DNA of 64,000 nt from an uncultured Gammaproteobacteria bacterium (GTDB lineage: Bacteria; Pseudomonadota; Gammaproteobacteria; JAKDMP01): positions 398,574-462,573 of the forward strand of contig CAWJLN010000009.1 of the NCBI GenBank assembly GCA_963843735.1, written 5' to 3'. A program made the translations under genes and the position numbers. How positions within the stretch are numbered: position 1 is the stretch's first letter; every line of letters starts with the position of its first letter. The notes under the pieces were generated by a model that saw only the letters and a list, made by a program, of their open reading frames with translations, did not search any database and had not been told where the DNA came from. Of the stretch, positions 1 through 64,000 are shown piece by piece.

Positions 1-2
1 CG

Positions 3-707
3 GCCGACGGCATGCACAGTGCGCTGCGTGCTTCGATCTTCGGCGATGTCGAGCCATACGACACGCAATTCGATGCGTGGATGTGGTGGGCGCCCGAAGG
101 CACGGGTCCCGCAGCTACAGCATCGGAGCACTGGGGCCCGTCCGCGTTCGTCGGCCTGTACCCGATGGCCGGCCGCGTGAACGTGGCCGTGGGCGTGCCC
201 CGTCCGCTGTCTCCCGATCCCGAGAGCGATCCGGACGCGATTCACGACGCGCTTCATGCAGTGGTAGCCGAACATGCACCGGGAGCTGCTGCGATTGCCG
301 GACTATGGGATACGACGCAAGGTACCCGCCCTTTCCTGTGGCCGTTGCTGGACTACCGCGCGCCCGACATTGTCGCATTGGATAACCGGGTTGCGCTTGT
401 GGGCGATAGCGGCATCGGATTTCTGCCGACGGCGGGCGTCGGTGCTTCCAATGCGTTGCGTTCCGCGGCCGCCTTGGCCTACGAGATCTCCCTCGCCGAT
501 GCCGACAATGTTGCGGTTGCGGTAGCGCGCTGGCGCACGCGCGTCAAGAAGCTGGTGGAGGGCAATCAGCACGATTCGCGGCAACTGGCCAAGGTGATGA
601 TGGTCCGGCACAAGACATCGTCCGCGCTCATCAACACCCTGATGAAGCACATGCCCGTGACCGCCATGACCCGGAGCATCGTCGCCAGCATGGCCGCTCC
701 GTTCTGA
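3..707 (+). CDS. FAD-dependent monooxygenase, C-terminal part (5' end outside window)
   Basis: Frame is open from position 3 (ADGMHSALR = DG motif); VALVGDS..GFLPTAGVGASNAL is the second FAD-binding motif of flavoprotein hydroxylases. Confidence 0.8.
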   Translation, partial: ADGMHSALRASIFGDVEPYDTQFDAWMWWAPEGTGPAATASEHWGPSAFVGLYPMAGRVNVAVGVPRPLSPDPESDPDAIHDALHAVVAEHAPGAAAIAGLWDTTQGTRPFLWPLLDYRAPDIVALDNRVALVGDSGIGFLPTAGVGASNALRSAAALAYEISLADADNVAVAVARWRTRVKKLVEGNQHDSRQLAKVMMVRHKTSSALINTLMKHMPVTAMTRSIVASMAAPF

Positions 708-787
708 TCGTCGCCGGGCGGTTGATTCGACTCTGACGCAGTTCTGACTGCGGACAAGAAATTTTGCCCCGTATGGATCGAGCGGGC

Positions 788-2125
788 TTAAGTTTTTTGG
801 GCGCCGTTCTTCCCGGCTTTCGAAAGACGGATGGTCCGCTTAGTGATCAATCGAAAGCCGAGTTCCGCCAGGAAGGCCAGACCCGTCATCCCAAGAAGGA
901 TCCAGAGCCGATCGGGCGATCGGTCCGCGGTCTGCCAGAGGAGACTTGCCAGTGCGCCTATGCACAGCGCGACGCCCGTAAGCGAAAGCCAGCGTTTGCT
1001 GTGCGTGTCCTTGGCGAGCACCGCGTTGGCTCCGTTGACTGCCGCAAAAATCAGCAGGAAGCCGGCGCTGCCCATCGTGGATATATTCGACAGATTGGTT
1101 AGATTGGCGATCAACAGGGTGGCGCCCGACGTGAGCAAAAGCCCTTCCACCGGTTTTCCCCAGATTTTCTTTTCCAATACGGCCGGAAGCTCCCCGTCCT
1201 TGGCGATCACATAGCTCAATCGGGCTGCGCCGTACGCCGTGGCATTAATGGCGGACGCCGTCGATAGCATGGCCGCGACGGCGATCAGAATAAATCCCGT
1301 CTGCCCCAGCGACGGGCGTGCCGCCTCGGCCAGCGCATAGTCTTTGGCGCCGATGATTTTCTCGATGGGAAGACTGCCGACGGCAACTATGGCGACCAGG
1401 AGATAGAGAACGATGACGAAGCCGACGCTCGAATAGAAGGCGCGGGGCAGGGTGCGGGATGCATTCCGCACGTCCTGCGCCGTGTTGGCGATCAGCTCGA
1501 ATCCTTCGTAGGCCAGAAAAATGATCATCCCGCCCGCGACAAGATTGATGGAAGGCGACCATGCCGACGGCGCGAGCCTCGCGCCGTCCACGCCCCAGAT
1601 GCCGACGCCGACGAAAAAAATCAGTATCACCAGCTTGATCAGCACGATCCAGTCTTCCGCTTCGCCGATCAGTTTGGCCTTCAGTAGATTTAATGCGGTA
1701 ATGGAAACGACGATGCCGGTGATCAGAACATGTTTCCCGATCGGCTGCCAAGCCGGCGGGAACAGGGACGATCCATAGCTTCCGAAAGCATAGGCATAAA
1801 GCGACAGCATGACGACATAACTTATCCAGAGCAGGATATTCATGCTGCCCGTCAGCAGGCCGGGGCCGAACGCGCGGTCCAGGAATGCCACTGTCCCTCC
1901 CTGGCTCCGATAGGTAACGGAGAGACGCGCATACGAATAAGAGGTGACGAGGGCGACGATACCCGCGATAAGAAAGGCCAGCGGCGCACCGCCGTGGGCC
2001 AATTGCACCGACAGGCCGAGGACGGCGAAGATGCCGCCGCCCACCATGCCGCCTATCCCTATCGCCGTAACCTCCCAGAAACCCAGATCCCCCTTTCCGG
2101 TTTCATTCGAGGAAGCTTTGGTCAT
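788..2125 (-). CDS. APC family amino-acid permease
   Basis: 445 aa, about 12 hydrophobic segments, IGIGGMVGGGIF TM1 motif and FLAYEGFE TM6 motif. Confidence 0.9.
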   Translation of the reverse strand: MTKASSNETGKGDLGFWEVTAIGIGGMVGGGIFAVLGLSVQLAHGGAPLAFLIAGIVALVTSYSYARLSVTYRSQGGTVAFLDRAFGPGLLTGSMNILLWISYVVMLSLYAYAFGSYGSSLFPPAWQPIGKHVLITGIVVSITALNLLKAKLIGEAEDWIVLIKLVILIFFVGVGIWGVDGARLAPSAWSPSINLVAGGMIIFLAYEGFELIANTAQDVRNASRTLPRAFYSSVGFVIVLYLLVAIVAVGSLPIEKIIGAKDYALAEAARPSLGQTGFILIAVAAMLSTASAINATAYGAARLSYVIAKDGELPAVLEKKIWGKPVEGLLLTSGATLLIANLTNLSNISTMGSAGFLLIFAAVNGANAVLAKDTHSKRWLSLTGVALCIGALASLLWQTADRSPDRLWILLGMTGLAFLAELGFRLITKRTIRLSKAGKNGAQKT

Positions 2126-2150
2126 TTTCGAGCCGCTTTTCCTGGAAACC

Positions 2151-2624
2151 TCAGGGAACGATATGTACGGGTTCGCATCGGATTTCCGTCTTCACCGAGT
2201 TGGCAATAAAGCATTTTTCATGCGCCTCGTGATGCATGTTATCAATTTGCGTGCGGTCGGGAACGCGTTCCCCCGAAAAGGCGGCTTCCGGCTTCAGAGT
2301 CACGACCGTCATGGCAATCTTCCCCATCGCGTCTTTCCCCATCAATCCGCTCGGCGCGTCAAAGTAGCGATCAACACGGAATCCGTCTTTTGCGGCAAGG
2401 GCCAGGAACCAGAGCATGTGGCAACTGGAAAGCGCGGCGATGAAAGCCTCTTCGGGATCAACCGCCGACGTATCCGACATTGGTGGAGGGACCACGTGCG
2501 GCGAGGCGGAAAAGGGGATTTCGAAGCCGCCGTCGAAACGAATCACATGCCTTCGGCTGTAGCGGTTGTCGAGGAAATCCTCGCCGTTGCGCAGCCAAAG
2601 CACTTCCGCGGTGTATGTACTCAT
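2151..2624 (-). CDS. OsmC/Ohr family protein
   Basis: Start reassigned to ATG 2624, which overlaps the upstream stop (ATGA); DPEEAFIAALSSCHMLWF and KCFIANS contain the two OsmC cysteines. Confidence 0.88.
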   Translation of the reverse strand: MSTYTAEVLWLRNGEDFLDNRYSRRHVIRFDGGFEIPFSASPHVVPPPMSDTSAVDPEEAFIAALSSCHMLWFLALAAKDGFRVDRYFDAPSGLMGKDAMGKIAMTVVTLKPEAAFSGERVPDRTQIDNMHHEAHEKCFIANSVKTEIRCEPVHIVP

Positions 2625-3019
2625 AACTCGTTTCCCGAGGCCTCCTTGCTGTAGTCCGCCAGTTTGTGTGCATGAAGTTCCCAATGCTTGCCGTCGAACG
2701 GCTCGATAATCAGTTCCTTCGGTTGCGGTTCCAGGCAGCGGACGTTGACGTCGTAGCCGTCGGGATTGGATCGCGGAATATAGAAGGATTTGACGCCGCA
2801 GGTCTTGCAGAACGTGTGTCGTGCGATCCGCGTTCCGAACGAATAGGCCGAGAGGTTTTCCGTGCCTTGCAGAAGTTTGAATGCGGATTTTGGCACGATG
2901 AGATGCAGGAAACCGGATTTCGTGCAGATCGAACAGTTGCACTCCAGACACGCGATCCGCTCGGACGCCTCGACTTCGAACCTGACCGCACCGCAATGGC
3001 AAGCGCCGCGATAAATCAT
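2621..3019 (-). CDS. GFA/CENP-V family zinc-binding protein
   Basis: GACHCGAVRF, CNCSIC, FCKTCG cysteine pattern. Confidence 0.9.
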   Translation of the reverse strand: MIYRGACHCGAVRFEVEASERIACLECNCSICTKSGFLHLIVPKSAFKLLQGTENLSAYSFGTRIARHTFCKTCGVKSFYIPRSNPDGYDVNVRCLEPQPKELIIEPFDGKHWELHAHKLADYSKEASGNEL

Positions 3020-3028
3020 CGCTTCCTT

Positions 3029-4543
3029 TTACTGTGTCGGCGTGGCGTGACAGGCGAGCAGGGCGTTAGACGCCAGTTTGCCCGCTAATACAGGGCCGAC
3101 GGTATAGGGAAAATTCGTCGTGATCACATAGTGATAGCCGCGCCCGTCACCGCTGTCCTGGCCGTTGTGTTCATCGAGATAGGATCCGCCTTGCGCGGCG
3201 CAGGCGCTGTCGAAATAGTAGTCCTCGTAGTACGCTCCCGACACGGCGGGAATCGGGTTGCCGGAAGCCGAATGGACGGTGGCGCTCGTGTCGGGCCCCG
3301 CGCTGGGGGCGGCCACGGTGCCCGCGGCGGGGTCGGTGTTGTCGACAAGCAGGCAGGTGCGCGCACCTGCCGTGCCGCAGCCGGTGGGCGAGCCGGGTGT
3401 GTCGTAGTCGCGCTTTTTCCAGCAGCTCTTGGCCGTCGTGCCGTCGGATTCGTAGGGGCCGTACACGGGGTAGCCGTCGGCGGCATAGCCGTAGATGGGC
3501 GAATGTGCCGTGCCCGTATCGCCGATTTCTTTCTGAAGACAGGCCGGCAGGTCATGGTGGTGATAGGCGCCCTGCATCTGAGCATGGCCCTCGCACAGGT
3601 CCGCGTCGTACTCCTCGAAAACCGGGGCCAACTGATGCCAGATGCCGGCCTCGTTGTAGGAGTGGCCGTCGTTCCAGTTGTAGAGGGGGATGCCGTTGCG
3701 AAACATGCCGTCGCTGCCGAGGCTCGTGTAGCAGATCTGCGTCGCCGGGGCGGGCGTGACCGGGAAGAACGAATCGTAGTTCTGGTTGCTGGGGCAGCCC
3801 GGTCCCGGCGGCCACCATCCTTCGCCGCCCTGGGTCAGGTAGCAGTTGCCGGTGCTGGCGTAGTTGATGTCACTTGCCCAATCCACCTGTTCTCCCAGCG
3901 TAACGTTCGGACCCGTGCCGCCGCGAAAATCCGTCGCGTAATTGGGCCGGCTGTACAGAAAATCCAGGTCGGCCTGCGTGATCGTGTGCACGTAGTCCGG
4001 GATGCCGGTGGAATGCACCTCGTAGTACTCGATGCCGCCGGTGTCGATCACTCCCGCGCTCTGGACGTTGACGGGAATGCTGCTGCCGTCCGGGTCCGTC
4101 ATGGTCGGCGAAACGATGCCCGTCGGATTCAACATCCACGCCGTGGAAACCGTTGTCGCATTTGCATTACTCGTTGCCTGTCCGTCGCTCACGGTTAGAG
4201 AGAAGATGTAGATTCCATAGACGTCGGGTGTAAACGTGGGCGTGGCGTTCGTGGGATCGGATAGCAGCGCCTGGCTGCCGGAGGGTGCGAATGCGATTTG
4301 CCAATCATAGGTGAGCGGAAGCCCCTGCGGGTCACTGCTGCTGCTGCCGTCGAGCGTGACGAGCGCTCCCACCGTGGCGTTTTGGGCCACGCCGGCCGAG
4401 GCCGTCGGCGGGGTTACGTCGCCACCCCCGCCGCCGCTGCTGCCGCTCCCGCCTCCGCAGGCGCTCAAAAGCAGCCCCGTGGCCAGCGCAAGCACGATAA
4501 GGAGCGTAGCCCCCCATCCGGAAATAACGGAACCGAATTTCAT
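3029..4543 (-). CDS. Lipoprotein with PKD-like domain and YHYH domain
   Basis: Start reassigned to ATG 4543; lipobox LSAC followed by a Gly-rich linker; VTLDGSSSSDP..LTYDW..YIFSLTVSDG (PKD-like); GAYHHHD and YHYVIT (YHYH-type motifs). Confidence 0.75.
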   Translation of the reverse strand: MKFGSVISGWGATLLIVLALATGLLLSACGGGSGSSGGGGGDVTPPTASAGVAQNATVGALVTLDGSSSSDPQGLPLTYDWQIAFAPSGSQALLSDPTNATPTFTPDVYGIYIFSLTVSDGQATSNANATTVSTAWMLNPTGIVSPTMTDPDGSSIPVNVQSAGVIDTGGIEYYEVHSTGIPDYVHTITQADLDFLYSRPNYATDFRGGTGPNVTLGEQVDWASDINYASTGNCYLTQGGEGWWPPGPGCPSNQNYDSFFPVTPAPATQICYTSLGSDGMFRNGIPLYNWNDGHSYNEAGIWHQLAPVFEEYDADLCEGHAQMQGAYHHHDLPACLQKEIGDTGTAHSPIYGYAADGYPVYGPYESDGTTAKSCWKKRDYDTPGSPTGCGTAGARTCLLVDNTDPAAGTVAAPSAGPDTSATVHSASGNPIPAVSGAYYEDYYFDSACAAQGGSYLDEHNGQDSGDGRGYHYVITTNFPYTVGPVLAGKLASNALLACHATPTQ

Positions 4544-4693
4544 CTCAGGTGTTCCGGTCGGGAATTTGCCAAGTATAGACGTCTTTGCATGCCTGGAAAC
4601 CGAAACCACGGCGGTGCCGCCTGACGCGGGCCGGTTTATGCATCGTTCGTAGCGGTTAAGCTGGAATTCCGATAGATTCGGTGCGGACGTAAT

Positions 4694-6988
4694 ATGCTGG
4701 ACTGGAAGGCCCGCCTGCAACAGGGGTTGCTCGCCATCACCGGCCTTGGGTTGGTGCTCGGTGGTCTGGGCTGGCTGACGTCGAACTCCGTTCTCATGGA
4801 CGGCGCATGGATCGGCGCCGTGGCCGTGACTCTCGTTGCCGTGGCGGTGGACATCGTACGCCAGCTTCGCCGCGGCAAGGTGGGAGTGGACGTGCTCGCG
4901 CTGCTGACCATGGCCGGGGCGCTGGCGCTGGGAGAATTCCTTGCCGGCGCCGTCATCGCGTTGATGGTCGCGAGCGGGCGCGCGCTAGAGGAATATGCCG
5001 GACGCCGCGCCAAGCGCGAGCTGTCGGCCTTGCTTGCTCGCCAGCCCCGCACGACGCACCGGTATGCCGACGGCGGGCTGGAGGAAATCCCGCTCGAACG
5101 CGTTCGCCCCGGCGATCGCCTGCTGGTCAGGGCCGGCGACGTGGTTCCCGTGGACGGTCTGCTGCTTTCGCCCGCGGCGGTTCTGGACGAAGCGGCACTC
5201 ACGGGTGAATCCCTGCCGGTCAACTGCGAGCAGGGTGCGGCCCTGCATAGCGGCGGCGTCAACGCGGGGCAGGCCTTCGAACTCAAGGCGCTGACGACGG
5301 CCTCCGATTCCACCTATGCCGGAATCATCCGGCTGGTGCGGGAAGCGCAGGAGGGCAAGGCCCCCTTCACGCGGCTTGCCGATCGCTATGCGCTCTGGTT
5401 CATTCCCTTGACGCTCGCCGTCGCGGGTATCGCCTGGCTGGTTTCCGCGAGTCCCGTCCGCGCGCTCGCGGTGCTCGTCGTTGCGACCCCGTGTCCTCTG
5501 ATTCTTGCCGCGCCGGTGGCAATCGTCGCCGGCATTTCGCGGGCGGCGCGGCGCGGATTCCTGATCAAGAACGGCGGCGCACTCGAGGCGCTTGCGCGGG
5601 CTCAGACCGTGATGTTCGACAAGACCGGCACTCTGACCGTTGGAACCGCGCGGCTGGTCGGCATCGAAACCGCAGGCGGCATCGCCCCCGACGAAGCGCT
5701 CCGGCTGGCGGCATCGCTGGATCAGGCTTCCCAGCACGTCTCTGCCCAGGCGCTCGTTGCCGAAGCGAAGCAACGCGGGCTGCACCTGGCGTTGCCGGAA
5801 GACATTCGGGAGACACCCGGTGCCGGCGTGGCCGGCCGGGTTGAAGGACGCGTGGTCCGTGTCGGCAGTTTCGACTGGCTGAACGGCGACGCTCCGCCCT
5901 CGGATTAGGCCCGCGGCGTGCTTCGACACATGGCAGTGCAAGGCCGATCGGGCGCCTTCGTGGAAGTGGACGGCGAGCTTTGCGCGGCCCTGCTGCTGGC
6001 CGACGACATTCGTCTCGATACCGCCCGGGCGCTGCGGGAACTGCGCCGCGCCGGCATCCGGCGCACGGTCATGGTGAGCGGCGATCGTCAGGACGTCGCC
6101 GAGACCATCGCGTTTGCCTTGGGAATCGACACGGTACTTGCCGAGTGCACGCCGGCGGACAAGGTCGCGGCGGTCGAAGCGGAACGCGCGCTGGCGCCGA
6201 CCGTCATGGTCGGCGACGGCATCAACGACGCGCCGGCACTCGCGGCGGCGGATGTCGGTGTCGCCATGGGCGCGCGCGGGGCGGCGGCGTCCGCGGAGAC
6301 CGCCGACGCCGTACTGCTGGTTGATCGTCTCGACCGTCTCGCGGAAGGCGTATTCATCGCGCGGCGCAGCCGCCGCATCGCCCTGCAGAGTGTCTTCGCC
6401 GGAATGGGTCTGTCGCTGGTCGCGATGGGTTTTGCGGCGGGCGGATTCATCGCGCCGGTATTCGGCGCGATGCTCCAGGAAGTCATAGACGTGGCGGTCA
6501 TCCTCAACGCCCTGCGCGCGGTGGCGTCGCCGCATGTGGCATCCCGCCGGCACATGATTCCCGAGGCCGCCGTAGAGCGACTGCGCACCGAGCACGATCA
6601 CCTCATGCCGTTCCTCGACCGCATTGATGCCGCCGCCCACGCCGTGAGCGGCCCCGAACCCGAGCGCGCGCGACCGGAATTGGAGGCGGTGGCGGAGATG
6701 CTCCGCACGCAACTGCTGCCGCACGAGCGCCAGGACGAGGAAAGTCTCTATCCGCAGCTCGCCGGCGTGCTGCGCGGCGCCGACCCGCTCGCCGCGATGA
6801 GCCGGACGCATCGAGAAATCTTCCATCTCGCCCGCCTTTACAGCCGGCTGCTCGAAGACCTGCCGCCGGGGCCGCTCCCGGATTTCGAACTCGGCCAGCT
6901 GCGCCGCCTGCTCTACAGCCTCGGTGCCATCCTGCGTTTGCACTTCACCCAGGAGGAAGAGATCTTCCAGGCCGCCGCACTCGATTGA
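4694..6988 (+). pseudogene. P1B-5-type heavy-metal P-type ATPase with C-terminal hemerythrin domain, interrupted by one in-frame TAG (5906-5908)
   Basis: TGES, TPCP, DKTGT, GDGINDAP and QEVID motifs; both ORF halves are in the same frame; His/Glu-rich tail (EHDHL, HERQDEE, HREI, HFTQEEE) fits hemerythrin. Confidence 0.88.
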
Positions 6989-7005
6989 GCCGACGTTCGG
7001 CCGGC

Positions 7006-7371
7006 TTATATCCAGACGTCGTTTTTCGCCGTGCGTTCGCCGCCCGCCTCTCCCGTATTCGTGACGCCGCGCGGTTCGATGAGGAGCAGCTTGACTTCGC
7101 CTTCCGCAAAGGGCTTGTGCTCGGTGCCCTTCGGAACGACAAACATCTCGCCTTCGCCGAGCCTCACGCAGCCGTCCCGGAAGTCTATACGCAGGGTTCC
7201 TTCGAGGACGATGAAGGTCTCGTCGGTGTCCTTGTGATCGTGCCAGACGAAGTCGCCCTCGATCCTCACGAGCTTGAACTGGTAGTCGTTCATCTCGGCG
7301 ACGACCTTCGGCGCCCACTGATCGTCGAAAAGGCCGAACTTCTGTTCGAAATTCACCGTTTCATAATTCAT
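7006..7371 (-). CDS. Cupin domain protein
   Basis: Start ATG 7371; GDFVWHDHKDTDETF and FVVPKGTEHKP cupin motifs. Confidence 0.85.
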   Translation of the reverse strand: MNYETVNFEQKFGLFDDQWAPKVVAEMNDYQFKLVRIEGDFVWHDHKDTDETFIVLEGTLRIDFRDGCVRLGEGEMFVVPKGTEHKPFAEGEVKLLLIEPRGVTNTGEAGGERTAKNDVWI

Positions 7372-7514
7372 GCGATCTCCTGCGTCTGGCGCCTTCGGCA
7401 GCGGGATTATAGTCCCGAATCGGCCGGCTGGCGCCGTTTGTTCCCATTCCCGCAAATGCGGAGTAGAATTCACCTGCCTCGTCCGAACCCGCTCATTCAG
7501 AGGAGTAAGTCGCC

Positions 7515-8075
7515 ATGGTCTCACTCGCCCATCTCTGGCTTCCCATTCTCGTTTCCGCCGTCGGCGTCTTTGTCGCGAGCAGCATCGTGCACATGGTTCT
7601 GAAATTCTGGCACACGCCCGACTATCGCGGCCTGTCGAACGAAGACGAAGTGGGTGCTGTCATCCGTGACGGCAATCCCGCGCCCGGCATGTACATGCTG
7701 CCGCACTGCCGCATGGAAGACATGAAAAAGCCCGAAGTTCGCGAGAAATTCGAACGCGGTCCCGTGAGCTTCATGATCCTGCGGCCGAACGGCGTGCCCA
7801 ACATGGGCAAGAGCCTGGTGCAGTGGTTCGTTTTCAGCCTGATCGTCTCGCTTTTCGCCGGCTATATTGCCGGGATCTCGCTCGGGCCGGATGCGTCCGG
7901 CATCCACGTGCTGCGAACCGTCTGGACGGTCGCCTTCATGAGCTACGGCCTCGCCGCGCTGCCCCTCGGCATCTGGTGGGGGCAGCCGTGGAGATCCGTC
8001 GCCAAGGGCGTGATCGACGGCGCGATTTACAGTCTGGTTGCCGCCGTGATCTTCGTCTGGCTCTGGCCCCACTGA
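7515..8075 (+). CDS. Hypothetical integral membrane protein (about 4 TM)
   Basis: RBS AGGAG before the ATG; hydrophobic segments; no recognised motif. Confidence 0.75.
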   Translation: MVSLAHLWLPILVSAVGVFVASSIVHMVLKFWHTPDYRGLSNEDEVGAVIRDGNPAPGMYMLPHCRMEDMKKPEVREKFERGPVSFMILRPNGVPNMGKSLVQWFVFSLIVSLFAGYIAGISLGPDASGIHVLRTVWTVAFMSYGLAALPLGIWWGQPWRSVAKGVIDGAIYSLVAAVIFVWLWPH

Positions 8076-8101
8076 GCGGTCAAACCGGAGGAGGAGGTGC
8101 C

Positions 8102-8479
8102 ATGATCGAGTTCATCGAAGGATTCCCGGAGGGAACCATTGCAATCGCCGGCAAAGGACGCGTAACGGCGGAGGACTACGACAAGGTCTTGATCCCGAAG
8201 ATCGAGGAAACCCTCGAACGTCACGGCAAGCTGAGTTTGTATTGCGAACTGGGCGAAGGGTTTTCGGGAATCGACGCGGCTGCCGTATGGAAAGACCTCA
8301 AGATCGGAGTCGCGCATCTGTCGCGTTGGGAACGCATGGCGATCGTGACCGACGTCGAATGGATCCGATTTGCGATCAACGCCTTTCGCTTCCTGATGCT
8401 GGGCCGGGTCAGAGTCTTCTCAACCGGCGACGTCTCCGAGGCCCGCGCCTGGATTGCGGCGGTGAACCCGCCCGCCTGA
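8102..8479 (+). CDS. STAS/SEC14 (SpoIIAA-like) domain protein
   Basis: Strong RBS GGAGGAGGAGG; GRVTAEDY..., WKDLKIG..., RMAIVTD..W pattern. Confidence 0.8.
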   Translation: MIEFIEGFPEGTIAIAGKGRVTAEDYDKVLIPKIEETLERHGKLSLYCELGEGFSGIDAAAVWKDLKIGVAHLSRWERMAIVTDVEWIRFAINAFRFLMLGRVRVFSTGDVSEARAWIAAVNPPA

Positions 8480-8628
8480 CCTGTGCCCATGGTCCGCGAA
8501 AGCGACGGCCCCGCTGCGACGGGCGGGGGTCTCGGCGGGCGCCGCCTCGTTCCGGGCCGGGCCCGTGCCGCCCGTTGCCGTTATTCGGGCGCATAATATC
8601 GGCATCGCCGTCCCTTGCTGAGTCCGCC

Positions 8629-9405
8629 ATGAAGCCGTCCATCTTCGCCATGTCGTTTGCCCTTTCGCTTCCCTTGGCCGTGCTGGCCAAACCGGCCGCG
8701 CAACCGGGCAGTGCGGTGACGCCGGCCTACATCGTAGCGGCCGTCAACGATCCCGCGCGTGCGGCCGACAAGGCCGACGACGCCCGCCGCAAAATTACCG
8801 CCGTGATGATCTTTGCCGAGGTCAAGCCGGGGCAGAAGGTGCTCGAACTCGTACCTGGCACGGGCTACTGGACCCGCGTATTCAGCGGCATCGTCGGGCC
8901 GAAGGGGCATGTCTATACGGTGTGGCCGGAGGAGATGGCCAAATTCTCGACCAAGCGTTTTACGCAATGGCAAAAGCTGGTTGCCACGCCGCATTACGCC
9001 AACGTCAGTCTGTTGCAGGAGCCGGCGGCGAAACTGAGCGCGCCCGAGCCGGTGGACCTGGTATTCACCGCGCAGAACTATCACGACTATCACGATCCGT
9101 TCATGGGCCCGGTTGATATGGCCGCGTTCGACAAACAGGTGTTTGCCGCGCTCAAGCCTGGCGGCCTGTTCGTGGTCATAGATCATGTCGCGCCCGCCGG
9201 ATCGGGCGTGAGCGACACCAACACCCTGCACCGCATCGATCCGGCGGTGGTGAAGAAGGAAGTGGAAGCCGCGGGCTTCGTCTTCGACGGCGCAAGCGAC
9301 GCGCTGCGCAACCCGGCCGATCCGCACACCGCCACCGTGTTCGACAAGTCCATCCGCGGTCACACCGATCAGTTCATCTATCGCTTCCGCAAGCCCGCAA
9401 AATAA
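8629..9405 (+). CDS. Class I SAM-dependent methyltransferase with signal peptide (COG4798-like)
   Basis: Start ATG 8629; VLELVPGTGYWT motif I; QNYHD; ALKPGGLFVVIDH; hydrophobic N-terminus ending AVLA. Confidence 0.82.
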   Translation: MKPSIFAMSFALSLPLAVLAKPAAQPGSAVTPAYIVAAVNDPARAADKADDARRKITAVMIFAEVKPGQKVLELVPGTGYWTRVFSGIVGPKGHVYTVWPEEMAKFSTKRFTQWQKLVATPHYANVSLLQEPAAKLSAPEPVDLVFTAQNYHDYHDPFMGPVDMAAFDKQVFAALKPGGLFVVIDHVAPAGSGVSDTNTLHRIDPAVVKKEVEAAGFVFDGASDALRNPADPHTATVFDKSIRGHTDQFIYRFRKPAK

Positions 9406-9448
9406 TCGGCCCAGAGGAATTGGGAAACCTCGATTTTTTTGGAGCTTA

Positions 9449-9718
9449 CAGTATGTGATTGGCCGACCCTTCGTGCGCCGCGCCGTGATGCATCTGCCCG
9501 CCAGCAAGACCTTCACCATTGTCGCCAAGCCCATGAGTGATGCGCATCCGTACATCGGCAAGGCATTCCTGAACGACAAGCCGCTCGATCGCACCTATTT
9601 CCGCTACCAGGACATCACCGCCAGCGGCGGACTGTGCTTCGTAATGCAGGCCAAGCCCAACAAGACCTGGAGCATCGCCGCCGACGCCCGCCCCTATTCA
9701 ATGAGCACCGTCCAATAG
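9449..9718 (+). pseudogene. C-terminal fragment of a glycoside hydrolase family 92 (alpha-mannosidase) gene
   Basis: QYVIGRPFVRRAVMHLP..KTFTIVA..HPYI...LNDKPL.R.Y...I..GG.L.FVM...PNKTW matches the GH92 C-terminus as I recall it; no upstream coding region. Confidence 0.7.
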
Positions 9719-9882
9719 CCCCACTTCGAGAGCCATTGGATCAGGATTGTCTAGCCTTCCCTTATTCCGCTTTAAACTCGGGCGGCTTTATGGGCAGCAG
9801 AGGTGTGGCTAAGATGAGTATGACAGAGTCAAACACCGCGGCTTGTAAGCCGCATTCTCACATTCTTTGTTACTTGTCTCCT

Positions 9883-10959
9883 CTACCACTCATGTTCGTT
9901 TTCTTTCGGTGCTCGACCGACCACGCGCACATAGCCATCTTCAGTTCCGAATGCTCTTACGAGGTGCTCTATCCATGACCTTGTATAGAGATAGTCCCCG
10001 TGAGGTTCATCAAAAATGCAATGTTCGCTCCGAGTTATTTCCCGCTTCGTGTCGCCATATGGAGGACGCACTTTGAAATATTTCCATGCATTGGTGTGCG
10101 CATTCATTGATATCTTGAATGGAAGTCGCTCGTTTAGCTCACGGACCACATCGCTGGGCTTGAAAAGACCGAGATTGGCGATTGGTATCCGCTTTTCTTT
10201 GATGAGGACATTCAGTTTCTCTAGCCGGTCCAATTCTTCTGAGTTAGCTTCATCAACTTTAATGAACTTGATCGAAGCGTCAGCTGCGCCCTCGCGGTTT
10301 GTCACTTTCGGGACTAAATAGACGCTGAACGAATACTTCATGCTATTTAGGACATTACCAGGCAGACCACCACGGAATTTCTCTACATAATCTTGTACGG
10401 TCTTCACCGAAGATTTCACTGATCTTTTTGAGGCTGCCTTCTTTTCAGGAGGAATCTCCTGAGAGAATTGAAGCGCAACAGCCAGCTGTTCCGTTAGCGC
10501 ATACTTATTGCCAAAGTTCGTAACTATCATTTCCTCGAGGTTTAGCAAGGCAGCTTGGCATTCGCCGTATAGCGTGGGATCTAACTCTGGGAGATAGCGA
10601 TGTTCAATTTTATTCCGAAGGCCGATCAAGAATTCTAAATTCTTTCGCTCGGCAGGGTTATTAGAGACGAAGAACTGCTTTATGCATTCCGATAGATCCC
10701 AGTGTTTTGGTTCGCCGTCTATTTTTTGATAGCGTATGCCATTTCCGGAACCTGAATCTTTTTTCCGGTACCATGGTCGTTTTCTACGCTTATAGAAAAT
10801 GGCGTGGAACAACGCTGTCCAAGCTATGACAATCATAACTAGGTATTGCGCTGTTCTGAATCGTGGACCTGGTCGGTTGTAGGCGTCTACCGCGGCAAGC
10901 GAGGCTGCCTTGCACTTTTCCAAGTTGTCCCGGACCGCTTGGGAAAGTGCTTTTGGCAT
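9883..10959 (-). CDS. DUF3644 domain protein, putative HEPN nuclease
   Basis: N-terminus SLAAVDAYNRP..FRTAQYLVMIVIAWT..FHA is DUF3644-like; RNKIEH = RX4H motif; AT-rich; start likely ATG 10959 (frame open to 11019). Confidence 0.75.
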   Translation of the reverse strand: MPKALSQAVRDNLEKCKAASLAAVDAYNRPGPRFRTAQYLVMIVIAWTALFHAIFYKRRKRPWYRKKDSGSGNGIRYQKIDGEPKHWDLSECIKQFFVSNNPAERKNLEFLIGLRNKIEHRYLPELDPTLYGECQAALLNLEEMIVTNFGNKYALTEQLAVALQFSQEIPPEKKAASKRSVKSSVKTVQDYVEKFRGGLPGNVLNSMKYSFSVYLVPKVTNREGAADASIKFIKVDEANSEELDRLEKLNVLIKEKRIPIANLGLFKPSDVVRELNERLPFKISMNAHTNAWKYFKVRPPYGDTKREITRSEHCIFDEPHGDYLYTRSWIEHLVRAFGTEDGYVRVVGRAPKENEHEW

Positions 10960-11051
10960 GCGTTCGGCCGTAATGTATGTATATCGCCTAATGCAGAAGC
11001 TCATCGGCGACAATGACATGCAGTCGAATTGCCGTCTGATGGAGCGCCTTA

Positions 11052-11450
11052 TTAAGCTGTTTCTTGTACAAGTCTAACCCTTCGATTCTTCGCTTTGTAT
11101 TTTTCTATACGTTCACGCTTCTCAAGTATGTCAATGCTCCGCATGACCCTTCTCTCAAACACCATTCTGGGATTCCCGCGTGTTAATAGTCCTACTTCTT
11201 TGAGCACGCGAGATGTCAATGAACGTAGCGTACAAGACTGATTCGGGCACCGAGACAGAGCCTGAAGGATCGCATCCTGAATTTCTGTTGCTGATATTTT
11301 TTCTGCCCGACGCCCTGATGAACTGTTGCCATTTTCCTCGCCAACTAATGAGAAGTCCTCGTTACCGTCAATGTCGTCATCATCTTCGGAAACATCGGAA
11401 TGTAGCCCGTCGCCATTCTCTTCTGCCGTATCGTCTTCGTAGGCCACATT
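11052..11450 (-). pseudogene. Frameshift-separated C-terminal segment of the helicase-nuclease (acidic linker plus small helical domain)
   Basis: Overlaps the last codons of the 1520-aa ORF; adding one G in ACC GGG CG at about 11453 joins FPSHTG to ANVAYEDD. Confidence 0.6.
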
Positions 11451-14400
11451 CGCCCGGTATGACTTGGAAAGATCTCTCGTGCTTCTAACGCTTGCCAGAG
11501 TCCAGCAAGCGCATCAACCTTGTTGGCGTAAAAGGCTGATTCCCTAACACGGAAGAACTCCCACTCGCATCGCTCTAGTTGTCTTTGACGCTGCATATCA
11601 GCTTCATAACGGTCAGGTCCATGCCAGTGGTCGCCGTCGCACTCGACTGCCAACCGTGCTGCGCCACCCTCGACTACAAGATCAATGCGCTTACCTGCAA
11701 TTTCATACTGCGGAATGACGTTAAAATCCCGCCTTGCCAGTTCCAGCGCGACATCCACCTCGAACCAACTGTCAAACGGTTTAGGGGGCTTTACAACTTG
11801 GTGATTGTCTTGGAATGCTCTCCGCTCAAGTTCCTCGCGATCAATTCCGGCGATCTGATGTGGCTTTGTGTCCTGGAAGAACTCGAGTAGTCTCCGTCGT
11901 AAATCAAAGGTACTGAGATCGTCACAAGTCACGGAATGGAAAAGGATCATCTGATCACGAGCACGGCTGGCCGCGACATTGAAACGCCGTTCATCGGCCG
12001 CCTTTGTGAATGGGCCAATCCTTTCGTTGGTCGCCGCAACCATCGATAGCAGCATGACGTCGCGTTCGTCCCCCTGGAAGCTGTACGGATTCCCGCAAAT
12101 CAAGCGTCGTCGCTCCATTTCCTCAGCGCCCAACCGCTCTAGCAACTGGCCTTCAATCAAGGTCGCTTGCGCCTCACCCTGAAGAATAACCACACCCATG
12201 GACTTATTCTTATACCGACTGTCACCGCACAGTTCTACGATCTTTTCGACGGCGGCTTTGGCCTCCAGAAGATTGATCGTCCGATTATTCGAACCTTCGC
12301 GATACCCCGCATCTACGAAGATATGTTCGAGGGGGATTAATCGGTCTGGCCCATATTGCCTCAAGGGGATCAGCGGCGTATCGGAATAGCAAAGGTCATT
12401 GCTGAAGCGGATAATCTCCGGCATGCAGCGAAAATGCTCGCGCAAAGTAATTCGTCGAGTCCCATAGCGCAGTTTCCCGTGGTCGAACAGGCTGCTCTCG
12501 ACGTCGAATGATGACTTGAACTGAAAATCGTGCAGATATTCTCCTATTAGACGATGCACTGCATCACGAGGCAACCCCACAGCCTCCGGGCTTATCTGCT
12601 TGTCATCGCCAACGATCAATATTTTCTTAGCAAGATAGAACAATGAAAGCGCCTCTACCCCGCACTGCGAAGCCTCGTCAACGATGATGACGTCGAACAT
12701 TCCCGGCGCAGGGTCCACCGTATCCCAGACCCGATGTAACGGCATTACCCATGCGGGGACCGCCTCACGGCATTGATTAAGATGCTGTTGGGCTTCTCGT
12801 CTGTGGCGCGGCGCGTGCTTTCCTGTGCCTTTTCCAAGCCGCCGCATGGACTGTTGCCAAGCTTCCATGTGACGGCGATGGTCTTCCTCGAGCCTTGAAA
12901 AACAGAACAACCAGGCATGTAGTGAAGCGAGTTTCGCGATCGTGCTACCGATCTCATCCTCAATTTGTTTGGCACGCTTGTTAAGAGCAGGAGCATCCTC
13001 CTGTCTGATGTATTCTTCGATCCAGTATCGAGCCTGTGACCAATGCCAGGCGTCTTCTATATGTAGAAGTCGTTCGTCCCAATATGGTTCGCCACAAGTT
13101 CGTTTCAAGTTATCCGTGAGGATCGGGAGAAGACTCTGTAATTTTGAAAGATATCCATCCACTCTTCGAAGGTGATGACGTTCCTTCTCTAACTCCTGAA
13201 CCTTGCTCGCACCCTGCTCGAATTCATTGATGTTGCGATCACGAATTGCGCCTAGAAATTCGCTCGTAACAGGATGCGCATCGCTGTTGTTGGCGATCGA
13301 CGATACCGGAGCCTCGATGTTTCGCAATTCCTTTCCTGCAAGCCGTTTGACGTAACTGGCCTGTGCAAGTTGACACGAGGCAATCAAGCTTTCAACCTGA
13401 GATTCGTCAGCCCAAGTAGGTTCGCCTATATCAGGACACTGATGCAACACCTTGCGGCAGTTATCAATAAGTTCATCAAGCGACAAGACCATTCCGAGAG
13501 CGTCGCACAATGACTTGAACATGCTCAGTTGCAAAGCGTAAGGTCCGTGCGTCTTATGGGATCGCTGTGCCCAAAATCCCCATGCCTTATCACACGCAAC
13601 TCGAACATGCAAAGCATCACAGAGAACGGAAAAATGTTCGATCGTGGAGCAAGGATGTCCACCAACGCGCACAATCTTGATGGCATGAAGGTGCTCTTTC
13701 ACTGCTTTGGGGCGAAATGGCCCCCAGCCCAACCCCCCGCCATTCTCCATGTGCTGTTTCAATTTGCAGGCATCTTCATAAAGTGTTCTGATATCGATCG
13801 TGGTAGAGAATTCGATACTGGTGTCGTCCGCTATTTGGATCAGCGGTTCGATGGATGCGATCGTGTCTCTCGTGACGCGGGAGAGCTCACGCCACAAGGT
13901 TGAATTGCCTGCCAAGACATCGCGCAGGGCATCACGCATCCACGCGTGCGGTGATGCCAGCAGGTTTTTGCGGGCAACTTGAAAATCTGAAAGTGTCCGA
14001 CGAATCTGCTCAATGATCGGCGTATCGCTCCGCGATAACAGATCGGCGGTACGTTCATCAGCCCCATTCGCCGAGATGTGTTCTTCCTCAATCGCCCTTG
14101 CTTCGCTTTGAACTAGATCGGAGAAATGTTGGGCGGTTGGGAGAGATTCGGGCCAAACAAGTTTCAATTCTCCGCATTTTTCCGATGTGAAGTGGCGAAG
14201 ATGGGCGAGAACGTTACGCAAATCGTTTGCAGATATCGTGCAAGTTCTATCCAGAGGGATAGTATCCGTGAACCACTTATAGGCATCACTGTCACGGTTG
14301 ACGGCTTCCGCGATTCGGGCTGCCGTGCCTTGGTAAGTTCCATTCGCAATGGATTGTGTATGCGTTTCGGATTCCCGGATGTCGCGAAGACGCCGATTGA

Positions 14401-15907
14401 CCTTGGTTTTCTCTTCCCGAAGAGTTCTGAGTCGCTCTTCAAGTTCCGTGAGTTCTTGCTTGGAACGTTCTTCATTCCACTCCGCCTTCTTGCGAAGAAT
14501 GCCGCCAACGCTGGATTCCAGTGAACGGCGTTCCTCAAGACCGCTTCCAAGTAAATTGATGCAGAGCGGGCGCAATTCAGACGGCACCAACCCTTCAAGG
14601 ACCTGGAGCGCACGCGGGGTCTTGGCCGTGATGAGTATTCGCTGTCCCGTGGCGAGCAAATGACAAATTAGATTCGCGATCGTATGAGATTTTCCCGTGC
14701 CCGGCGGCCCCTGTACAAGAACGCCGCTGGCCGACCGAATCTTGTCCACAATGTGACGTTGCTCATCGTTAGATGGCTTCGGGAAGAAGATTTCTCCATC
14801 AAATTGCCGGTCAGGCTCTTGCGGACTATCGTCCGGTTCTCGATCATCTTCCGGTCGAACTTCGGCGAGGTCCGCAAATTCTCCGGGTATGCCTTCACCG
14901 TTTTCGATCCGCTCCTTTATCCGCTTCAGGGTTTCGGTAAGGCCTTTGGCGGAACGCTTACGCAGGATCAAAGCGGGAGCGTGTTCGACTATCGGCTTTT
15001 CTGAGGCACGAACATTTTTCGCTTCCAAGGTGTCGTTATACTCGCCCTGCGAGCTGATTGAATGCACCAGCGCTTGAAGTAGGCCTTCTGTGCAGCTCTT
15101 TTCCCACGGGTTGTCGTCGGCTTGGATCAGCGAAGATTTCGCGGTTTCCTCCGCACGCGGAGGCTGTTCCGCAGGATCCAACATATCGAGTTCAGGTCTG
15201 AGTTTGGCGCCTTCGGCATGAGGGCGAATGGTGAATTTTCCCAGACGGGCTTCAAACTCCAGAATGGCATTAGCGACAATCAAGTGACGCCGAACGCGCT
15301 GTCCGCTAGGCGTCTGCCACGTCAATAGGCCTATACCGAGTACGAGTTCGTATTCCTCGCCAAGCCTAAGCTGTTCTTGATGTATCGCGAAGAGCGCGGA
15401 ATAGATCTTGTGAATTCCTTCCCACCTATTATGTTCTTCCGTCCATGGTAGCCACTTATCTTCGACGTAATGATCCCATGCGCGCCGAACTTCGGGATGT
15501 TCCTCAAGACGATCGGTAATTGATATGACTTCAGGTTGATCTGATCCTTCGCGCCAATCCGGGTTTTGCACTTGACGAGTAATTTGCTGAAGAAGTTCAG
15601 GTAAGTCGTTTTTGTTGCGAAGCGCAGACTGATTCACCCAGTCTTTACATTGAGCGGGAATGATGGGTAATTGCGGCTCTGGGCGTTTTTGCACTTCAAG
15701 CCACTCGTCCGGCTCATGTTCCTCATCGTTTCCCCATGCCTGCGTGAAGCATCCCCACTCGCGTGGAATTTCTGAAACCCAAAGTACATTCTCGTACTCT
15801 GTAACGTTTCGGATCACCTTCGTGCGCAGTAAAGCCAGCCGCGTTAAATAGTCAACGAGCCGAATGGCTTTCTGCACTACAAGGCTATGTGTTTTCCGAT
15901 CGTTCAA
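11345..15907 (-). CDS. Superfamily 1 (Dna2/Nam7/Upf1-like) helicase fused to Vsr/DUF559-like endonuclease
   Basis: QGPPGTGKS (Walker A), IIVDEASQ (Walker B), VGDDKQ, LREHFRC, SFQGDERD, RFNVAASRAR; C-terminal RIDL..LAVECDGDHWH..D..RQRQLE nuclease motif. Confidence 0.88.
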   Translation of the reverse strand: MNDRKTHSLVVQKAIRLVDYLTRLALLRTKVIRNVTEYENVLWVSEIPREWGCFTQAWGNDEEHEPDEWLEVQKRPEPQLPIIPAQCKDWVNQSALRNKNDLPELLQQITRQVQNPDWREGSDQPEVISITDRLEEHPEVRRAWDHYVEDKWLPWTEEHNRWEGIHKIYSALFAIHQEQLRLGEEYELVLGIGLLTWQTPSGQRVRRHLIVANAILEFEARLGKFTIRPHAEGAKLRPELDMLDPAEQPPRAEETAKSSLIQADDNPWEKSCTEGLLQALVHSISSQGEYNDTLEAKNVRASEKPIVEHAPALILRKRSAKGLTETLKRIKERIENGEGIPGEFADLAEVRPEDDREPDDSPQEPDRQFDGEIFFPKPSNDEQRHIVDKIRSASGVLVQGPPGTGKSHTIANLICHLLATGQRILITAKTPRALQVLEGLVPSELRPLCINLLGSGLEERRSLESSVGGILRKKAEWNEERSKQELTELEERLRTLREEKTKVNRRLRDIRESETHTQSIANGTYQGTAARIAEAVNRDSDAYKWFTDTIPLDRTCTISANDLRNVLAHLRHFTSEKCGELKLVWPESLPTAQHFSDLVQSEARAIEEEHISANGADERTADLLSRSDTPIIEQIRRTLSDFQVARKNLLASPHAWMRDALRDVLAGNSTLWRELSRVTRDTIASIEPLIQIADDTSIEFSTTIDIRTLYEDACKLKQHMENGGGLGWGPFRPKAVKEHLHAIKIVRVGGHPCSTIEHFSVLCDALHVRVACDKAWGFWAQRSHKTHGPYALQLSMFKSLCDALGMVLSLDELIDNCRKVLHQCPDIGEPTWADESQVESLIASCQLAQASYVKRLAGKELRNIEAPVSSIANNSDAHPVTSEFLGAIRDRNINEFEQGASKVQELEKERHHLRRVDGYLSKLQSLLPILTDNLKRTCGEPYWDERLLHIEDAWHWSQARYWIEEYIRQEDAPALNKRAKQIEDEIGSTIAKLASLHAWLFCFSRLEEDHRRHMEAWQQSMRRLGKGTGKHAPRHRREAQQHLNQCREAVPAWVMPLHRVWDTVDPAPGMFDVIIVDEASQCGVEALSLFYLAKKILIVGDDKQISPEAVGLPRDAVHRLIGEYLHDFQFKSSFDVESSLFDHGKLRYGTRRITLREHFRCMPEIIRFSNDLCYSDTPLIPLRQYGPDRLIPLEHIFVDAGYREGSNNRTINLLEAKAAVEKIVELCGDSRYKNKSMGVVILQGEAQATLIEGQLLERLGAEEMERRRLICGNPYSFQGDERDVMLLSMVAATNERIGPFTKAADERRFNVAASRARDQMILFHSVTCDDLSTFDLRRRLLEFFQDTKPHQIAGIDREELERRAFQDNHQVVKPPKPFDSWFEVDVALELARRDFNVIPQYEIAGKRIDLVVEGGAARLAVECDGDHWHGPDRYEADMQRQRQLERCEWEFFRVRESAFYANKVDALAGLWQALEAREIFPSHTGRMWPTKTIRQKRMATGYIPMFPKMMTTLTVTRTSH

Positions 15908-16343
15908 GAATGCCCCGTCCCTGATTTTTCAGGCTAATGCCAACTAGACCTTAATGTGACACCTGATAAGGCGTATTGACGCATAGCTTAAGTATAGTCG
16001 CTATGTGTCATTTTTGGGATCGAAACGGTCATGAAACATGAAGGGATTAGCTGTTAGAACATAAAAGTCTTGAAATCACTGCTTTTTGGGGCGCTGTCGG
16101 TCGTTATGAATCTGCTGTATTCCGTTTGCCGAGGTTGGCCGGGCGATTCATATGGCGATCGGTTTGGGGTTGAGCGGCGGCGCCTGAGCAGGCGCGACCT
16201 TCCCCACCACCCGCGTCCGCATGGGTAGCGTCGTGCAGGCATCCTGGTTGCCTGCGGGGAAGACTATAAAGGCAGGCATTAATATACGCATAAGGAAGCT
16301 TTGCTTTAGGCGTAGCCGATGAACCCGATCGAGGGAACGCCGG

Positions 16344-19040
16344 ATGGATGAGCGAACCGTCGAATTTGCGGCCAAGGACGCGGGCCTGCGCGACGACGTC
16401 AACCTGCTCGGCCGCCTCGTCGGCGAAATGCTCAGTGAACAGGGCGGCGAGGCCTTGTTCGCCCGTGTCGAGAAGGTGCGCGCCGCAGCCATTGCGCGGC
16501 GCGAAGGCAGCGACAAGAACGGTCTGGAGCGCGAACTCACCGGGCTGACACCCGCAGAGGCAAGCGAGCTGGTGCGCGCGTTTTCGGCGTATTTTCAGGT
16601 GGTTAATCTGGCCGAGCGCGTGCACCGGATCCGCCGCCGTCGAGACTACGAACGCGAGAGCAAGGCGCCGCAACCCGAGGGCTTGGAAGACAGTCTGCTG
16701 AAGCTGCGTGACATGAACTTCGATGCAGCCTCCGTGCAGACGCTCCTCAACGATCTTCGCATCGACCCGGTATTTACGGCGCATCCCACAGAAGCCACGC
16801 GGCGCACGGTACTGGAAAAACAGCAACGCCTCGCACAGGCTTTGATCGAACGTCTCGATCCGGCGCTTACGCCGCGCGAGAAGCATTCGCTGCTCGAACG
16901 GATGCGTACGGAAATTACCTCCACCTGGCAGACCGAAGAGCATCCTGAGGCACGGATGACGGTCGCCAACGAACGCGAACACGTGTTGTTTTACCTGACC
17001 GACATCCTGTATCGCGTGCTGCCGGTGTTTTACGAACGTCTCGGCGAGGCGCTCGCGCATATCGGAATCAATGTCGAACCCGCCGATCTGCCCGTCATCG
17101 TGCGCTTCGGTTCCTGGGTGGGCGGCGACATGGACGGCAATCCCAACGTCACTGCGGCGACGATGCGCGAAACCCTCCGTGATCATCGTCAGCGTGTATT
17201 GATCCTGTATCGCCGCGATCTGGAATCCCTGTACCGTGGGCTCAGCCAGTCGAGCGAACGCATCGGCTTCGACGATGCGGTGATCGCGCGCGCTGACGAC
17301 TATGCGCAACGATTTCCCGAAATCGAACGGAAAATCCCCGCGCGTCATACCGACATGCCGTACCGCCGTCTTTTGGCGCATGTGCGGGCGCGCGTTGCGG
17401 CGAGCGCAACCGGGCAGCCCGGCGCTTATGCGAATGCCGACGGCTTACTCGACGATCTGCGTCTGATCCGTGCCAGCCTGCTGCATCACTTGGGGCGACA
17501 TGCGGGACTGTTCGCGCTGGATCGTTTGATCCGCAAGGTTGAAACCTTCGGCTTTCATCTCGCGACGCTCGACATACGCCAGGACGCGCTGGTGCACCGC
17601 AAGGCCGTCGGCCGATTGCTGGACGATGCCGGCTGGGTGGGAAAGTCGGCCGCCGAACGCACCGCAGCCTTGCGCGCCGGCGTCGAAAAGCGCGCCGAGG
17701 CCGACGAAATTTCAACGCCGGTGCTGAAAGTATTTCAAACCTTGCGCGAAGCACGCGATGAATACGGTCCGCGCGCCATCGGTCCCTACATCATCAGCAT
17801 GGCGCAGGGCGCCGACGATGTGTTCGGCGTCCTGTGGCTGGCCGAACAGGCGGGGCTGCGCGATGACGACAGACGGATTCCGCTGGATGTCGCGCCGCTC
17901 TTCGAAACGGTCGCCGATTTGCGCGGTGCCGCCGACGTCATGCAGGGTCTTTTCGAAGATCCGGCTTACCGTGCGCACTTGAAAGCGCGCGGCGATCACC
18001 AGATAATCATGGTCGGCTATTCCGACAGCAACAAGGACGGCGGACTTGCCGCCGCGCGCTGGGCGCTTTATCAGGCGCAGACGCGTCTCGCCGAAGTCTG
18101 CGCACAGGCCGGCGTCGCGCTCACCATCTTTCACGGCCGTGGCGGCACCACCAGCCGCGGCGGCGGCCGCACGCATCGTGCGGTACTCGCATCGCCGGCG
18201 GGCACGGTGCAGGATCGTCTGCGCGTGACCGAACAGGGCGAAATCATCAACGCCAAGTATGGGCTGCGCGGCATTGCGCTCAGAACCCTGGAGCAAAGCG
18301 CCGGCGCGGTCTTGCTCGCGACTGCCAAGGAACGCGCCGGAACCAAGCGCCCGGACGGCGCCGATGCGATGATGGATGTGCTCGCGCCGGCCAGTCGCAA
18401 GGCCTTTCGCGCGCTTGTTTACGATAGCCCCGACTTCGTCGAATACTTCCGCAGCGCCACGCCGATAGACGTGATCGAGCGCATGAAGATCGGTTCGCGT
18501 CCGGCTTCGCGGCGCGGCCAATCCGGCGTCGAAGATCTCCGCGCCATTCCCTGGGTATTTTCCTGGACGCAGTCGCGCCAGATCATCACCGGCTGGTACG
18601 GACTCGGTACCGGACTCGCGGCCGCCGCCGAAGCGCACGGCGAAGAACTGCTATGTAAACTCGCCAGAGAATGGCGCTTCTTCGACGCGCTGCTCGACGA
18701 TGCGGAAATGGTGCTCGCGAAATCCGACATGCCGATCGCCGAACGCTATGCGGCACTTGCCGGCCCGAAGCTCGCGCATCACTTCGCGGCGATCCGCGAA
18801 GAATACGATCGCACGGTCGAATGGATCATGCGTCTGCGCGGTCAGAATCAACTGTTAGACGGCGATCCGACGCTGCAACGCTCGATTCGCCTGCGCAATC
18901 CCTACGTGGACCCCATGAGCCTGCTGCAAGTGGATTTGCTCGCGCGCTGGCGCGAACAGGATCGTCCCGACGGCGTGCTGCTCGACGCGCTCTTTGCCAC
19001 CGTCAACGGCATCGCCCAGGGCCTGCAAAACACCGGTTAA
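16344..19040 (+). CDS. ppc: Phosphoenolpyruvate carboxylase
   Basis: VFTAHPTE, GGDMDGNP, MVGYSDSNKDGG, FHGRGG, LRAIPWVF, LRNPY motifs; 898 aa. Confidence 0.97.
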   Translation: MDERTVEFAAKDAGLRDDVNLLGRLVGEMLSEQGGEALFARVEKVRAAAIARREGSDKNGLERELTGLTPAEASELVRAFSAYFQVVNLAERVHRIRRRRDYERESKAPQPEGLEDSLLKLRDMNFDAASVQTLLNDLRIDPVFTAHPTEATRRTVLEKQQRLAQALIERLDPALTPREKHSLLERMRTEITSTWQTEEHPEARMTVANEREHVLFYLTDILYRVLPVFYERLGEALAHIGINVEPADLPVIVRFGSWVGGDMDGNPNVTAATMRETLRDHRQRVLILYRRDLESLYRGLSQSSERIGFDDAVIARADDYAQRFPEIERKIPARHTDMPYRRLLAHVRARVAASATGQPGAYANADGLLDDLRLIRASLLHHLGRHAGLFALDRLIRKVETFGFHLATLDIRQDALVHRKAVGRLLDDAGWVGKSAAERTAALRAGVEKRAEADEISTPVLKVFQTLREARDEYGPRAIGPYIISMAQGADDVFGVLWLAEQAGLRDDDRRIPLDVAPLFETVADLRGAADVMQGLFEDPAYRAHLKARGDHQIIMVGYSDSNKDGGLAAARWALYQAQTRLAEVCAQAGVALTIFHGRGGTTSRGGGRTHRAVLASPAGTVQDRLRVTEQGEIINAKYGLRGIALRTLEQSAGAVLLATAKERAGTKRPDGADAMMDVLAPASRKAFRALVYDSPDFVEYFRSATPIDVIERMKIGSRPASRRGQSGVEDLRAIPWVFSWTQSRQIITGWYGLGTGLAAAAEAHGEELLCKLAREWRFFDALLDDAEMVLAKSDMPIAERYAALAGPKLAHHFAAIREEYDRTVEWIMRLRGQNQLLDGDPTLQRSIRLRNPYVDPMSLLQVDLLARWREQDRPDGVLLDALFATVNGIAQGLQNTG

Positions 19041-19105
19041 ACGTACCGCAGTAACTGTTTGTGTTTCTGCGGTTCCATTAGAGATCTAAATTGTCTCCAA
19101 TGAAT

Positions 19106-19528
19106 CTATGATTCGTCGTTCACTACTGGTTGCGGTGCTCCGCCCGGTATCCGCGCCGACCAGCGAACGCATATATATCCGACCAACGCACCTCCCACAA
19201 CAGCGGCACCAGACCATAGGCAGTCCTCTCGCAGTCCTCCGGTTATCCCGTTTTCCAATCTGCTGAGAATATTGTAGGCTAAGAATGCGACGCCTGAAAA
19301 AAATAAAACGATAGTCGCAAATAGGCCGCGCCTAGGGGCAACAAGCATGCCTATAAACATGAATAATCCTGCACACAGCATGGCTTCCAGCGCGATAACT
19401 GCATCAAAAATCCACTCTGGCGCGTTCGGTGCCAAAATCATTCCTGAAAGCATCATAAGCATAATCGCGTATCCAACGGTTTGAAATGCCGCAGGTATGA
19501 AAAATATCCATCTCACTACATTAATCAT
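19106..19528 (-). CDS. Hypothetical AT-rich membrane protein
   Basis: Four hydrophobic segments; composition differs from flanks; start ambiguous (19528 or 19537). Confidence 0.6.
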   Translation of the reverse strand: MINVVRWIFFIPAAFQTVGYAIMLMMLSGMILAPNAPEWIFDAVIALEAMLCAGLFMFIGMLVAPRRGLFATIVLFFSGVAFLAYNILSRLENGITGGLREDCLWSGAAVVGGALVGYICVRWSARIPGGAPQPVVNDES

Positions 19529-19575
19529 GTTTCTCAAAATTTAGTTATGTTTAATACGGAAGTTGATGCTTGCTA

Positions 19576-20496
19576 TCAGGGGTGCTTGACAAAAAGCGGA
19601 TTGTTGTCGGGGAGCGGGATGAACTCGGTTTCTCCCGGCACGCGCGCGAAACGTCCGGCCTTCCAGTCGGCTTTGGCCTGTTCGATGCGCTCGCGCGAGC
19701 TGGATACGAAATTCCACCAGACGTGCCGGTCGCCGTCCATCGTTTCGCCGCCAAGCAGCATCAGGCGCACCGGCGACGAGTGCGCCTGTAATTCGATCGG
19801 CGCGCCGCGCTTGAATACAACCAGACGGCCGGCGGCGAAGCTGTCGCTCCCGATCTGCACCGAGCCGTCGAGAATGTACGCCGCGCGTTCCTCGTAATCC
19901 GCCGGAACTTGCAGCGATGCGCCCGGTTCCAGAGTCACGTCGGCGTAGAACATTTCCGAGAGCGTCGCGACCGGCGAATGTTCGCCGTAAAGCGAGCCGG
20001 CAATCAGTCTGACGCGCTTGCCTTCCGCTTCGATCACAGGCAGGTCTTTGTCCGCGTGATGCACGAATGCGGGCGCCGTCTCTTCGTATTGTTTCGGCAG
20101 CGCGACCCACGATTGAATGCCGAAAAGAGGGTTCTCGGCCGGACGCATTTCATTCGGCGTGCGTTCGGAGTGAACGATGCCGCTGCCGGCGGTCATCCAG
20201 TTGACGGCGCCGGGGTGTATCGGCTGCACGCTGCCGAGACTGTCGCGGTGAAGAATCTCGCCGGTAAAAAGATAGGTTACGGTCGCAAGACCGATGTGTG
20301 GATGAGGGCGCACGTCGAGTCCCGTATTTGGCGCTAAAATCGTCGGCCCAAACTGATCGAAAAACACGAACGGTCCCACCATACGTCTTTGCACGGACGG
20401 CAGTGCACGCTGCACCGTAAAGCCGCCGCCGATATCGTTGCTGCGCGGAACGACCACGATTTCGACATCGGCGGATGGGAAGGTTTCATCGGCCAT
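19576..20496 (-). CDS. Pirin family protein
   Basis: [44 protein letters not shown]. Confidence 0.95.
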
Positions 20497-20584
20497 TGAT
20501 CGTGTCTCCGCTCGGTCGTCACATTATAGGCGTCGTTTTGAAGCAGGCGTCCGTGTCTTTGCTTTGCCCATACCGCAGGCAAAT

Positions 20585-20614
20585 AAAAAGCCCCGCCGCT
20601 AACGACGGGGCTTT
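20585..20614 (-). terminator. Rho-independent terminator of the RRM gene
   Basis: On the minus strand: GCCCCG-rich stem followed by TTTTT, about 35 nt after the stop. Confidence 0.75.
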
Positions 20615-20648
20615 CGTATCTGATTCGAATCAGACCCGGCTCAGGCTC

Positions 20649-20933
20649 TTACCACCTGGGACGATTTTGTCCGCCGCCGTTGCGCGGCTTGTCTATGGCC
20701 ATGTTTACCTTGAGCGGCCGTCCGTCCAGGTCCTTGCCGTTTTCTTCCAGGGCCTTTTCCGCGGCCTCTTGCGTGGCGAACGTGATGAATCCGAAGCCCT
20801 TCGGACGGCCGGTGTCCCGGTCCATGATCAGGGCGAGTTCGGAGATTTCTCCGTATTTGGAGAAAATACCGCGCAGTTGCGCTTCGTCCACCGAGTACGG
20901 GAAGTTGCCGACATATAACTTGTTCTGTGACAT
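20649..20933 (-). CDS. RNA-binding protein with single RRM domain
   Basis: RNP2 KLYVGNF, RNP1 KGFGFITF, short Gly/Arg tail. Confidence 0.95.
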   Translation of the reverse strand: MSQNKLYVGNFPYSVDEAQLRGIFSKYGEISELALIMDRDTGRPKGFGFITFATQEAAEKALEENGKDLDGRPLKVNMAIDKPRNGGGQNRPRW

Positions 20934-21024
20934 TACAATCTCTCTAAAATGATTAACAAAATTCGAACGTTGTTACCGTTGCAGCCGGCGATATTTGCTA
21001 TAGCCGGCCAAAAAGTAACTCCCC

Positions 21025-21033
21025 TTTATACCA
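21025..21033 (-). promoter_or_regulatory. Possible extended -10 element (TGG TATAAA) upstream of the RRM gene
   Basis: Sequence match only, about 90 nt before the start, in an AT-rich leader. Confidence 0.35.
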
Positions 21034-21276
21034 CGTTGGGGGGAATATAGATAGTAAAAGACCGTGCAAAGCACTCGAAAACACCATATTCAGACGAAAT
21101 AAATCAATGGCGCCAGCCGCCGCCGGCTTCTCCAAAGCCGTATTCGCGCGTGCAAAAAAGGGTTGCATCCCCATTTTTTCGGGTGATGACGGAGTCGCGG
21201 CATCTGCCGCGGAGATGGTTGCAGCGGCGACGTAATGCAATAATACGCCCCGACACGATTCCCTTGGAGAGCCGCT

Positions 21277-22590
21277 GTGAAAGCGATGGTCGCCGCGATC
21301 CTGCTGGCCTGCGCGACACCTGCGATGGCGGTGCAGCCGCCGCTCGTACTCGAACATGTCGCCGTCATTGACGGGACCGGTACGGCCGCACAAAAGAACA
21401 TGACCGTGGTCGTCGAGGACGGACGCATCCAGGCGCTCTACCCGAGTGGCAGCCAGCCGACGCCGAAAGACGCAACGGTCGAAAACCTGAGCGGGCACTA
21501 CCTCATTCCCGGCCTGATTGACGCTCATGTGCACATCACCGACGTCGAGCCGGACGCTGCGCACTACAAGCCGTTCTTCAAGGCCCTGCTGCTTGGCGGT
21601 GTCACCACCGTGCGCGACATGGCCGGCGACGACCGCCTGCTCGGTTACCTCGCCCGCGAAACCAATTCCGGCGCCTTTCCCGCACCAGATCTTTACTACG
21701 CCGCGCTGCTTTCGGGTCCGACGTTCTTCCAGGAAGATAAACGCGCCCAGGCCGCGTCGGCCGGCGATCCACTCGGCTTCGCGCCGTGGATGCAGGCGGT
21801 TTCCGGCACCACCGACATTCCGCTCGCGATCGCCGAGGCCAAGGGCACCGGCGCGACCGGCGTCAAACTCTACGCCAATCTTCCGGTGGCGCTGGTGAAG
21901 CAACTCGCCGCCGAGGCGCACCGCCAAGGGTTGCAAGTGTGGACGCACGCGACCATCTTTCCTGCCGCGCCGCACGACGCGGTCGATGCCGGTGCCGACA
22001 CCATCTCGCACAGCCCGTATCTCATCTGGGAAGCGGCGCCGCACGTACCGAGCGACTACGGCGTGCGCGCCATGGGCGACTTCGAGCATATTCCGCCGAA
22101 CGCGCCGGCGATCCTTGCCCTGTTCAAGGACATGAAGGCGCACAAGACGATCCTAGATGCGACACTCGACGTATTCCGGCTCGAGGCCGAACACCATCCG
22201 CAATCGGTGGGCAAGGGCATCATGCCGTGGAGCTACGCGGTGACGAAGCTCGCCCACGAGCACGGCATCCCGATAGATGCCGGCACCGACAGCGCGGGCC
22301 TGCCGTTCGGCAAGGACGCGCCCGATCTTTCCGCCATGCCCGAAATTCACACCGAGATGGCGCTGCTTGTCGAGCATTGCGACTTCACGCCGGTCGAGGC
22401 GATCCAGGCCGCCACCGAGTTCAGTTCCATGGCAGTCGGCCACGGCGCCGATCGCGGCACCATCACGCCCGGCAAGCGCGCCGATCTCGTCGTGCTCGAC
22501 GCCGATCCGAGCAAGGACATCCACAACACGACCAGGATCGCCTTCGTCGTCAAGAACGGCACGATCTTCCGTTCCAACGCCAAGCCATAG
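21277..22590 (+). CDS. Secreted amidohydrolase family protein
   Basis: GTG start, signal peptide ending AMA; PGLIDAHVH, GVKLY, GTDS, PGKRADLVVL. Confidence 0.9.
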   Translation: MKAMVAAILLACATPAMAVQPPLVLEHVAVIDGTGTAAQKNMTVVVEDGRIQALYPSGSQPTPKDATVENLSGHYLIPGLIDAHVHITDVEPDAAHYKPFFKALLLGGVTTVRDMAGDDRLLGYLARETNSGAFPAPDLYYAALLSGPTFFQEDKRAQAASAGDPLGFAPWMQAVSGTTDIPLAIAEAKGTGATGVKLYANLPVALVKQLAAEAHRQGLQVWTHATIFPAAPHDAVDAGADTISHSPYLIWEAAPHVPSDYGVRAMGDFEHIPPNAPAILALFKDMKAHKTILDATLDVFRLEAEHHPQSVGKGIMPWSYAVTKLAHEHGIPIDAGTDSAGLPFGKDAPDLSAMPEIHTEMALLVEHCDFTPVEAIQAATEFSSMAVGHGADRGTITPGKRADLVVLDADPSKDIHNTTRIAFVVKNGTIFRSNAKP

Positions 22591-22639
22591 TGGAACGTCG
22601 GGTCTGAATGATCGCGGCGGGCGCCGCGGGACTTCATCG

Positions 22640-23266
22640 CTAGTCGCGTTGCGTCGAGGGAACGGCGGGAACTTCACGGGGGCGGGAAAGGCACAGCCAG
22701 GCTGCGACGGGGCTCGGCAGATTAGCCCGGAACTCGACCGAGCGGAGTGCCAGGATTTCCAGTGCCGGCTCGACGGCGCCGACGACGTCGCGGGCGGAAC
22801 GGCGCGGCGGACCCCAGTCCCGTTCGGGACCTTCGGTGCTGCCGATGAGACTCAGCCAGCGGCCGTTGCGCGAAAGCAGCGACGCCACGCGCTCGGCGAA
22901 TCGTTCGCGGTCCTCGTGCTTGTCGAAGATGTGGAAGCAGCCGCGATCGAAGACGAAGTCGAACGGGCCGCCGGAAAGCGTGTCGTTCAAAAAATCCAGC
23001 GTCTCGAAGCGGCAGTCCAGATTCGTGCCGTCCGCCTTCGCGCGCGCCTGTTCGATGGCGAGCGGCGCGATGTCCACTCCGAGCACTGTGAAGTTCTGTC
23101 CCGCGAGCCAGAGTGCGTTCGTGCCCGTGCCGCAGCCGACGTCGAGCGTCCGGCCCGGTGTGATGGCGCCGGAGCGCACGAATTCGACGAGATGGTTGTC
23201 CGGCTCGCCGGTATCCCACGGCATATCGCCGGTTAGGTAACTCTCGTTCCAGTCGCGATGCGGCAT
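22640..23266 (-). CDS. Class I SAM-dependent methyltransferase (thiopurine-methyltransferase-like)
   Basis: PWDTGEP, LDVGCGTG, FDFVFDRGCFH. Confidence 0.88.
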   Translation of the reverse strand: MPHRDWNESYLTGDMPWDTGEPDNHLVEFVRSGAITPGRTLDVGCGTGTNALWLAGQNFTVLGVDIAPLAIEQARAKADGTNLDCRFETLDFLNDTLSGGPFDFVFDRGCFHIFDKHEDRERFAERVASLLSRNGRWLSLIGSTEGPERDWGPPRRSARDVVGAVEPALEILALRSVEFRANLPSPVAAWLCLSRPREVPAVPSTQRD

Positions 23267-23296
23267 AGGATTTCCGGATTTGCGTTCCTTAAAATT

Positions 23297-23900
23297 CTAT
23301 CGCGAAGCTTTCTCGTTTCGATACGGCGCGTAGCAGTAATACTTCGGTCGGCTGTCCAGACGCACATGCAGCCAGGCAACTCCGGCGCCCGCCGTGTTCA
23401 GCCAGATCGGCGCCGTGCCGAGATGTGTGTCCAACGATTCTCCGACTCTTTGCCAGAGTCGGTCGCGCTGCTCTTCCGGCGCGCTGCGGACGAAGGCGCC
23501 GAGATGTGCATAGGCGGACAAAGGCGTCCCGGGGCACGGCACCACCAGGAAGGCGTCATTGCCGAGATTAGGAAAAGCGAGAACCTCGGGCGCCCGATGG
23601 CCATTGAACTGCACGTCGAAGACGTCCGGCTCCGGTGGGCAGAGGAGTTCGAGGGCTCTCCAGCACCACGTACTCGAACGGCCGATCCAGATTGCATCGA
23701 GTCACGGGTGGCGTTTCCCAGCGAAAGGCCTCGAACGGTATCCCCGCCAGCGCGTCGTTAAAGAATGTCCGGAATCCGGTGCTCATCTTCAGCAGCTCGG
23801 TCACCGCAGCGAACGTCAGGCACTCGTCGTTCTTCCGAATCCGAATCTTCCGTCCCTCGAACCCGGGCAGCTCGTCGGTCTCGCTTGTCCATTCGCTCAT
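23297..23900 (-). pseudogene. DUF6940-like protein with one frameshift near 23655
   Basis: FEAFRWETPPV in one frame; NLGNDAFLVVP and WLNTAGAGVAWLHVRLDSRPKYY in the next frame. Confidence 0.65.
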
Positions 23901-24340
23901 CAGCAATGATAACTGGAAGCAGGTGGTACTCGCGTCCGCTGTGTCGCAGCGCTCTCAAACGACGGGAGATGGCGCTGTGAATCACGTGTGCCAAGGCTCT
24001 TATCTGGTGGCTGTAAAGCAGAAGCTGGATTCCAGAGCGTGATGAGGATGTCTAGCATGGAGACATCAAGCAAGCCTGCAAATACGAAGAACTCGGGGTT
24101 TATCACAGAAGGATGACCATACGAGATGGCGACGCCAAGCACTTTTCGCCACCGCGGCCAGTCGCGCAACTGGCCTGATCGCAGACTTTTCAGAATTCTA
24201 ATGAGATGGAACACGCATGACTCCGCCCCAGCGGATGCAGGGTATCTTGATGGGGGGCTGATGATCGTGATTCAAGACGGCGCCTTCAAGCAGGAAGGCG
24301 ACCATGTCTAACGGACGCAGCCACCTGCGCCGGCCTTGGA

Positions 24341-26176
24341 TCAGTAGCCGATGACTTCACCGTCCTTGCGCATTTCGCTCGCGCCCCAGTACACGTGCTG
24401 CACGGGATCCCACTGGATCGCCTCGTAGCCGCCGAAGGCGCCGGTGCCGGGCACGATCTTGTAGCCGCGCTTGGCCAGTTCCGCCTTTACGGCCGGATCG
24501 AAACCCGTTTCCATCTCCACCGTACCGATGCCCTGCGACGGCAGGCCGGTCGGGGTGGCGTCGCCGTAATGCCGCCAGCGGGCGGCGTCGCCGGCTTCCT
24601 GCACGTTCATGCCGAAATCAATCATGTTGATCAGCACCTGCGCCTGGCCCTGCGGCTGCATGTCGCCGCCCATCAGACCGAACGCCATCCACGGCTGGCC
24701 GCCCTTCATTACGAAGGCGGGGATGATGGTATGGAACGGCCGCTTGCGGGGTGCGTACACATTCGCGGCCCCGCTGTGCAGAGAATACAGCGCGCCGCGG
24801 TCCTGGAACATGAAGCCGAGCCCGTCGGCAACCAGACCCGAACCCATGCCGGCGTAGTTGGACTGGATCATCGAGACCATCATGCCGCTCGAGTCGGCGG
24901 TTTCGAAGTCGGTGGTATCGCCGTTGAACAGATGCGGATCGCCGGGGCCGATGTTCGGATTGGCATGGTTGAGATTAATCAGCTTGCGGCGCTGATCGGC
25001 GTACTTGTCGGAGAGCAGGCCCTTGATCGGCGCGTTGTAGAAGCGCGGATCGGCGTAGTACTTCGCGAGATCGGCGTAAGCGAGGCGCTTGGCTTCGATC
25101 TCCGCGGTCAGTTCGTCGGCGGTGCCGACGCCCATCTTCTTGAGGTCGAAGCCCTTGAGGATGTTGAGCATCTCCAGCGTGGCGAAGCCCTGCCCGTTCG
25201 GCGGCAGCTCGTACACGTCGTAGCCGCGGTAGTTGATCGACTCCGGTTGCACCCACGCGCCGTGGAAGCTGGCGAAGTCGGAGTAGCGAAGATCACCGCC
25301 GATGCGCTTGAAGTAATCGGCCATCGTGTGCGCGACCTTGCCCTTGTAGAACACGTCGCGCCCACCCTTCGCGATCATCGAAAGCGTGTTCGCGAGATCG
25401 GGATTGCGGAACACCTCGCCCTGGTACGGCGTGTGCCCGTCGATCAGGTAGGTCTTCTGCGCGTTCGCGAACTCCTCGATCAACTTCCGGTTCCTCTCGA
25501 ACGCCTTCCAGTTTCCCTTCCAGTATTTCGCGACGATTTCCGTCACCGGGAAACCGTTCTTGGCATAAGCGATCGCCGGCGCGAGGTCTTCGCTGATCGG
25601 GAGCTTGCCGAATTTCGCATGCAGCGCGAACCAGGTATCAACCACGCCCGGCACCGTGATCGGGAGCGTGCCGAACAAGGGAATCTGGTCCGAGGGTTTC
25701 ATGCCGGCTTTCTTGTAGGCGGCCGCAACCTCGGACTGCATCTTGGCGAGATCGCGGCCCTTCGGCGACCAGCCGGAACCGTTATAGCCGTAAAGCTTGT
25801 GCGTCTTGGGATCGTAGACGATGACGAAGCAGTCGCCGCCGATGCCGTTCAGCACCGGCTGCATCACGCCGAGCACCGCGTTGGCCGCGATCGCGGCATC
25901 CACCGCGCTGCCGCCCTTCTTCAAAATCTCGACGGCAGCGAGCGAGGCGAGCGGTTGTTCGGTCGCCGCCATGCCGTGCCGCGCGAGCACCGGCGAGCGC
26001 GACGCCCACGGCGCGCCGGCATAACGGTCGCCACGGCCGATGCCGGCGTAGGCGGTGGACATGCCGAACACGCCAATCGCAAGCAGCATCGCTGCCGCGC
26101 CCGACAGCCATTTGCTGGTCGCGGTATTACGCGATGGGCTCACATGCAAACGCCTGATCTCATTCATCGGCTTCAC
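24341..26176 (-). CDS. ggt: Gamma-glutamyltransferase
   Basis: GGSAVDAAIAA, GIGGD, nucleophile Thr in GDTT, KRPFHTIIP, MGGDMQPQG; N-terminal export signal; exact start uncertain. Confidence 0.93.
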   Translation of the reverse strand: MKPMNEIRRLHVSPSRNTATSKWLSGAAAMLLAIGVFGMSTAYAGIGRGDRYAGAPWASRSPVLARHGMAATEQPLASLAAVEILKKGGSAVDAAIAANAVLGVMQPVLNGIGGDCFVIVYDPKTHKLYGYNGSGWSPKGRDLAKMQSEVAAAYKKAGMKPSDQIPLFGTLPITVPGVVDTWFALHAKFGKLPISEDLAPAIAYAKNGFPVTEIVAKYWKGNWKAFERNRKLIEEFANAQKTYLIDGHTPYQGEVFRNPDLANTLSMIAKGGRDVFYKGKVAHTMADYFKRIGGDLRYSDFASFHGAWVQPESINYRGYDVYELPPNGQGFATLEMLNILKGFDLKKMGVGTADELTAEIEAKRLAYADLAKYYADPRFYNAPIKGLLSDKYADQRRKLINLNHANPNIGPGDPHLFNGDTTDFETADSSGMMVSMIQSNYAGMGSGLVADGLGFMFQDRGALYSLHSGAANVYAPRKRPFHTIIPAFVMKGGQPWMAFGLMGGDMQPQGQAQVLINMIDFGMNVQEAGDAARWRHYGDATPTGLPSQGIGTVEMETGFDPAVKAELAKRGYKIVPGTGAFGGYEAIQWDPVQHVYWGASEMRKDGEVIGY

Positions 26177-26356
26177 TCCGCATCATGCAATTGGGAATCC
26201 GCGGCCATAATAGCACCGGCGGCGGGCATCGGCAGGTGTATATAACGGCGACGAACGATTGCGCAGATCAGGTAAAACGCAAGACCTGGTAATCCCCCCG
26301 GAAAGTAGCGGAGATCAGAAGTAGAATTTTCTCTTAACGGAATGAGGAGGTTCTAC

Positions 26357-26623
26357 GTGAAGAAGTCTCGATTCAGCGACAGTCAGATCATGAGCATTTT
26401 GAAGCAGGCCGAGGCGGGTACGCCGGTGGCCGAGCTATGCCGGGAGCACGGCATGAGCGGTGCGCTGTTCTACCGCTGGCGGGCGAAGTACGGGGGGATG
26501 GACGCCTCGCTGATGCGCCGTCTCAGGGAGTTGGAGGAGGAGAACCGGCGGCTGAAGAAGATGTACGCCGAGGAGCGGCTCAAGGCGGAGATTGTGAGCG
26601 AGGCGCTCACAAAAAAATGGTGA
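26357..26623 (+). CDS. IS3 transposase OrfA (HTH)
   Basis: RBS GAGGAGG, GTG start; [30 protein letters not shown]. Confidence 0.9.
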
Positions 26624-27444
26624 GGCCATCTCGGCGCCGCGAGATGGCCAGGCAAGCGGTTAAGAGACGAGGCGTAAGCATTCGGGCGGCGTGTGCGGCC
26701 TTTGCGCTGAGCGAGACCTGCTACCGCTACGAACCCAAGCACTCAGAGGAGAATGGCGAGATCGCCGAGTGGCTGATCCGCTTGACGCACAATCAGAGGA
26801 ACTGGGGCTTCGGGCTGTGCTTTCTGTATCTGAGGAACGTCAAGGGCTACGGCTGGAACCACAAGCGGGTGTATCGGATCTATCGGGCGCTGGAACTGAA
26901 CCTGCGCATCAAGCCGAGAAAGCGCCTGGTGCGCGAGAAGCCCCAAGCCCTGGCCGTACCACAAGCGATCAACGCGGTCTGGTCCATGGACTTCATGCAC
27001 GATCAGCTCGCCGACGGGCGCAGCTTGCGCCTGTTCAACGTCATTGACGACTACAACCGCGAGGGTCTCGGCATCGAGGTCGGCTTCTCGCTGCCTGCCG
27101 CGCGGGTAATCCGTGCTCTGGAGCGGATCATCGAATGGCGAGGTGCACCGCGGGCGATCCGCTGCGACAACGGCCCCGAATACATCAGCGGGGAGTTGCT
27201 CGCCTGGGCGCGCAAGCGCGCCATCCGCATCGACTACATCCAGCCCGGCAAACCGCAGCAAAACGCCTACATCGAGCGCTACAACCGCACCGTGCGCTAC
27301 GACTGGCTCGCCCATTACCTGTTCGATACGATCCACGAGGTGCAGGCGTTCGCTACCCGCTGGCTGTGGACGTATAATCACGAGCGGCCCAATATGGGCC
27401 TCGGTGGCGTGACACCCATGCAGAAGTTGGCCATGGCGGCCTAA
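26620..27444 (+). CDS. IS3 transposase OrfB (DDE), probably expressed by -1 frameshift at A7 (26611-26617)
   Basis: [23 protein letters not shown] integrase-core motifs in the -1 frame. Confidence 0.9.
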
Positions 27445-27600
27445 ACCCTACTTCTGACCACCGCTAAATATGGGGGGATTACCACCTGATTCCGTTGCAC
27501 GCGCCTGGGATCGGTGCCATGTGTGGTGTACTCTATCGGCATCCGGCAGACAAGGGATGCCGGCATCCGACGAACCGGAGCACCACGGAAGGAGAAGGCG

Positions 27601-28554
27601 ATGCGCATTGCAAGCGTGGGTCATGCGGTCTTTGCGGCGACCCTTATCTCCCTCGGCATCCTGGGCCTGATCAATGGCGATTTCGCCCCGATATGGCAGG
27701 GAGTGCCCAAGGGCTTGCCGGCACGCGAGGCACTGGCCTATCTCTGCGCCGTCGTTTCCCTCGCCTGCGGTATGGGTTTGTTCTTCCGGCGTACCGCCGT
27801 CATCGCCGCCCGCGTGCTGCTCGCCTATCTCGTGCTTTGGTTGCTGCTGTTGAGATTGCGCGACATCTTCCCTGCGCCCACAGTATTCGGTTCCTGGTAT
27901 GGCTGCGTCGAGACCGCGGTGATCGTGGCGGGCGCCTGGGTCCTGTATGCCTGGTTCGCCGCCGATCGAGACAAGCGGTGGCTCGGTTTCGCCACCGGCG
28001 ACAGGGGCGTGCGCATCGCAAGGATACTCTTCGGCCTGGCCTTGATTTTCTTCGGCGTGAGCCATTTCGTCTATGTCAATTTGACTACACCGCTGGTGCC
28101 TGGCTGGCTGCCGGCGCCTCTGCTTTGGGCTTATTTTTTCGGCTGTACCTACATCGCGGCGGGCGTGGCGGTGCTCATCGGCGTGTATGCACGGCTCGCC
28201 GCCGCGCTCGCGGCGGTGCAGATGGGCATGTTCACGCTGCTGGTGTGGGCGCCCATGGTGGCGGCAGGGCACATCAGCGCCCGCCACTGGATCGAGTTCG
28301 TCGTCTCCTGGACGCTGACGGCCGCCGCCTGGGTGGTCGCGGATTCTTACCGCGCTACGCCCTGGTTCGTCGTGCGCGAGTGCCGGAAAAGGGTAGTGTC
28401 AAGTATTTTGCGCACTTTCGGTTTGGCGGGGTTCCGAATCATGGTTGCTTTCAGGCCGAAGCCTGCTCGGTTTCATCGAGCCGCTGCTGTTTGGCGAGCG
28501 GCTCCATGTTCAGGTAGCGTTTCACGCCCCAGGTCGTTCCCGCGACGTGTCTGA
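27601..28554 (+). CDS. DoxX-like membrane protein; native C-terminus (RSEAQ*, 29790-29792) replaced by read-through into IS256
   Basis: RBS GGAGAAGG, ATG 27601; multi-TM; [15 protein letters not shown] pattern; removing the IS and one TSD copy restores the frame to TGA 29790. Confidence 0.75.
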
Positions 28555-29769
28555 GACGCGCGGCGGCGAGCATCAGCGCCGAGTGCCCGTCGGGGAAGGC
28601 GCCGACGACACGGGTGCGCCGGCGGATCTCGCGCATGAGCCGCTCCAGCGGATTGTTGGTGCGGATGCGCCGCCAGTGGGTCTCGGGAAAAGCGTAGTAG
28701 GTGAGCGTCTCGCCGATGGCGTTCTCGACCTTCTCGGCGGCCTTCGCGAGTCGCATGGCTTTGAGCTTGGCTACCACCTGGCGGGCTTTCTCCTGGGCCG
28801 CTTCACGATCCTCGCTCGCGTGAATGGCCTTGAGCATGGCGGCCACCGCGCGCACCTTGGCGTTGGGCACCACGCTGAACACGTTCCGGTAGAAGTGCAC
28901 CACGCAGCGCTGCCAGCGCGCTTCGGGGTAATGCTCGGCGAGCGCCTCGACCAGACCCAGGCAGGCATCGGAGATGAACAACTCGGTGCCCGTGAGGCCG
29001 CGTGTCTTGAGATGGCCCACGAATGCGCTCCAGCCCGCCTTGTCCTCCTTCGCCCCCTCGGCGATGCCCAGCACCTGGCGGTAGCCCTCGGCATTGACGC
29101 CGATGGCGACCAGCACGCTGACGTTCCTGACTTCCCCGCCCCAACTGCGCTTCAAGACGATGCCGTCCAGGTACACATACGGGAAGGCGCCGGTGATCGG
29201 GCGGTTGCGCCACGCCTCGATGCGCGCATACATCTTCTGGTTCAGCCGGCTGACCGTGCCCGCCGAGACCCGCGTCCCCCACAGCGCCTCGGTGATGTCC
29301 TCGACCCGGCGCACCGAGACCCCGGCCAGATACATCTCCATCAGCGCCTCCTCCACACTCGCCTCGCGCCGCCGATACCGCTCGATGATCGCGGTCTCAA
29401 ACGGCAGTGTCCTGAGCTTGGGCACCTTCAGCTTCACCTCGCCCGCTCGGGTGTGCAGCCCGCGCTCGTAGTGCCCGGCGCGATAATCCCGGCGCCGACC
29501 GCTGCGCTCATAGCGGCTCGCCCCGCACAGCCTGTCGGCCTCCGCATCGAGCAGCCCGTTCAGCGTCTCCTCCACAGTGCCGCGCACAATCCCGTCCAAA
29601 TGCCGCTGTACCTTCGCTTCGTCAATCTCGATCACTTTGCCCAAGGCGGGCGGCGTAGTATCCTGTTCCATGGCGGTGGTCTCCTTCCAGTCAATGATGG
29701 GTTGTAGCTTCATTTAACCAGATCGGGACCGCCGCTCCTCCAAAGTGCGAAAAATACGTTACGTTATCC
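28392..29769 (-). mobile_element. IS256 family element, copy 1 (1378 bp)
   Basis: Ends defined by comparing the two copies; imperfect IRs sharing GTATTTTnCGCACTTT; flanking direct repeat GGAAAAG (28385-28391, 29770-29776; could be read as 8 bp CGGAAAAG). Confidence 0.93.
28451..29671 (-). CDS. IS256 family transposase
   Basis: [45 protein letters not shown]; RBS AAGGAG before ATG 29671. Confidence 0.95.
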
Positions 29770-29892
29770 GGAAAAGATCCGAAGCGCAGTGATTCGATGA
29801 GGCGAATGGGTTGGCAAAACTGCCCCCTCGGTAAAAGGGCCGGACTGAGCCGACCCCTTTTGCTGACGGGAGTGCCTGCCGAAGTATGAAAC

Positions 29893-32583
29893 TCAGGGTA
29901 TTATCGTAATCGTAATCGGTTGGGCGACCTTGCCTAAATCGTCAAACCATGAGGCTGTAGAGACGGGTGGGGCGAAGGATACCGTGCCCGAAAGCCCGAG
30001 ATAATCGCCGTAAGAATAATTGTAGATGCTGTCATACGAGCCCAGGATGGCAGCATAGACGTTCCAGACCGGGGTGGCATGAAGACCCGACAAGCAGGAG
30101 GGGTTTTTGTATGCGTCGTGGTGCGCGATGACCGCTCGTGCGGTATGTCGGTTCATAAGCGGATGGCCATCCTTTTTCTCTATGTGCGGCGGAGTCTTGT
30201 AATGCGTATAGTCGGGGCACAATGGCAACAGTCCGGCGGCCTGATAAGACGCCAGGGCTTCGCCTATCGCGCTCCGATAGCTGCCGTTCGTTCCGTAAAG
30301 CCCCGCTTGTTTGCTGTCGTCTGTGTTGCATATGGCGGAACCCGCCGCCTGCAGGAAATCACAGGGTTTGAATTTTGCAATTACCAGCGGCTTGGAAGAA
30401 GTGACGGTATTGCTCCCGACGGCGCCCTCGCTTGTTGGGCAATTTCCTGAAAATCGAGTGAATACCAACTTGTCCTTGTGAGCGCCTTTGGTTTCTACCA
30501 CTCCCTTCACAATACAATCCGGGAGGGCTTTGCCCGCCAAATCATCGGCGAAGGCTGTGTTGATATAGATGGCATGAGCCTTATTTTCCAGGTACTTCCA
30601 CAGCAAATTTATGTATTGATTGTAGTAGGTTGACGGAAAATATTTATTTTTCTTCGCGTCAATCCTTCCCATCGGATCCAGATAGTAGGAAACGTAGTTG
30701 TAGCTTAAAACTACATTCTCGGCGGTAATCGGTGCCAGGATATTCGTGTACTTGCTGGTCTTGCACTCGCTGGACGATAATTTGAACCCCTTCCTGACGT
30801 AATTCTGTAATCCGTCCTGCCTCCCGCAATCGTACGCCCAGACCGTGCTGTCGTGCTGGTCGTCAAACTCTTTCGCTATCCCTTTGAAAATCGGCTGGGA
30901 GTCATTAAGCTTGAAGTACGTGTTCAAGATGCCGTGCGACGCGCTCTGGGTGAGCAAGTTTAGCGGCGCGACTGTTCCCATGGTATTGAATCTGGCCATC
31001 ACATCCATGGCATTGACGTAACTCTGATCGACAAATAGTTGTTCATTTTGATCGGAGGGGTTTGGGTTTTCTATTCCGTATGACAATTCCATGCGCAGCC
31101 ACCTGGGTGGTATCGGTGACTCGGTATGCGATGGGAGATTGCCGCCTGTCGTGGAAAATTCCCCCCGGCCCAGATATATGACGCCGCTTTGCCCATGAGG
31201 CATATAAAAAAGATTATTGGTTTCGGAAAGTGCGAACTGATCCTGGTTGAAGTCCGAGTGCTCTGAATCCGTACTTATTGAGCCTACGTAATGCGAATTC
31301 TCGGACTGGAACTTGACCATGTATTGATTGCCGCCCGACCAATTTTCCATAATGGCCGCGGCATAGAAGGCTGAACCGCTCGCCGGAGGGACTATCCTCA
31401 CCGCGATGTGATCCTTCTCGTAAGGGACGAAAGTGACGCCTGTCTTGTAGTTGACCAGGGTCCCCGCGGTGTTCGATATCTTGACCGCTACCGAAACCGT
31501 ACTCACAGGGGGGGCTCCTGAAGCCGGGGCTAAAGAGCCGGACACGGCATACAGCGGCCCGCCGGTTGTCGCGTTAAACGGGGCTAACTTAGTCGTTGCC
31601 GGGGGCGTAAGGGTGTAAGTACCATCTGCTTCGGGCGCCAAAACGATGCCAGCCTTGACGGTTGTCAGTGCGGTTGCCGACACGGAAGTGATTGTCAGCT
31701 TCTTACCCGAAGTATTCTTGAAAAGAAATACCGGGCGGTAATTGAACGGGGTCCCATCAACGCCCGTCCCGGTGTAAAGGGTCTCGGCTATGTTCTGAGC
31801 CAGATACAAGGGCAGGTGATCGTCGGTAGCCGTTTCCGTACTGCCCAGGCTCAGGTTCTCCACGGACACAACCAGAAGGTAGGGAGACAAGAGCGAGGAG
31901 CCCGCCGCTTTGGAAAGTTCCAGGCCGTAAGCGCTGGGTGCTGCGTTGGCGGGAACCGTCACCGATACCTCGCAGGACGGGTAATTCTCATCGATGGTAC
32001 ACGCGCCGTTACCGCCTACCGCCCAGCCGTCGGGTGCCGTCACTGTGTACAGACCGGTGGCTACTTGCTGCGATGTGCTGTGGGCGCTGAACGACACATT
32101 GAACGTCTCGCCGGGGTCCGCCGCCTCGATTGGGGCACCGGATGTGCTCGTCAACGTTGCATAAACCCGTCCGCCATTTTCGACATAGACCGGGACCGGG
32201 CTGGGCAGATTCGGCTTGCCGTTAACGTCAACCTGGAGTTCATGCTCGTTGCTGCTGCCCAGGTTGGTTTGAGGCGCCTGGCAGCTGAAATCGCCGCCGG
32301 CGCCGCGAATGGTGAACGTTTGCGCGGGTCCGCAGTCGATCTGGGGGGTTACCGTGCCCACGTCAACCAGTTGTATTTTGACTGTGCCCCATGAATTGGT
32401 GGAGGCAGAGACCGCAACGCTGATCGTAGACGCGGACCCGGCATAAACCGAGTCGGGAATATCGGCATGTGCGGTAATGTTCGTAGCCGTAGGCTTTACC
32501 GATCCGCCTCCGCAAGCGGAGAGCAGAAAGGCACAGCCTGAGACTAAAGCAAAGATTGATAAGTTCTTGATGTGTTTGTACAT
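29893..32583 (-). CDS. Large lipoprotein: beta-rich N-terminal domains plus C-terminal GH64 (beta-1,3-glucanase)-like domain
   Basis: Lipobox LSAC-GGG; SGVIYLG / RMELSY / LFVDQSYVN / NVYAAILG..YNYSYGD resemble GH64 motifs; AT-richer than flanks. Confidence 0.6.
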   Translation of the reverse strand: MYKHIKNLSIFALVSGCAFLLSACGGGSVKPTATNITAHADIPDSVYAGSASTISVAVSASTNSWGTVKIQLVDVGTVTPQIDCGPAQTFTIRGAGGDFSCQAPQTNLGSSNEHELQVDVNGKPNLPSPVPVYVENGGRVYATLTSTSGAPIEAADPGETFNVSFSAHSTSQQVATGLYTVTAPDGWAVGGNGACTIDENYPSCEVSVTVPANAAPSAYGLELSKAAGSSLLSPYLLVVSVENLSLGSTETATDDHLPLYLAQNIAETLYTGTGVDGTPFNYRPVFLFKNTSGKKLTITSVSATALTTVKAGIVLAPEADGTYTLTPPATTKLAPFNATTGGPLYAVSGSLAPASGAPPVSTVSVAVKISNTAGTLVNYKTGVTFVPYEKDHIAVRIVPPASGSAFYAAAIMENWSGGNQYMVKFQSENSHYVGSISTDSEHSDFNQDQFALSETNNLFYMPHGQSGVIYLGRGEFSTTGGNLPSHTESPIPPRWLRMELSYGIENPNPSDQNEQLFVDQSYVNAMDVMARFNTMGTVAPLNLLTQSASHGILNTYFKLNDSQPIFKGIAKEFDDQHDSTVWAYDCGRQDGLQNYVRKGFKLSSSECKTSKYTNILAPITAENVVLSYNYVSYYLDPMGRIDAKKNKYFPSTYYNQYINLLWKYLENKAHAIYINTAFADDLAGKALPDCIVKGVVETKGAHKDKLVFTRFSGNCPTSEGAVGSNTVTSSKPLVIAKFKPCDFLQAAGSAICNTDDSKQAGLYGTNGSYRSAIGEALASYQAAGLLPLCPDYTHYKTPPHIEKKDGHPLMNRHTARAVIAHHDAYKNPSCLSGLHATPVWNVYAAILGSYDSIYNYSYGDYLGLSGTVSFAPPVSTASWFDDLGKVAQPITITIIP

Positions 32584-32607
32584 GACGAGTTCTCAAATCA
32601 AGGGCTG

Positions 32608-32636
32608 AATATAATGGTGCCGTATTCCCTTGTCAA
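32608..32636 (-). promoter_or_regulatory. Sigma70 promoter TTGACA-17-TATATT for the 896-aa lipoprotein
   Basis: Perfect -35, exact 17-bp spacer, 5/6 -10, ending 24 nt before the ATG. Confidence 0.75.
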
Positions 32637-32774
32637 GCGCAGGCGCCGCAAGGGAAAGGCCTTGAAAATTTCAGACCTTCCAGCGATTGGGGGAGTCCTG
32701 AAGGGGCGATTCGACGTCATCGCGGCCGGGAGCGGTTGATGTCTTTGGTGATCTGCACGCGCAGACGCGAGCGG

Positions 32775-32918
32775 TCATGCATTGCGTTCGGCGTAGAGTT
32801 TGGCCGTTTCGGCTCCCGGCTTGAGGTGGATCGGTCGCTGGAACTCGGCATCGTCCGGCGCCATCAGGCGCAGATTCAGGCGCTCGGTTTGAATCGGAAT
32901 GGCGTCGAAGGCGGACAT
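32775..32918 (-). pseudogene. N-terminal remnant of a RimJ/RimL-type GNAT acetyltransferase
   Basis: MSAFDAIPIQTERLNLRLMAPDDAE resembles the GNAT N-terminus, then the frame stops after 47 aa. Confidence 0.45.
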
Positions 32919-33060
32919 GAATCGCTAGCGATGCTCGCTAGCGGAAGCTCGGGGATGTTTCTCCAATCGCCTGAGAAAAAACTCTAAGCGCCTTTCTTCC
33001 TGCCGGATTGTAGCGCAGGATTGACGAAGCGACTCAAGAGAGGGTTCGACTCCTTATTCT

Positions 33061-33498
33061 CTACGTCGCTCTCGATACCACCGCTTCCAGGTGTGTAGTG
33101 CTGGATAACGAGTTTGTTATCAGACAGCCTGCCTCGGCCTTCTCAAGAAGACGATGTGCCCGTTCCTCGTTCGTATCCTGAGGCACCGAAAGTGTCGCGT
33201 GGATCATGAATTCCGTAAACTTAGTCACGCCTTCACTGCGCTCGAGGGTACCCTCGACTTCGCATTTCAAGGAGATCCACGAGAGCTTGGACGCCCTGGC
33301 AATAGCTCGAAAGGTGAGAATAAAACAATCGGCAACCGCCGCGGTCAACAATGTTTCAGGGGACCATTTGTCGCCAGGTCCGCCAAATTCCACCGGCGGT
33401 GCAGAAGGCATCGCGTCGAGTCCTTCGCCCGTCAGGATGACGTCCCCGCCAGACTCCGCAGCCGCGGCGGTCTTGTAGTGATGAGGGAAATCTTGCAT
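33061..33498 (-). CDS. OsmC family protein
   Basis: RBS GGAG, ATG 33498; WSPETLLTAAVADCF, AEAGCLITNS. Confidence 0.9.
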   Translation of the reverse strand: MQDFPHHYKTAAAAESGGDVILTGEGLDAMPSAPPVEFGGPGDKWSPETLLTAAVADCFILTFRAIARASKLSWISLKCEVEGTLERSEGVTKFTEFMIHATLSVPQDTNEERAHRLLEKAEAGCLITNSLSSTTHLEAVVSRAT

Positions 33499-33648
33499 CG
33501 TATTCTCCACTGGATATTCGGCGCGGGTGTCCGCCTGTAGAAAACCCGGAAGTCAGAGTGTTTCTTTCTGCTCGATTGTAGCGCAGGATGGGCTTGGCCG
33601 CTCGGCAGCCGGCAGATTTGGGTTTTAGAGTCCCCGATAGGGGATCAG

Positions 33649-34202
33649 TAAACCCCCCGGCTTTAGCCGGCGGACAGGTCGGCTAGGTTATGCTGAGGAG
33701 ATGGAGGATTATAAGCGCGGGAGCCACACGGTGTGGGACTGCAAGTACCACCTGGTGTGGACGACGAAGTACCGATATCAGGTACTGGGCGGGGAAGTAG
33801 GAGAGCGCTGCCGGGAGTTGCTGCGCGAGATAGCGCGGGCGAAGGAGATGCGCATCTATGCGGGGGCGATCAATCGGGATCATGTGCACATGCTGATAGG
33901 GATACCGCCGTATCTATCGGTATCGCGGGCGGTGCAGTACATGAAGGGCAAGAGTTCGCACAAGCTTCTGACGGAGTTTGCGCGGCTGAGGAAGCGGTAT
34001 TGGGGACAGCACCTGTGGGCGCGAGGCTACTGGGTATGCACGAGCGGGAACGTGACCGACGAGGTGTGGCACCGTTACATCGAGGAGCAGAAGCCGCCGG
34101 AGCCTGACGATGACTTTCAGGTTGTGTAGTCGGCCGCATGGCCGACCGATCCGGCTTTCAGCCGTAATCCGAAGCCACCGGCTTTAGCCGGTGGAGTATT
34201 CA
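33649..34202 (+). mobile_element. IS200/IS605 family element (tnpA only); ends approximate
   Basis: Subterminal hairpins CCGGCTTTAGCCGG at about 33657 and CCACCGGCTTTAGCCGGTGG at about 34175; no terminal IRs. Confidence 0.85.
33701..34129 (+). CDS. tnpA: IS200 family HUH (Y1) transposase
   Basis: YHLVWTTKYR, DHVHML (HUH), KGKSS, LWARGY, YIEEQ. Confidence 0.95.
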   Translation: MEDYKRGSHTVWDCKYHLVWTTKYRYQVLGGEVGERCRELLREIARAKEMRIYAGAINRDHVHMLIGIPPYLSVSRAVQYMKGKSSHKLLTEFARLRKRYWGQHLWARGYWVCTSGNVTDEVWHRYIEEQKPPEPDDDFQVV

Positions 34203-35057
34203 CTCTCGTGCGGCCGCTTCCTCACGCCCCTGCTGGCGAATGACCGCTTCCTGCCGCGCATCTTCGATGGTGAGCATCACGTTCTGCACATCGGCGCTAT
34301 GCTCATCGAAAACGAATCGGCCGGTCAATTCGGTGTCCGGCCGCAACTCGCCCTTCTCGTACAGCGCCCACATTTCCTCGCCGAAATGGGTGGTCATGAG
34401 TTCGGGTGCGAAGCGCCCGAGGCTGTCGCGCAGATTGTGCACGTCACGCAGCAGCATCGCTCGCGCGGCATTGTTGCCGGCGGCGGTGACCACCTGCGGG
34501 AAATCTATGATCACCGGACCATTCGCCGCCACCAGCACGTTGTACTCGGACAGGTCGCCGTGAATCAGCCCGAGGCAAAGCATGCGCACCACGGCGCGAA
34601 TCAGCCGGGCGTGGAATGAATGCGCCTGCTCAGCCGAGAGATCCACGTCGCTCAGCCGCAGCGCGCTGCGACCCTCTTCGTCTGTGATCAGGGCCATCAG
34701 CAACACGCCGTGGAAATATCCATGCGGCTTCGGGACGCTTACACCCGCATCGGACAGCTGATAGAGCGCGTCCGATTCGGCGTTCTTCCACGCGCCTTCC
34801 TGTTGCCGGCGGCCGAACTTGCTGGACTTGCCGACGGCGCGTGCCTGGCGGCTGCCGCGCATCTTGCGGCCTTCCTGATATTGCGCCCGAGCCTGGAAGC
34901 TGCGCTGCGTCATGTCCTTGTAGACCTTGGCGCACAAGGTCTCCTCGCCCGCACGAACCACATAGACCGAGGCTTCCTTGCCGCTTTTGAGTTGCCACAG
35001 CACGGCATCGATAATGCCGTCATCGAGCAGCTCCTGAAGGCCGCTTGGGGTTTTCAT
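34200..35057 (-). CDS. RIO1-like Ser/Thr kinase (PA4780 family)
   Basis: LKSGKEASVY, CAKVYK, LIHGDLSEYNVL, IIDFPQ. Confidence 0.92.
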   Translation of the reverse strand: MKTPSGLQELLDDGIIDAVLWQLKSGKEASVYVVRAGEETLCAKVYKDMTQRSFQARAQYQEGRKMRGSRQARAVGKSSKFGRRQQEGAWKNAESDALYQLSDAGVSVPKPHGYFHGVLLMALITDEEGRSALRLSDVDLSAEQAHSFHARLIRAVVRMLCLGLIHGDLSEYNVLVAANGPVIIDFPQVVTAAGNNAARAMLLRDVHNLRDSLGRFAPELMTTHFGEEMWALYEKGELRPDTELTGRFVFDEHSADVQNVMLTIEDARQEAVIRQQGREEAAARE

Positions 35058-35314
35058 CAATCCTTGACTGCAAAGCCGAAACAGAACTGTCTATTATGGA
35101 CTACTGCGACGCAGGATGATTGCCGACGACGACAGATAAAGGCGGTAATGCCCTCTTGTTCCCTTTCATTTCGCCGGCAGGCCGAATTTCAAATGTGGCG
35201 CAAGACCTGCCCCCCGCAATCCTCCATGCGAGCAATGGAACTATGTTAGCTACCGCACCGACACCGGGAGGTTGCCGGATTAAAGTCTTTCAACTACTTC
35301 AAGGGTTCGAACCG

Positions 35315-35500
35315 ATGAATAGACTAAAGAACGCTGGCATTTGCCTGGCGCTGCTACTGGCCACAGGTAGCAGTTTCGCGCAGAACGGGACCGCGATGCA
35401 TGGCGGCATGCGGGTCTTTGGATGGATGGGTGGATACGGCGGATACTGGGTACCCATCCTGGTGCTCGTCATAATTGTCGGCTTGGTGGCTTGGGTGGTC
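35315..35500 (+). pseudogene. Small membrane/secreted protein truncated by IS256 copy 2
   Basis: Signal-like N-terminus, GWMGGYGGYW plus a TM helix, then the frame runs into the IS at 35501. Confidence 0.55.
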
Positions 35501-36878
35501 GGTAGTGTCAAGTATTTTGCGCACTTTCGGTTTGGCGGGGTTCCGAATCATGGTTGCTTTCAGGCCGAAGCCTGCTCGGTTTCATCGAGCCGCTGCTGTT
35601 TGGCGAGCGGCTCCATGTTCAGGTAGCGTTTCACGCCCCAGGTCGTTCCCGCGACGTGTCTGAGACGCGCGGCGGCGAGCATCAGCGCCGAGTGCCCGTC
35701 GGGGAAGGCGCCGACGACACGGGTGCGCCGGCGGATCTCGCGCATGAGCCGCTCCAGCGGATTGTTGGTGCGGATGCGCCGCCAGTGGGTCTCGGGAAAA
35801 GCGTAGTAGGTGAGCGTCTCGCCGATGGCGTTCTCGACCTTCTCGGCGGCCTTCGCGAGTCGCATGGCTTTGAGCTTGGCTACCACCTGGCGGGCTTTCT
35901 CCTGGGCCGCTTCACGATCCTCGCTCGCGTGAATGGCCTTGAGCATGGCGGCCACCGCGCGCACCTTGGCGTTGGGCACCACGCTGAACACGTTCCGGTA
36001 GAAGTGCACCACGCAGCGCTGCCAGCGCGCTTCGGGGTAATGCTCGGCGAGCGCCTCGACCAGACCCAGGCAGGCATCGGAGATGAACAACTCGGTGCCC
36101 GTGAGGCCGCGTGTCTTGAGATGGCCCACGAATGCGCTCCAGCCCGCCTTGTCCTCCTTCGCCCCCTCGGCGATGCCCAGCACCTGGCGGTAGCCCTCGG
36201 CATTGACGCCGATGGCGACCAGCACGCTGACGTTCCTGACTTCCCCGCCCCAACTGCGCTTCAAGACGATGCCGTCCAGGTACACATACGGGAAGGCGCC
36301 GGTGATCGGGCGGTTGCGCCACGCCTCGATGCGCGCATACATCTTCTGGTTCAGCCGGCTGACCGTGCCCGCCGAGACCCGCGTCCCCCACAGCGCCTCG
36401 GTGATGTCCTCGACCCGGCGCACCGAGACCCCGGCCAGATACATCTCCATCAGCGCCTCCTCCACACTCGCCTCGCGCCGCCGATACCGCTCGATGATCG
36501 CGGTCTCAAACGGCAGTGTCCTGAGCTTGGGCACCTTCAGCTTCACCTCGCCCGCTCGGGTGTGCAGCCCGCGCTCGTAGTGCCCGGCGCGATAATCCCG
36601 GCGCCGACCGCTGCGCTCATAGCGGCTCGCCCCGCACAGCCTGTCGGCCTCCGCATCGAGCAGCCCGTTCAGCGTCTCCTCCACAGTGCCGCGCACAATC
36701 CCGTCCAAATGCCGCTGTACCTTCGCTTCGTCAATCTCGATCACTTTGCCCAAGGCGGGCGGCGTAGTATCCTGTTCCATGGCGGTGGTCTCCTTCCAGT
36801 CAATGATGGGTTGTAGCTTCATTTAACCAGATCGGGACCGCCGCTCCTCCAAAGTGCGAAAAATACGTTACGTTATCC
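35501..36878 (-). mobile_element. IS256 family element, copy 2 (1378 bp), no flanking direct repeat
   Basis: Same length and same translated ORF as copy 1, 7109 bp away, same orientation; flanks GGGTGGTC / AGACGTGC do not match. Confidence 0.93.
35560..36780 (-). CDS. IS256 family transposase
   Basis: Protein identical to that of copy 1. Confidence 0.95.
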   Translation of the reverse strand: MEQDTTPPALGKVIEIDEAKVQRHLDGIVRGTVEETLNGLLDAEADRLCGASRYERSGRRRDYRAGHYERGLHTRAGEVKLKVPKLRTLPFETAIIERYRRREASVEEALMEMYLAGVSVRRVEDITEALWGTRVSAGTVSRLNQKMYARIEAWRNRPITGAFPYVYLDGIVLKRSWGGEVRNVSVLVAIGVNAEGYRQVLGIAEGAKEDKAGWSAFVGHLKTRGLTGTELFISDACLGLVEALAEHYPEARWQRCVVHFYRNVFSVVPNAKVRAVAAMLKAIHASEDREAAQEKARQVVAKLKAMRLAKAAEKVENAIGETLTYYAFPETHWRRIRTNNPLERLMREIRRRTRVVGAFPDGHSALMLAAARLRHVAGTTWGVKRYLNMEPLAKQQRLDETEQASA

Positions 36879-36940
36879 AGACGTGCCCCTAATTCCATTT
36901 TTCTATATTAGCCTTTGTCATTAAAGGTAAAATTAACCAA

Positions 36941-37813
36941 TTACCGTAATGCTAGTTCTTTCTCAATAATAGAGCTGGCGATGCTGAATTGGTATTCGAT
37001 GCCTCTTTCGTCGGAAATATCAATTTCTTTAAAGAATTTAAATAATATTGGCTCTATTACGGCATTTCTATAGCTATATAGTTCGTATTTATTTAGCTCT
37101 TCAAAGGCATATACATTTGCGCACTTAGCTAAAAATTCAGCTGCAGAAGCGGTAATTTTTTTTGCATCTTTCAAAGATAAATGTCTAAATACCCGAACAG
37201 CCATTCCCAAGTTGTTGGGATTTTCTTTGAGCACTATGTCTAGTTTGCGGGCGCTAATTTCATCGAAGTAGTTTGTTCTATGAATAAACGCACCTGTTCT
37301 CCAATTCATCAAAATCGCATCCCAATTAAGTACAGTTGTGTCTATTAGAGATGCTACTCCTCGATATTTGACTAAATTTTGCTTTATGGCCCAGGTTTCT
37401 TCAGCATGCCATATATCGACAGGTATGTTCCCTATTGTTAATCTATAACCACCAAATTTATTTTGTTTTGCATTCAGGTATTGAAGATAAGAAACAAAGT
37501 TAGACCAATCTCCTTCAACAACTAGGTCTACATCTGAATTAAAGCCACTTCTTCCAAAAATAGCTAAATCACGAAGTACGCCTCCAAATAGGTATACATC
37601 GCCGTCGGGCACAGAGGACGAAATATAATTTAAGAAAGCGGTTATGTTTTCCCTGGGGTTAGGGTATATTTTTACGAAATCGAATAAATACGCTTGGTCC
37701 AGGTAAGGTTGCTTCGAAATTTTTGTTTGCTTTTCCGAGGGTCCAAGCAACCGAGAAACTCTCTTTCTGAGGTTTGTGGCTGAATCAACAGGATTGGGTT
37801 TATGAAAAAGCAT
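36941..37813 (-). CDS. Stand-alone class II (CCA-adding/poly(A) polymerase head-like) nucleotidyltransferase
   Basis: VYLFGGVLRD..FG...SDVDLVV signature with DxD; third carboxylate in PVDIW; very AT-rich; start overlaps the dGTPase stop by 14 bp. Confidence 0.75.
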   Translation of the reverse strand: MLFHKPNPVDSATNLRKRVSRLLGPSEKQTKISKQPYLDQAYLFDFVKIYPNPRENITAFLNYISSSVPDGDVYLFGGVLRDLAIFGRSGFNSDVDLVVEGDWSNFVSYLQYLNAKQNKFGGYRLTIGNIPVDIWHAEETWAIKQNLVKYRGVASLIDTTVLNWDAILMNWRTGAFIHRTNYFDEISARKLDIVLKENPNNLGMAVRVFRHLSLKDAKKITASAAEFLAKCANVYAFEELNKYELYSYRNAVIEPILFKFFKEIDISDERGIEYQFSIASSIIEKELALR

Positions 37814-38393
37814 TTTCTAACAACTTCAATTCATCATGTTTTTTAATTAGATAAGACTCAGTCATTCCTGAGATGGCGTCGCATAATAACTGACATTTGT
37901 CATAAAAGATCTTTTCTGAATCTTGATAGACCCTCCTATAATTTTCAGATATTCCTCCAAAAGCATATCGTTCAAAAGGGCTTCCAGGGTCTCCTTCGGA
38001 CGAGATCGCCTTCCATAACATGGACATTAAGCTTTTGATGTAATTGTTTCCTTCAAGTTCCAATTTCAAGACTTCTTTATGCTTAAATCCATGCTCGCGA
38101 TCAAAATCTTCAACAATTTCGCACAATTTCGCACAATTGGATTTCTCAATTAAGGTAAATCCTTTCTCTATAGAGCCATCTATCATTTTGGGGGAGTTTT
38201 TTATAAAAACGTCGGTAGCGGATTTTACCATCTTCGATATTGCTTTTACTCTAAACATCTGCATGGATAGATCATTTAGTTCTTTTGAGCTGAGGGGTTC
38301 CTTTTTAAACTTTCTGTTTTGTTTCACAGATTCTTTTATTACCTCATTTACAACCTCGTCTTTTCGGCCATGCGTTTTTAGAAAGTCCATTAA

Positions 38394-39576
38394 GGAAACT
38401 CTGATTAATTCCTCTGATTTGAGATAATACGCTTTGTTATCCATTCACGTCCCCCGGAGATTGAACCGATGCGCCAGGAGAGTTTTGCCGAAGCCGGCTT
38501 TGAGAAGTATCGCAAAGTGACGCGGCGCGAGCGGTTTTTGGCCGAGATGGAGCGAGTGATTCCATGGGCGGAGCTGGCGGCGGTGATTGAGCCGTACTAT
38601 CCGAAGCCCGAAGGGGCGGGCCGCCGCCCCATAGGTATCGAGCGGATGTTGCGCATCCACTTTCTGCAGCACTGGTTCAACCTCTCGGACCCGGCGGTAG
38701 AAGAGGCACTGTATGAGTCGCGCTCCATGCGCACCTTTGCGGGCATAGACCTCGGGCGCGAGCCGGCGCCCGACGAGACCACGGTGCTCAAGTTTCGCCA
38801 TCTGCTCGAGGCGCACGATTTGGGCGCGAGCCTGTTTGCGCTCATCAACGAGTACCTGGAAGCACAGGGTCTCACGGTGGGCGCCGGCACGATCGTGGAT
38901 GCGACGATTATCAACGCCCCGAGTTCGACCAAGAACCGGGAGAGGAAGCGCGACCCCGAGATGCACCAGACCAGGAAGGGCAATCAGTGGTACTTCGGCA
39001 TGAAGGCCCACATCGGGGTGGACAGCCGCACGAAGCTGATCCACTCGGTGGCGGCGACGGCGGCGAACGTGCATGACAGTCAGCTCATGAGCGATCTGCT
39101 GCACGGCGAGGAGACCCGGGTGTGGGGCGATTCGGCCTACGCGGGCCAGCGCGAGCAGATACGCGAACACGCGCCGCGAGCGAGCGACTTCACGAACCAG
39201 AAGGGGCGGCGCAACCATCCGCTCGACGAGGCCGAGCGCGATAAGAATCGCACCAAGTCCAAGGTGCGGGCGCGGGTCGAGCATCCGTTCCTCGTGGTCA
39301 AGTGCATTTTTGGCTTTCGCAAGGTCTGCTACCGCGGGCTGGATAAGAACGCCAATCGGCTCTTTATGGTCTGTGGCTTGACCAATTTGTATCTCGCGCG
39401 CCGACAATTGTTGGGCGTCACGTAGGCGAGGTGCGCCCGCGGTGCGCCGCGGAGACCCTAAAATGGCATCCACAGCGCCAAAAGTGACACAATCCATCGG
39501 TTTTCGGAGAGGCTTTGAGTCATGCAACAGAACCGCTCCCATTTTTTACTGTCAGCGTGAATTAATCAGAGTTTCC
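38394..39576 (+). mobile_element. IS5 family element (1183 bp)
   Basis: Perfect 18-bp IRs GGAAACTCTGATTAATTC; TTAA duplication at 38390-38393 and 39577-39580. Confidence 0.96.
38469..39425 (+). CDS. IS5 family transposase
   Basis: LSDPAVEEALY, PDETT, IVDATII, FGMKAHIG, GDSAY, RARVEHPF. Confidence 0.96.
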   Translation: MRQESFAEAGFEKYRKVTRRERFLAEMERVIPWAELAAVIEPYYPKPEGAGRRPIGIERMLRIHFLQHWFNLSDPAVEEALYESRSMRTFAGIDLGREPAPDETTVLKFRHLLEAHDLGASLFALINEYLEAQGLTVGAGTIVDATIINAPSSTKNRERKRDPEMHQTRKGNQWYFGMKAHIGVDSRTKLIHSVAATAANVHDSQLMSDLLHGEETRVWGDSAYAGQREQIREHAPRASDFTNQKGRRNHPLDEAERDKNRTKSKVRARVEHPFLVVKCIFGFRKVCYRGLDKNANRLFMVCGLTNLYLARRQLLGVT

Positions 39577-40579
39577 TTAAGTCATAGAATGATGCATATC
39601 CTTTTTTAACCGTATCTTCGGCGTCAATAATGGAATAAGCAATATCGTCGCATGCTTCCATGACATACGCTAGCGGATGCCGAATTCCAGCCTTTAATCC
39701 GGTTTTATCCCAAATTTCTTTAACAATGCATGCTTCGCTATTAAAGATTCCATATTTTTTAAATCCACCCTTGTCTTGAGAGCCATATATGCTTGGATAT
39801 TTTATAAGAGCAGCAAGGGTGGCTACAGTTAAATTTAATCCAAATTTGTCGTTCAGAATCTGTAGTCGAGTGAGAAGACGGAATGTTTGTGCATTCCCAT
39901 CAAATTCAAGAAAATCTACAGCAACTTTATCTTCGAAAGGGTGTTCTTTAAACCATTGTTGGATCGCAATTTCGCCTTGGTGTCCGAATGGAGGATTCCC
40001 GAGATCATGGGCCAAGCCTACGGCAGCCAACAAAGACGGAATATTTCGCTTTACCTCTAGTTTTTCAGAATCCTCGCCAAATACTTTCTCGGCATGATCA
40101 AAGGCTATGCGCACTCCAATACTACGAGCCAAATTGCTCACCTCATGGGAATGTGTAAGACGGGTTCTGACAGAATCATTTTGTTCCATCGGGAATACTT
40201 GAGTCTTGTCAGCTAATCTGCGGGTAGGGGCGGCAAATAGGATTCTGTCGTAGTCTCTTTCAAGCTCCTTTCTTCCGATACCCGTCCTCATGGATTCGTC
40301 GGCGCCATACAACGTTTTGCGTCTAATGGGATTTAACAAGTTGTCCCAACTGAGCATGGATATTCCTAAGATCGTTGATGATGCCTTTTTAAGGGTATCT
40401 CATTAGAAAACGGGGAGTAAGGGGTCAGAGTCCCTATTCAGCGTGGCCAACTTTCCAATAGTTTGCATCACTTTAAGTATAGCCGCGGTTTGTCGGTTTT
40501 GAGCTCGAAGCGGTCGAGGATTAGCAAGTTGGGGCGTAAAAGCCCTAAAATTGGCGTTTTACGGGCGATTGTGGAAGCC

Positions 40580-42460
40580 GTGAAGGATCGATTCGACGTC
40601 ATCGTGGTGGGCGGCGGGCACGCCGGGACCGAGGCCGCACTGGCCGCGGCGCGCCTCGGTGCGTCCACGCTGCTGGTGACGCAGAGCCTGGAAACGCTGG
40701 GGCAGATGTCCTGCAATCCCGCTATCGGCGGCATCGGCAAGAGCCAGCTCGTGCGCGAGGTGGACGCGCTCGGCGGCGCGATGGCGCGGGCGACGGACCG
40801 CGCCGGCATCCACTTCCGGGTGCTGAACGCCTCCAAGGGCGCGGCGGTGCGGGCGACGCGGGCGCAGTGCGACCGGGTGCTCTACAAGCGGGCGATCCGC
40901 GCGCTGCTCGAAGCGCAGCCGAATCTGTCGCTGTTCCAGCAGGGCGTGGAGGATCTGATCATCGAGAACGACCGCGTCGCCGGCGTGGTGACGCAGATGG
41001 GGCTCGAAATCCACGCGCGGGCCGTGGTGCTCACGGTCGGCACCTTCCTCGGCGGGCGCATTCACATCGGCGAGAAGAACTACGGCGGTGGGCGTGCGGG
41101 CGAGGCGCCGTCGAATCCGCTTTCGGTGAAGCTTCGCGGCTACGGTTTCGCGGTCGGGCGGCTGAAGACGGGCACGCCGCCGCGCATTGACGGGCGCACG
41201 ATTGATTACGACGGGCTGGAGCGCCAGCCGGGCGACGTGCCGCTGCCGGTGATGTCCTTCCTCGGCTCGACGGACGAGCATCCGCGTCAGGTGGATTGCT
41301 TTCTCACCGAGACCAACGAGCGCACGCATGAGGTGATCCGTGGCGCGCTCGATCGCTCGCCGATGGTTTCGGGCGCGATCGAGGGCGTGGGCCCGCGCTA
41401 TTGTCCGTCGGTGGAAGACAAGGTGGTGCGCTTCGCGGAGAAGACTTCGCACCGCATCTTCATCGAGCCGGAAGGACTCGATACGCAGGAGGTGTATCCG
41501 AACGGCATCTCGACCAGCCTGCCGTTCGATGCGCAGGTGGCGTTGGTGCATACGATCCGCGGCTTCGAGCGCGCGGAGATCACGCGCCCGGGCTATGCGA
41601 TCGAGTACGACTATTTCGATCCGCGCGGGCTTTCGCTTGCGCTGGAAACGCAGGCGGTGGAAGGATTGTTCTTTGCCGGGCAGATCAACGGCACGACCGG
41701 TTACGAGGAAGCGGCGGCGCAGGGGACCGTCGCCGGTATCAATGCGGCGTTACGTCTGCGCGGTGCAGATCCCTGGTGGCCCCGCCGCGACGAGGGTTAC
41801 ATCGGCGTGCTGCTCGATGATCTCACGACGCGCGGGGCGAGCGAACCGTATCGCATGTTCACCAGCCGCGCCGAGTATCGTCTGTCGCTGCGCGAAGACA
41901 ATGCCGACTTCCGCCTCACGCTGAAGGGCCGCGAACTCGGCCTGGTTGACGATGCGCGTTGGGCACGGTTCTGCGACAAGCGCACAGGCTACGAGCGGGC
42001 GCGGGCGCAGTTGGAAGCGGCGCGCTTTACGCCGAGCGAATTGCCGCCTGAATGGACGGCGGTTCATCTGGAGCACGCGCCGGCGGAACCGGTGACGGCC
42101 TGGCAGTTGCTCGCCCGGCCGGGCGTCGGCTATGCGGCGGTGGCGGAGTTGGCGAATCCGGAAGTCGCGGTCGGCAGCGAGCTGGCGCGCTTGCTGGAAA
42201 CGGATGCGCGCTACACGGGTTATCTGCATCGCCAGAGTGCCGAGATCGCGCGGCTGAAAAAGCGCGAAACGCTCGCCCTGCCGCCCGATTTCGATTACGC
42301 CCGCGTGCGCGGGCTGTCCACCGAGGTACGCGAGAAGCTTTCCGCCGCGCGTCCGGCGACGATCGGCCAGGCCGCGCGCGTTCCCGGCGTGACCCCGGCC
42401 GCCGTGTCGCTCTTGTTGGTGCATCTCACCGCCCGCGAACGATCCAGAGTTGCTGGATAG
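40580..42460 (+). CDS. mnmG: tRNA uridine-5-carboxymethylaminomethyl modification enzyme MnmG (GidA)
   Basis: Start reassigned to GTG 40580; [64 protein letters not shown]. Confidence 0.97.
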
Positions 42461-42568
42461 TTCGAGCGGCCCAGTGGCGGTGCCTGCGGCGGATCGGATT
42501 TCGACGAACGTTCGTGCTCCGGCACGGTTCTTTAAACTGCACGTCACAACCGCAAGGGGATTTCGGAT

Positions 42569-44143
42569 ATGAAACGCATTGCAATGACCGCGGCAGCGCT
42601 CGCGTTGTCGCTGACCGCCATGACGGCTTTTGCCGCCGGACACAAGCATGCCGCGCCCGCGGCAGGCAGCCTCGCAAAGCCGGTGGAAACGACCACCCGG
42701 GGCGCGGTGACGGTCGAAGGCCACCGCATCGGCTACGACGCCGTCGCCGGCACGATCATTCTGCGGAACAAGCAGGACGAGCCCACGGAGAGCATGTTCT
42801 ACGTGGCTTACGTCAAAAGCGGCGTGAAGGATCCCGGCACGCGTCCGATCACGTTTCTCTACAACGGCGGGCCCGGCTCGTCCACGGTGTGGCTGCACAT
42901 GGGCGCCTTCGGCCCGCAGCGCGTGGTGACGGCGGATCACACCCATACTCCGCCCGCGCCGTTCAAGCTGGTCAACAATGACTACAGCCTGCTCGATGCG
43001 AGCGACCTGGTGTTCATCGACGCGCCGAGCACCGGCTTCAGTCGCAATATCGGCAAGAAGCAGGGCGGCGTCGGCAAGCCCAACCTGTATTGGGGCGTTG
43101 ACGAGGACGGGCACGCCTTCGCGCAGTTCATCACGCGTTTCCTGACCCAGTACAACCGCTGGAACTCGCCGAAATACCTGTTCGGCGAAAGCTACGGCAC
43201 GATGCGCTCGGCGGTGCTCGCGCGTTACCTCGAGATGGAGGACAACGTTGATTTGAACGGCGTGATCCTGCTCTCGCAGACGCTGAACTACGACATCTCC
43301 AATGCCGACGATCCGCAGGACAACCCGGGCATGGAGCTCTCTTATGAACTGGCGCTGCCGACCTATGCGGCGACCGCCTGGTACCACCACAAGCTGCCGA
43401 ACCAGCCCAAGGACCTCGACAGCTTCCTCAAGCAGGTCGAGCACTTCGCGTTGCACGGCTACGCCGATGCGCTCAACGCCGGCACAACGCTGTCCGCGCA
43501 GGACAAGCAGCAGGTCGCGGAACAGCTCCACCAGTACACGGGCCTGCCCGCCGCCTACTGGATGAAGGCCGACCTGCGGGTGAACGGCGGCGAGTTCGCG
43601 AAGAACCTGCTTACGGATTCGGACGAATCAACCGGCCGACTCGATACCCGCTTCGCCGGGCCGACCATGGACCCGCTGAGCCAGGACGCGCAGTACGATC
43701 CGCAGGCCGCGGCGATCAGCTCGGCCTACGTCTCGCTGTTCAACAGCTACGTGCGCAACACCCTCGACTTCAAGCCCGGCTATATGCAGTACCGGTCGGA
43801 AATCGCTCTGTGGGGCGACAAGTGGGACTGGCAGCACCAGCCGCCGGGCGCGAGCACGCCGCTGCCGATGGCGCCGAACGTGATGCCGGACCTGGCGGCC
43901 GCGATGAAGTACAACCCGGGCCTGAAGGTGCAACTCGAATCCGGCTACTTCGACTTGGCCACGCCGTTCTACGCGGCGGTGTATGCGATGCAGCACCTGC
44001 CGATCCCGCAGTCGCTGGCCGGCAACATCACGTATAACTTCTATGACTCGGGGCACATGGTGTACGTGCACCTGCCGGCGCTCAAGAAGTTGCACGACAA
44101 CGTGGCAGCGTTCATCCACTCCACGCAAGGCTCTGCTAACTAG
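42569..44143 (+). CDS. Secreted serine carboxypeptidase, peptidase family S10 (paralog 1)
   Basis: Signal peptide; YNGGPGSS, FGESYG (catalytic Ser), GYFDLATP, SGHMVY. Confidence 0.92.
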   Translation: MKRIAMTAAALALSLTAMTAFAAGHKHAAPAAGSLAKPVETTTRGAVTVEGHRIGYDAVAGTIILRNKQDEPTESMFYVAYVKSGVKDPGTRPITFLYNGGPGSSTVWLHMGAFGPQRVVTADHTHTPPAPFKLVNNDYSLLDASDLVFIDAPSTGFSRNIGKKQGGVGKPNLYWGVDEDGHAFAQFITRFLTQYNRWNSPKYLFGESYGTMRSAVLARYLEMEDNVDLNGVILLSQTLNYDISNADDPQDNPGMELSYELALPTYAATAWYHHKLPNQPKDLDSFLKQVEHFALHGYADALNAGTTLSAQDKQQVAEQLHQYTGLPAAYWMKADLRVNGGEFAKNLLTDSDESTGRLDTRFAGPTMDPLSQDAQYDPQAAAISSAYVSLFNSYVRNTLDFKPGYMQYRSEIALWGDKWDWQHQPPGASTPLPMAPNVMPDLAAAMKYNPGLKVQLESGYFDLATPFYAAVYAMQHLPIPQSLAGNITYNFYDSGHMVYVHLPALKKLHDNVAAFIHSTQGSAN

Positions 44144-44147
44144 GCGG

Positions 44148-44632
44148 TTATTTCCCCAGCGCCTTGCGCCGCCGCTCCAGGCTTTCCCTGGGCCAGTACC
44201 GCTCGCGGTCGTAGAATCCTCGACCGCCGGCATGTCCGCCGGGCAGCGATCACCCAGGGCTGCTTGGACGCGGTGAAGATGTGGATGTCGGGCGGCAGCC
44301 GGTCCGGCTTCGTCGAGCGTGCCGACGCGCACGAAGCGCAGGGCGTCGCCGGCGCCGGCGTAGTTGCTCCACAGCGCGATGCGGCAGACCGGGCAGCGCG
44401 CGATCTGCTGGCCCTTGCCGCTCGCCGACGGCGTGTCCACGATTTCGGGTTCGCCCTGCAGCAGCACGACGCGATCGGCTTCGATCATCGCGTTGAGCGC
44501 GAAGGAGGCGCCGGTCTCGCGCTGGCACCAGCGGCAATGGCAGCAGTGCACGAACAGCGGCTCGCTCGTCATGCGGTAGCGCACGGCGCCGCAGTCGCAG
44601 CCGCCCTCGAACGAAATTACATTATCAGTCAT
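44148..44632 (-). pseudogene. GFA family protein with several frameshifts in the 3' half
   Basis: GGCDCGAVRY, HCCHCRWCQ, RCPVC intact; PDIHIFTASKQPW and YDRERYWP sit in other frames (44190-44310). Confidence 0.75.
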
Positions 44633-44705
44633 AGATCATCTCCGCAGACACCTCGTAAGTAGCGATGTCAGGGGGGTTATTTATTAGCAAAGCATAAGAC
44701 GTTGC

Positions 44706-44999
44706 TTACCGTCTGTGTGCGCCATGCTCCGGATGACGACGATGATGTCTGATGACCAACACCCGAATAGTCTCTTCATCGCGCATTCGATAAAGAATGG
44801 AATAAGGAAATCTGTGCAAAAGGCAACGACATATTCCGCGTTCCATAACGGCATACATGCGAGGATGTGAACGAATGCGTTCGATTGCGGCGTAAATTTC
44901 GGAACGAAATTCGTCTCCGAGTCCGGATCATTGCCGATTGTAATATTTTACTGCGCTGGCGAACTCTAGGGTTGTTGAGGGATGGTACTCAACTTTCAT
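44706..44999 (-). pseudogene. RelE/ParE family toxin with premature TGA at codon 24 (44928-44930)
   Basis: Hand translation: MKVEYHP..AVKYYNRQ*SGLGDEFRSEI..RRGICRCLLHRFPYSILYR-like..VLVIRHHRRHP; ATGA overlap with the antitoxin stop; absent from the ORF track. Confidence 0.8.
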
Positions 45000-45232
45000 T
45001 CGGTGCCGTTCGTTCGCCGGATGAATTCGTCATGGTTGATCGGCTGGACAGAACCGGCCTCGATTTCCCGATCGCGTTGCAGGGCGATATCTACGCCTTC
45101 GGAGTCGGTAGTTGCATCCGTCGTGTAGGCGGATTCGTCTTCAAGGCTTTCCCAGGCCGCCAAAGCCAAACGCTCCCGCTCCTTCGGTGGCAGGCTCAAC
45201 ACTTCCTTTTCGAGTTTGGCGACGTTACTCAT
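44996..45232 (-). CDS. Addiction-module antitoxin component (TIGR02574-like)
   Basis: LSLPPKERERLA..WESL..R.REIEAG.V pattern, directly upstream of the ParE-like gene. Confidence 0.8.
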   Translation of the reverse strand: MSNVAKLEKEVLSLPPKERERLALAAWESLEDESAYTTDATTDSEGVDIALQRDREIEAGSVQPINHDEFIRRTNGTE

Positions 45233-45285
45233 GGGTTCAGTTTACTCGGCTCACCCGCAGAAGACAATGTCCCATTCCCATGCCT

Positions 45286-47415
45286 TTACCGGAGAAACTG
45301 CGCTTCGAAGAATTGTGCCGTGGCGGTGTCGGCGCGCAGCCACGAGGCGTAGCGCAGGAAGCCGTGGATGTCGTTTGGAATCACGATTTGCGCGAATGGT
45401 ACGCGATGCTTGCGCAGGCGCTGCACCAGGTCCACCATCTGGTGGAAGTGCACGTTGCGGTCGTCGTCGCCCTGGATCAGGAGCACCGGCGACTTCCAGG
45501 TCGCGATGGACGAGTCCGGCGAGGATTCCCACGCGATCTTCATGGCTTTCTTGCGGTCGCCCTGCTCGTAGCGCGGATGCGCCTTGCCGAACCAGTCGCC
45601 GATGAAACGCGACCAGTCGTGCACGCCGTGCATGTCCACGCCGGCCTTGAAAATGTCGGAATTGCGCGCAAGTGCGAGCGCCGTGAGATAGCCGCCGTAG
45701 GAGCCGCCCCAGATGCCGATGCGCTTCGCATCCACACCTTGCACTTTCTGCAGGTACTTGGCGCCGGCGAGCACGTCCTGATATTCGGCCGCGCCGGTCG
45801 GTCCCCAGTGCGCGGGATGATGGAAGGCGCGCCCGTAGCCGATGCCGAGGCGGTAGTTGACCGAAAGAACGACGAAGCCGTGGTTCGCGAGGTACTGGTT
45901 CACGGCGTAGGAATTGCTGTAGTAATCCATGTAATGCCAGCCGAGAAGCATCTGGCGCGGCGGGCCGCCGTGCACGAAGATGATGCCGGGTTTCGCCGCG
46001 TCGCCGGCGCCGCTCTGGAAGAGCTGGCCGTGGATCGTCCAGCCGTCCGCTGCCTTGAACGTGACCGGTTTCGGTACGACGAGTCGGTCGGTCGGGAAGT
46101 CTTTTGGAATTTGCCCGGCGTCGAGGAAGCGCGCGTCGGTACCGGTTGCGGAAGCGACGGCGATCAGCGGCGGGCGCTTCGGTCCCGCACCGATGAATGC
46201 GATGTGCTCGCCGTCGCTTGCGATGACCGGTTGCCATTCGATCGTTTCGCCCGCCGTCAGCGCGACCGGCTTCGCCGCGTTCACCGGCACGCGGTAGAGA
46301 TGGCGGCGGCCGCCATCGTGCGGCGTCGCGCCGGTGTTGGCGTTGTAAACGAGAAAGTTGCGATCCGGGCTTTCGCTCACGTCTTCGACCATGAACGCGC
46401 CCGGCGTCAGCAACAAGGGTTTGCCGCCGGTGGCAGATATGGAATACAGATGTGGCCAGCCGTCGAGATCGTCGAGAAACACCAGGCGGTCGCCGGCCGC
46501 CCAGTGCAGATTGGCGCCGCCTGCGGTTTCCGGATACGAGCCGTCGAGCGTGTACGGACTTTGCCAGACCGCGCGGCCCTCGCCGCTCGCGGCGTCGGCT
46601 ATCCAGATCGCCCACGGCTGCGGCGTCAGCTTGAGGATCGGCTGCGGCGGACCACCCTGGCCGGGCCGGCGCACGAAGGCGATGCGCTTGCCGTCCGGCG
46701 ACCAGCGCGGCGAGGAATCGCGATCGGTCGAGGGCGCGAGATACCGGATCGCCTGGTCGCTTGAACTAAAGATGCCGATGAAGGCGTGATCGTCGCGATG
46801 GGTCACGAAGGCGAGCCGCTTGCCGTCCGGCGACCAGTGCAGGGAGCCGATCTTGCCGTGATCGAAGAACAGTTTCTCCGGCTTGCCGGTGCCGTCCAGG
46901 CTCGCGGTCCAGACCTGGTGATCCTTGATGAAGGCGAGACGGTTGTCCTTGGAGATCGCGGGCGCGTCGCCCTCGGCGACGGTGATCGGCTTGCCGTCGG
47001 GCAGCGCGATCGCCCAGATCGTGACATGCGGCTGGACCGGACTGGAATCCGGGTCGGGCTCGAGTCCGCCGGGCGGGGGCCAGTTGGCGTCGTGGTCGCC
47101 GCCGCGCACGTAGACCAGTGTGTTGCCGTCCGGGGAGAACGTCAGTTGCGTGAGTTCCTGGCCGTCGTCGGCGTTGTAGTTCGTCACCTGGCGCGGCTTG
47201 AAGGCGGGCGCCGTGGCGACCCAGATGTTGCGCACGCCGCGTTCGTCCAGCACCCAGGCAATGTGGTCGCCCTGTTTCGAGGCGGCGAGTTCGACCGGGT
47301 ACGGATAGCCGAGCACCTGCGCCATCGTGAACGAGTCTTGCGGCGTGCCCGCAAATGCAGTCGTCGTGGCCGACAGCGCGAGGAAGCAGAAAAACAGGTG
47401 GATTGATCGCATCAT
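45286..47415 (-). CDS. Secreted S9 family peptidase with TolB-like/PD40 propeller repeats
   Basis: Start ATG about 47415 with signal peptide; WSPDGKR repeats; GIWGGSYGG, QGDDD, DIHGF catalytic triad motifs. Confidence 0.92.
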   Translation of the reverse strand: MMRSIHLFFCFLALSATTTAFAGTPQDSFTMAQVLGYPYPVELAASKQGDHIAWVLDERGVRNIWVATAPAFKPRQVTNYNADDGQELTQLTFSPDGNTLVYVRGGDHDANWPPPGGLEPDPDSSPVQPHVTIWAIALPDGKPITVAEGDAPAISKDNRLAFIKDHQVWTASLDGTGKPEKLFFDHGKIGSLHWSPDGKRLAFVTHRDDHAFIGIFSSSDQAIRYLAPSTDRDSSPRWSPDGKRIAFVRRPGQGGPPQPILKLTPQPWAIWIADAASGEGRAVWQSPYTLDGSYPETAGGANLHWAAGDRLVFLDDLDGWPHLYSISATGGKPLLLTPGAFMVEDVSESPDRNFLVYNANTGATPHDGGRRHLYRVPVNAAKPVALTAGETIEWQPVIASDGEHIAFIGAGPKRPPLIAVASATGTDARFLDAGQIPKDFPTDRLVVPKPVTFKAADGWTIHGQLFQSGAGDAAKPGIIFVHGGPPRQMLLGWHYMDYYSNSYAVNQYLANHGFVVLSVNYRLGIGYGRAFHHPAHWGPTGAAEYQDVLAGAKYLQKVQGVDAKRIGIWGGSYGGYLTALALARNSDIFKAGVDMHGVHDWSRFIGDWFGKAHPRYEQGDRKKAMKIAWESSPDSSIATWKSPVLLIQGDDDRNVHFHQMVDLVQRLRKHRVPFAQIVIPNDIHGFLRYASWLRADTATAQFFEAQFLR

Positions 47416-47576
47416 GAACGGCCTTCCTGACTTATTGACGAAAGTATAGTAGAAATCGCAAACGGCCCCGTGCGGACGCCGCAGGGCACTTGTGCATGAA
47501 AACACATTTGTATTAGGGTACACGGCGTTCGGGATCGGCGAGGGCGTCGGCTCCGGGCGCAAATCCATGCCGACCT

Positions 47577-47847
47577 AGAACCTATCTCGTAATCCCCCGC
47601 GGCCGCGACCGTGGCGATTTTGGTCCAGGGCGCGGCGTGCCGAGCGTGGTGTGCTTGTTGCACACGAGCGAGGCGCAACAAGGCCCTGGGCCAAAACCGC
47701 CCGGTCCCCGAAGGGGTTACGGCCGACATGCGCGGCGGCGGTGTTGCGCCGCTTGGCCGTAGAACGACTACTGTCCCGCGCGGCGCGCCTTGCCGTCACG
47801 CATGTCGGCCAGTAACGCTGTTCGCGCGGGATTACGAGATAGGTTCT
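47577..47847. mobile_element. MITE-like non-coding element, 271 bp
   Basis: Perfect 20-bp terminal IRs AGAACCTATCTCGTAATCCC; nested internal stems; flanking duplication not clean. Confidence 0.7.
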
Positions 47848-47916
47848 TAGCATACTTGGCCGGTGTTTTTTGCCGGGCGCAAGCTGCGCCGTGGCGTATG
47901 GAACAGGAGAAATTGC

Positions 47917-49470
47917 GTGACCAGATTATCTTTGCAAACCGCGGCCGCCATGCTGGCGCTGATCGCGGTACCCGCGCTTGCCGCCGAGGGCGGGCATCAT
48001 CAGAGCATGAGCAATGCCGGCGCCGCTGCGAAACCGCCCCAGTCGCAGCAATCCGTGACCCAGGGTTCGGTGAGCGTCGAGGGCCATCGCATCGGCTATC
48101 AGGCGATTGCCGGCGTCATGGTCCTTAAAAACGACGAGGGGAAACCGTACACCAGCATGTCCTATGTCGCTTACATCAAGAACGGAGGCGACAAGACCAA
48201 TCGCCCGATCACCTTCTTCTACAACGGCGGGCCGGGCTCCTCCACGGTGTGGCTGCACATGCTGGCCTTCGGACCGCAGTTGGTCAAGGTGGGGAGCGGC
48301 ACACTGACGCCGCCGGCGCCCTACCGGATGGTGAACAACGACTACAGTCTGCTCGATGCCACCGACGAGGTATTCATCGATGCACCCGGCACCGGTTTCG
48401 GCCGCGTGCTCGGCAAGGATCAGGGCGGCGCGGGCAAGCCCGGCGACGTTTTCGGTCTCGATCCCGATGCCGATGCCTTTACGCTTTTCATCACGCAGTT
48501 CCTGACGCAGAACAACCGCTGGGCCTCGCCCAAATTCCTGTTCGGCGAGAGCTACGGCACCACGCGCTCGGCGGTGCTCGCAGGCGATCTGGCGCAGAAG
48601 GATGTGGGGCTTAACGGGATCGTGCTGTTGTCCTCGATACTCAATTTCGATCTCAGCGTGGATGGCCCGCAGCGCAATCCCGGCGTGAACATTTCCTATG
48701 CGACGGGCCTGCCGAGCTATGCCGCAACGGCTTGGTATCACCACAAGCTGGCGAATCCGTCCAATGATCTGCCGGCCTTCCTGAAACAGGTCGAGCATTT
48801 CGCGATGACCGACTATCTTTCCGCACTCAACCAGGGTGACCAGCTCGATGCCGCGACCAAGCAGCAGGTTGCCGAGCAGATGCACGAGTACACGGGTCTG
48901 CCGACAGCCTACATTCTCAAGGCGAACCTCAAGATAACCGGCGGTCAGTTTGCGCACGAGCTGTTGGGCGAGAACGACGACGTTACCGGTCGTCTGGATT
49001 CGCGCTACAGCGGACCTGCCATGAATCCCATGGCCGAACGCAGTTATTACGATCCGCTGGATTCGGCGATCGATGCGCCGACCGTGTCCATGTTCAACAC
49101 CTATGTGCGCAACACGCTCAAGTTCGGCAAGGACATGACGTATCGTCCGACGGTTTACGGCTCGATGCACTGGAGCTGGAAGCACAACGGCCGTTCGGGC
49201 ACGCCGAACGTGATGAACGACCTGGCTGAGGCGATGAAGTACAACCCGAACATGAAAATCATGCTCGCGGGCGGTTACTTCGATCTCGGCACGCCGTTTT
49301 ATTCTGCAGAGTTCGAAATGCATCAACTGCCGATCCCGGCGAGCCTGCAGCAGAACATCAGCTACGCCTTCTTCCCCTCCGGGCACATGGTGTATCTGAA
49401 TCCCGCTTCGCACAAGGGACTGCACGACGCGGCGGCGAAGTTCATCGAAGCCAACTACAAGACGCAATAG
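47917..49470 (+). CDS. Secreted S10 serine carboxypeptidase (paralog 2)
   Basis: RBS AGGAG, GTG 47917; signal peptide; NGGPGSS, GESYG, GHMVY. Confidence 0.92.
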   Translation: MTRLSLQTAAAMLALIAVPALAAEGGHHQSMSNAGAAAKPPQSQQSVTQGSVSVEGHRIGYQAIAGVMVLKNDEGKPYTSMSYVAYIKNGGDKTNRPITFFYNGGPGSSTVWLHMLAFGPQLVKVGSGTLTPPAPYRMVNNDYSLLDATDEVFIDAPGTGFGRVLGKDQGGAGKPGDVFGLDPDADAFTLFITQFLTQNNRWASPKFLFGESYGTTRSAVLAGDLAQKDVGLNGIVLLSSILNFDLSVDGPQRNPGVNISYATGLPSYAATAWYHHKLANPSNDLPAFLKQVEHFAMTDYLSALNQGDQLDAATKQQVAEQMHEYTGLPTAYILKANLKITGGQFAHELLGENDDVTGRLDSRYSGPAMNPMAERSYYDPLDSAIDAPTVSMFNTYVRNTLKFGKDMTYRPTVYGSMHWSWKHNGRSGTPNVMNDLAEAMKYNPNMKIMLAGGYFDLGTPFYSAEFEMHQLPIPASLQQNISYAFFPSGHMVYLNPASHKGLHDAAAKFIEANYKTQ

Positions 49471-49540
49471 GCCGGCGTTCCGGCCTGCTTCGGGAGGGGC
49501 CCTTCGGCCCATCGTTTGTCCGGGCCGGCGCACATGGGGC

Positions 49541-49577
49541 TTGACAGGTACTTTCGTGTTTTAGTACAGTAAAACAC
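49541..49577 (+). promoter_or_regulatory. Sigma70 promoter TTGACA-18-TACAGT with palindromic operator GTGTTTTA-N6-TAAAACAC over the -10
   Basis: Read directly from sequence: -35 at 49541-49546, -10 at 49565-49570, perfect 8-bp IR at 49556-49577. Confidence 0.65.
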
Positions 49578-49713
49578 AGTACGGCGATTGTTCCCGGCTT
49601 TTCGGGGCTCGACGCACTTTCAGCCTCGGCCGATGTCCGGATTTGCCCCGGGCCCACCGAGTCCATGTTTTCCGGCGCCGGCATTTCGGCCCGGCGTTAT
49701 CAGGAGATTAGAC

Positions 49714-51294
49714 GTGAAAAGACTATCCGTTTACACGGCGGGCCTGGTGCTCGTCCTTTTTGCCGTGCCGGCCCTGGCGGCGGGTCACGGCAAGCCGCCA
49801 GCCGGCGGCGCACAGGCCCAGGCTTCGGCGGCCGGTGCAGCCGTTCCGCAGCAATCGGTCACCCAGGGTTCGGTGACGGTGGAAGGCAAGCGCATCGGCT
49901 ATCAGGCCGTTGCCGGCACGCTGATTCTGAAAAACAAGGGTCAAAAGCCGATTACCAGCATGTCCTATGTAGCTTATTTCAAGAGCGGCGTGAAGGATCC
50001 CACCAGCCGACCGATCACTTTTTTCTACAACGGCGGTCCGGGCTCCTCCACGGTGTGGCTGCACATGCTCGCCTTCGGACCGCAGCTGGTCAAGGTGGGG
50101 AGCGGCACGCTGACGCCGCCGGCACCCTATCAGATGGTGAACAACGACTACAGTCTGCTCGATGCCACCGACGAGGTGTTCATTGATGCACCCGGCACCG
50201 GCTTCGGCCGCGTGCTCGGCAAGGACGAGGGCGGCGCAGGCTCGCCCAAGGACGTGTTCGGCATTGACGAGGATGCGCACGCCTTCTCTCAGTTCATCAC
50301 CCAGTTCCTGACCAAGAACAACCGCTGGAACTCGCCCAAGTTCCTGTTCGGCGAGAGCTACGGCACCACGCGCTCGGCGGTGCTCGCGAACATCCTCGAG
50401 ACCGACGACAATGTCGGTCTGAACGGCGTGATCCTGTTGTCCTCGATCCTCAACTGGAACATCAGTGTGGATTTCCCGCAGATCGATCCCGGCATCAACA
50501 TTTCCTACGTGCTGGGCCTGCCGAGTTATGCCGCAACCGCCTGGTATCACAACAAAATTCCGAACCAGCCGAAAGATCTGAACACGTTTCTGACGCAGGT
50601 CGAGCAGTTTGCGACCACCGATTACGCGCAGGCGCTCATGCAGGGTGACCAGCTCGATGCCGCGACCAAACAGCAGGTTGCCGAGAAGCTGCACCAGTAC
50701 ACGGGCTTGCCGACGGCCTACATTCTCAAGGCCAATCTGCGCGTTTCCGGCGGCGAGTTCGCGCACGAACTGCTCGGCGACGACGACATGATCACCGGAC
50801 GGCTCGATTCGCGCTACAGCGGCCCGACCATGGATCCGCTGGGCGAGGAGGCCAACTACGATCCGCTGAATTCGTCGATCAGCGCGCCGACTGTATCCAT
50901 GTTCAATTCCTACGTGCGCAATACGCTCAAGTTCGGCCAGGACATGACCTACAAGCCCGGGATCAACGTGTTTCCGTTCTGGGACTTCAAGCACCAGCCG
51001 CCGGGCGCACCCTTCGCGTTGCCATTCACGCCGAACGTCATGCCCGATCTCGCGGCGGCAATGAAGTACGATCCCAATCTCAAGATCATGCTCGCGGGCG
51101 GGTATTTCGATCTCGGCACGCCGTTCTATGCCGCCGAGTACGAGATGCACCAGCTCACGATCCCGCCGAGCTTGCAGAAGAACATCAGCTACGACTTCTT
51201 CCCCTCCGGGCACATGGTGTATCTGAACCCCGCTTCGCACAAGGGGCTGCACGATGCCGCGGCGAAGTTCATCGAGTCCAATTACAAGCATTGA
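49714..51294 (+). CDS. Secreted S10 serine carboxypeptidase (paralog 3)
   Basis: RBS AGGAG, GTG 49714; same catalytic motifs; closely similar to paralog 2. Confidence 0.92.
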   Translation: MKRLSVYTAGLVLVLFAVPALAAGHGKPPAGGAQAQASAAGAAVPQQSVTQGSVTVEGKRIGYQAVAGTLILKNKGQKPITSMSYVAYFKSGVKDPTSRPITFFYNGGPGSSTVWLHMLAFGPQLVKVGSGTLTPPAPYQMVNNDYSLLDATDEVFIDAPGTGFGRVLGKDEGGAGSPKDVFGIDEDAHAFSQFITQFLTKNNRWNSPKFLFGESYGTTRSAVLANILETDDNVGLNGVILLSSILNWNISVDFPQIDPGINISYVLGLPSYAATAWYHNKIPNQPKDLNTFLTQVEQFATTDYAQALMQGDQLDAATKQQVAEKLHQYTGLPTAYILKANLRVSGGEFAHELLGDDDMITGRLDSRYSGPTMDPLGEEANYDPLNSSISAPTVSMFNSYVRNTLKFGQDMTYKPGINVFPFWDFKHQPPGAPFALPFTPNVMPDLAAAMKYDPNLKIMLAGGYFDLGTPFYAAEYEMHQLTIPPSLQKNISYDFFPSGHMVYLNPASHKGLHDAAAKFIESNYKH

Positions 51295-51317
51295 TGCTTG
51301 CTTCGAACAGCAATATG

Positions 51318-51343
51318 GAGGCCCCGCAAGGGGCCTCTTTTTT
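51318..51343 (+). terminator. Rho-independent terminator after S10 paralog 3
   Basis: GAGGCCCC-GCAA-GGGGCCTC followed by TTTTTT. Confidence 0.9.
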
Positions 51344-51395
51344 GCAGCTTTTCCGATGGTATTACACTACGTATGCATAAACAGCGAGGACACTT

Positions 51396-52584
51396 GTGGT
51401 CACGATCGGAACGCCGCTGACGCCGGGCGCGACGCGTGTGCTTCTGCTCGGCGCGGGCGAACTCGGCAAGGAAGTCGTGATCGAAGCTGCAACGCTTCGG
51501 CGTGGAAGTGATCGCGGTGGACCGCTATGCCGATGCGCCCGCGATGCAGGTTGCGCACCGCAGCCATGTGATAGCCATGCTCGACGGCGCGGCCCTGCGC
51601 GCCGTGTCATCGAAATGGAGAAACCCGCACTCATCGTCCCCGAGATCGAGGCGATTGCACCGACGAGCTGGTGAAGCTGGAAGCGGAAGGTATACCGTGA
51701 TCCCCACCGCGCGCGCCGCGCGCCTGACCATGGACCGCGAAGGAATCCGCCGTCTGGCCGCCGAGGAGCTGGGCTGCAGGACTCGCCGTACCGCTTTGCG
51801 GCAACCCGAGCGGAATATCGACGCGGCGCCGTCGCGCGAATCGGCCTGCCCTGCGTGGTGAAGCCGGTGATGAGTTCATCCGGCAAGGGCCAGAGCACGT
51901 GTCGAGACGGACGACGAGATCGGCCCCGCCTGGCGATACGCGCAGGCAGGCGGGCGCACGGCGACCGGGGCGCGTGATCGTCGAGGGCTTCGTGGATTTC
52001 GACTACGAAATCACGCTAGCTGACGGTGCGCCACGCCGGCGGCACCAGCTTCTGCGAGCCGATCGGTCACCGTCCAGGAGCACGGCGATTACCGCGAGTC
52101 CTGGCAACCGCATCCGATGAGCGACAAGGCGCACGCGCGGGCGAAGCGAAATGGCGCGTGCGCTTACCGACGATCTCGGCGGACGCGGTGTTTTCGGCGT
52201 GGAGTTTTTTGTCAAAGGCGACGAGGTATGGTTCAGTGAGGTCTCGCCGCGCCCGCACGATACCGGCCTGGTTACGCTGGTGTCGCAGGATCTCTCCGAG
52301 TTCGCGCTGCACGTGCGCGCCATGCTCGGGCTCCCGTTCCCGCGATCTGCCAACTTGGCCCGGCGGCCTCCTGCGCGCTGCTCGTCGAAGGTGAGTCGCG
52401 GGCGGTAAGTTTCGCCGGGCTCGATGCCGCGCTCGCGCGCCCGGACACGACGCTCAGACTGTTCGGAAAACCCGAAGTAAGCGGCCGGCGCCGCATGGGA
52501 GTGGGGCTTGCGCGTGCGCGGACGCTTGCGCAGGCGCGTGCAAACGCACGCGAAGTAGTTGCCGCGATTGGCGTTTCGCTCTGA
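51396..52584 (+). pseudogene. purT: Formate-dependent GAR transformylase, broken by many single-base indels (real or consensus error)
   Basis: [77 protein letters not shown] spread across all three frames. Confidence 0.9.
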
Positions 52585-52745
52585 TGCCGCAATGGCCGCC
52601 CACTCCGGTGAGGGTCCGCTCTGGTAGGATTGCGCCTTGGCGGGTTGACGAAAAATGCATGGACAAGTATTTCCGCGATGATCTTTCCGTTTCGTCCGTC
52701 GCGCACGGGCTGACGGTAGCGCGGCCGGCGTAGTTCGGGGCGCGC

Positions 52746-53384
52746 ATGGGAGGGATTGCAGCACATATCACGCCATACCTCCAGCAGTACGGCTATCCGA
52801 TCCTGTTCGTCGTCATACTGGTGGAGAGCTTCGGCATTCCGGCGCCGGGCCAGACGCTGCTCATCACCGCGGCGCTGTTTGCCGCGACCGGCCGTCTTCA
52901 TCTGGGGCTGGTGCTTGTTACCGCATTTTCCGCGGCCATCATTGGCGACAGCATCGGCTATATGCTCGGGCATCGCGGCGGCCGGCGCCTGCTCTTGCGC
53001 TACGGCGGTTGGGTTGGGCTCAACCGCCACCGCTTCCGCCGCCTGAACACGCACTTCGGCCGCTACGGCGGATGGTTTGTCACCTTCGCCCGCTTTTTCG
53101 ACGTGCTGCGCCAGATCAACGGCGTTCTCGCCGGCACCGTGGAAATGCCCTTTTACCGCTTCCTGGTGTTCAATTCGTTTGGCGCGGCCTTGTGGGTATC
53201 GGTGTGGGGTTTCGGCGCCTATTACCTCGGCCGCGGTCTGGATCAATGGGTCGGCATGTTCGATACCATCGCCGCTTGGCTCCTGCTTGCGGTGCTTGCC
53301 GGCGGGGTTCTGCTTTTCCTTACTTGGCTCACGCGCTTTTTATGGCGACGCTACCGTCAGGCGCGGGCCAACCAAAACCCGTAG
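52746..53384 (+). CDS. DedA family membrane protein
   Basis: ESFGIPAPG, IGDSIGY.LG, FARF motifs. Confidence 0.92.
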   Translation: MGGIAAHITPYLQQYGYPILFVVILVESFGIPAPGQTLLITAALFAATGRLHLGLVLVTAFSAAIIGDSIGYMLGHRGGRRLLLRYGGWVGLNRHRFRRLNTHFGRYGGWFVTFARFFDVLRQINGVLAGTVEMPFYRFLVFNSFGAALWVSVWGFGAYYLGRGLDQWVGMFDTIAAWLLLAVLAGGVLLFLTWLTRFLWRRYRQARANQNP

Positions 53385-53399
53385 GAGCGAGCTTGCTCC
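53381..53399 (+). repeat. GTAG-class REP (singleton) overlapping the dedA stop codon
   Basis: GTAGGAGCGAGCTTGCTCC. Confidence 0.7.
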
Positions 53400-53417
53400 T
53401 GCCCGTGATGCAAAGGG

Positions 53418-54827
53418 TCAGATTTTGGAAGGCAGCGGGTGCGGGCCTACCATTTTCGTCGCATCCACAATGCGGTCGAACTCTTCCTCGCTGATATAGC
53501 CAAGCGCGAGCGCCGCATCGCGCAAGGTTATTTCCTCGTGCATTGCGTGATGCGCGATTTCCGAGGCCTTGTCGTAGCCGATCTCGGGCGCAAGCGCGGT
53601 GACGAGCATCAGGGAACGCTCCACGTATTCGCGGATCTTTCTTTTATTGGGCTGTGTACCCTCAATCAGGAACTCGCGGAAATTCGTGCAGCCGTCGGCG
53701 AGCAGCGTAAGCGATTGCATGAGATTGTGGATCATGAGTGGTTTATAGACGTTCATTTCCAGCAGTCCGCCGGCGCCACCGAAACCGACCGCGACATCGT
53801 TCGCCATTACCTGCACGGCAAGCATCGTGAGCGCCTCGGTCTGCGTGGGATTCACCTTGCCCGGCATGATCGAGGAACCGGGTTCGTTCTCAGGGATCAA
53901 GAGTTCGTGGAAGCCCGCGCGCGGGCCGCAGGAGAGCAGCCGGATGTCGTTCGCGATCTTGTAGAGCGAGACGGCAAGCGTGCGCAGCGTGCCCGAGAAT
54001 TGCACCAGCGCGTCGTGCGAACCCTGCACGGCGAATTTGTTGGGCGCGGTGACAAAAGGCAGGCCGGTGAGTTTCTCGATTTCCGCCGCCGCCTTCTCGG
54101 CAAATCCCGCCGGCGCATTGATGCCGGTGCCGACCGCCGTGCCGCCGAGTGCGAGCCCGTACACGTCGCCGAGGGCCCGTTCAAGGCGAGCGGCATCTTC
54201 GGCGAGCATGGCGGCGTAGCCCGACCATTCCTGGCCGAGCGTAAGCGGCGTCGCGTCCTGCATGTGCGTGCGTCCGATCTTGACGATGTCGCGCCATTCT
54301 TCGGCTTTTTTCGCGATCGCGCCATGGAGCGCGGTCAAAGCGGGAATCAGTCTTTTCCGCGCACTTATGGCAACGGCTATGTACATCGCAGCCGGAAACG
54401 TGTCGTTAGAGGATTGCGACATGTTCACGTGATCGTTCGGATGCACGGGTTTCTTCGAGCCGAGCGGTGTGCCCGCGAGCTGGCAGCAGCGGTTGGAGAT
54501 GACCTCGTTCACGTTCATGTTGAACTGCGTGCCGCTGCCCGTCATCCACACGTGCAGCGGGAACATGTCGCGGTGATCGCCGGCGAGGATTTCGTCGCAG
54601 GCCTTGACGATCAGCGCGTGGCGCTCACCGTCGAGATGGCCGTCGGCGTGGTTGGCGATGGCCGCCGCCTTCTTGAGTACGGCGTAGGCGCCGATCATCT
54701 CCGGCGGCATCAGGTCGCGGCCGATGCTGAAATAGCGCAGCGAGCGCTGGGTCTGCGCGCCCCAGAGTTTGTCCGCGGGGACCTCGATCTTGCCCAGGCT
54801 GTCCGTCTCTTCCCTGAATCCCGTCAT
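53418..54827 (-). CDS. fumC: Class II fumarate hydratase
   Basis: [51 protein letters not shown]. Confidence 0.96.
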
Positions 54828-54873
54828 GGTTCTGCTCCCAAGCCGTCATTTTCGTGCCCGCTGATTTTAACGG

Positions 54874-54896
54874 GTAGGAGCGAGCTTGCTCGCGAT
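54874..54896 (+). repeat. GTAG-class REP (singleton)
   Basis: GTAGGAGCGAGCTTGCTCGCGAT between fumC and the sensor kinase. Confidence 0.75.
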
Positions 54897-54905
54897 AAAT
54901 GCTTT

Positions 54906-56249
54906 TCAGCGCGGGAGGGTGAAGGTGGCTTCGAGCCCGCCGCCGGGGCGATTCGCGAGCCGGATCGTGCCGCCGTGCGTCTCGGCCACGTCGCGCACGA
55001 TCGCGAGGCCGAGTCCCGTGCCGCCGGTCGCGCGGTTGCGCGAACTCTCCGTGCGGTAGAAAGGCTCGAATACGCGTTCCAGTTCGGTCTCGGGAAGCCC
55101 CGGGCCGCGGTCGGCGACGCGAATCGTAAGTGCGCCGGCTTGTTCGGCGACGGTGATTTCCGCGCCACCACCGTAGCGTAGCGCGTTCTGCACCAGATTC
55201 TCGACAGCGCGGCGCAGCGCACGGGGCCGCGACGGATACGGCGCGGCGGCACGCCCGGAGAGGCTCACTGATTGGCCGAGCGCCTGGGCGTCGGCAGCCA
55301 TGCTTTCCAGCAGTGCGTTCACGTCGAGCGGCTGCACCTGTTCGCGCTCGGACTCGCCGCGCATGTAGGCGAGGGTTGCCGTAAGCATGGCGTCCATTTC
55401 ATCCAGGTCGCGGTTGATGTCTTCGCGCAGTGCTTCGTCTTCCAGCATTTCCGCGCGCAGGCGCAGGCGCGTCACCGGCGTTTTCAGATCGTGCGAGGTA
55501 GCGGTGAGCAGACGCAACCGGCTGTCGAGAAAGCGCAGAAGCCGCTGCTGCATACGGTTGAAGGCGGCGGCCGCGCGGCGAACCTCGGTCGTCCCCGTTT
55601 CCTTGAGCGGCGGATGGCGGATGTCGCGCCCGAGCGAGTCTGCCGCCTTGGCGAGCATGGAAAGTGGTCGGGTGACGCGGCCGATGGCGAGCAGCGAGAA
55701 CAGGATGATGATGACGAGCAGCACGGCGAATTCCACCAACAGTGCATGCGGCCAGGGCGGCGGAGCTTCATGGCGGCGATCCGTGAAGCGCAGCCAGTTC
55801 CCGTCGTGCAGGCGCACCGCGATCATGTGGCGTTGTGGCGGGTGCTTGCCGGAGGGGGCGTGCGGATGCGAGGCGGGTCCGAGCGGCGCGAAGCGTACCG
55901 GATAGCTCGGACCAAGGCTGGTGCGCAGCGCTTCCGCAAACGGCGCCGCGGCGCGCGGGGCTCGTTTCACGGGAGGTGGCGTGCCGATGTCCAGACGCCA
56001 GTGCCGGGTTCCCAATACGTGCGTAATGGTGTGCTGATCTTTCGATGCGAGTTTATCGAGCAGTTGCACCGTGGTTGCAATGTGTTCGACGCCGCGGCGC
56101 ATCGAGGCGTGTTCCATGAGGTGACTGCGTTCGTGCAGGTTGATAATCGCCGCCGCTGCCAGCGCGACCGCGAGCCCGACAATCAGGATCAGCACCAGGC
56201 GGCCGAAGAGCGATCGCGGCGGCAGACCGCGCGAGGGCGTGTCTCTCAT
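54906..56249 (-). CDS. Sensor histidine kinase (HAMP-HisKA-HATPase)
   Basis: Two TM helices; TSHDLKTP (H-box), NLVQNALRY, DRGPG, GGTGLGL. Confidence 0.95.
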   Translation of the reverse strand: MRDTPSRGLPPRSLFGRLVLILIVGLAVALAAAAIINLHERSHLMEHASMRRGVEHIATTVQLLDKLASKDQHTITHVLGTRHWRLDIGTPPPVKRAPRAAAPFAEALRTSLGPSYPVRFAPLGPASHPHAPSGKHPPQRHMIAVRLHDGNWLRFTDRRHEAPPPWPHALLVEFAVLLVIIILFSLLAIGRVTRPLSMLAKAADSLGRDIRHPPLKETGTTEVRRAAAAFNRMQQRLLRFLDSRLRLLTATSHDLKTPVTRLRLRAEMLEDEALREDINRDLDEMDAMLTATLAYMRGESEREQVQPLDVNALLESMAADAQALGQSVSLSGRAAAPYPSRPRALRRAVENLVQNALRYGGGAEITVAEQAGALTIRVADRGPGLPETELERVFEPFYRTESSRNRATGGTGLGLAIVRDVAETHGGTIRLANRPGGGLEATFTLPR

Positions 56250-56968
56250 GCCCGCTCCACCTGAACGGCGAACAGATAGCCTTCGCTGCGCACTGTCTTG
56301 ATGAGCGCGGGTTCGCGCGCATCGTCGCGCAGCTTCTGGCGCAGGCGGCTCACCTGCACGTCCACGCTGCGGTCGAAGGGTGTCGCGTCGCGTCCGCGAG
56401 TGAGATCGAGCAGTTGATCGCGGTTGAGCGTTACCTGCGGATGTTCGAGGAGCACGATGAGCAAACGTCGCTCGGCACTGCTGAGCGGCACCACGACGCC
56501 GTCGGGAGCGATGAGCTCGTGGGTCGCGGGATCGAGCCGCCAGCCGGCGAAGCGGTATTCGGCGCCGCCGTCGGCGGCGCGCAGGTTGGGCGGCAGCGCG
56601 CGCGTGCGGCGCAGCACGCCCTTGATGCGCGCGAGCAGTTCGCGCGGATTGAAGGGTTTGGCGAGATAGTCATCGGCGCCTAGTTCGAGGCCGATCACCC
56701 GATCAGTTTCGTCGCCGCGGGCGGTAAGCATGATGACGGGTGTATCGCGTTCGGCGCGCAGCTGGCGGCACAGCTCCAGCCCGTCGGTGCCGGGCAACAT
56801 GAGATCGAGCACGATCAGGTCGGGCGCCGAAACCTTGAGCGACTGCTGCATTTCGCGTCCGCCCCCCGCGGTGGAAACCCGGTAGCCATTGCGCGCGAGA
56901 TAGTCGCCGAGCAGGCGGCGGATTTCGCTGTCGTCATCCACGACGAGAATGTGGTCGCCATCGTTCAT
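56246..56968 (-). CDS. OmpR family response regulator
   Basis: ILVVDDD, VLDLMLPG, GADDYLAKPF, RSVDVQVSRLRQKL, TVRSEGY. Confidence 0.96.
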   Translation of the reverse strand: MNDGDHILVVDDDSEIRRLLGDYLARNGYRVSTAGGGREMQQSLKVSAPDLIVLDLMLPGTDGLELCRQLRAERDTPVIMLTARGDETDRVIGLELGADDYLAKPFNPRELLARIKGVLRRTRALPPNLRAADGGAEYRFAGWRLDPATHELIAPDGVVVPLSSAERRLLIVLLEHPQVTLNRDQLLDLTRGRDATPFDRSVDVQVSRLRQKLRDDAREPALIKTVRSEGYLFAVQVERA

Positions 56969-57154
56969 GGAGTGAATTTATACGCTAACCGCACGGCAAT
57001 TGCACGCCGGATTTGTAACATAATGTTTCCCGCTCGCGTCCGTAACCGTTCCCCTACAAAAACACCGCTTTTCGACACACGGCGCTTACATCCGTTTGTT
57101 TCAATAGATCGCGACGGAAAACCGTCTTTCTCCACTTTCACAGAGGTAAGGACC

Positions 57155-57685
57155 ATGAACAAACCCATTATGACAAGCATTGTGGCACTCGCGCTCCTGG
57201 GAGCCGGCACCGCGTTTGCACAGACTACACCGACGGCCCCGGCGCCGACCACGAAAGCCGGCTGGCATGGCAAGTATCACAAGAGCATGGCGGACCGTTT
57301 CGCGACGTTCAAGAGCCAGCTCAAGATCACGGCGTCACAGGAGCCCGCCTGGAACCGCTTCACGACGGCGATTCAGGACATGCGTCCGGCGAAGCCGCCG
57401 CGCATGATGTCGAAGAAGGCGGGCGGTCTCACTCCGGCGCCCGAGGTTTTTGACACGATGGCGAAGATGGCGCAGCAGCGTGCCCAGAAGGCACAGGCCC
57501 TGGCACAGGCCGTGAGCAATCTTTACAAGGGGCTCTCCACCACGCAGCGGGCGGTCTTCGACACACATCTGGCCGACATGCATCACAAGATGAAACGCCA
57601 CTGGCAGCATCGTCGCGGCGGACACAAGGGGGCGCATATGGCGCCGATGTCCGCGCCGCAGCCCGGAACCGGCGGCAACGGTTGA
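57155..57685 (+). CDS. Periplasmic Spy/CpxP-like (LTXXQ) protein
   Basis: ATG 57155, signal peptide ending AFAQ; LKITASQEPAW and LSTTQRAVFD repeats; Met/His-rich; divergent from the two-component system. Confidence 0.8.
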   Translation: MNKPIMTSIVALALLGAGTAFAQTTPTAPAPTTKAGWHGKYHKSMADRFATFKSQLKITASQEPAWNRFTTAIQDMRPAKPPRMMSKKAGGLTPAPEVFDTMAKMAQQRAQKAQALAQAVSNLYKGLSTTQRAVFDTHLADMHHKMKRHWQHRRGGHKGAHMAPMSAPQPGTGGNG

Positions 57686-57767
57686 TTCCGTGCGGTGGAC
57701 TCCCGGCCGATTCGCGGCCGGGAGTCACTGCCTGCATGCTTCATTCAGGCGTTGATTTGGCACGGGG

Positions 57768-57830
57768 GTAGGAGCGAGCTCGCTCCCGATGGATTGGTGA
57801 ACGAAGAATCGCGAGCAAGCTCGCTCCTAC
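57768..57830. repeat. REP doublet in inverted orientation (REPIN-like)
   Basis: GTAGGAGCGAGCTCGCTCCCGAT ... ATCGCGAGCAAGCTCGCTCCTAC. Confidence 0.8.
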
Positions 57831-57856
57831 TTTGTTTTTATATGGTGTGAAGCCCT

Positions 57857-58861
57857 TCAGAAGGGCGGCATGCGTTCGAGGCAATAGACGGCGAAGGTCG
57901 GCAGCCAGTGGCTTGCGCCGTAGTCTTCGCGCCGCGCCGCGGGCAAACCGATTTCGGCATGCGCTGCGGCCGCCGCGCACAAGGCCGCGCTGCGCAAATC
58001 CCCGGCGGGAAGCCGGGCGGCCATGCCGGCCAGCATCCAGGCCCGGCTGAGGTTCAGTCCCGCGAGATGCGCGAGCTTGTAATCTTCGGATGCGGGCACG
58101 ATGGCCGGCGCAAACCATGCGTCTTCGGCGGCGGCGGGAATCCTGGGCAGGAAGCCCGCAAGCCAGTTGGCGAATGCCTCGGGCGCTAAAACACGTCCCA
58201 TCAGCTCGGCCTCGGCAAGTACGGGCGAGAGGAAATCCTGTCCCGACGGTTCGAAGGCGAGCGCCGCATTGCGATCTTCTGCATAGAAACGTTCGGCGGC
58301 CGTGCCGATTGCTTCGGCAATATCCTGGCGCGAATTCGTCACCGCCCAATCGTGTATCAGTCCCAGTGCGAAGGCGGTGTTGGCGTGTTCGCCGGAACGT
58401 ACCGGGTAAGGCAGCGCCGCCAGCCAGGGCGCAATACGTCCTGCAATCCATTCTCTAAGCGGCGCAAGTGTCCGGCGCAACGCCGGCCACGGCGAAAGCG
58501 CGTCATCGAGTGCAAGCAGCCAGGCCCAACCGTAGGGCCGCTCGAAGCCCTCGCGTCCGGGCGCGGCGAAGTACGCGCACTCGGCGGCGATATTTTGGGA
58601 ATTCAGATGCCGTTCGAGAAGGGCTCGCACAGCGGGGGCGAAGTCAGCCTCCGGGAAATGGCGGAGGAGCCGAGCGAGCAGCCAGTGGTTATGCACCGCC
58701 GAATGCCAATCGAGCGCGCCATAAAATGCCGGGTGCAGGGCGCGCGGCGTACGCGCATCGTCCGCGCCGTTCAAAAAATGCGTCAGATGATTTGGATACT
58801 CGCGTGCGAGCGTCGCGCAGGCAATTCTTGCAAGCTGCGCCGCCAGCGCCTCATCCAGCAT
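57857..58861 (-). CDS. DUF2891 family protein
   Basis: Start ATG 58861; REYPN, HPAFYGALDWHSAVH, FERPYGWAW, GEHANTAF, HLAGLNLSRAW, SHWLPTFA. Confidence 0.85.
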   Translation of the reverse strand: MLDEALAAQLARIACATLAREYPNHLTHFLNGADDARTPRALHPAFYGALDWHSAVHNHWLLARLLRHFPEADFAPAVRALLERHLNSQNIAAECAYFAAPGREGFERPYGWAWLLALDDALSPWPALRRTLAPLREWIAGRIAPWLAALPYPVRSGEHANTAFALGLIHDWAVTNSRQDIAEAIGTAAERFYAEDRNAALAFEPSGQDFLSPVLAEAELMGRVLAPEAFANWLAGFLPRIPAAAEDAWFAPAIVPASEDYKLAHLAGLNLSRAWMLAGMAARLPAGDLRSAALCAAAAAHAEIGLPAARREDYGASHWLPTFAVYCLERMPPF

Positions 58862-59414
58862 CGCCGCCGCTCGTGAACAGCGGCAGATGCCCGAGTGCGA
58901 TGACATCCTTCCAGGTGTCGGCATCGCCTTCCGTGCAGATCGCTGCCTCGGCCACGATGGTGCCGCCGGCGAGCTCGATCACGCCGCGCGCGCCGTTCAG
59001 CGTGGAGCCGGTGCTCACCACATCGTCCACCAGCGCGATGCGTGCGTTTTCGAGCAGCACACGATCCTTTTCATCGAGATAAAGTGTCTGTTCCGTGCCG
59101 GTGGTGATCGAAAGCGTCGTCGCCGAAATCACCTCGCCCATGTAGGACTTGTAGCTTTTGCGCAGCACCACGTAGGGGAGGTTCATGTGGCGGGCGAGCG
59201 CGTAGGCGAGCGGAATGCTCTTTGCCTCGGGTGTCACCAGCACCTCGGGCGCGACATCGGCGAGGCGCGCCGCGAGTTCGCGTGCAGCGGTTTCCACCAG
59301 TTCCACGTCGCCGAGAATGTTCAGCACCGCAATCGAAAGTCCCGGCTTGACCTCGAACAGCGGCAGTTCGCGGCGCAGCCCGCCGATGGCGAGCGTGTGG
59401 CTGGCGGGTTTCAT
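58851..59414 (-). CDS. Type I phosphoribosyltransferase (adenine PRTase-like)
   Basis: PRPP-binding loop IALVDDVVSTGST. Confidence 0.88.
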   Translation of the reverse strand: MKPASHTLAIGGLRRELPLFEVKPGLSIAVLNILGDVELVETAARELAARLADVAPEVLVTPEAKSIPLAYALARHMNLPYVVLRKSYKSYMGEVISATTLSITTGTEQTLYLDEKDRVLLENARIALVDDVVSTGSTLNGARGVIELAGGTIVAEAAICTEGDADTWKDVIALGHLPLFTSGGDAG

Positions 59415-59475
59415 ACGTGGTTACTCCTGATCGGGAAAGTCTGGATGGCGTCCGCAACATTCTGACACGGACGGC

Positions 59476-60477
59476 TCAGGGGCGAATGCGTACCAGGGTG
59501 CGGCCGGGCGGCGCGCGTCGTTCGAGCATCGGCACGACGGCATCCATGACGGCGGCGAGCGCGACTTCCTGCGCGCCGATGTCGTTCAGCGCCGCGGGCA
59601 GGAGGTCGGCCGCGAGTCGTTGCCAGATCGTTTCGCGCAGCGCCCGCGGGGTTGCCATCGAATTGATGCCGAGCAGATTGACGCCGCGCAATATAAAGGG
59701 ATATACGCTGGTCTTGAAGTCCGCGCCGCCGGCGTTGCCGATTGCGGCGACGTTTCCCCACCAGTCAACGACGGGCAGGAGGCGCGCGAGCAACTCGCCG
59801 CCGACCGTGTCCACGACGCCCGCATAGCGCGCGCTTTCGAGCGGCCTGGTGCCGAAGTCCGCGCCGCGCGGATCGAGCACTTCGGCGGCGCCCAGGGCTT
59901 CGAGCCAGGGTTTCGCTTGCGCCTTCGCGCTCATCGCGACGACTCGGTAACCGCGTCCCGCGAGCATGGCGACGGCGAGACTGCCGACGCCGCCGCTCGC
60001 GCCGGTCACCGCAACCGGACCGTCGCCCGCGTGCTGGCCGTTTGTCTCCATGCGGTGGATGGCGAGCGCCGCCGTGAAGCCTGCGGTGCCGAGCTGCATC
60101 GCGGAGCGCGTATCGAGTCCGGCGGGAATCGGGATCACGTATTCGCCGTCCACGCGCACGTAGTCGGCGAATCCGCCGTCGGTTTTCTCGCCGAGTCCGC
60201 AGCCGGTGACGAGTACGGGCGCGCCCGGCTTGTAGCGCGCGTCCTCGCTCGCCTCGACGCGCCCGGCGACGTCAATCCCCGCGACCAAAGGGAAGCGGCG
60301 CATGATCTTGCCCCGGCCCGACAGCGCGAGCGCGTCCTTGTAATTGAGTCCGGAGTATTCGGCATGGATCGTGACCGAGCCCGGCGCGAGATCAGCGAGC
60401 GCGAGTTTCTCCAAGCGCGCCTCAATCGTGTCGCCGTCGCGGTGCACGCGCCAGGCCGGGAAACGTGCTGCGTTCAT
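59476..60477 (-). CDS. MDR family oxidoreductase (YhdH/AcuI-like)
   Basis: YSGLNYKDAL, GIDVAG, LGTAGFTAAL, VTGASGGVGS, FILRGVNLLGI. Confidence 0.92.
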   Translation of the reverse strand: MNAARFPAWRVHRDGDTIEARLEKLALADLAPGSVTIHAEYSGLNYKDALALSGRGKIMRRFPLVAGIDVAGRVEASEDARYKPGAPVLVTGCGLGEKTDGGFADYVRVDGEYVIPIPAGLDTRSAMQLGTAGFTAALAIHRMETNGQHAGDGPVAVTGASGGVGSLAVAMLAGRGYRVVAMSAKAQAKPWLEALGAAEVLDPRGADFGTRPLESARYAGVVDTVGGELLARLLPVVDWWGNVAAIGNAGGADFKTSVYPFILRGVNLLGINSMATPRALRETIWQRLAADLLPAALNDIGAQEVALAAVMDAVVPMLERRAPPGRTLVRIRP

Positions 60478-61442
60478 GCCGAGACGCTCTTGCGGGCGAG
60501 TCGTTCGCGCCAGGTGAGGAGTCCCGCGGCGTTCAGGTTCAGGTCCATTTCCAGCCAGGTCTCGCGCGTTGCCGGATCAATTTGTGTGCCGTGGGCGATC
60601 AGTCTGCCGGCGAGATAATCGTGCAGCGCCTGACGCACCTTCTGCTGCGCACCTTTCACACTCTCGTGCGCCTCGGCAATCTCGACGTAACGCTCGATGC
60701 ATTCGTGCAGGTCCGCCGCCAGGCGTTCAATCTCCGTCACCTCGCTGTAATGGGTGAGATAGACGGCGCGCGGCGCGAGTGCCGCGATGCGCTCGACCGA
60801 GGCGTGCATCTGTTCGGGGTCGAACTGGGTTGGCGTGGTGGTGGGGAATATGAAGGCCTCGCCATGCGGGTTGTCGAACACGCGGTAGGAAATGCCGAAG
60901 ATATCGCCCGCGAAAACTGCCTCGGCTGTCTCGTCGTGAATCGCGACGTGATGCAGCGCATGACCCGGCGTGTACAGAAAGCGGAACGACGAGCGTCCGA
61001 GCGCAATCGTTTCTCCGTCTTCCACGCTGCGCGTGCGCTCGACGGGGATCGGCACCAGTTCGCCGTAGAGTTTCTCGTACACCTTGTCGCCGTAGGTCGC
61101 GCGCGTGCCCGCTTCGAGTTTTTCGGTATCGAAAAGATGCACTGCGCCGCGCGGATGCACTACCGCGGTCGCATTAGGCAATTCGCGCATCAGTGCGCCG
61201 GCGCCGCCCGCGTGATCGAGATGAATATGCGTGAGGAAGACGTAATCCACCGCCTCGCGCGCCACGCCCAGTTCGTCGAGCGCGGCGAGCAGTCCCGGCA
61301 CGGAATGGTTGGTGCCGGTATCCACAAAAGCGGCGCGCCCGTCGCGCAGGACGAGATGGCTCGCGTCGAGACGCGGGCGCACGTAATCGGTATCAATCGC
61401 GTGGATGCCGTGGGCGTAGCGGTCTATGGCGGGAGTCGGCAT
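60474..61442 (-). CDS. MBL-fold metallo-hydrolase
   Basis: THIHLDHAGG, TPGHALHH, FAGD, LTHY. Confidence 0.93.
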   Translation of the reverse strand: MPTPAIDRYAHGIHAIDTDYVRPRLDASHLVLRDGRAAFVDTGTNHSVPGLLAALDELGVAREAVDYVFLTHIHLDHAGGAGALMRELPNATAVVHPRGAVHLFDTEKLEAGTRATYGDKVYEKLYGELVPIPVERTRSVEDGETIALGRSSFRFLYTPGHALHHVAIHDETAEAVFAGDIFGISYRVFDNPHGEAFIFPTTTPTQFDPEQMHASVERIAALAPRAVYLTHYSEVTEIERLAADLHECIERYVEIAEAHESVKGAQQKVRQALHDYLAGRLIAHGTQIDPATRETWLEMDLNLNAAGLLTWRERLARKSVSA

Positions 61443-61546
61443 GAGCCTTTCGGTGAGCGCATTCCCCGATTGTACACCGCCTTATTGACACCGTCGCCCG
61501 AGAGGGGTATTGTCGCAATCGCCACACCGACACAGGGAGAATCGTC

Positions 61547-62995
61547 ATGGGGCGTCGGATCGGGATCGGAATTTTTGCCGTCATCATCATTATCGTAGCG
61601 GCCGCGGCGGTCGCGCCGTATTTCGTCGGTCGCGCTGCCGAATCCAATTTCAAGGCTGAGGTGGCATATGCCAATGCACGTTATCCCAACGTGGTCGTGC
61701 ATGTGGATTCCTACCACCGCGGCTTCTACAGTTCCGAGGCCGATCTGTCGTTCGCCGCCGGCGAAGGCGCGACGGGCGACACGGCGGAGCGTGTCTGGCA
61801 GCTGCTGTTCGGCAGCGGCATGTCGGCGACCAAGATTCATCTGCGCATCAATCACGGCCCGATTCCGTTCGCAGCCTTCGGCGACGGCCACGTAAGCTTC
61901 ATGCCGGTGCTCTACAGCGCCGATTTCCGCGGCGAGTCCGCGTCCTCGCTGTCGCTGATTGCGGTTCTCAAACCCGATGCCTATGTCGTGCAGTCCTTTA
62001 CCGGCAGCACCGACACAACGCTCACCATCCCGCCCGGAAAATTCAACCTCGGACCGCTCACGACGACCTGGCAGGGCGGCCGCTTCAGCGATTCGCTCAA
62101 CTCCGCGCACGACCGCATGCACTACAGCGGCGAAATCAAAGCGTTCGGTTTCCGTTACCAGGATGCCAAGACGGGCAAGAATTACGGCGGCAGCTTCAAA
62201 GGCTTCGACATGTCCGGCACCAAATCGCAGGCTGGCCACGGCTTCTGGACGGGCGAGGATCGGGTCACTTCGAAGGGCGCGCAATTCGATCAGGGCAACA
62301 AACCCACCGTGACGCTTGCCGGCTCGGACTATCGCGGCGGCACCAGCGAAACGCCCGACGGGAAATGGCTTTCCGCCTCCGGGCAATGGCAACAGCAGGG
62401 TGGCCAAGTGCTCGGCTGGAGCTGGTCGAGTCTCGACATCCAGGGATCGCTCGGCAAAATCGATGCCGCCGGTCTGCATCGGGCGATGGAGGAACTGCGG
62501 GCGGCGCAGCAACGCGGCGAGAAGGTGTCGGAAAGCAGTTCGCTTGCGCTCCTCTATTCGGCCCTGCCCAAGGCGATCAAGCCCGAGACGCAAGGCAATC
62601 TGAAGCTCGTGTTGGACGCGCCCGACGGCAACGTCAATATCAATCTTTCCGGCGGCTTCGATGCGCCGCTGCCGGCCGCTGCCGCGGCGAGCGCCGGATC
62701 GAGCGGCGCGGCGCTTCTCGCGCAACGCGCGGACTGGCATCTGACGGTGGACTTCGACCGCAAACTGGTGGACGGCTTCAGCACCCAGATTCTCGGCGGC
62801 GCTCCCGCCGCGCAGTCCGTTGATCAGACGATTGCGCAGTGGCAAAAGCAAGGCTACCTGCAAGCGGATGCCGACGGTGGGCGCTATCACAGCGATATCG
62901 TCTATCGTGCGGATGTCCTCACAATCAACGGCCACGCCGTCAACAAAGGAAGCGATGAAACGCAAGCCGCGCCCAGCCCCGGAAGCTCGGATTAA
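61547..62995 (+). CDS. DUF945 (YdgA-like) family protein
   Basis: N-terminal anchor, APYFVG, YHRGFYSSEA, INHGPIP, C-terminal LTINGH. Confidence 0.75.
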   Translation: MGRRIGIGIFAVIIIIVAAAAVAPYFVGRAAESNFKAEVAYANARYPNVVVHVDSYHRGFYSSEADLSFAAGEGATGDTAERVWQLLFGSGMSATKIHLRINHGPIPFAAFGDGHVSFMPVLYSADFRGESASSLSLIAVLKPDAYVVQSFTGSTDTTLTIPPGKFNLGPLTTTWQGGRFSDSLNSAHDRMHYSGEIKAFGFRYQDAKTGKNYGGSFKGFDMSGTKSQAGHGFWTGEDRVTSKGAQFDQGNKPTVTLAGSDYRGGTSETPDGKWLSASGQWQQQGGQVLGWSWSSLDIQGSLGKIDAAGLHRAMEELRAAQQRGEKVSESSSLALLYSALPKAIKPETQGNLKLVLDAPDGNVNINLSGGFDAPLPAAAAASAGSSGAALLAQRADWHLTVDFDRKLVDGFSTQILGGAPAAQSVDQTIAQWQKQGYLQADADGGRYHSDIVYRADVLTINGHAVNKGSDETQAAPSPGSSD

Positions 62996-63022
62996 TCCGG
63001 AGCCTCCTCATATGCAGCGCGG

Positions 63023-64000
63023 CTAGCGTTCTGCGGACAGTCGCGACAATGCTTGGAGTTTTTCGGCCTCGCCGGCGGCGTGTTTGCTGTGATCGCGCGC
63101 GAGATAGAGATACATGACGGGCACGATGTAGAGCGAGAACAGAGCGCCGATCCCGAGACCGGTCGCGATCACCAGGCCGAGCTGATGCCGGGAAGGCGCG
63201 CCGGCACCGCTCGCGGCGATCAGCGGCACGACACCGAACACCATGGAAAGCGTGGTCATCAGGATCGGGCGCAGGCGCACCGAAGCCGCCTTTTCCACCG
63301 CTTCGAGTTTGGTGAGGCCCTCGGTCTCCTGAATCTGGTTGGCGAACTGCACTACCAGAATGCCTTGTTTGGTGATCAGCCCGAGCAGCGTGATGAGCGC
63401 GATTTCGGTGTAGATGTTGAGCGTCGCGAAGCCGAGGCTCATGAAGATGAGTGCGCCGGCCACCGACATCGGAATGGTGAGCATCACGATCAGCGAATCG
63501 CGGAAGCTGTTGAATTGCGCCGACATCAGGAGATAGATGAGGATGAGGGCGAGCACGATCGCGAAAAGAAATGTGTTGCCCTGCTTTTCGAACTGGCGCG
63601 AATCGCCGGCGTAATCCACGTCGTAGCCCTTGGGCGCGATTTGCTCGGTAATCTGCTGCAGGTAGGCGAGGGCTTCGCCCTGGGAAACGCCCGGCGCCGG
63701 CATGCCGAGCAGGGTCGCGCTGTTGATGCGGTTGAACTGGGGCAGCGATTCGGGGATGGTGCGGGTTTCGAAGTGCACCAACGTGGATAGCGGAATCAGG
63801 CTGCCGTCGGCGGCGCGCACATGGTATTGGGCGAGATTGGCGAGGTTGCCGCGGAAGGTGTCCGGTGCCTGGGGAATGACCTCATAGGCGTAGGCCTGCA
63901 TCGTGAAGTGATTGACCCAGCCGCCGGAAAGGAGCGGCTGCAGGGCCGCGCCGATCTGATCCATGGTGATGCCGAGGCTGCCGGCGAGCCGACGGTCAAC
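63023..64000 (-). CDS. RND efflux transporter permease, C-terminal part (5' end outside window)
   Basis: AQFNSF, GLITKQGILVVQFA, RLRPILMTT, LVIATG..LYIVP. Confidence 0.93.
   Translation of the reverse strand, partial: VDRRLAGSLGITMDQIGAALQPLLSGGWVNHFTMQAYAYEVIPQAPDTFRGNLANLAQYHVRAADGSLIPLSTLVHFETRTIPESLPQFNRINSATLLGMPAPGVSQGEALAYLQQITEQIAPKGYDVDYAGDSRQFEKQGNTFLFAIVLALILIYLLMSAQFNSFRDSLIVMLTIPMSVAGALIFMSLGFATLNIYTEIALITLLGLITKQGILVVQFANQIQETEGLTKLEAVEKAASVRLRPILMTTLSMVFGVVPLIAASGAGAPSRHQLGLVIATGLGIGALFSLYIVPVMYLYLARDHSKHAAGEAEKLQALSRLSAER

What the first reader, a model, noticed from the sequence alone, without database searches (positions are those of the whole stretch)
9883..15907. Candidate two-gene defence module: SF1 helicase-Vsr-like nuclease plus DUF3644 HEPN protein
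Two co-oriented AT-rich genes, 92 bp apart once the frameshifted tail is counted, are inserted among housekeeping genes. Gene 1 has all SF1 helicase motifs and a C-terminal Vsr/DUF559-like nuclease, an architecture related to the Hhe (DUF4011-helicase-Vsr) defence protein, but I see no DUF4011 here. Gene 2 carries RNKIEH, an RX4H motif typical of HEPN RNases. A sensor helicase-DNase paired with an RNase effector is a plausible anti-phage design. I do not recognise this pair as a named system; pairing and function are inference.
Basis: partly seen in the sequence, partly recalled or inferred. Interest (0 to 1): 0.7.

Follow-up and report, generated by a model that had tools for sequence, protein, structure and literature searches.

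The report
Two unrelated integron defence cassettes, adjacent
The two genes are real and look like anti-phage or anti-plasmid genes, but they are two independent integron gene cassettes that landed side by side, not a new two-gene immune system.

Summary
A low-GC island (about 9.7-16.1 kb) carries a 1520-codon SF1B helicase with a Vsr-type MTES_1575 nuclease. Its C-terminal winged-helix tail is detached by a frameshift. A DUF3644/HEPN gene with an invariant Rx4H motif follows 92 bp later.

The two-gene-module interpretation does not hold. None of 56 genomic loci with a DUF3644 relative has the helicase within 10 kb. Only one independent locus among 82 helicase loci has a DUF3644 gene; it is a 31%-identical paralogue, in the opposite gene order.

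The 92-bp gap is an integron attC site. It is the only significant attC hit in the 64-kb window with two covariance models. In other genomes both genes are bounded by attC sites, with flanks diverging exactly at G|TT, and the helicase often sits beside an integron integrase. The host has its own integron about 157 kb away. The window's attC keeps its hairpin but reads AAT/ATT instead of AAC/GTT, so it is probably immobile.

Gene 2 is a full-length match to the PADLOC single-gene candidate PDC-S19. Gene 1 belongs to a large unnamed sister family of Hhe, ProA and PDC-S37.

Verdict: new members of known kinds. Co-orientation and tight spacing come from cassette-array structure, not from an operon.

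The parts
9719..16100 (.). Low-GC foreign island between a GH92 gene remnant and ppc
   Evidence: GC is 0.46-0.55 against 0.60-0.70 in the flanks. Both genes are absent from 40 relatives. No tRNA, no flanking direct repeats and no integrase in the island.
11345..15907 (-). Gene 1 main ORF (1520 aa, TTG start): N-terminal domain of unknown fold, SF1B Upf1-like helicase with a ~550-aa insert, and a Vsr-type nuclease
   Evidence: Pfam AAA_11, AAA_12 and MTES_1575. Relatives are 72-78% identical across phyla. The PDB profile search finds Sen1, Upf1, DNA2 and IGHMBP2 helicase cores. Several relatives are called with a start at this same codon (alignment).
14783..15907 (-). Gene 1 N-terminal domain (residues 1-375), no Pfam family
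   Evidence: No Pfam hit at E<=10. It matches 1501 clusters (50% identity), nearly always at the N-terminus of 1450-2000-aa proteins with the same helicase-nuclease layout.
14687..14710 (-). Walker A GPPGTGKS (residues 400-407)
   Evidence: Invariant in alignment A2.
12665..12679 (-). Helicase motif II DEASQ (residues 1077-1081)
   Evidence: Invariant in alignment A2.
11486..11764 (-). Vsr-type PD-(D/E)xK nuclease, Pfam PF18741 MTES_1575 REase (residues 1382-1474), containing ECDG at 11633-11644
   Evidence: Pfam E 1.9e-26, 92.4 bits against a cut-off of 38.2. E1422, C1423, D1424 and G1425 are invariant.
11440..11465 (-). Zone of the 1-nt frameshift that separates the nuclease from the tail
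   Evidence: The frame changes between ...EAREIFPS and YEDDTAEE.... Intact relatives read through. The tail is in frame in 57 of 58 related loci that have one.
11052..11447 (-). Detached tail ORF: acidic linker plus a winged-helix-like C-terminal module (about 11055-11315)
   Evidence: It aligns with the C-terminus of the ~1620-aa relatives. No Pfam family matches it. In relatives this module is swapped for a GreA/GreB C-terminal domain, or is absent.
10986..11057 (-). Integron attC site of the helicase cassette. It is a pseudo-attC: the hairpin is kept but the core triplets read AAT/ATT instead of AAC/GTT. It contains the TAA stop of gene 1
   Evidence: It is the only significant hit in the window with model R1 (40.4 bits, E 3.6e-7). 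The same holds for control model R2, built without its close relatives (30.4 bits, E 5.6e-5; next best 17.2 bits). It is homologous to the attC after the helicase in L063/64/66/67/78/81/85, whose flanks diverge right after GTT. It folds with R'' paired to R'.
9883..10959 (-). Gene 2 (358 aa from the ATG at 10959): DUF3644 HEPN protein, PADLOC PDC-S19
   Evidence: PDLC04950 E 6e-123 over 347 of 353 model positions. Relatives are 354 aa and start at MPK. The start lies 26 nt after the R'-like ATTAGGC, as in cassette-borne relatives L038, L046 and L013.
10369..10923 (-). DUF3644 / HEPN domain, with the Rx4H motif RNKIEH at 10600-10617
   Evidence: Pfam PF12358 E 4.8e-49. R and H are invariant in 32 sequences down to 29% identity. 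Foldseek matches HepT, SO_3166 and AF_0298 with probability up to 0.97 and TM 0.56-0.62 normalised by the target, but E>=0.08. DUF3644 is assigned to HEPN in PMC3710099.
9886..10368 (-). Gene 2 C-terminal domain, function unknown
   Evidence: No Pfam hit at E<=10. The AF2 model is confident only for residues 262-350. The fold is unassigned.
15932..15938 (-). Tentative 5' cassette boundary ATTAGCC, 24 nt before the TTG start
   Evidence: Relatives have G|TTAGGC 28 nt before the equivalent codon, where unrelated flanks converge. In the window this is only a 7-mer resemblance, not a tested match.
9719..9882 (-). Region after gene 2 where its own attC would be expected; none is recognisable
   Evidence: No hit with R1 or R2 at E<=10 with filters off. 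No attC-like fold. No similarity to related loci.

Best explanation
The island holds two independent integron gene cassettes fossilised next to each other outside the host's integron. Each encodes a stand-alone candidate defence protein.

Cassette 1 encodes a ~1620-aa SF1B (Upf1/Sen1-like) helicase fused to a Vsr-type PD-(D/E)xK nuclease. It has a conserved N-terminal domain of unknown fold and an exchangeable C-terminal adaptor.
- Inferred mechanism: the N-domain or adaptor engages a foreign nucleic acid or transcription complex, the motor translocates 5'->3', and the nuclease cuts DNA.
- In this copy a frameshift detaches the winged-helix adaptor.

Cassette 2 encodes a PDC-S19 protein.
- Inferred mechanism: its HEPN Rx4H site cleaves RNA once triggered. 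This gives growth arrest, abortive infection or plasmid loss, as shown for other DUF3644 proteins (HEC-08, Ishtar).

Shown here: the domain content, the cassette structure in relatives, the attC in the gap, and the lack of conserved pairing. Inferred: the biochemical activities and the defence role. The co-orientation and the 92-bp spacing are by-products of head-to-tail cassette arrays.
For: No conserved pairing:
- tblastn of gene 1 finds nothing in 56 DUF3644 loci with up to 10 kb of flank on each side.
- Gene 2 relatives occur in 2 of 82 helicase loci. These are L079 and L104, the same sequence from one study. The relative is 31% identical, belongs to another PDC-S19 sub-model, lies upstream rather than downstream, and is separated from the helicase by an attC.
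- Neither gene has a neighbour cluster recurring in more than 14 of 82 loci (helicase) or 5 of 56 loci (DUF3644).
- Three further helicase contexts lack DUF3644.

Cassette nature:
- About 14 unrelated upstream contexts converge at G|TTAGGCCGATGAACGC-ATG.
- Downstream, the stop codon lies in R'' and flanks diverge after GTT.
- The attC structure has 85.6% of cells paired against at most 42% when slid, and 14 pairs with compensatory changes.
- Covariance-model hits: 62 of 63 are on the gene's strand in helicase loci, across about 32 loci. All 33 are on the gene's strand in DUF3644 loci, across 8 loci.
- Full-length integron integrase genes lie beside the helicase in L061, L071, L075, L078, L103 and L128.

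In the window:
- A single attC sits exactly in the gap.
- The host has intI (475 bits against a cut-off of 265) and at least 5 attC sites about 157 kb away.

Defence context:
- PDC-S19 at 6e-123.
- Helicase neighbours include type I/II R-M, Kiwa, and PDC-S11/14/18.
- Integron cassettes are known to carry defence systems, and a relative outside an integron with a pseudo-attC mismatched at the crossover has been described (bioRxiv 10.1101/2024.07.02.601719).
Against: - Helicase and DUF3644 genes are adjacent twice independently (the window and L104). A protein fusing a HEPN domain (Swt1/Abi2 type) to an SF1 helicase, this Vsr nuclease and wHTH domains exists (MTES_1575, PMC3710099). A looser functional affinity therefore cannot be excluded.
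- No attC was found after gene 2, and the 5' boundary of cassette 1 is only a 7-mer resemblance. The two-cassette reading in the window rests on one attC plus homology to cassettes elsewhere.
- No defence phenotype has been measured for either family member.
- Sampling is limited: 56 and 82 loci, many with short flanks. 48 of the 82 helicase loci have at least 1.5 kb downstream.
Confidence: 0.8

Rival explanations
1. The two genes form a functional two-gene defence module. The helicase-nuclease senses invader nucleic acid and activates or cooperates with the HEPN RNase.
For: - They are co-oriented and 92 bp apart in the window.
- A second, independent adjacency exists in L104/L079, with a different PDC-S19 subfamily and an 80-bp gap.
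- HEPN is fused to an SF1 helicase, an MTES_1575 nuclease and wHTH domains in the MTES_1575 protein (PMC3710099).
Against: - 0 of 56 and 1 independent locus of 82 co-occur.
- Gene order is reversed between the two cases, and an attC separates the genes in both.
- PDC-S19 is no more frequent next to the helicase than PDC-S11, S14, S18, Kiwa or R-M.
- Both families are overwhelmingly found alone.
Confidence: 0.07
2. The island is a decaying relic. Gene 1 is a pseudogene, the cassettes can no longer move, and the locus gives the present host little or no defence.
For: - A frameshift detaches the tail; the tail is in frame in 57 of 58 related loci.
- Both attC core triplets are non-canonical (AAT/ATT).
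- No attC follows gene 2.
- No sigma-70-like promoter lies upstream of either gene, and there is no integron Pc here.
- A neighbouring gene is truncated.
Against: - Natural tail-less forms of the helicase exist as clean cassettes, for example L116/L117 with an attC about 35 nt after the stop. The truncated protein may therefore still work.
- Gene 2 is intact and keeps every invariant residue.
- The frameshift could be an assembly error in this 13-contig MAG.
- The promoter scan only covers sigma-70 consensus promoters.
Confidence: 0.3
3. The genes are not immune genes. They are selfish or addiction-type cargo, for example a HEPN toxin that stabilises cassette arrays and a helicase-nuclease serving the mobile DNA itself.
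For: - Both travel as integron cassettes.
- HEPN toxins are common in toxin-antitoxin modules (PMC3710099).
- The ~75% protein identity of gene 1 across phyla is unusually high for a defence gene.
Against: - No antitoxin-like partner is conserved beside gene 2.
- The neighbours are defence-rich.
- DUF3644 proteins HEC-08 and Ishtar have measured anti-phage and anti-plasmid activity that depends on the HEPN histidine (bioRxiv 10.1101/2024.01.29.577857; 10.64898/2026.07.06.735840).
Confidence: 0.1

Closest known systems
PADLOC PDC-S19 (single-gene phage defence candidate; DUF3644 proteins, the EC042_2821 HEPN family of Anantharaman et al. 2013)
   Same: Gene 2 gives a full-length match to sub-model PDLC04950 (6e-123, 347 of 353 positions). 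It has an invariant Rx4H motif, occurs as a single gene, sits in variable and often R-M-rich neighbourhoods, and has a HEPN-like predicted fold.
   Different: Nothing structural. PDC-S19 is a candidate family, and no experimental test of this subfamily was found in the literature library. This copy is cassette-derived.
HEC-08 (Payne et al. 2024 preprint) and Ishtar Ist1/Ist2 (2026 preprint): validated DUF3644/DUF4145 HEPN single-gene defences
   Same: They share an N-terminal DUF3644 HEPN domain with the Rx4-6H motif and act as single genes. Ishtar genes are also reported in integrons, and Foldseek gives the same SO_3166 match as was reported for HEC-08.
Hhe (Gao et al. 2020; NCBIfam NF042953), ProA (NF058533) and PADLOC PDC-S37: single-protein helicase + Vsr-nuclease defence proteins
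   Same: Gene 1 has the same chassis: an SF1 helicase, an MTES_1575/Vsr-type nuclease and a C-terminal DNA-binding tail. The match to PDC-S37 is collinear (383-1547 against 298-1400 of 1550).
   Different: It has no DUF4011 and a different ~375-aa N-terminal domain. Scores are far below the equivalog cut-offs: Hhe 124 against 2000, ProA 208 against 1500. It belongs to a separate large family (1501 clusters at 50% identity) with exchangeable C-terminal modules.
Integron gene cassettes carrying defence systems, and pseudo-attC relics outside integrons (Kieffer et al., 'Mobile integrons encode phage defense systems')
   Same: The ORF is followed by an attC, boundaries fall at G|TT, arrays are head-to-tail on one strand, and an integrase lies nearby in several relatives. 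A copy outside the integron has an attC mismatched at the crossover point.
   Different: The helicase cassette is about 4.9 kb. This is above the 4-kb attC spacing at which another study inferred loss of mobility (bioRxiv 10.64898/2026.03.17.712381). Here both core triplets changed in a compensatory way.

Membership tests
PDC-S19 (PADLOC) | Full-length match to a PDC-S19 HMM | tested here: met
   PDLC04950 E 6e-123, 408.6 bits, residues 21-373 against model positions 1-347 of 353.
PDC-S19 (PADLOC) | Single-gene system, with no obligate partner | tested here: met
   No neighbour cluster occurs in more than 5 of 56 loci.
HEPN superfamily | Conserved Rx4-6H motif | tested here: met
   In RNKIEH, R and H are invariant in 26 and in 32 sequences, down to 29% identity.
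HEPN superfamily | Four-helix up-down HEPN fold | tested here: inconclusive
   The AF2 model has pLDDT 73.5. Foldseek matches HepT, SO_3166, AF_0298 and sacsin HEPN with probability up to 0.97 and TM 0.56-0.62 normalised by the target, but no hit reaches E<=0.001.
Hhe | N-terminal DUF4011 | tested here: not met
   No PF13195 hit in the whole protein, nor in the N-terminal 395 aa at E<=10, nor in five distant family members.
Hhe | NCBIfam equivalog score (NF042953, cut-off 2000 bits) | tested here: not met
   123.7 bits for the intact relative P0128.
Hhe | SF1 helicase fused to a Vsr-type nuclease in one protein | tested here: met
   AAA_11, AAA_12 and MTES_1575.
ProA (NF058533) | Equivalog score (cut-off 1500 bits) | tested here: not met
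   208.5 bits, residues 370-1490 against model positions 641-1719 of 1903.
PDC-S37 (PADLOC) | Match to the PDC-S37 HMM over most of its length | tested here: inconclusive
   The window protein scores 5e-55 in two stretches. The intact relative scores 4.7e-57 in one collinear stretch covering 71% of the model, but only 192 bits, with the first ~300 model positions unmatched. No curated cut-off is available in this tool.
Integron gene cassette | attC site after the ORF, with paired R''/R' and L''/L' boxes | tested here: met
   Window 10986-11057: 40.4 bits with R1 and 30.4 bits with R2, full-length model match. Relatives.
Integron gene cassette | Canonical core triplets AAC (R'') and GTT (R') at the crossover | tested here: not met
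   The window reads GCTTAAT...ATTAGGC. The triplets are canonical in relatives. The window site is therefore a pseudo-attC.
Integron gene cassette | Cassette boundaries at G|TT, shared between unrelated contexts | tested here: met
   Met for relatives of both genes. In the window the 3' boundary of cassette 1, which is also the 5' boundary of cassette 2, is homologous to these. The outer boundaries are unresolved.
Integron gene cassette | Integron integrase adjacent to the array | tested here: not met
   In the window the host intI is about 157 kb away. The feature is met for helicase relatives in L061, L071, L075, L078, L103 and L128.
HEC-08 | [quoted passage not shown] | tested here: not met
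   Only one conserved Cys (C314 in M21 numbering) in the C-terminal domain.
Ishtar (Ist1/Ist2) | Sequence or structural homology of the C-terminal alpha/beta domain | not testable with these tools
Only the general layout, an N-terminal HEPN domain plus a C-terminal domain, agrees.

The most novel reading that the evidence does not exclude
The helicase-nuclease family of gene 1 polices transcription. It would be a Sen1/Upf1-like motor plus DNA nuclease that docks onto RNA polymerase or promoter DNA through an exchangeable C-terminal adaptor, and destroys the template of invading DNA. The adaptor is a winged helix in most members, a GreA/GreB C-terminal domain in 74%-identical relatives, and sigma-70 regions 2-4 or 1.1, or DUF3320, in distant ones. 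On this reading the family spreads between phyla as an exceptionally large (~4.9 kb) integron cassette, and the window copy has lost its adaptor by frameshift.
Probability: 0.2. Interest if true: 0.75.

Novelty: new member of a known kind. Interest (0 to 1): 0.3.

Why it matters
The result guards against a common false positive in defence-system discovery. In and near integrons, tight spacing and co-orientation are structural features of cassette arrays and say nothing about functional coupling.

It adds one more instance of defence-type cassettes stranded outside the integron with a pseudo-attC. It also adds to the evidence that a large, unstudied helicase-nuclease family moves between phyla as a ~4.9-kb cassette, which is at or beyond the size thought compatible with integrase-mediated mobility.

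Neither protein family has been tested experimentally in this subfamily, so both remain reasonable targets for a defence screen.

Tried and rejected
- **Conserved pairing.** Tested from both sides and rejected.
- **Another conserved partner for either gene.** None found by clustering neighbour ORFs.
- **DUF4011 or any Pfam family in the gene 1 N-domain, the ~550-aa helicase insert, the tail, or the gene 2 C-terminal domain.** No hits at E<=10.
- **Programmed frameshift at the acidic linker.** Rejected: the tail is in frame in 57 of 58 related loci that have one.
- **Loss of the ATG start as a second lesion in gene 1.** Rejected: several relatives are called from the same TTG/GTG/ATG codon, with a GGAG-like motif upstream.
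- **Island mobility marks.** No tRNA, no flanking direct or inverted repeats of note, and no shared non-coding DNA beyond the attC.
- **My regex-plus-folding attC scanner.** It was unspecific, giving 244 hits on the + strand and 267 on the - strand. It was replaced by covariance models R1 and R2, which gave strand-specific hits.
- **attC after gene 2.** Not found.
- **Promoters.** No sigma-70-type promoter upstream of either gene.
- **Rfam.** Nothing between 9 and 17 kb.
- **AF2 models of gene 2.** The first was poor (pLDDT 61). The second, with a more diverse alignment, was better (73.5), but the region 160-260 and the fold of the C-terminal domain stay unresolved.
- **Literature.** No hits for 'PDC-S19' or 'anti-phage protein ProA'.
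- **Structure of the gene 1 N-domain.** Not attempted.


Full report
**1. Observation**

- The region 10.0-16.0 kb has GC 0.46-0.55, against 0.60-0.70 around it.
- It contains two long minus-strand ORFs, 11345-15907 (1520 aa) and 9883-11019, plus a 131-aa ORF at 11052-11447 in another frame.
- Gene 1 has Pfam AAA_11, AAA_12 and PF18741 MTES_1575 REase.
- Walker A GPPGTGKS, DEASQ and the nuclease motif ECDG are invariant in relatives.
- No DUF4011 is detectable.
- The 131-aa ORF aligns with the C-terminal acidic linker and winged-helix-like tail of intact ~1620-aa relatives. A 1-nt frameshift at about 11440-11465 has therefore detached the tail.
- In 57 of 58 related loci with a tail, the tail is in frame. 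This is a lesion or an assembly error, not a programmed shift.
- Gene 2 carries DUF3644 and starts at the ATG at 10959, like its 354-aa relatives.
- R and H of its RNKIEH motif are invariant down to 29% identity.
- Both genes are absent from 40 genomes of the same family and class.

**2. Is it a pair?**

*From the DUF3644 side.* A scan of one genome per species returned 56 loci with up to 10 kb of flank on each side. tblastn with gene 1 and its tail found nothing, even at E<1. Clustering of neighbour ORFs showed no partner in more than 5 of 56 loci. The most frequent neighbours were a PLD/SNF2-type helicase and type I R-M methylases.

*From the helicase side.*
- I examined 80 metagenome loci plus two long contigs. 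Only L079 and L104 hold a DUF3644 gene, and these are the same sequence from one study.
- That gene is 31% identical to gene 2 and matches a different PDC-S19 sub-model (PDLC04948). It lies upstream of the helicase rather than downstream.
- No other neighbour recurs in more than 14 of 82 loci.
- Among 110 neighbour ORFs of 23 non-redundant helicase loci, PDC-S19 appears once. This is no more often than PDC-S11, S14, S18, Kiwa or R-M components.

**3. What the gap is**

- DNA similarity between the window and several helicase loci runs about 55 nt past the stop codon.
- The shared element is an imperfect palindrome. It begins with the stop codon inside ...TAAC and ends in GTT. Immediately after that, otherwise near-identical loci (L066, L067, L078, L081, L085) diverge completely.
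- Upstream, about 14 unrelated contexts converge at G|TTAGGCCGATGAACGC-ATG, often straight after a complete palindrome of the same kind.
- This is the anatomy of integron gene cassettes: an attC with R'' RYYYAAC and R' GTTRRRY, and crossover at G|TT.
- I aligned 21 such sites. The proposed attC structure has 85.6% of cells paired, against at most 42% when slid, and 14 pairs with compensatory changes.
- A covariance model built from them (R1) gives exactly one significant hit in the 64-kb window: 10986-11057 on the minus strand, 40.4 bits, E 3.6e-7. This is the 92-bp gap.
- A control model without the closely related sites (R2) finds the same single site, at 30.4 bits and E 5.6e-5. The next best hit scores 17.2 bits.
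- Across the helicase loci, 62 of 63 model hits lie on the gene's strand, in about 32 loci. Across the DUF3644 loci, all 33 hits lie on the gene's strand, in 8 loci.
- Relatives of gene 2 also have an attC ending 20-26 nt before their ATG, as the window does.
- Full-length integron integrase genes, 47-56% identical to the host's, flank the helicase cassette in L061, L071, L075, L078, L103 and L128. In L075 and L103 the helicase is the first cassette.
- The host genome has a true intI (TIGR02249, 475 bits against a cut-off of 265) with at least five attC sites about 157 kb from the island on the same contig.

**4. State of the window copy**

- The attC still folds with R'' paired to R', but reads GCTTAAT...ATTAGGC. 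Both conserved triplets have changed, AAC to AAT and GTT to ATT, in a way that keeps the base pair.
- A mismatch at the crossover point in a defence cassette found outside an integron has been described and judged non-recombinogenic (bioRxiv 10.1101/2024.07.02.601719).
- No attC is recognisable after gene 2.
- The 5' boundary of the helicase cassette is only a 7-mer resemblance, ATTAGCC at 15932-15938.
- I found no sigma-70-like promoter upstream of either gene.
- The locus is best described as two cassettes stranded outside the integron, probably immobile. Gene 1 is damaged and gene 2 is intact.

**5. What the genes are**

*Gene 2.*
- It is a full-length member of PADLOC PDC-S19 (6e-123).
- DUF3644 was assigned to the HEPN superfamily as the EC042_2821 family, reported in R-M operons (PMC3710099).
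- Two DUF3644 proteins have measured activity. HEC-08 is anti-phage and is abolished by the HEPN His mutation (bioRxiv 10.1101/2024.01.29.577857). Ishtar causes plasmid loss and is also found in integrons (bioRxiv 10.64898/2026.07.06.735840).
- My second AF2 model (pLDDT 73.5) gives Foldseek matches to HepT, SO_3166, AF_0298 and sacsin HEPN, with probability up to 0.97 but weak E-values.
- The C-terminal domain has no assignable family.

*Gene 1.*
- It belongs to a large family. Its N-domain matches 1501 clusters at 50% identity, almost always at the N-terminus of 1450-2000-aa helicase-nuclease proteins.
- It is collinear with PDC-S37 over the helicase, nuclease and tail, but at low score. It falls far below the Hhe and ProA equivalog cut-offs.
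- The helicase core is Upf1/Sen1/DNA2-like.
- The C-terminal module is exchangeable:
  - winged helix in most members;
  - GreA/GreB C-terminal domain in 74%-identical relatives;
  - absent in clean short cassettes such as L116;
  - DUF3320, or sigma-70 regions 2-4 or 1.1, in distant members.
- This module swapping motivates the transcription-policing reading, which remains speculative.

**6. Mechanism, with status**

Shown:
- domain content and invariant catalytic motifs;
- cassette structure in relatives;
- the attC in the gap;
- the lack of conserved pairing.

Inferred from established knowledge of the families:
- For gene 1, ATP-driven 5'->3' translocation by the SF1B core and DNA cleavage by the Vsr-type PD-(D/E)xK domain, targeted by the N-domain and the C-terminal adaptor.
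- For gene 2, RNA cleavage at the composite HEPN Rx4H site after an unknown trigger, giving growth arrest or plasmid or phage loss.

Not shown: any defence phenotype, expression in this host, or interaction between the two proteins.

**7. Earlier notes of this scan**

I consulted these only after searches had established the cassette structure. They independently describe the following:
- the same helicase family as a large integron cassette (e1-2529175);
- the same family as a stand-alone Hhe/ProA sister family with exchangeable tails (e1-1155910, e1-4118527, e1-4967994, e1-1386912);
- the host's integron (e1-2779294).

I treat them as leads. The points I rely on were re-tested here.

**8. 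Verdict**

- The features are real. The two-gene-system interpretation is not supported.
- Novelty is low: these are new members of a catalogued candidate family and of an unnamed sister family of known single-protein defences, in a known kind of genetic context.
- Interest is 0.3. The residual interest lies in the size and mobility of the ~4.9-kb cassette, the compensatory pseudo-attC, and the untested helicase-nuclease family.

Noticed in passing
window 9455-9718 (+): An 87-aa ORF is the C-terminal remnant of a GH92 glycoside hydrolase (Pfam positions 400-463 of 464, E 1.6e-10). The gene has lost about 650 N-terminal codons, so there has been a deletion or rearrangement next to the island.
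   Followed up: partly
window 4694-6988 (+), stop at 5906-5908: A P-type ATPase (E1-E2 ATPase + HAD hydrolase + C-terminal hemerythrin domain) is split by an in-frame TAG. The two ORFs are in the same frame. This is either a nonsense mutation or a sequencing error.
   Followed up: no
L104:8923-14910 (and L079): In another cassette array a PDC-S19 gene of a different subfamily (PDLC04948, 6e-154) directly precedes the helicase cassette, separated from it by an attC (L104:9910-9969). This is the reverse order of the window.
   Followed up: yes
L075:8865-14911; L103:2655-8831: The ~4.9-kb helicase cassette is the first cassette next to a divergently oriented integron integrase gene. The attC spacing exceeds the 4 kb at which a 2026 preprint inferred loss of cassette mobility, yet the same cassette occurs in about 14 different contexts.
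   Followed up: partly
proteins P0176, P0131 (GreA/GreB C-terminal domain at 1522-1593 and 1539-1609); P0255 (Sigma70 r2-r4 at 1733-1954); P0300 (Sigma70 r1.1 at 7-82, DUF3320): The C-terminal (and once the N-terminal) module of the helicase-nuclease family is swapped for RNA-polymerase-binding domains in some members.
   Followed up: partly
window 10986-11057 (-): Both conserved attC triplets changed together (AAC to AAT, GTT to ATT), which preserves the base pair. This could be chance (two transitions), hairpin-templated repair, or selection on the hairpin for another role.
   Followed up: no
own genome C9:250357-253881: The host carries a complete integron: intI (475 bits) plus at least five attC sites of 57-72 nt, about 157 kb from the island on the same contig.
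   Followed up: partly
window 7000-9400: This stretch has intermediate GC (0.59-0.62). It has overlapping ORFs on both strands without Pfam hits and a weak methyltransferase-like ORF (8242-9405). It may be another acquired or degraded segment.
   Followed up: no

What the first reader, a model, noticed from the sequence alone, without database searches (positions are those of the whole stretch)
36941..40357. Candidate undescribed nucleotide-based defence system: dGTPase translationally coupled to a class II nucleotidyltransferase
Seen in sequence: two strongly AT-rich genes on one strand overlapping by 14 bp, inserted divergently upstream of mnmG; an HD-family dGTPase (456 aa when repaired) followed by a 290-aa GGxxRD/DxD nucleotidyltransferase. 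Established: stand-alone dGTPases protect against phage by depleting dGTP, HD dNTPases are often allosterically controlled by nucleotides, and NTases make immune signals in CBASS-type systems. Inference: the NTase may synthesise a nucleotide activator or inhibitor of the dGTPase, or act as a second effector that tails RNA or consumes dNTPs. I know of no named system with this gene pair.
Basis: partly seen in the sequence, partly recalled or inferred. Interest (0 to 1): 0.85.

Follow-up and report, generated by a model that had tools for sequence, protein, structure and literature searches.

The report
IS-broken Clover anti-phage system (CloA/CloB)
The dGTPase–nucleotidyltransferase gene pair is real and strictly conserved, but it belongs to the Clover anti-phage system described in 2025-26; here it is a horizontally acquired copy whose dGTPase gene has been knocked out by a recently active insertion sequence.

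Summary
An AT-rich (39% GC) two-gene operon sits on the minus strand next to mnmG. It encodes a 456-aa HD dGTPase split by a 1183-bp IS5-family element, overlapping by 14 nt a 290-aa GGxxRD/DxD nucleotidyltransferase. The pair is not undescribed. It is Clover (CloA dGTPase plus CloB NTase; Yamaguchi et al., bioRxiv 2025, Nature 2026).

- **CloA:** with the IS joined out, it matches the Salmonella CloA cryo-EM chains at E=4.6e-154 (54% identity). It keeps all 6 catalytic, all 10 p3diT-pocket and all 9 dTTP-pocket residues, including those that separate Clover CloA from CloB-less dGTPases.
- **CloB:** it aligns with the experimentally validated E. coli H5 CloB (30% identity, E=2e-36). Its D94/D96 fall on the catalytic D71/D73.
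- **Linkage:** in 38 of 39 genomes with a CloB homologue, CloA lies directly upstream. Nothing else is conserved around the pair.

In this genome the system is dead. cloA is interrupted at codon 260/261 by an IS with five identical genomic copies, while cloB is intact. This is a new, decayed member of a known system, of low interest.

The parts
39581..40357 (-). cloA 5' part: codons 1-259 plus the first two bases of codon 260, whose third base is the T at 39580 in the TSD copy. It encodes the HD domain with H69, H117/D118, H126/E129 and D237. The ORF as it stands runs on to 39566, where it stops inside the IS end.
39577..39580 (.). TTAA target-site duplication, copy on the cloA 5' side
38394..39576 (+). 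IS5-family insertion sequence, 1183 bp, with 18-bp perfect terminal inverted repeats. Its DDE transposase ORF is 38469-39425 (+). It is one of five identical copies in the genome.
38390..38393 (.). TTAA target-site duplication, copy on the cloA 3' side
37800..38393 (-). cloA 3' part: codons 261-456 of the joined frame plus the stop codon, beginning at 38390; bases 38391-38393 are the rest of this TSD copy. It encodes the C-terminal helical bundle with Q304/R307 (p3diT site) and S408/N410/T437/Y440 (dTTP site). The ORF listed as 37800-38444 starts 17 codons inside the IS end.
36941..37813 (-). cloB: intact 290-aa Pol-beta-superfamily NTase with GGVLRD at 77, D94/D96 and D133. Its start overlaps the cloA stop by 14 nt.
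35501..36878 (-). IS256-family element (1378 bp) lying 62 bp beyond the cloB stop codon. It is the only one of four genomic copies without a target duplication, which marks a rearrangement or deletion at the island's edge.
40358..40579 (.). Divergent intergenic region between cloA and the likely true start of mnmG. The GC content rises from about 40% to about 80% here. The cloA promoter is presumed to lie in it but was not identified.

Best explanation
The locus is a horizontally acquired Clover anti-phage operon, cloA-cloB, inactivated by an insertion sequence.

**Intact form (inferred from the characterised Salmonella and E. coli H5 systems):** CloA is an oligomeric HD-domain dGTPase and is inactive on its own. 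A rise in dTTP caused by phage nucleotide-metabolism enzymes fills an allosteric pocket at the CloA dimer interface and switches on dGTP hydrolysis. That starves phage DNA replication. CloB is a small NTase with a class-II-like head domain. It joins two dTTP into p3diT (5'-triphosphothymidyl-3',5'-thymidine). p3diT binds an adjacent, mutually exclusive pocket on CloA, raises the dTTP threshold and prevents self-intoxication. The overlapping stop and start codons keep the two genes translationally coupled.

**In this genome:** an active IS5-family element landed in a TTAA at codon 260/261 of cloA. This separates the HD domain from the C-terminal bundle that supplies half of both allosteric pockets and the oligomer contacts, so the effector is dead. 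cloB is intact but is now cut off from the operon promoter.

**Shown here:** homology, residue conservation, gene linkage and the anatomy of the IS. **Inferred:** the enzymology, the identity of the signal and the defence phenotype for this particular copy.
For: - **CloA homology:** with the IS joined out, the best PDB matches are 9p8s/t/u/v. These are 8-chain 'dNTP triphosphohydrolase' entries (E=4.6e-154, 517 bits), against 178 bits for the next dGTPase. They are Salmonella CloA: 37 of 38 residues named in the paper fall on the right letters once 2 is subtracted from the chain numbering. Identity is 54% to SeCloA and 53% to E. coli H5 CloA.
- **Functional residues:** all 6 catalytic or metal residues, all 10 p3diT contacts and all 9 dTTP contacts are identical in the window protein. 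They are near-invariant in 33 CloB-linked homologues. Eleven dGTPases from genomes without CloB differ at T25, N75, Q311, K256, S418, N420 and A444, and the window has the Clover residue at each.
- **CloB homology:** the window protein against the validated E. coli H5 CloB gives 30% identity over 211 aa, E=2e-36, with D94/D96 aligned on D71/D73, the paper's inactivating mutant. Twenty-eight columns are invariant across 41 CloB sequences, including GG, RD, DxD and D133.
- **Linkage:** 38 of 39 loci have cloA directly upstream, usually with a 14-nt overlap. No third gene is conserved.
- **Foreign origin:** the remnant is 38.7% GC against 62.4% for the genome. None of 60 relatives has CloB, and none of 8 same-family genomes has any dGTPase.
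- **IS activity:** there are five 100%-identical copies, each with a 4-bp duplication.
- **Mechanism:** taken from PMC12265719.
Against: - No experiment exists on this clade. CloB is only 30% identical to the validated enzyme, and no CloB structure is in the PDB, so p3diT synthesis here is inferred.
- Two CloA positions differ from SeCloA. H263, which makes the pi-stack at the tetramer interface, is Tyr; Q427, a switch residue, is Asp. The oligomeric state could therefore differ.
- The window-clade CloB carries a roughly 25-residue low-confidence insert (residues 27-50) that E. coli CloB lacks.
- Only 2 of 10 sampled neighbours in related loci hit defence models, so my own evidence for defence-island association is thin.
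Confidence: 0.92

Rival explanations
1. A distinct dGTPase-NTase system that shares ancestry with Clover but uses a different nucleotide signal or different logic. For example, the NTase product might activate rather than inhibit, or might not be a thymidine dinucleotide.
For: CloB is only 30% identical to E. coli H5 CloB and has a clade-specific N-terminal insert. H263 is Tyr and Q427 is Asp in CloA.
Against: The base-reading contacts for both thymines of p3diT (Q311, D37, N75), the 3'-OH and sugar readers (R314, F41) and the thymine-specific dTTP contacts (D61, T449, Y452) are all identical. These residues separate CloB-linked dGTPases from CloB-less ones. The paper reports p3diT from a distantly related Xanthomonas CloB as well.
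Confidence: 0.05
2. A housekeeping pair: a dNTP-pool dGTPase plus an RNA 3'-end NTase related to CCA-adding or poly(A) enzymes, with no role in defence.
For: The best fold and profile matches of the NTase are class II CCA-adding and A-adding enzymes. The best NCBIfam hit of the dGTPase is a generic dGTPase model.
Against: The distribution is sporadic: 39 species out of about 185,000 in the scan, and none of 60 relatives. The composition is foreign. The NTase is 290 aa, lacks the EDxxRRD motif and has no tRNA-binding body or tail domains. Homologues give more than 10,000-fold phage protection. The host tolerates its loss.
Confidence: 0.01
3. The interruption is an assembly artefact or a minority allele, and the organism really carries an intact, working Clover system.
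For: The IS has five identical copies, which can mislead assemblers. The genome is a 13-contig, 76%-complete assembly. Both cloA halves and cloB show no other lesion.
Against: The insertion has clean 18-bp inverted repeats and a TTAA duplication, exactly like the four other copies. The contig runs through this IS and two IS256 copies, which argues for long-range support.
Confidence: 0.05

Closest known systems
Clover anti-phage system (CloA/CloB) of Salmonella enterica SA20044414 and E. coli H5 (Yamaguchi et al., bioRxiv 2025, PMC12265719; Nature 652:978, 2026)
   Same: The gene order and overlapping genes are the same. CloA is 53-54% identical, with every catalytic, p3diT-pocket and dTTP-pocket residue kept. 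CloB is homologous (E=2e-36), with the catalytic DxD aligned. In both cases the pair is a self-contained, AT-rich mobile module.
   Different: CloB is only 30% identical and has an extra N-terminal linker of about 25 aa. CloA has Tyr in place of H263 and Asp in place of Q427. The host is a 62% GC, roughly 2-3 Mb proteobacterium. cloA is disrupted by an IS, so this copy cannot work.
Stand-alone anti-phage dGTPase (Tal et al. 2022; Shewanella putrefaciens SpdGTPase, PDB 9p8w; NCBIfam NF041026; PADLOC 'dGTPase')
   Same: It has the same HD dGTPase fold and catalytic residues. It defends by depleting dGTP. The PADLOC dGTPase model hits both cloA halves.
   Different: It is a single gene, constitutively active in vitro and hexameric, with no partner NTase. 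It scores 99 bits against the window protein, compared with 517 bits for CloA. The NF041026 score of 167 bits is far below its 400-bit cut-off.
Hailong (HalB oligodeoxyadenylate) and Panoptes/MISS (2'3'-c-di-AMP): defence systems with inhibitory nucleotide signals
   Same: The logic is the same. A constitutively made nucleotide holds a toxic effector in check, and loss of the synthase is toxic (as cited in PMC12265719).
   Different: The effectors are different (membrane or ion-channel proteins, not a dNTPase), the signals are different and the NTases are unrelated. No sequence relationship was found here.
Class II CCA-adding, A-adding and poly(A) polymerase enzymes (e.g. PDB 3h37, 1vfg, 4wbz)
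   Same: The head-domain motifs GGxxRD and DxD are shared. These enzymes are the best fold matches to the CloB model (Foldseek probability 1.0, E about 1e-7). The chemistry is the same: template-independent addition of one nucleotide to a 3'-OH.
   Different: TM-scores are only 0.36-0.47 and identity 11-18%. CloB has no EDxxRRD motif, no tRNA-binding body or tail, and is about 290 aa rather than about 400. Its 'primer' is a free dTTP, not an RNA end.

Membership tests
Clover (CloA/CloB) | Two co-oriented adjacent genes, with the dNTPase first and the NTase second | tested here: met
   a 14-nt overlap. The same order is seen in 38 of 39 related loci, in E. coli H5 and on the Phaeobacter plasmid.
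Clover (CloA/CloB) | CloA is homologous to characterised CloA and closer to it than to other dGTPases | tested here: met
   517 bits to PDB 9p8t (SeCloA) against at most 178 bits for other dGTPases. Identity is 53-54%, compared with 23-31% to dGTPases of CloB-less relatives.
Clover (CloA/CloB) | HD motif, metal ligands and HE catalytic dyad (H69, H117, D118, D242, H126, E129) | tested here: met
   all six are identical.
Clover (CloA/CloB) | p3diT inhibitor pocket (T25, R29, R34, D37, R38, F41, N75, N181, Q311, R314) | tested here: met
   10 of 10 identical. T25, N75 and Q311 distinguish CloB-linked dGTPases from CloB-less ones, with F41 partly discriminating.
Clover (CloA/CloB) | dTTP activator pocket (R47, D61, Q172, K256, S418, N420, A444, T449, Y452) | tested here: met
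   9 of 9 identical. K256, S418, N420 and A444 are Clover-specific.
Clover (CloA/CloB) | CloB is homologous to validated CloB, with the [DE]h[DE]...h[DE]h active site | tested here: met
   E=2e-36 to E. coli H5 CloB, with D94/D96 aligned on D71/D73. D133 and 27 other columns are invariant across 41 sequences.
Clover (CloA/CloB) | CloA forms an octameric 'four-leaf' assembly | not tested
   No multimer prediction was run. The interface residue H263 is Tyr here, and in 28 of 33 relatives.
Clover (CloA/CloB) | CloB synthesises p3diT; CloA is activated by dTTP and inhibited by p3diT; the system protects against phage | not testable with these tools
   These are biochemical and phage assays. [quoted passage not shown]
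Clover, functional state of this copy | Both genes intact | tested here: not met
   cloA is split at codon 260/261 by a 1183-bp IS. cloB is intact. This bears on function in this genome, not on family membership by descent.
Stand-alone anti-phage dGTPase (NF041026 / SpdGTPase type) | Scores above the curated cut-off of the anti-phage dGTPase model, and is a single-gene system | tested here: not met
   167 + 26 bits against a cut-off of 400; 99 bits to 9p8w. A partner NTase is always present.
Class II CCA-adding / poly(A) polymerase family (Pfam PolyA_pol) | PolyA_pol head domain, EDxxRRD nucleotide-selection motif, and tRNA-binding body and tail domains | tested here: not met
   no PolyA_pol hit, and only a marginal NTP_transf_2 hit; no EDxxRRD; the similarity is limited to the head and neck (profile E=3e-4; TM 0.36-0.47).
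CBASS CD-NTase | Matches CD-NTase models, with cGAS-like fold neighbours | tested here: not met
   no PADLOC hit; no cGAS or CD-NTase among the listed 50 best of 295 PDB matches.

The most novel reading that the evidence does not exclude
IS-broken Clover loci such as this one might not be simple wrecks. CloB could still be expressed, for instance read out from the IS end through the chimeric 214-codon ORF that keeps the 14-nt coupling, and so keep making p3diT. That would leave an 'orphan antidote' that protects against incoming Clover-bearing elements, or that lets the system be re-armed safely by precise IS excision. Lesions would then fall preferentially in cloA. Three natural cloA-only lesions were seen here and no cloB-only lesion.
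Probability: 0.06. Interest if true: 0.45.

Novelty: new member of a known kind. Interest (0 to 1): 0.2.

Why it matters
This result mainly corrects the record. The pair flagged as a possible new defence system is Clover, whose mechanism is already solved structurally and biochemically.

What this locus adds is modest:
- It extends Clover to a divergent, well-populated clade: 458 CloB homologues in metagenomes and 39 species, mostly gamma- and betaproteobacteria. In that clade every ligand-contacting residue of CloA is conserved although CloB has drifted to 30% identity. That supports p3diT/dTTP control being ancestral to the system.
- It gives a natural example of the expected direction of decay, with the toxic effector lost and its inhibitor-synthase retained.
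- It shows that PADLOC v2 would label such loci only as 'dGTPase' and miss the partner gene.

Tried and rejected
- **PADLOC and NCBIfam on the NTase:** no hits. Those libraries predate Clover, so the absence does not indicate novelty.
- **Sequence search for a solved CloB structure:** none found; only weak matches to CCA-adding enzymes.
- **Promoter and terminator scan of the operon and IS ends:** fewer promoter-like sites than in shuffled sequence, and nothing usable. Whether cloA and cloB are expressed stays open.
- **Insertion site from relatives:** the region upstream of mnmG in three same-family genomes shares none of the window's neighbouring genes. The empty site could not be reconstructed, and the island boundary rests on GC content and on the IS256 copy that lacks a target duplication.
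- **Defence-island context in related loci:** 2 of 10 sampled neighbours hit defence models (HerA-like, PDC-S41), plus one RtcR-like regulator. This is too thin to count as independent support.
- **Asymmetry of natural lesions (cloA versus cloB):** three cloA-only cases and no cloB-only case. Given the gene lengths this would happen by chance about 23% of the time, so it is not significant.
- **Closed or unavailable resources:** The Nature version of the Clover paper is not held, and the supplement listing CloB homologues is not held as text, so I could not check whether this clade is among the published >650 systems.
Full report
**1. What is in the sequence.** Between about 36.88 and 40.45 kb the window drops from roughly 65% to 35-43% GC. 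On the minus strand lie three ORFs and one insertion:
- a 263-codon ORF (39566-40357);
- an element with a plus-strand DDE transposase (38469-39425);
- a 214-codon ORF (37800-38444);
- a 290-codon ORF (36941-37813).

The first and third ORFs are the two halves of one dGTPase. PADLOC dGTPase gives 6.5e-61 and 2.3e-09, TIGR01353 gives 2.6e-73 and 1.7e-14, and Pfam finds HD and HD_assoc.

The intervening element is a 1183-bp IS5-family IS (38394-39576). It has perfect 18-bp terminal inverted repeats and a TTAA target duplication. The 22-bp 'perfect inverted repeat' reported is the 18-bp repeat plus the palindromic TTAA. Joining the flanks gives an uninterrupted 456-aa frame.

The dGTPase stop overlaps the start of the 290-aa gene by 14 nt. 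That protein has GGVLRD at residue 77, D94-V-D96 and D133.

**2. The pair is a conserved module.**
- The 290-aa protein has 458 homologues at E<=1e-3, almost all unnamed or 'hypothetical'.
- A scan of one genome per prokaryotic species found 39 loci, mostly gamma- and betaproteobacteria. They include Pseudomonas, Stutzerimonas, Lysobacter, Steroidobacter, Novimethylophilus and Catenovulum.
- In 38 of them a dGTPase 55-75% identical to the window's lies immediately upstream on the same strand. The 39th locus is cut at the contig end.
- The stop/start overlap is conserved, with 14 nt the commonest value.
- All-against-all clustering of flanking ORFs shows that only these two genes recur, and the flanks vary from locus to locus.
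- None of 60 relatives of the window's genome has the NTase. None of 8 same-family genomes has any dGTPase.

The pair is thus a foreign, self-contained two-gene module.

**3. [quoted passage not shown] It has since appeared in Nature 652:978, 2026, according to PMC13434031. The paper defines exactly this dNTPase-NTase operon as the Clover system, CloA/CloB.

I tested membership rather than assuming it.

*(a) CloA homology.* With the IS joined out, the dGTPase matches PDB 9p8s/t/u/v, which are 8-chain 'dNTP triphosphohydrolase' entries, at E=4.6e-154 (517 bits). The best non-Clover dGTPase scores 178 bits, and the stand-alone anti-phage SpdGTPase 9p8w scores 99 bits. These entries are Salmonella CloA: after subtracting 2 from the chain numbering, 37 of 38 residues named in the paper fall on the stated amino acid. 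The preprint's data statement prints the codes as 8P9S-8P9V, evidently a transposition.

*(b) CloA residues.* The window protein is 54% identical to SeCloA and 53% to E. coli H5 CloA. It keeps:
- all six catalytic or metal residues;
- all ten p3diT contacts (T25, R29, R34, D37, R38, F41, N75, N181, Q311, R314);
- all nine dTTP contacts (R47, D61, Q172, K256, S418, N420, A444, T449, Y452).

These positions are near-invariant in 33 CloB-linked homologues.

*(c) Control.* Eleven dGTPases from CloB-less relatives share the family-wide arginines. They differ at T25, N75, Q311, K256, S418, N420 and A444, and the window protein has the Clover state at each.

*(d) CloB homology.* A DNA search of complete E. 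coli genomes with the cloA 5' part hit strain H5, the strain used in the paper. Its annotated operon (L040:4905-7104, 2200 bp, matching the paper's cloned interval) gives the validated CloB. The window NTase aligns with it at 30% identity over 211 aa, E=2e-36. D94/D96 align on D71/D73, the catalytic pair mutated in the paper. Across 41 CloB sequences, including E. coli H5 and a Phaeobacter plasmid copy, 28 columns are invariant, among them GG, RD, DxD and D133.

**4. What CloB looks like.** No CloB structure is in the PDB. An AlphaFold2 model built from a 16-sequence alignment is confident (mean pLDDT 83, pTM 0.80), with a disordered linker at residues 27-50. Its best PDB neighbours are all class II CCA-adding, A-adding or poly(A) enzymes: Foldseek E about 1e-7, probability 1.0, TM 0.36-0.47 and 11-18% identity. 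It lacks their EDxxRRD motif and their tRNA-binding domains. The similarity also makes chemical sense: CloB adds one dTMP to the 3'-OH of a dTTP 'primer'. That last point is my inference.

**5. How it works and its state here.** According to the paper:
- CloA is inactive on its own and is specifically activated by dTTP (EC50 about 15 uM). dTTP rises when T5-like phages remodel the nucleotide pool.
- Activated CloA hydrolyses only dGTP.
- CloB makes p3diT, which binds an adjacent, mutually exclusive site (IC50 about 7.6 uM) and raises the activation threshold.
- CloA without active CloB is highly toxic.

Because every ligand-contacting residue is conserved, I infer the same mechanism for the window's system in its intact form.

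In this genome the system is dead. The IS sits at codon 260/261 (…SFYDL|MDFL…), two residues after the position equivalent to SeCloA H263. It separates the HD domain from the C-terminal bundle that carries Q304/R307 and S408/N410/T437/Y440.

The event looks recent:
- The IS has five 100%-identical genomic copies, each with a 4-bp duplication: TTAA three times, CTAG and GTAG.
- Neither cloA half, nor cloB, carries any other lesion.

At the other edge, an IS256-family copy (35501-36878) lies 62 bp beyond the cloB stop codon. It is the only one of four copies without a target duplication, which indicates a rearrangement that trimmed the island. The AT-rich remnant is only 2389 bp, essentially just the operon.

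**6. Limits.**
- No biochemical data exist for this clade, so the signal and the phenotype are inferred.
- H263 is Tyr and Q427 is Asp, which might alter assembly or switching.
- I could not confirm that this clade is among the paper's >650 systems, because the supplementary table is not held.

**7. Verdict.** The locus is a new, IS-inactivated member of the known Clover system. Interest is low.

Noticed in passing
window 9883-15907 (-): A second low-GC island (about 46-53% GC). It holds a DUF3644 protein matching PADLOC candidate PDC-S19 (6e-123). Next to it is a 1520-aa SF1-helicase plus MTES_1575 nuclease protein matching PDC-S37, MkoA/C and Hhe models (5e-55). This is a likely separate defence module.
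   Followed up: partly
window 28392-29769 and 35501-36878: Two identical 1378-bp IS256-family copies in the same orientation bracket about 5.7 kb, which contains an 896-aa ORF, OsmC, an IS200 tnpA and a RIO kinase. The first copy has a GGAAAAG duplication and the second has none, which suggests IS-mediated rearrangement or a composite structure.
   Followed up: partly
window 29893-32583 (-): An 896-aa ORF in a lower-GC stretch (about 51-55%) with no Pfam or PADLOC hit.
   Followed up: no
L045 (E. coli CLSC36, NZ_CP041300.1) and 107 other E. coli genomes: A second E. coli Clover lineage lies between flhB and cheZ in 108 of 5426 complete genomes. Its CloA is 50% and its CloB 33% identical to the window's. 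In CLSC36, cloA carries a strain-specific in-frame TAG at '…GFASY*', two codons upstream of the position where the IS splits the window's cloA, and is annotated as two CDS.
   Followed up: partly
L069 (E. coli E17, NZ_CM143886.1): At the same flhB-adjacent Clover locus, an IS1 element sits after 616 bp of cloA. The rest of cloA, cloB and the neighbouring che/mot region are gone, so this is an IS-mediated deletion.
   Followed up: partly
L026 (OY282378.1, uncultured gammaproteobacterium) 4605-5972: cloA has one in-frame stop codon while cloB downstream is intact. The sister genome L027 has an intact cloA.
   Followed up: partly
L041 (Phaeobacter piscinae conjugative plasmid pP14_b) 2547-4777: A Clover-like dgt plus 259-aa 'hypothetical' pair (CloB 34% identical to the window's) sits directly after a TcmP/Gp37-Gp68 gene pair. 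Weaker CloB-like hits also occur on large Bacillus thuringiensis/cereus plasmids.
   Followed up: partly
L040 (E. coli H5) 338-8930: The validated E. coli H5 Clover operon lies in an integrase-bearing island at tRNA-Sec. It sits beside genes for a QueC-like 7-cyano-7-deazaguanine synthase, a PfkB kinase, an 8-oxoguanine glycosylase and a Dam-like methylase.
   Followed up: no
PMC12265719, data availability statement: The preprint lists the CloA structures as 8P9S-8P9V. The PDB copy holds them as 9P8S-9P8V, alongside 9P8W for SpdGTPase.
   Followed up: yes
window 26437-27444 (+) and 33701-34129 (+): Further mobile-element genes are present: an IS3-type rve integrase and an IS200-like Y1 transposase. 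The 26-40 kb stretch is unusually rich in IS elements.
   Followed up: no
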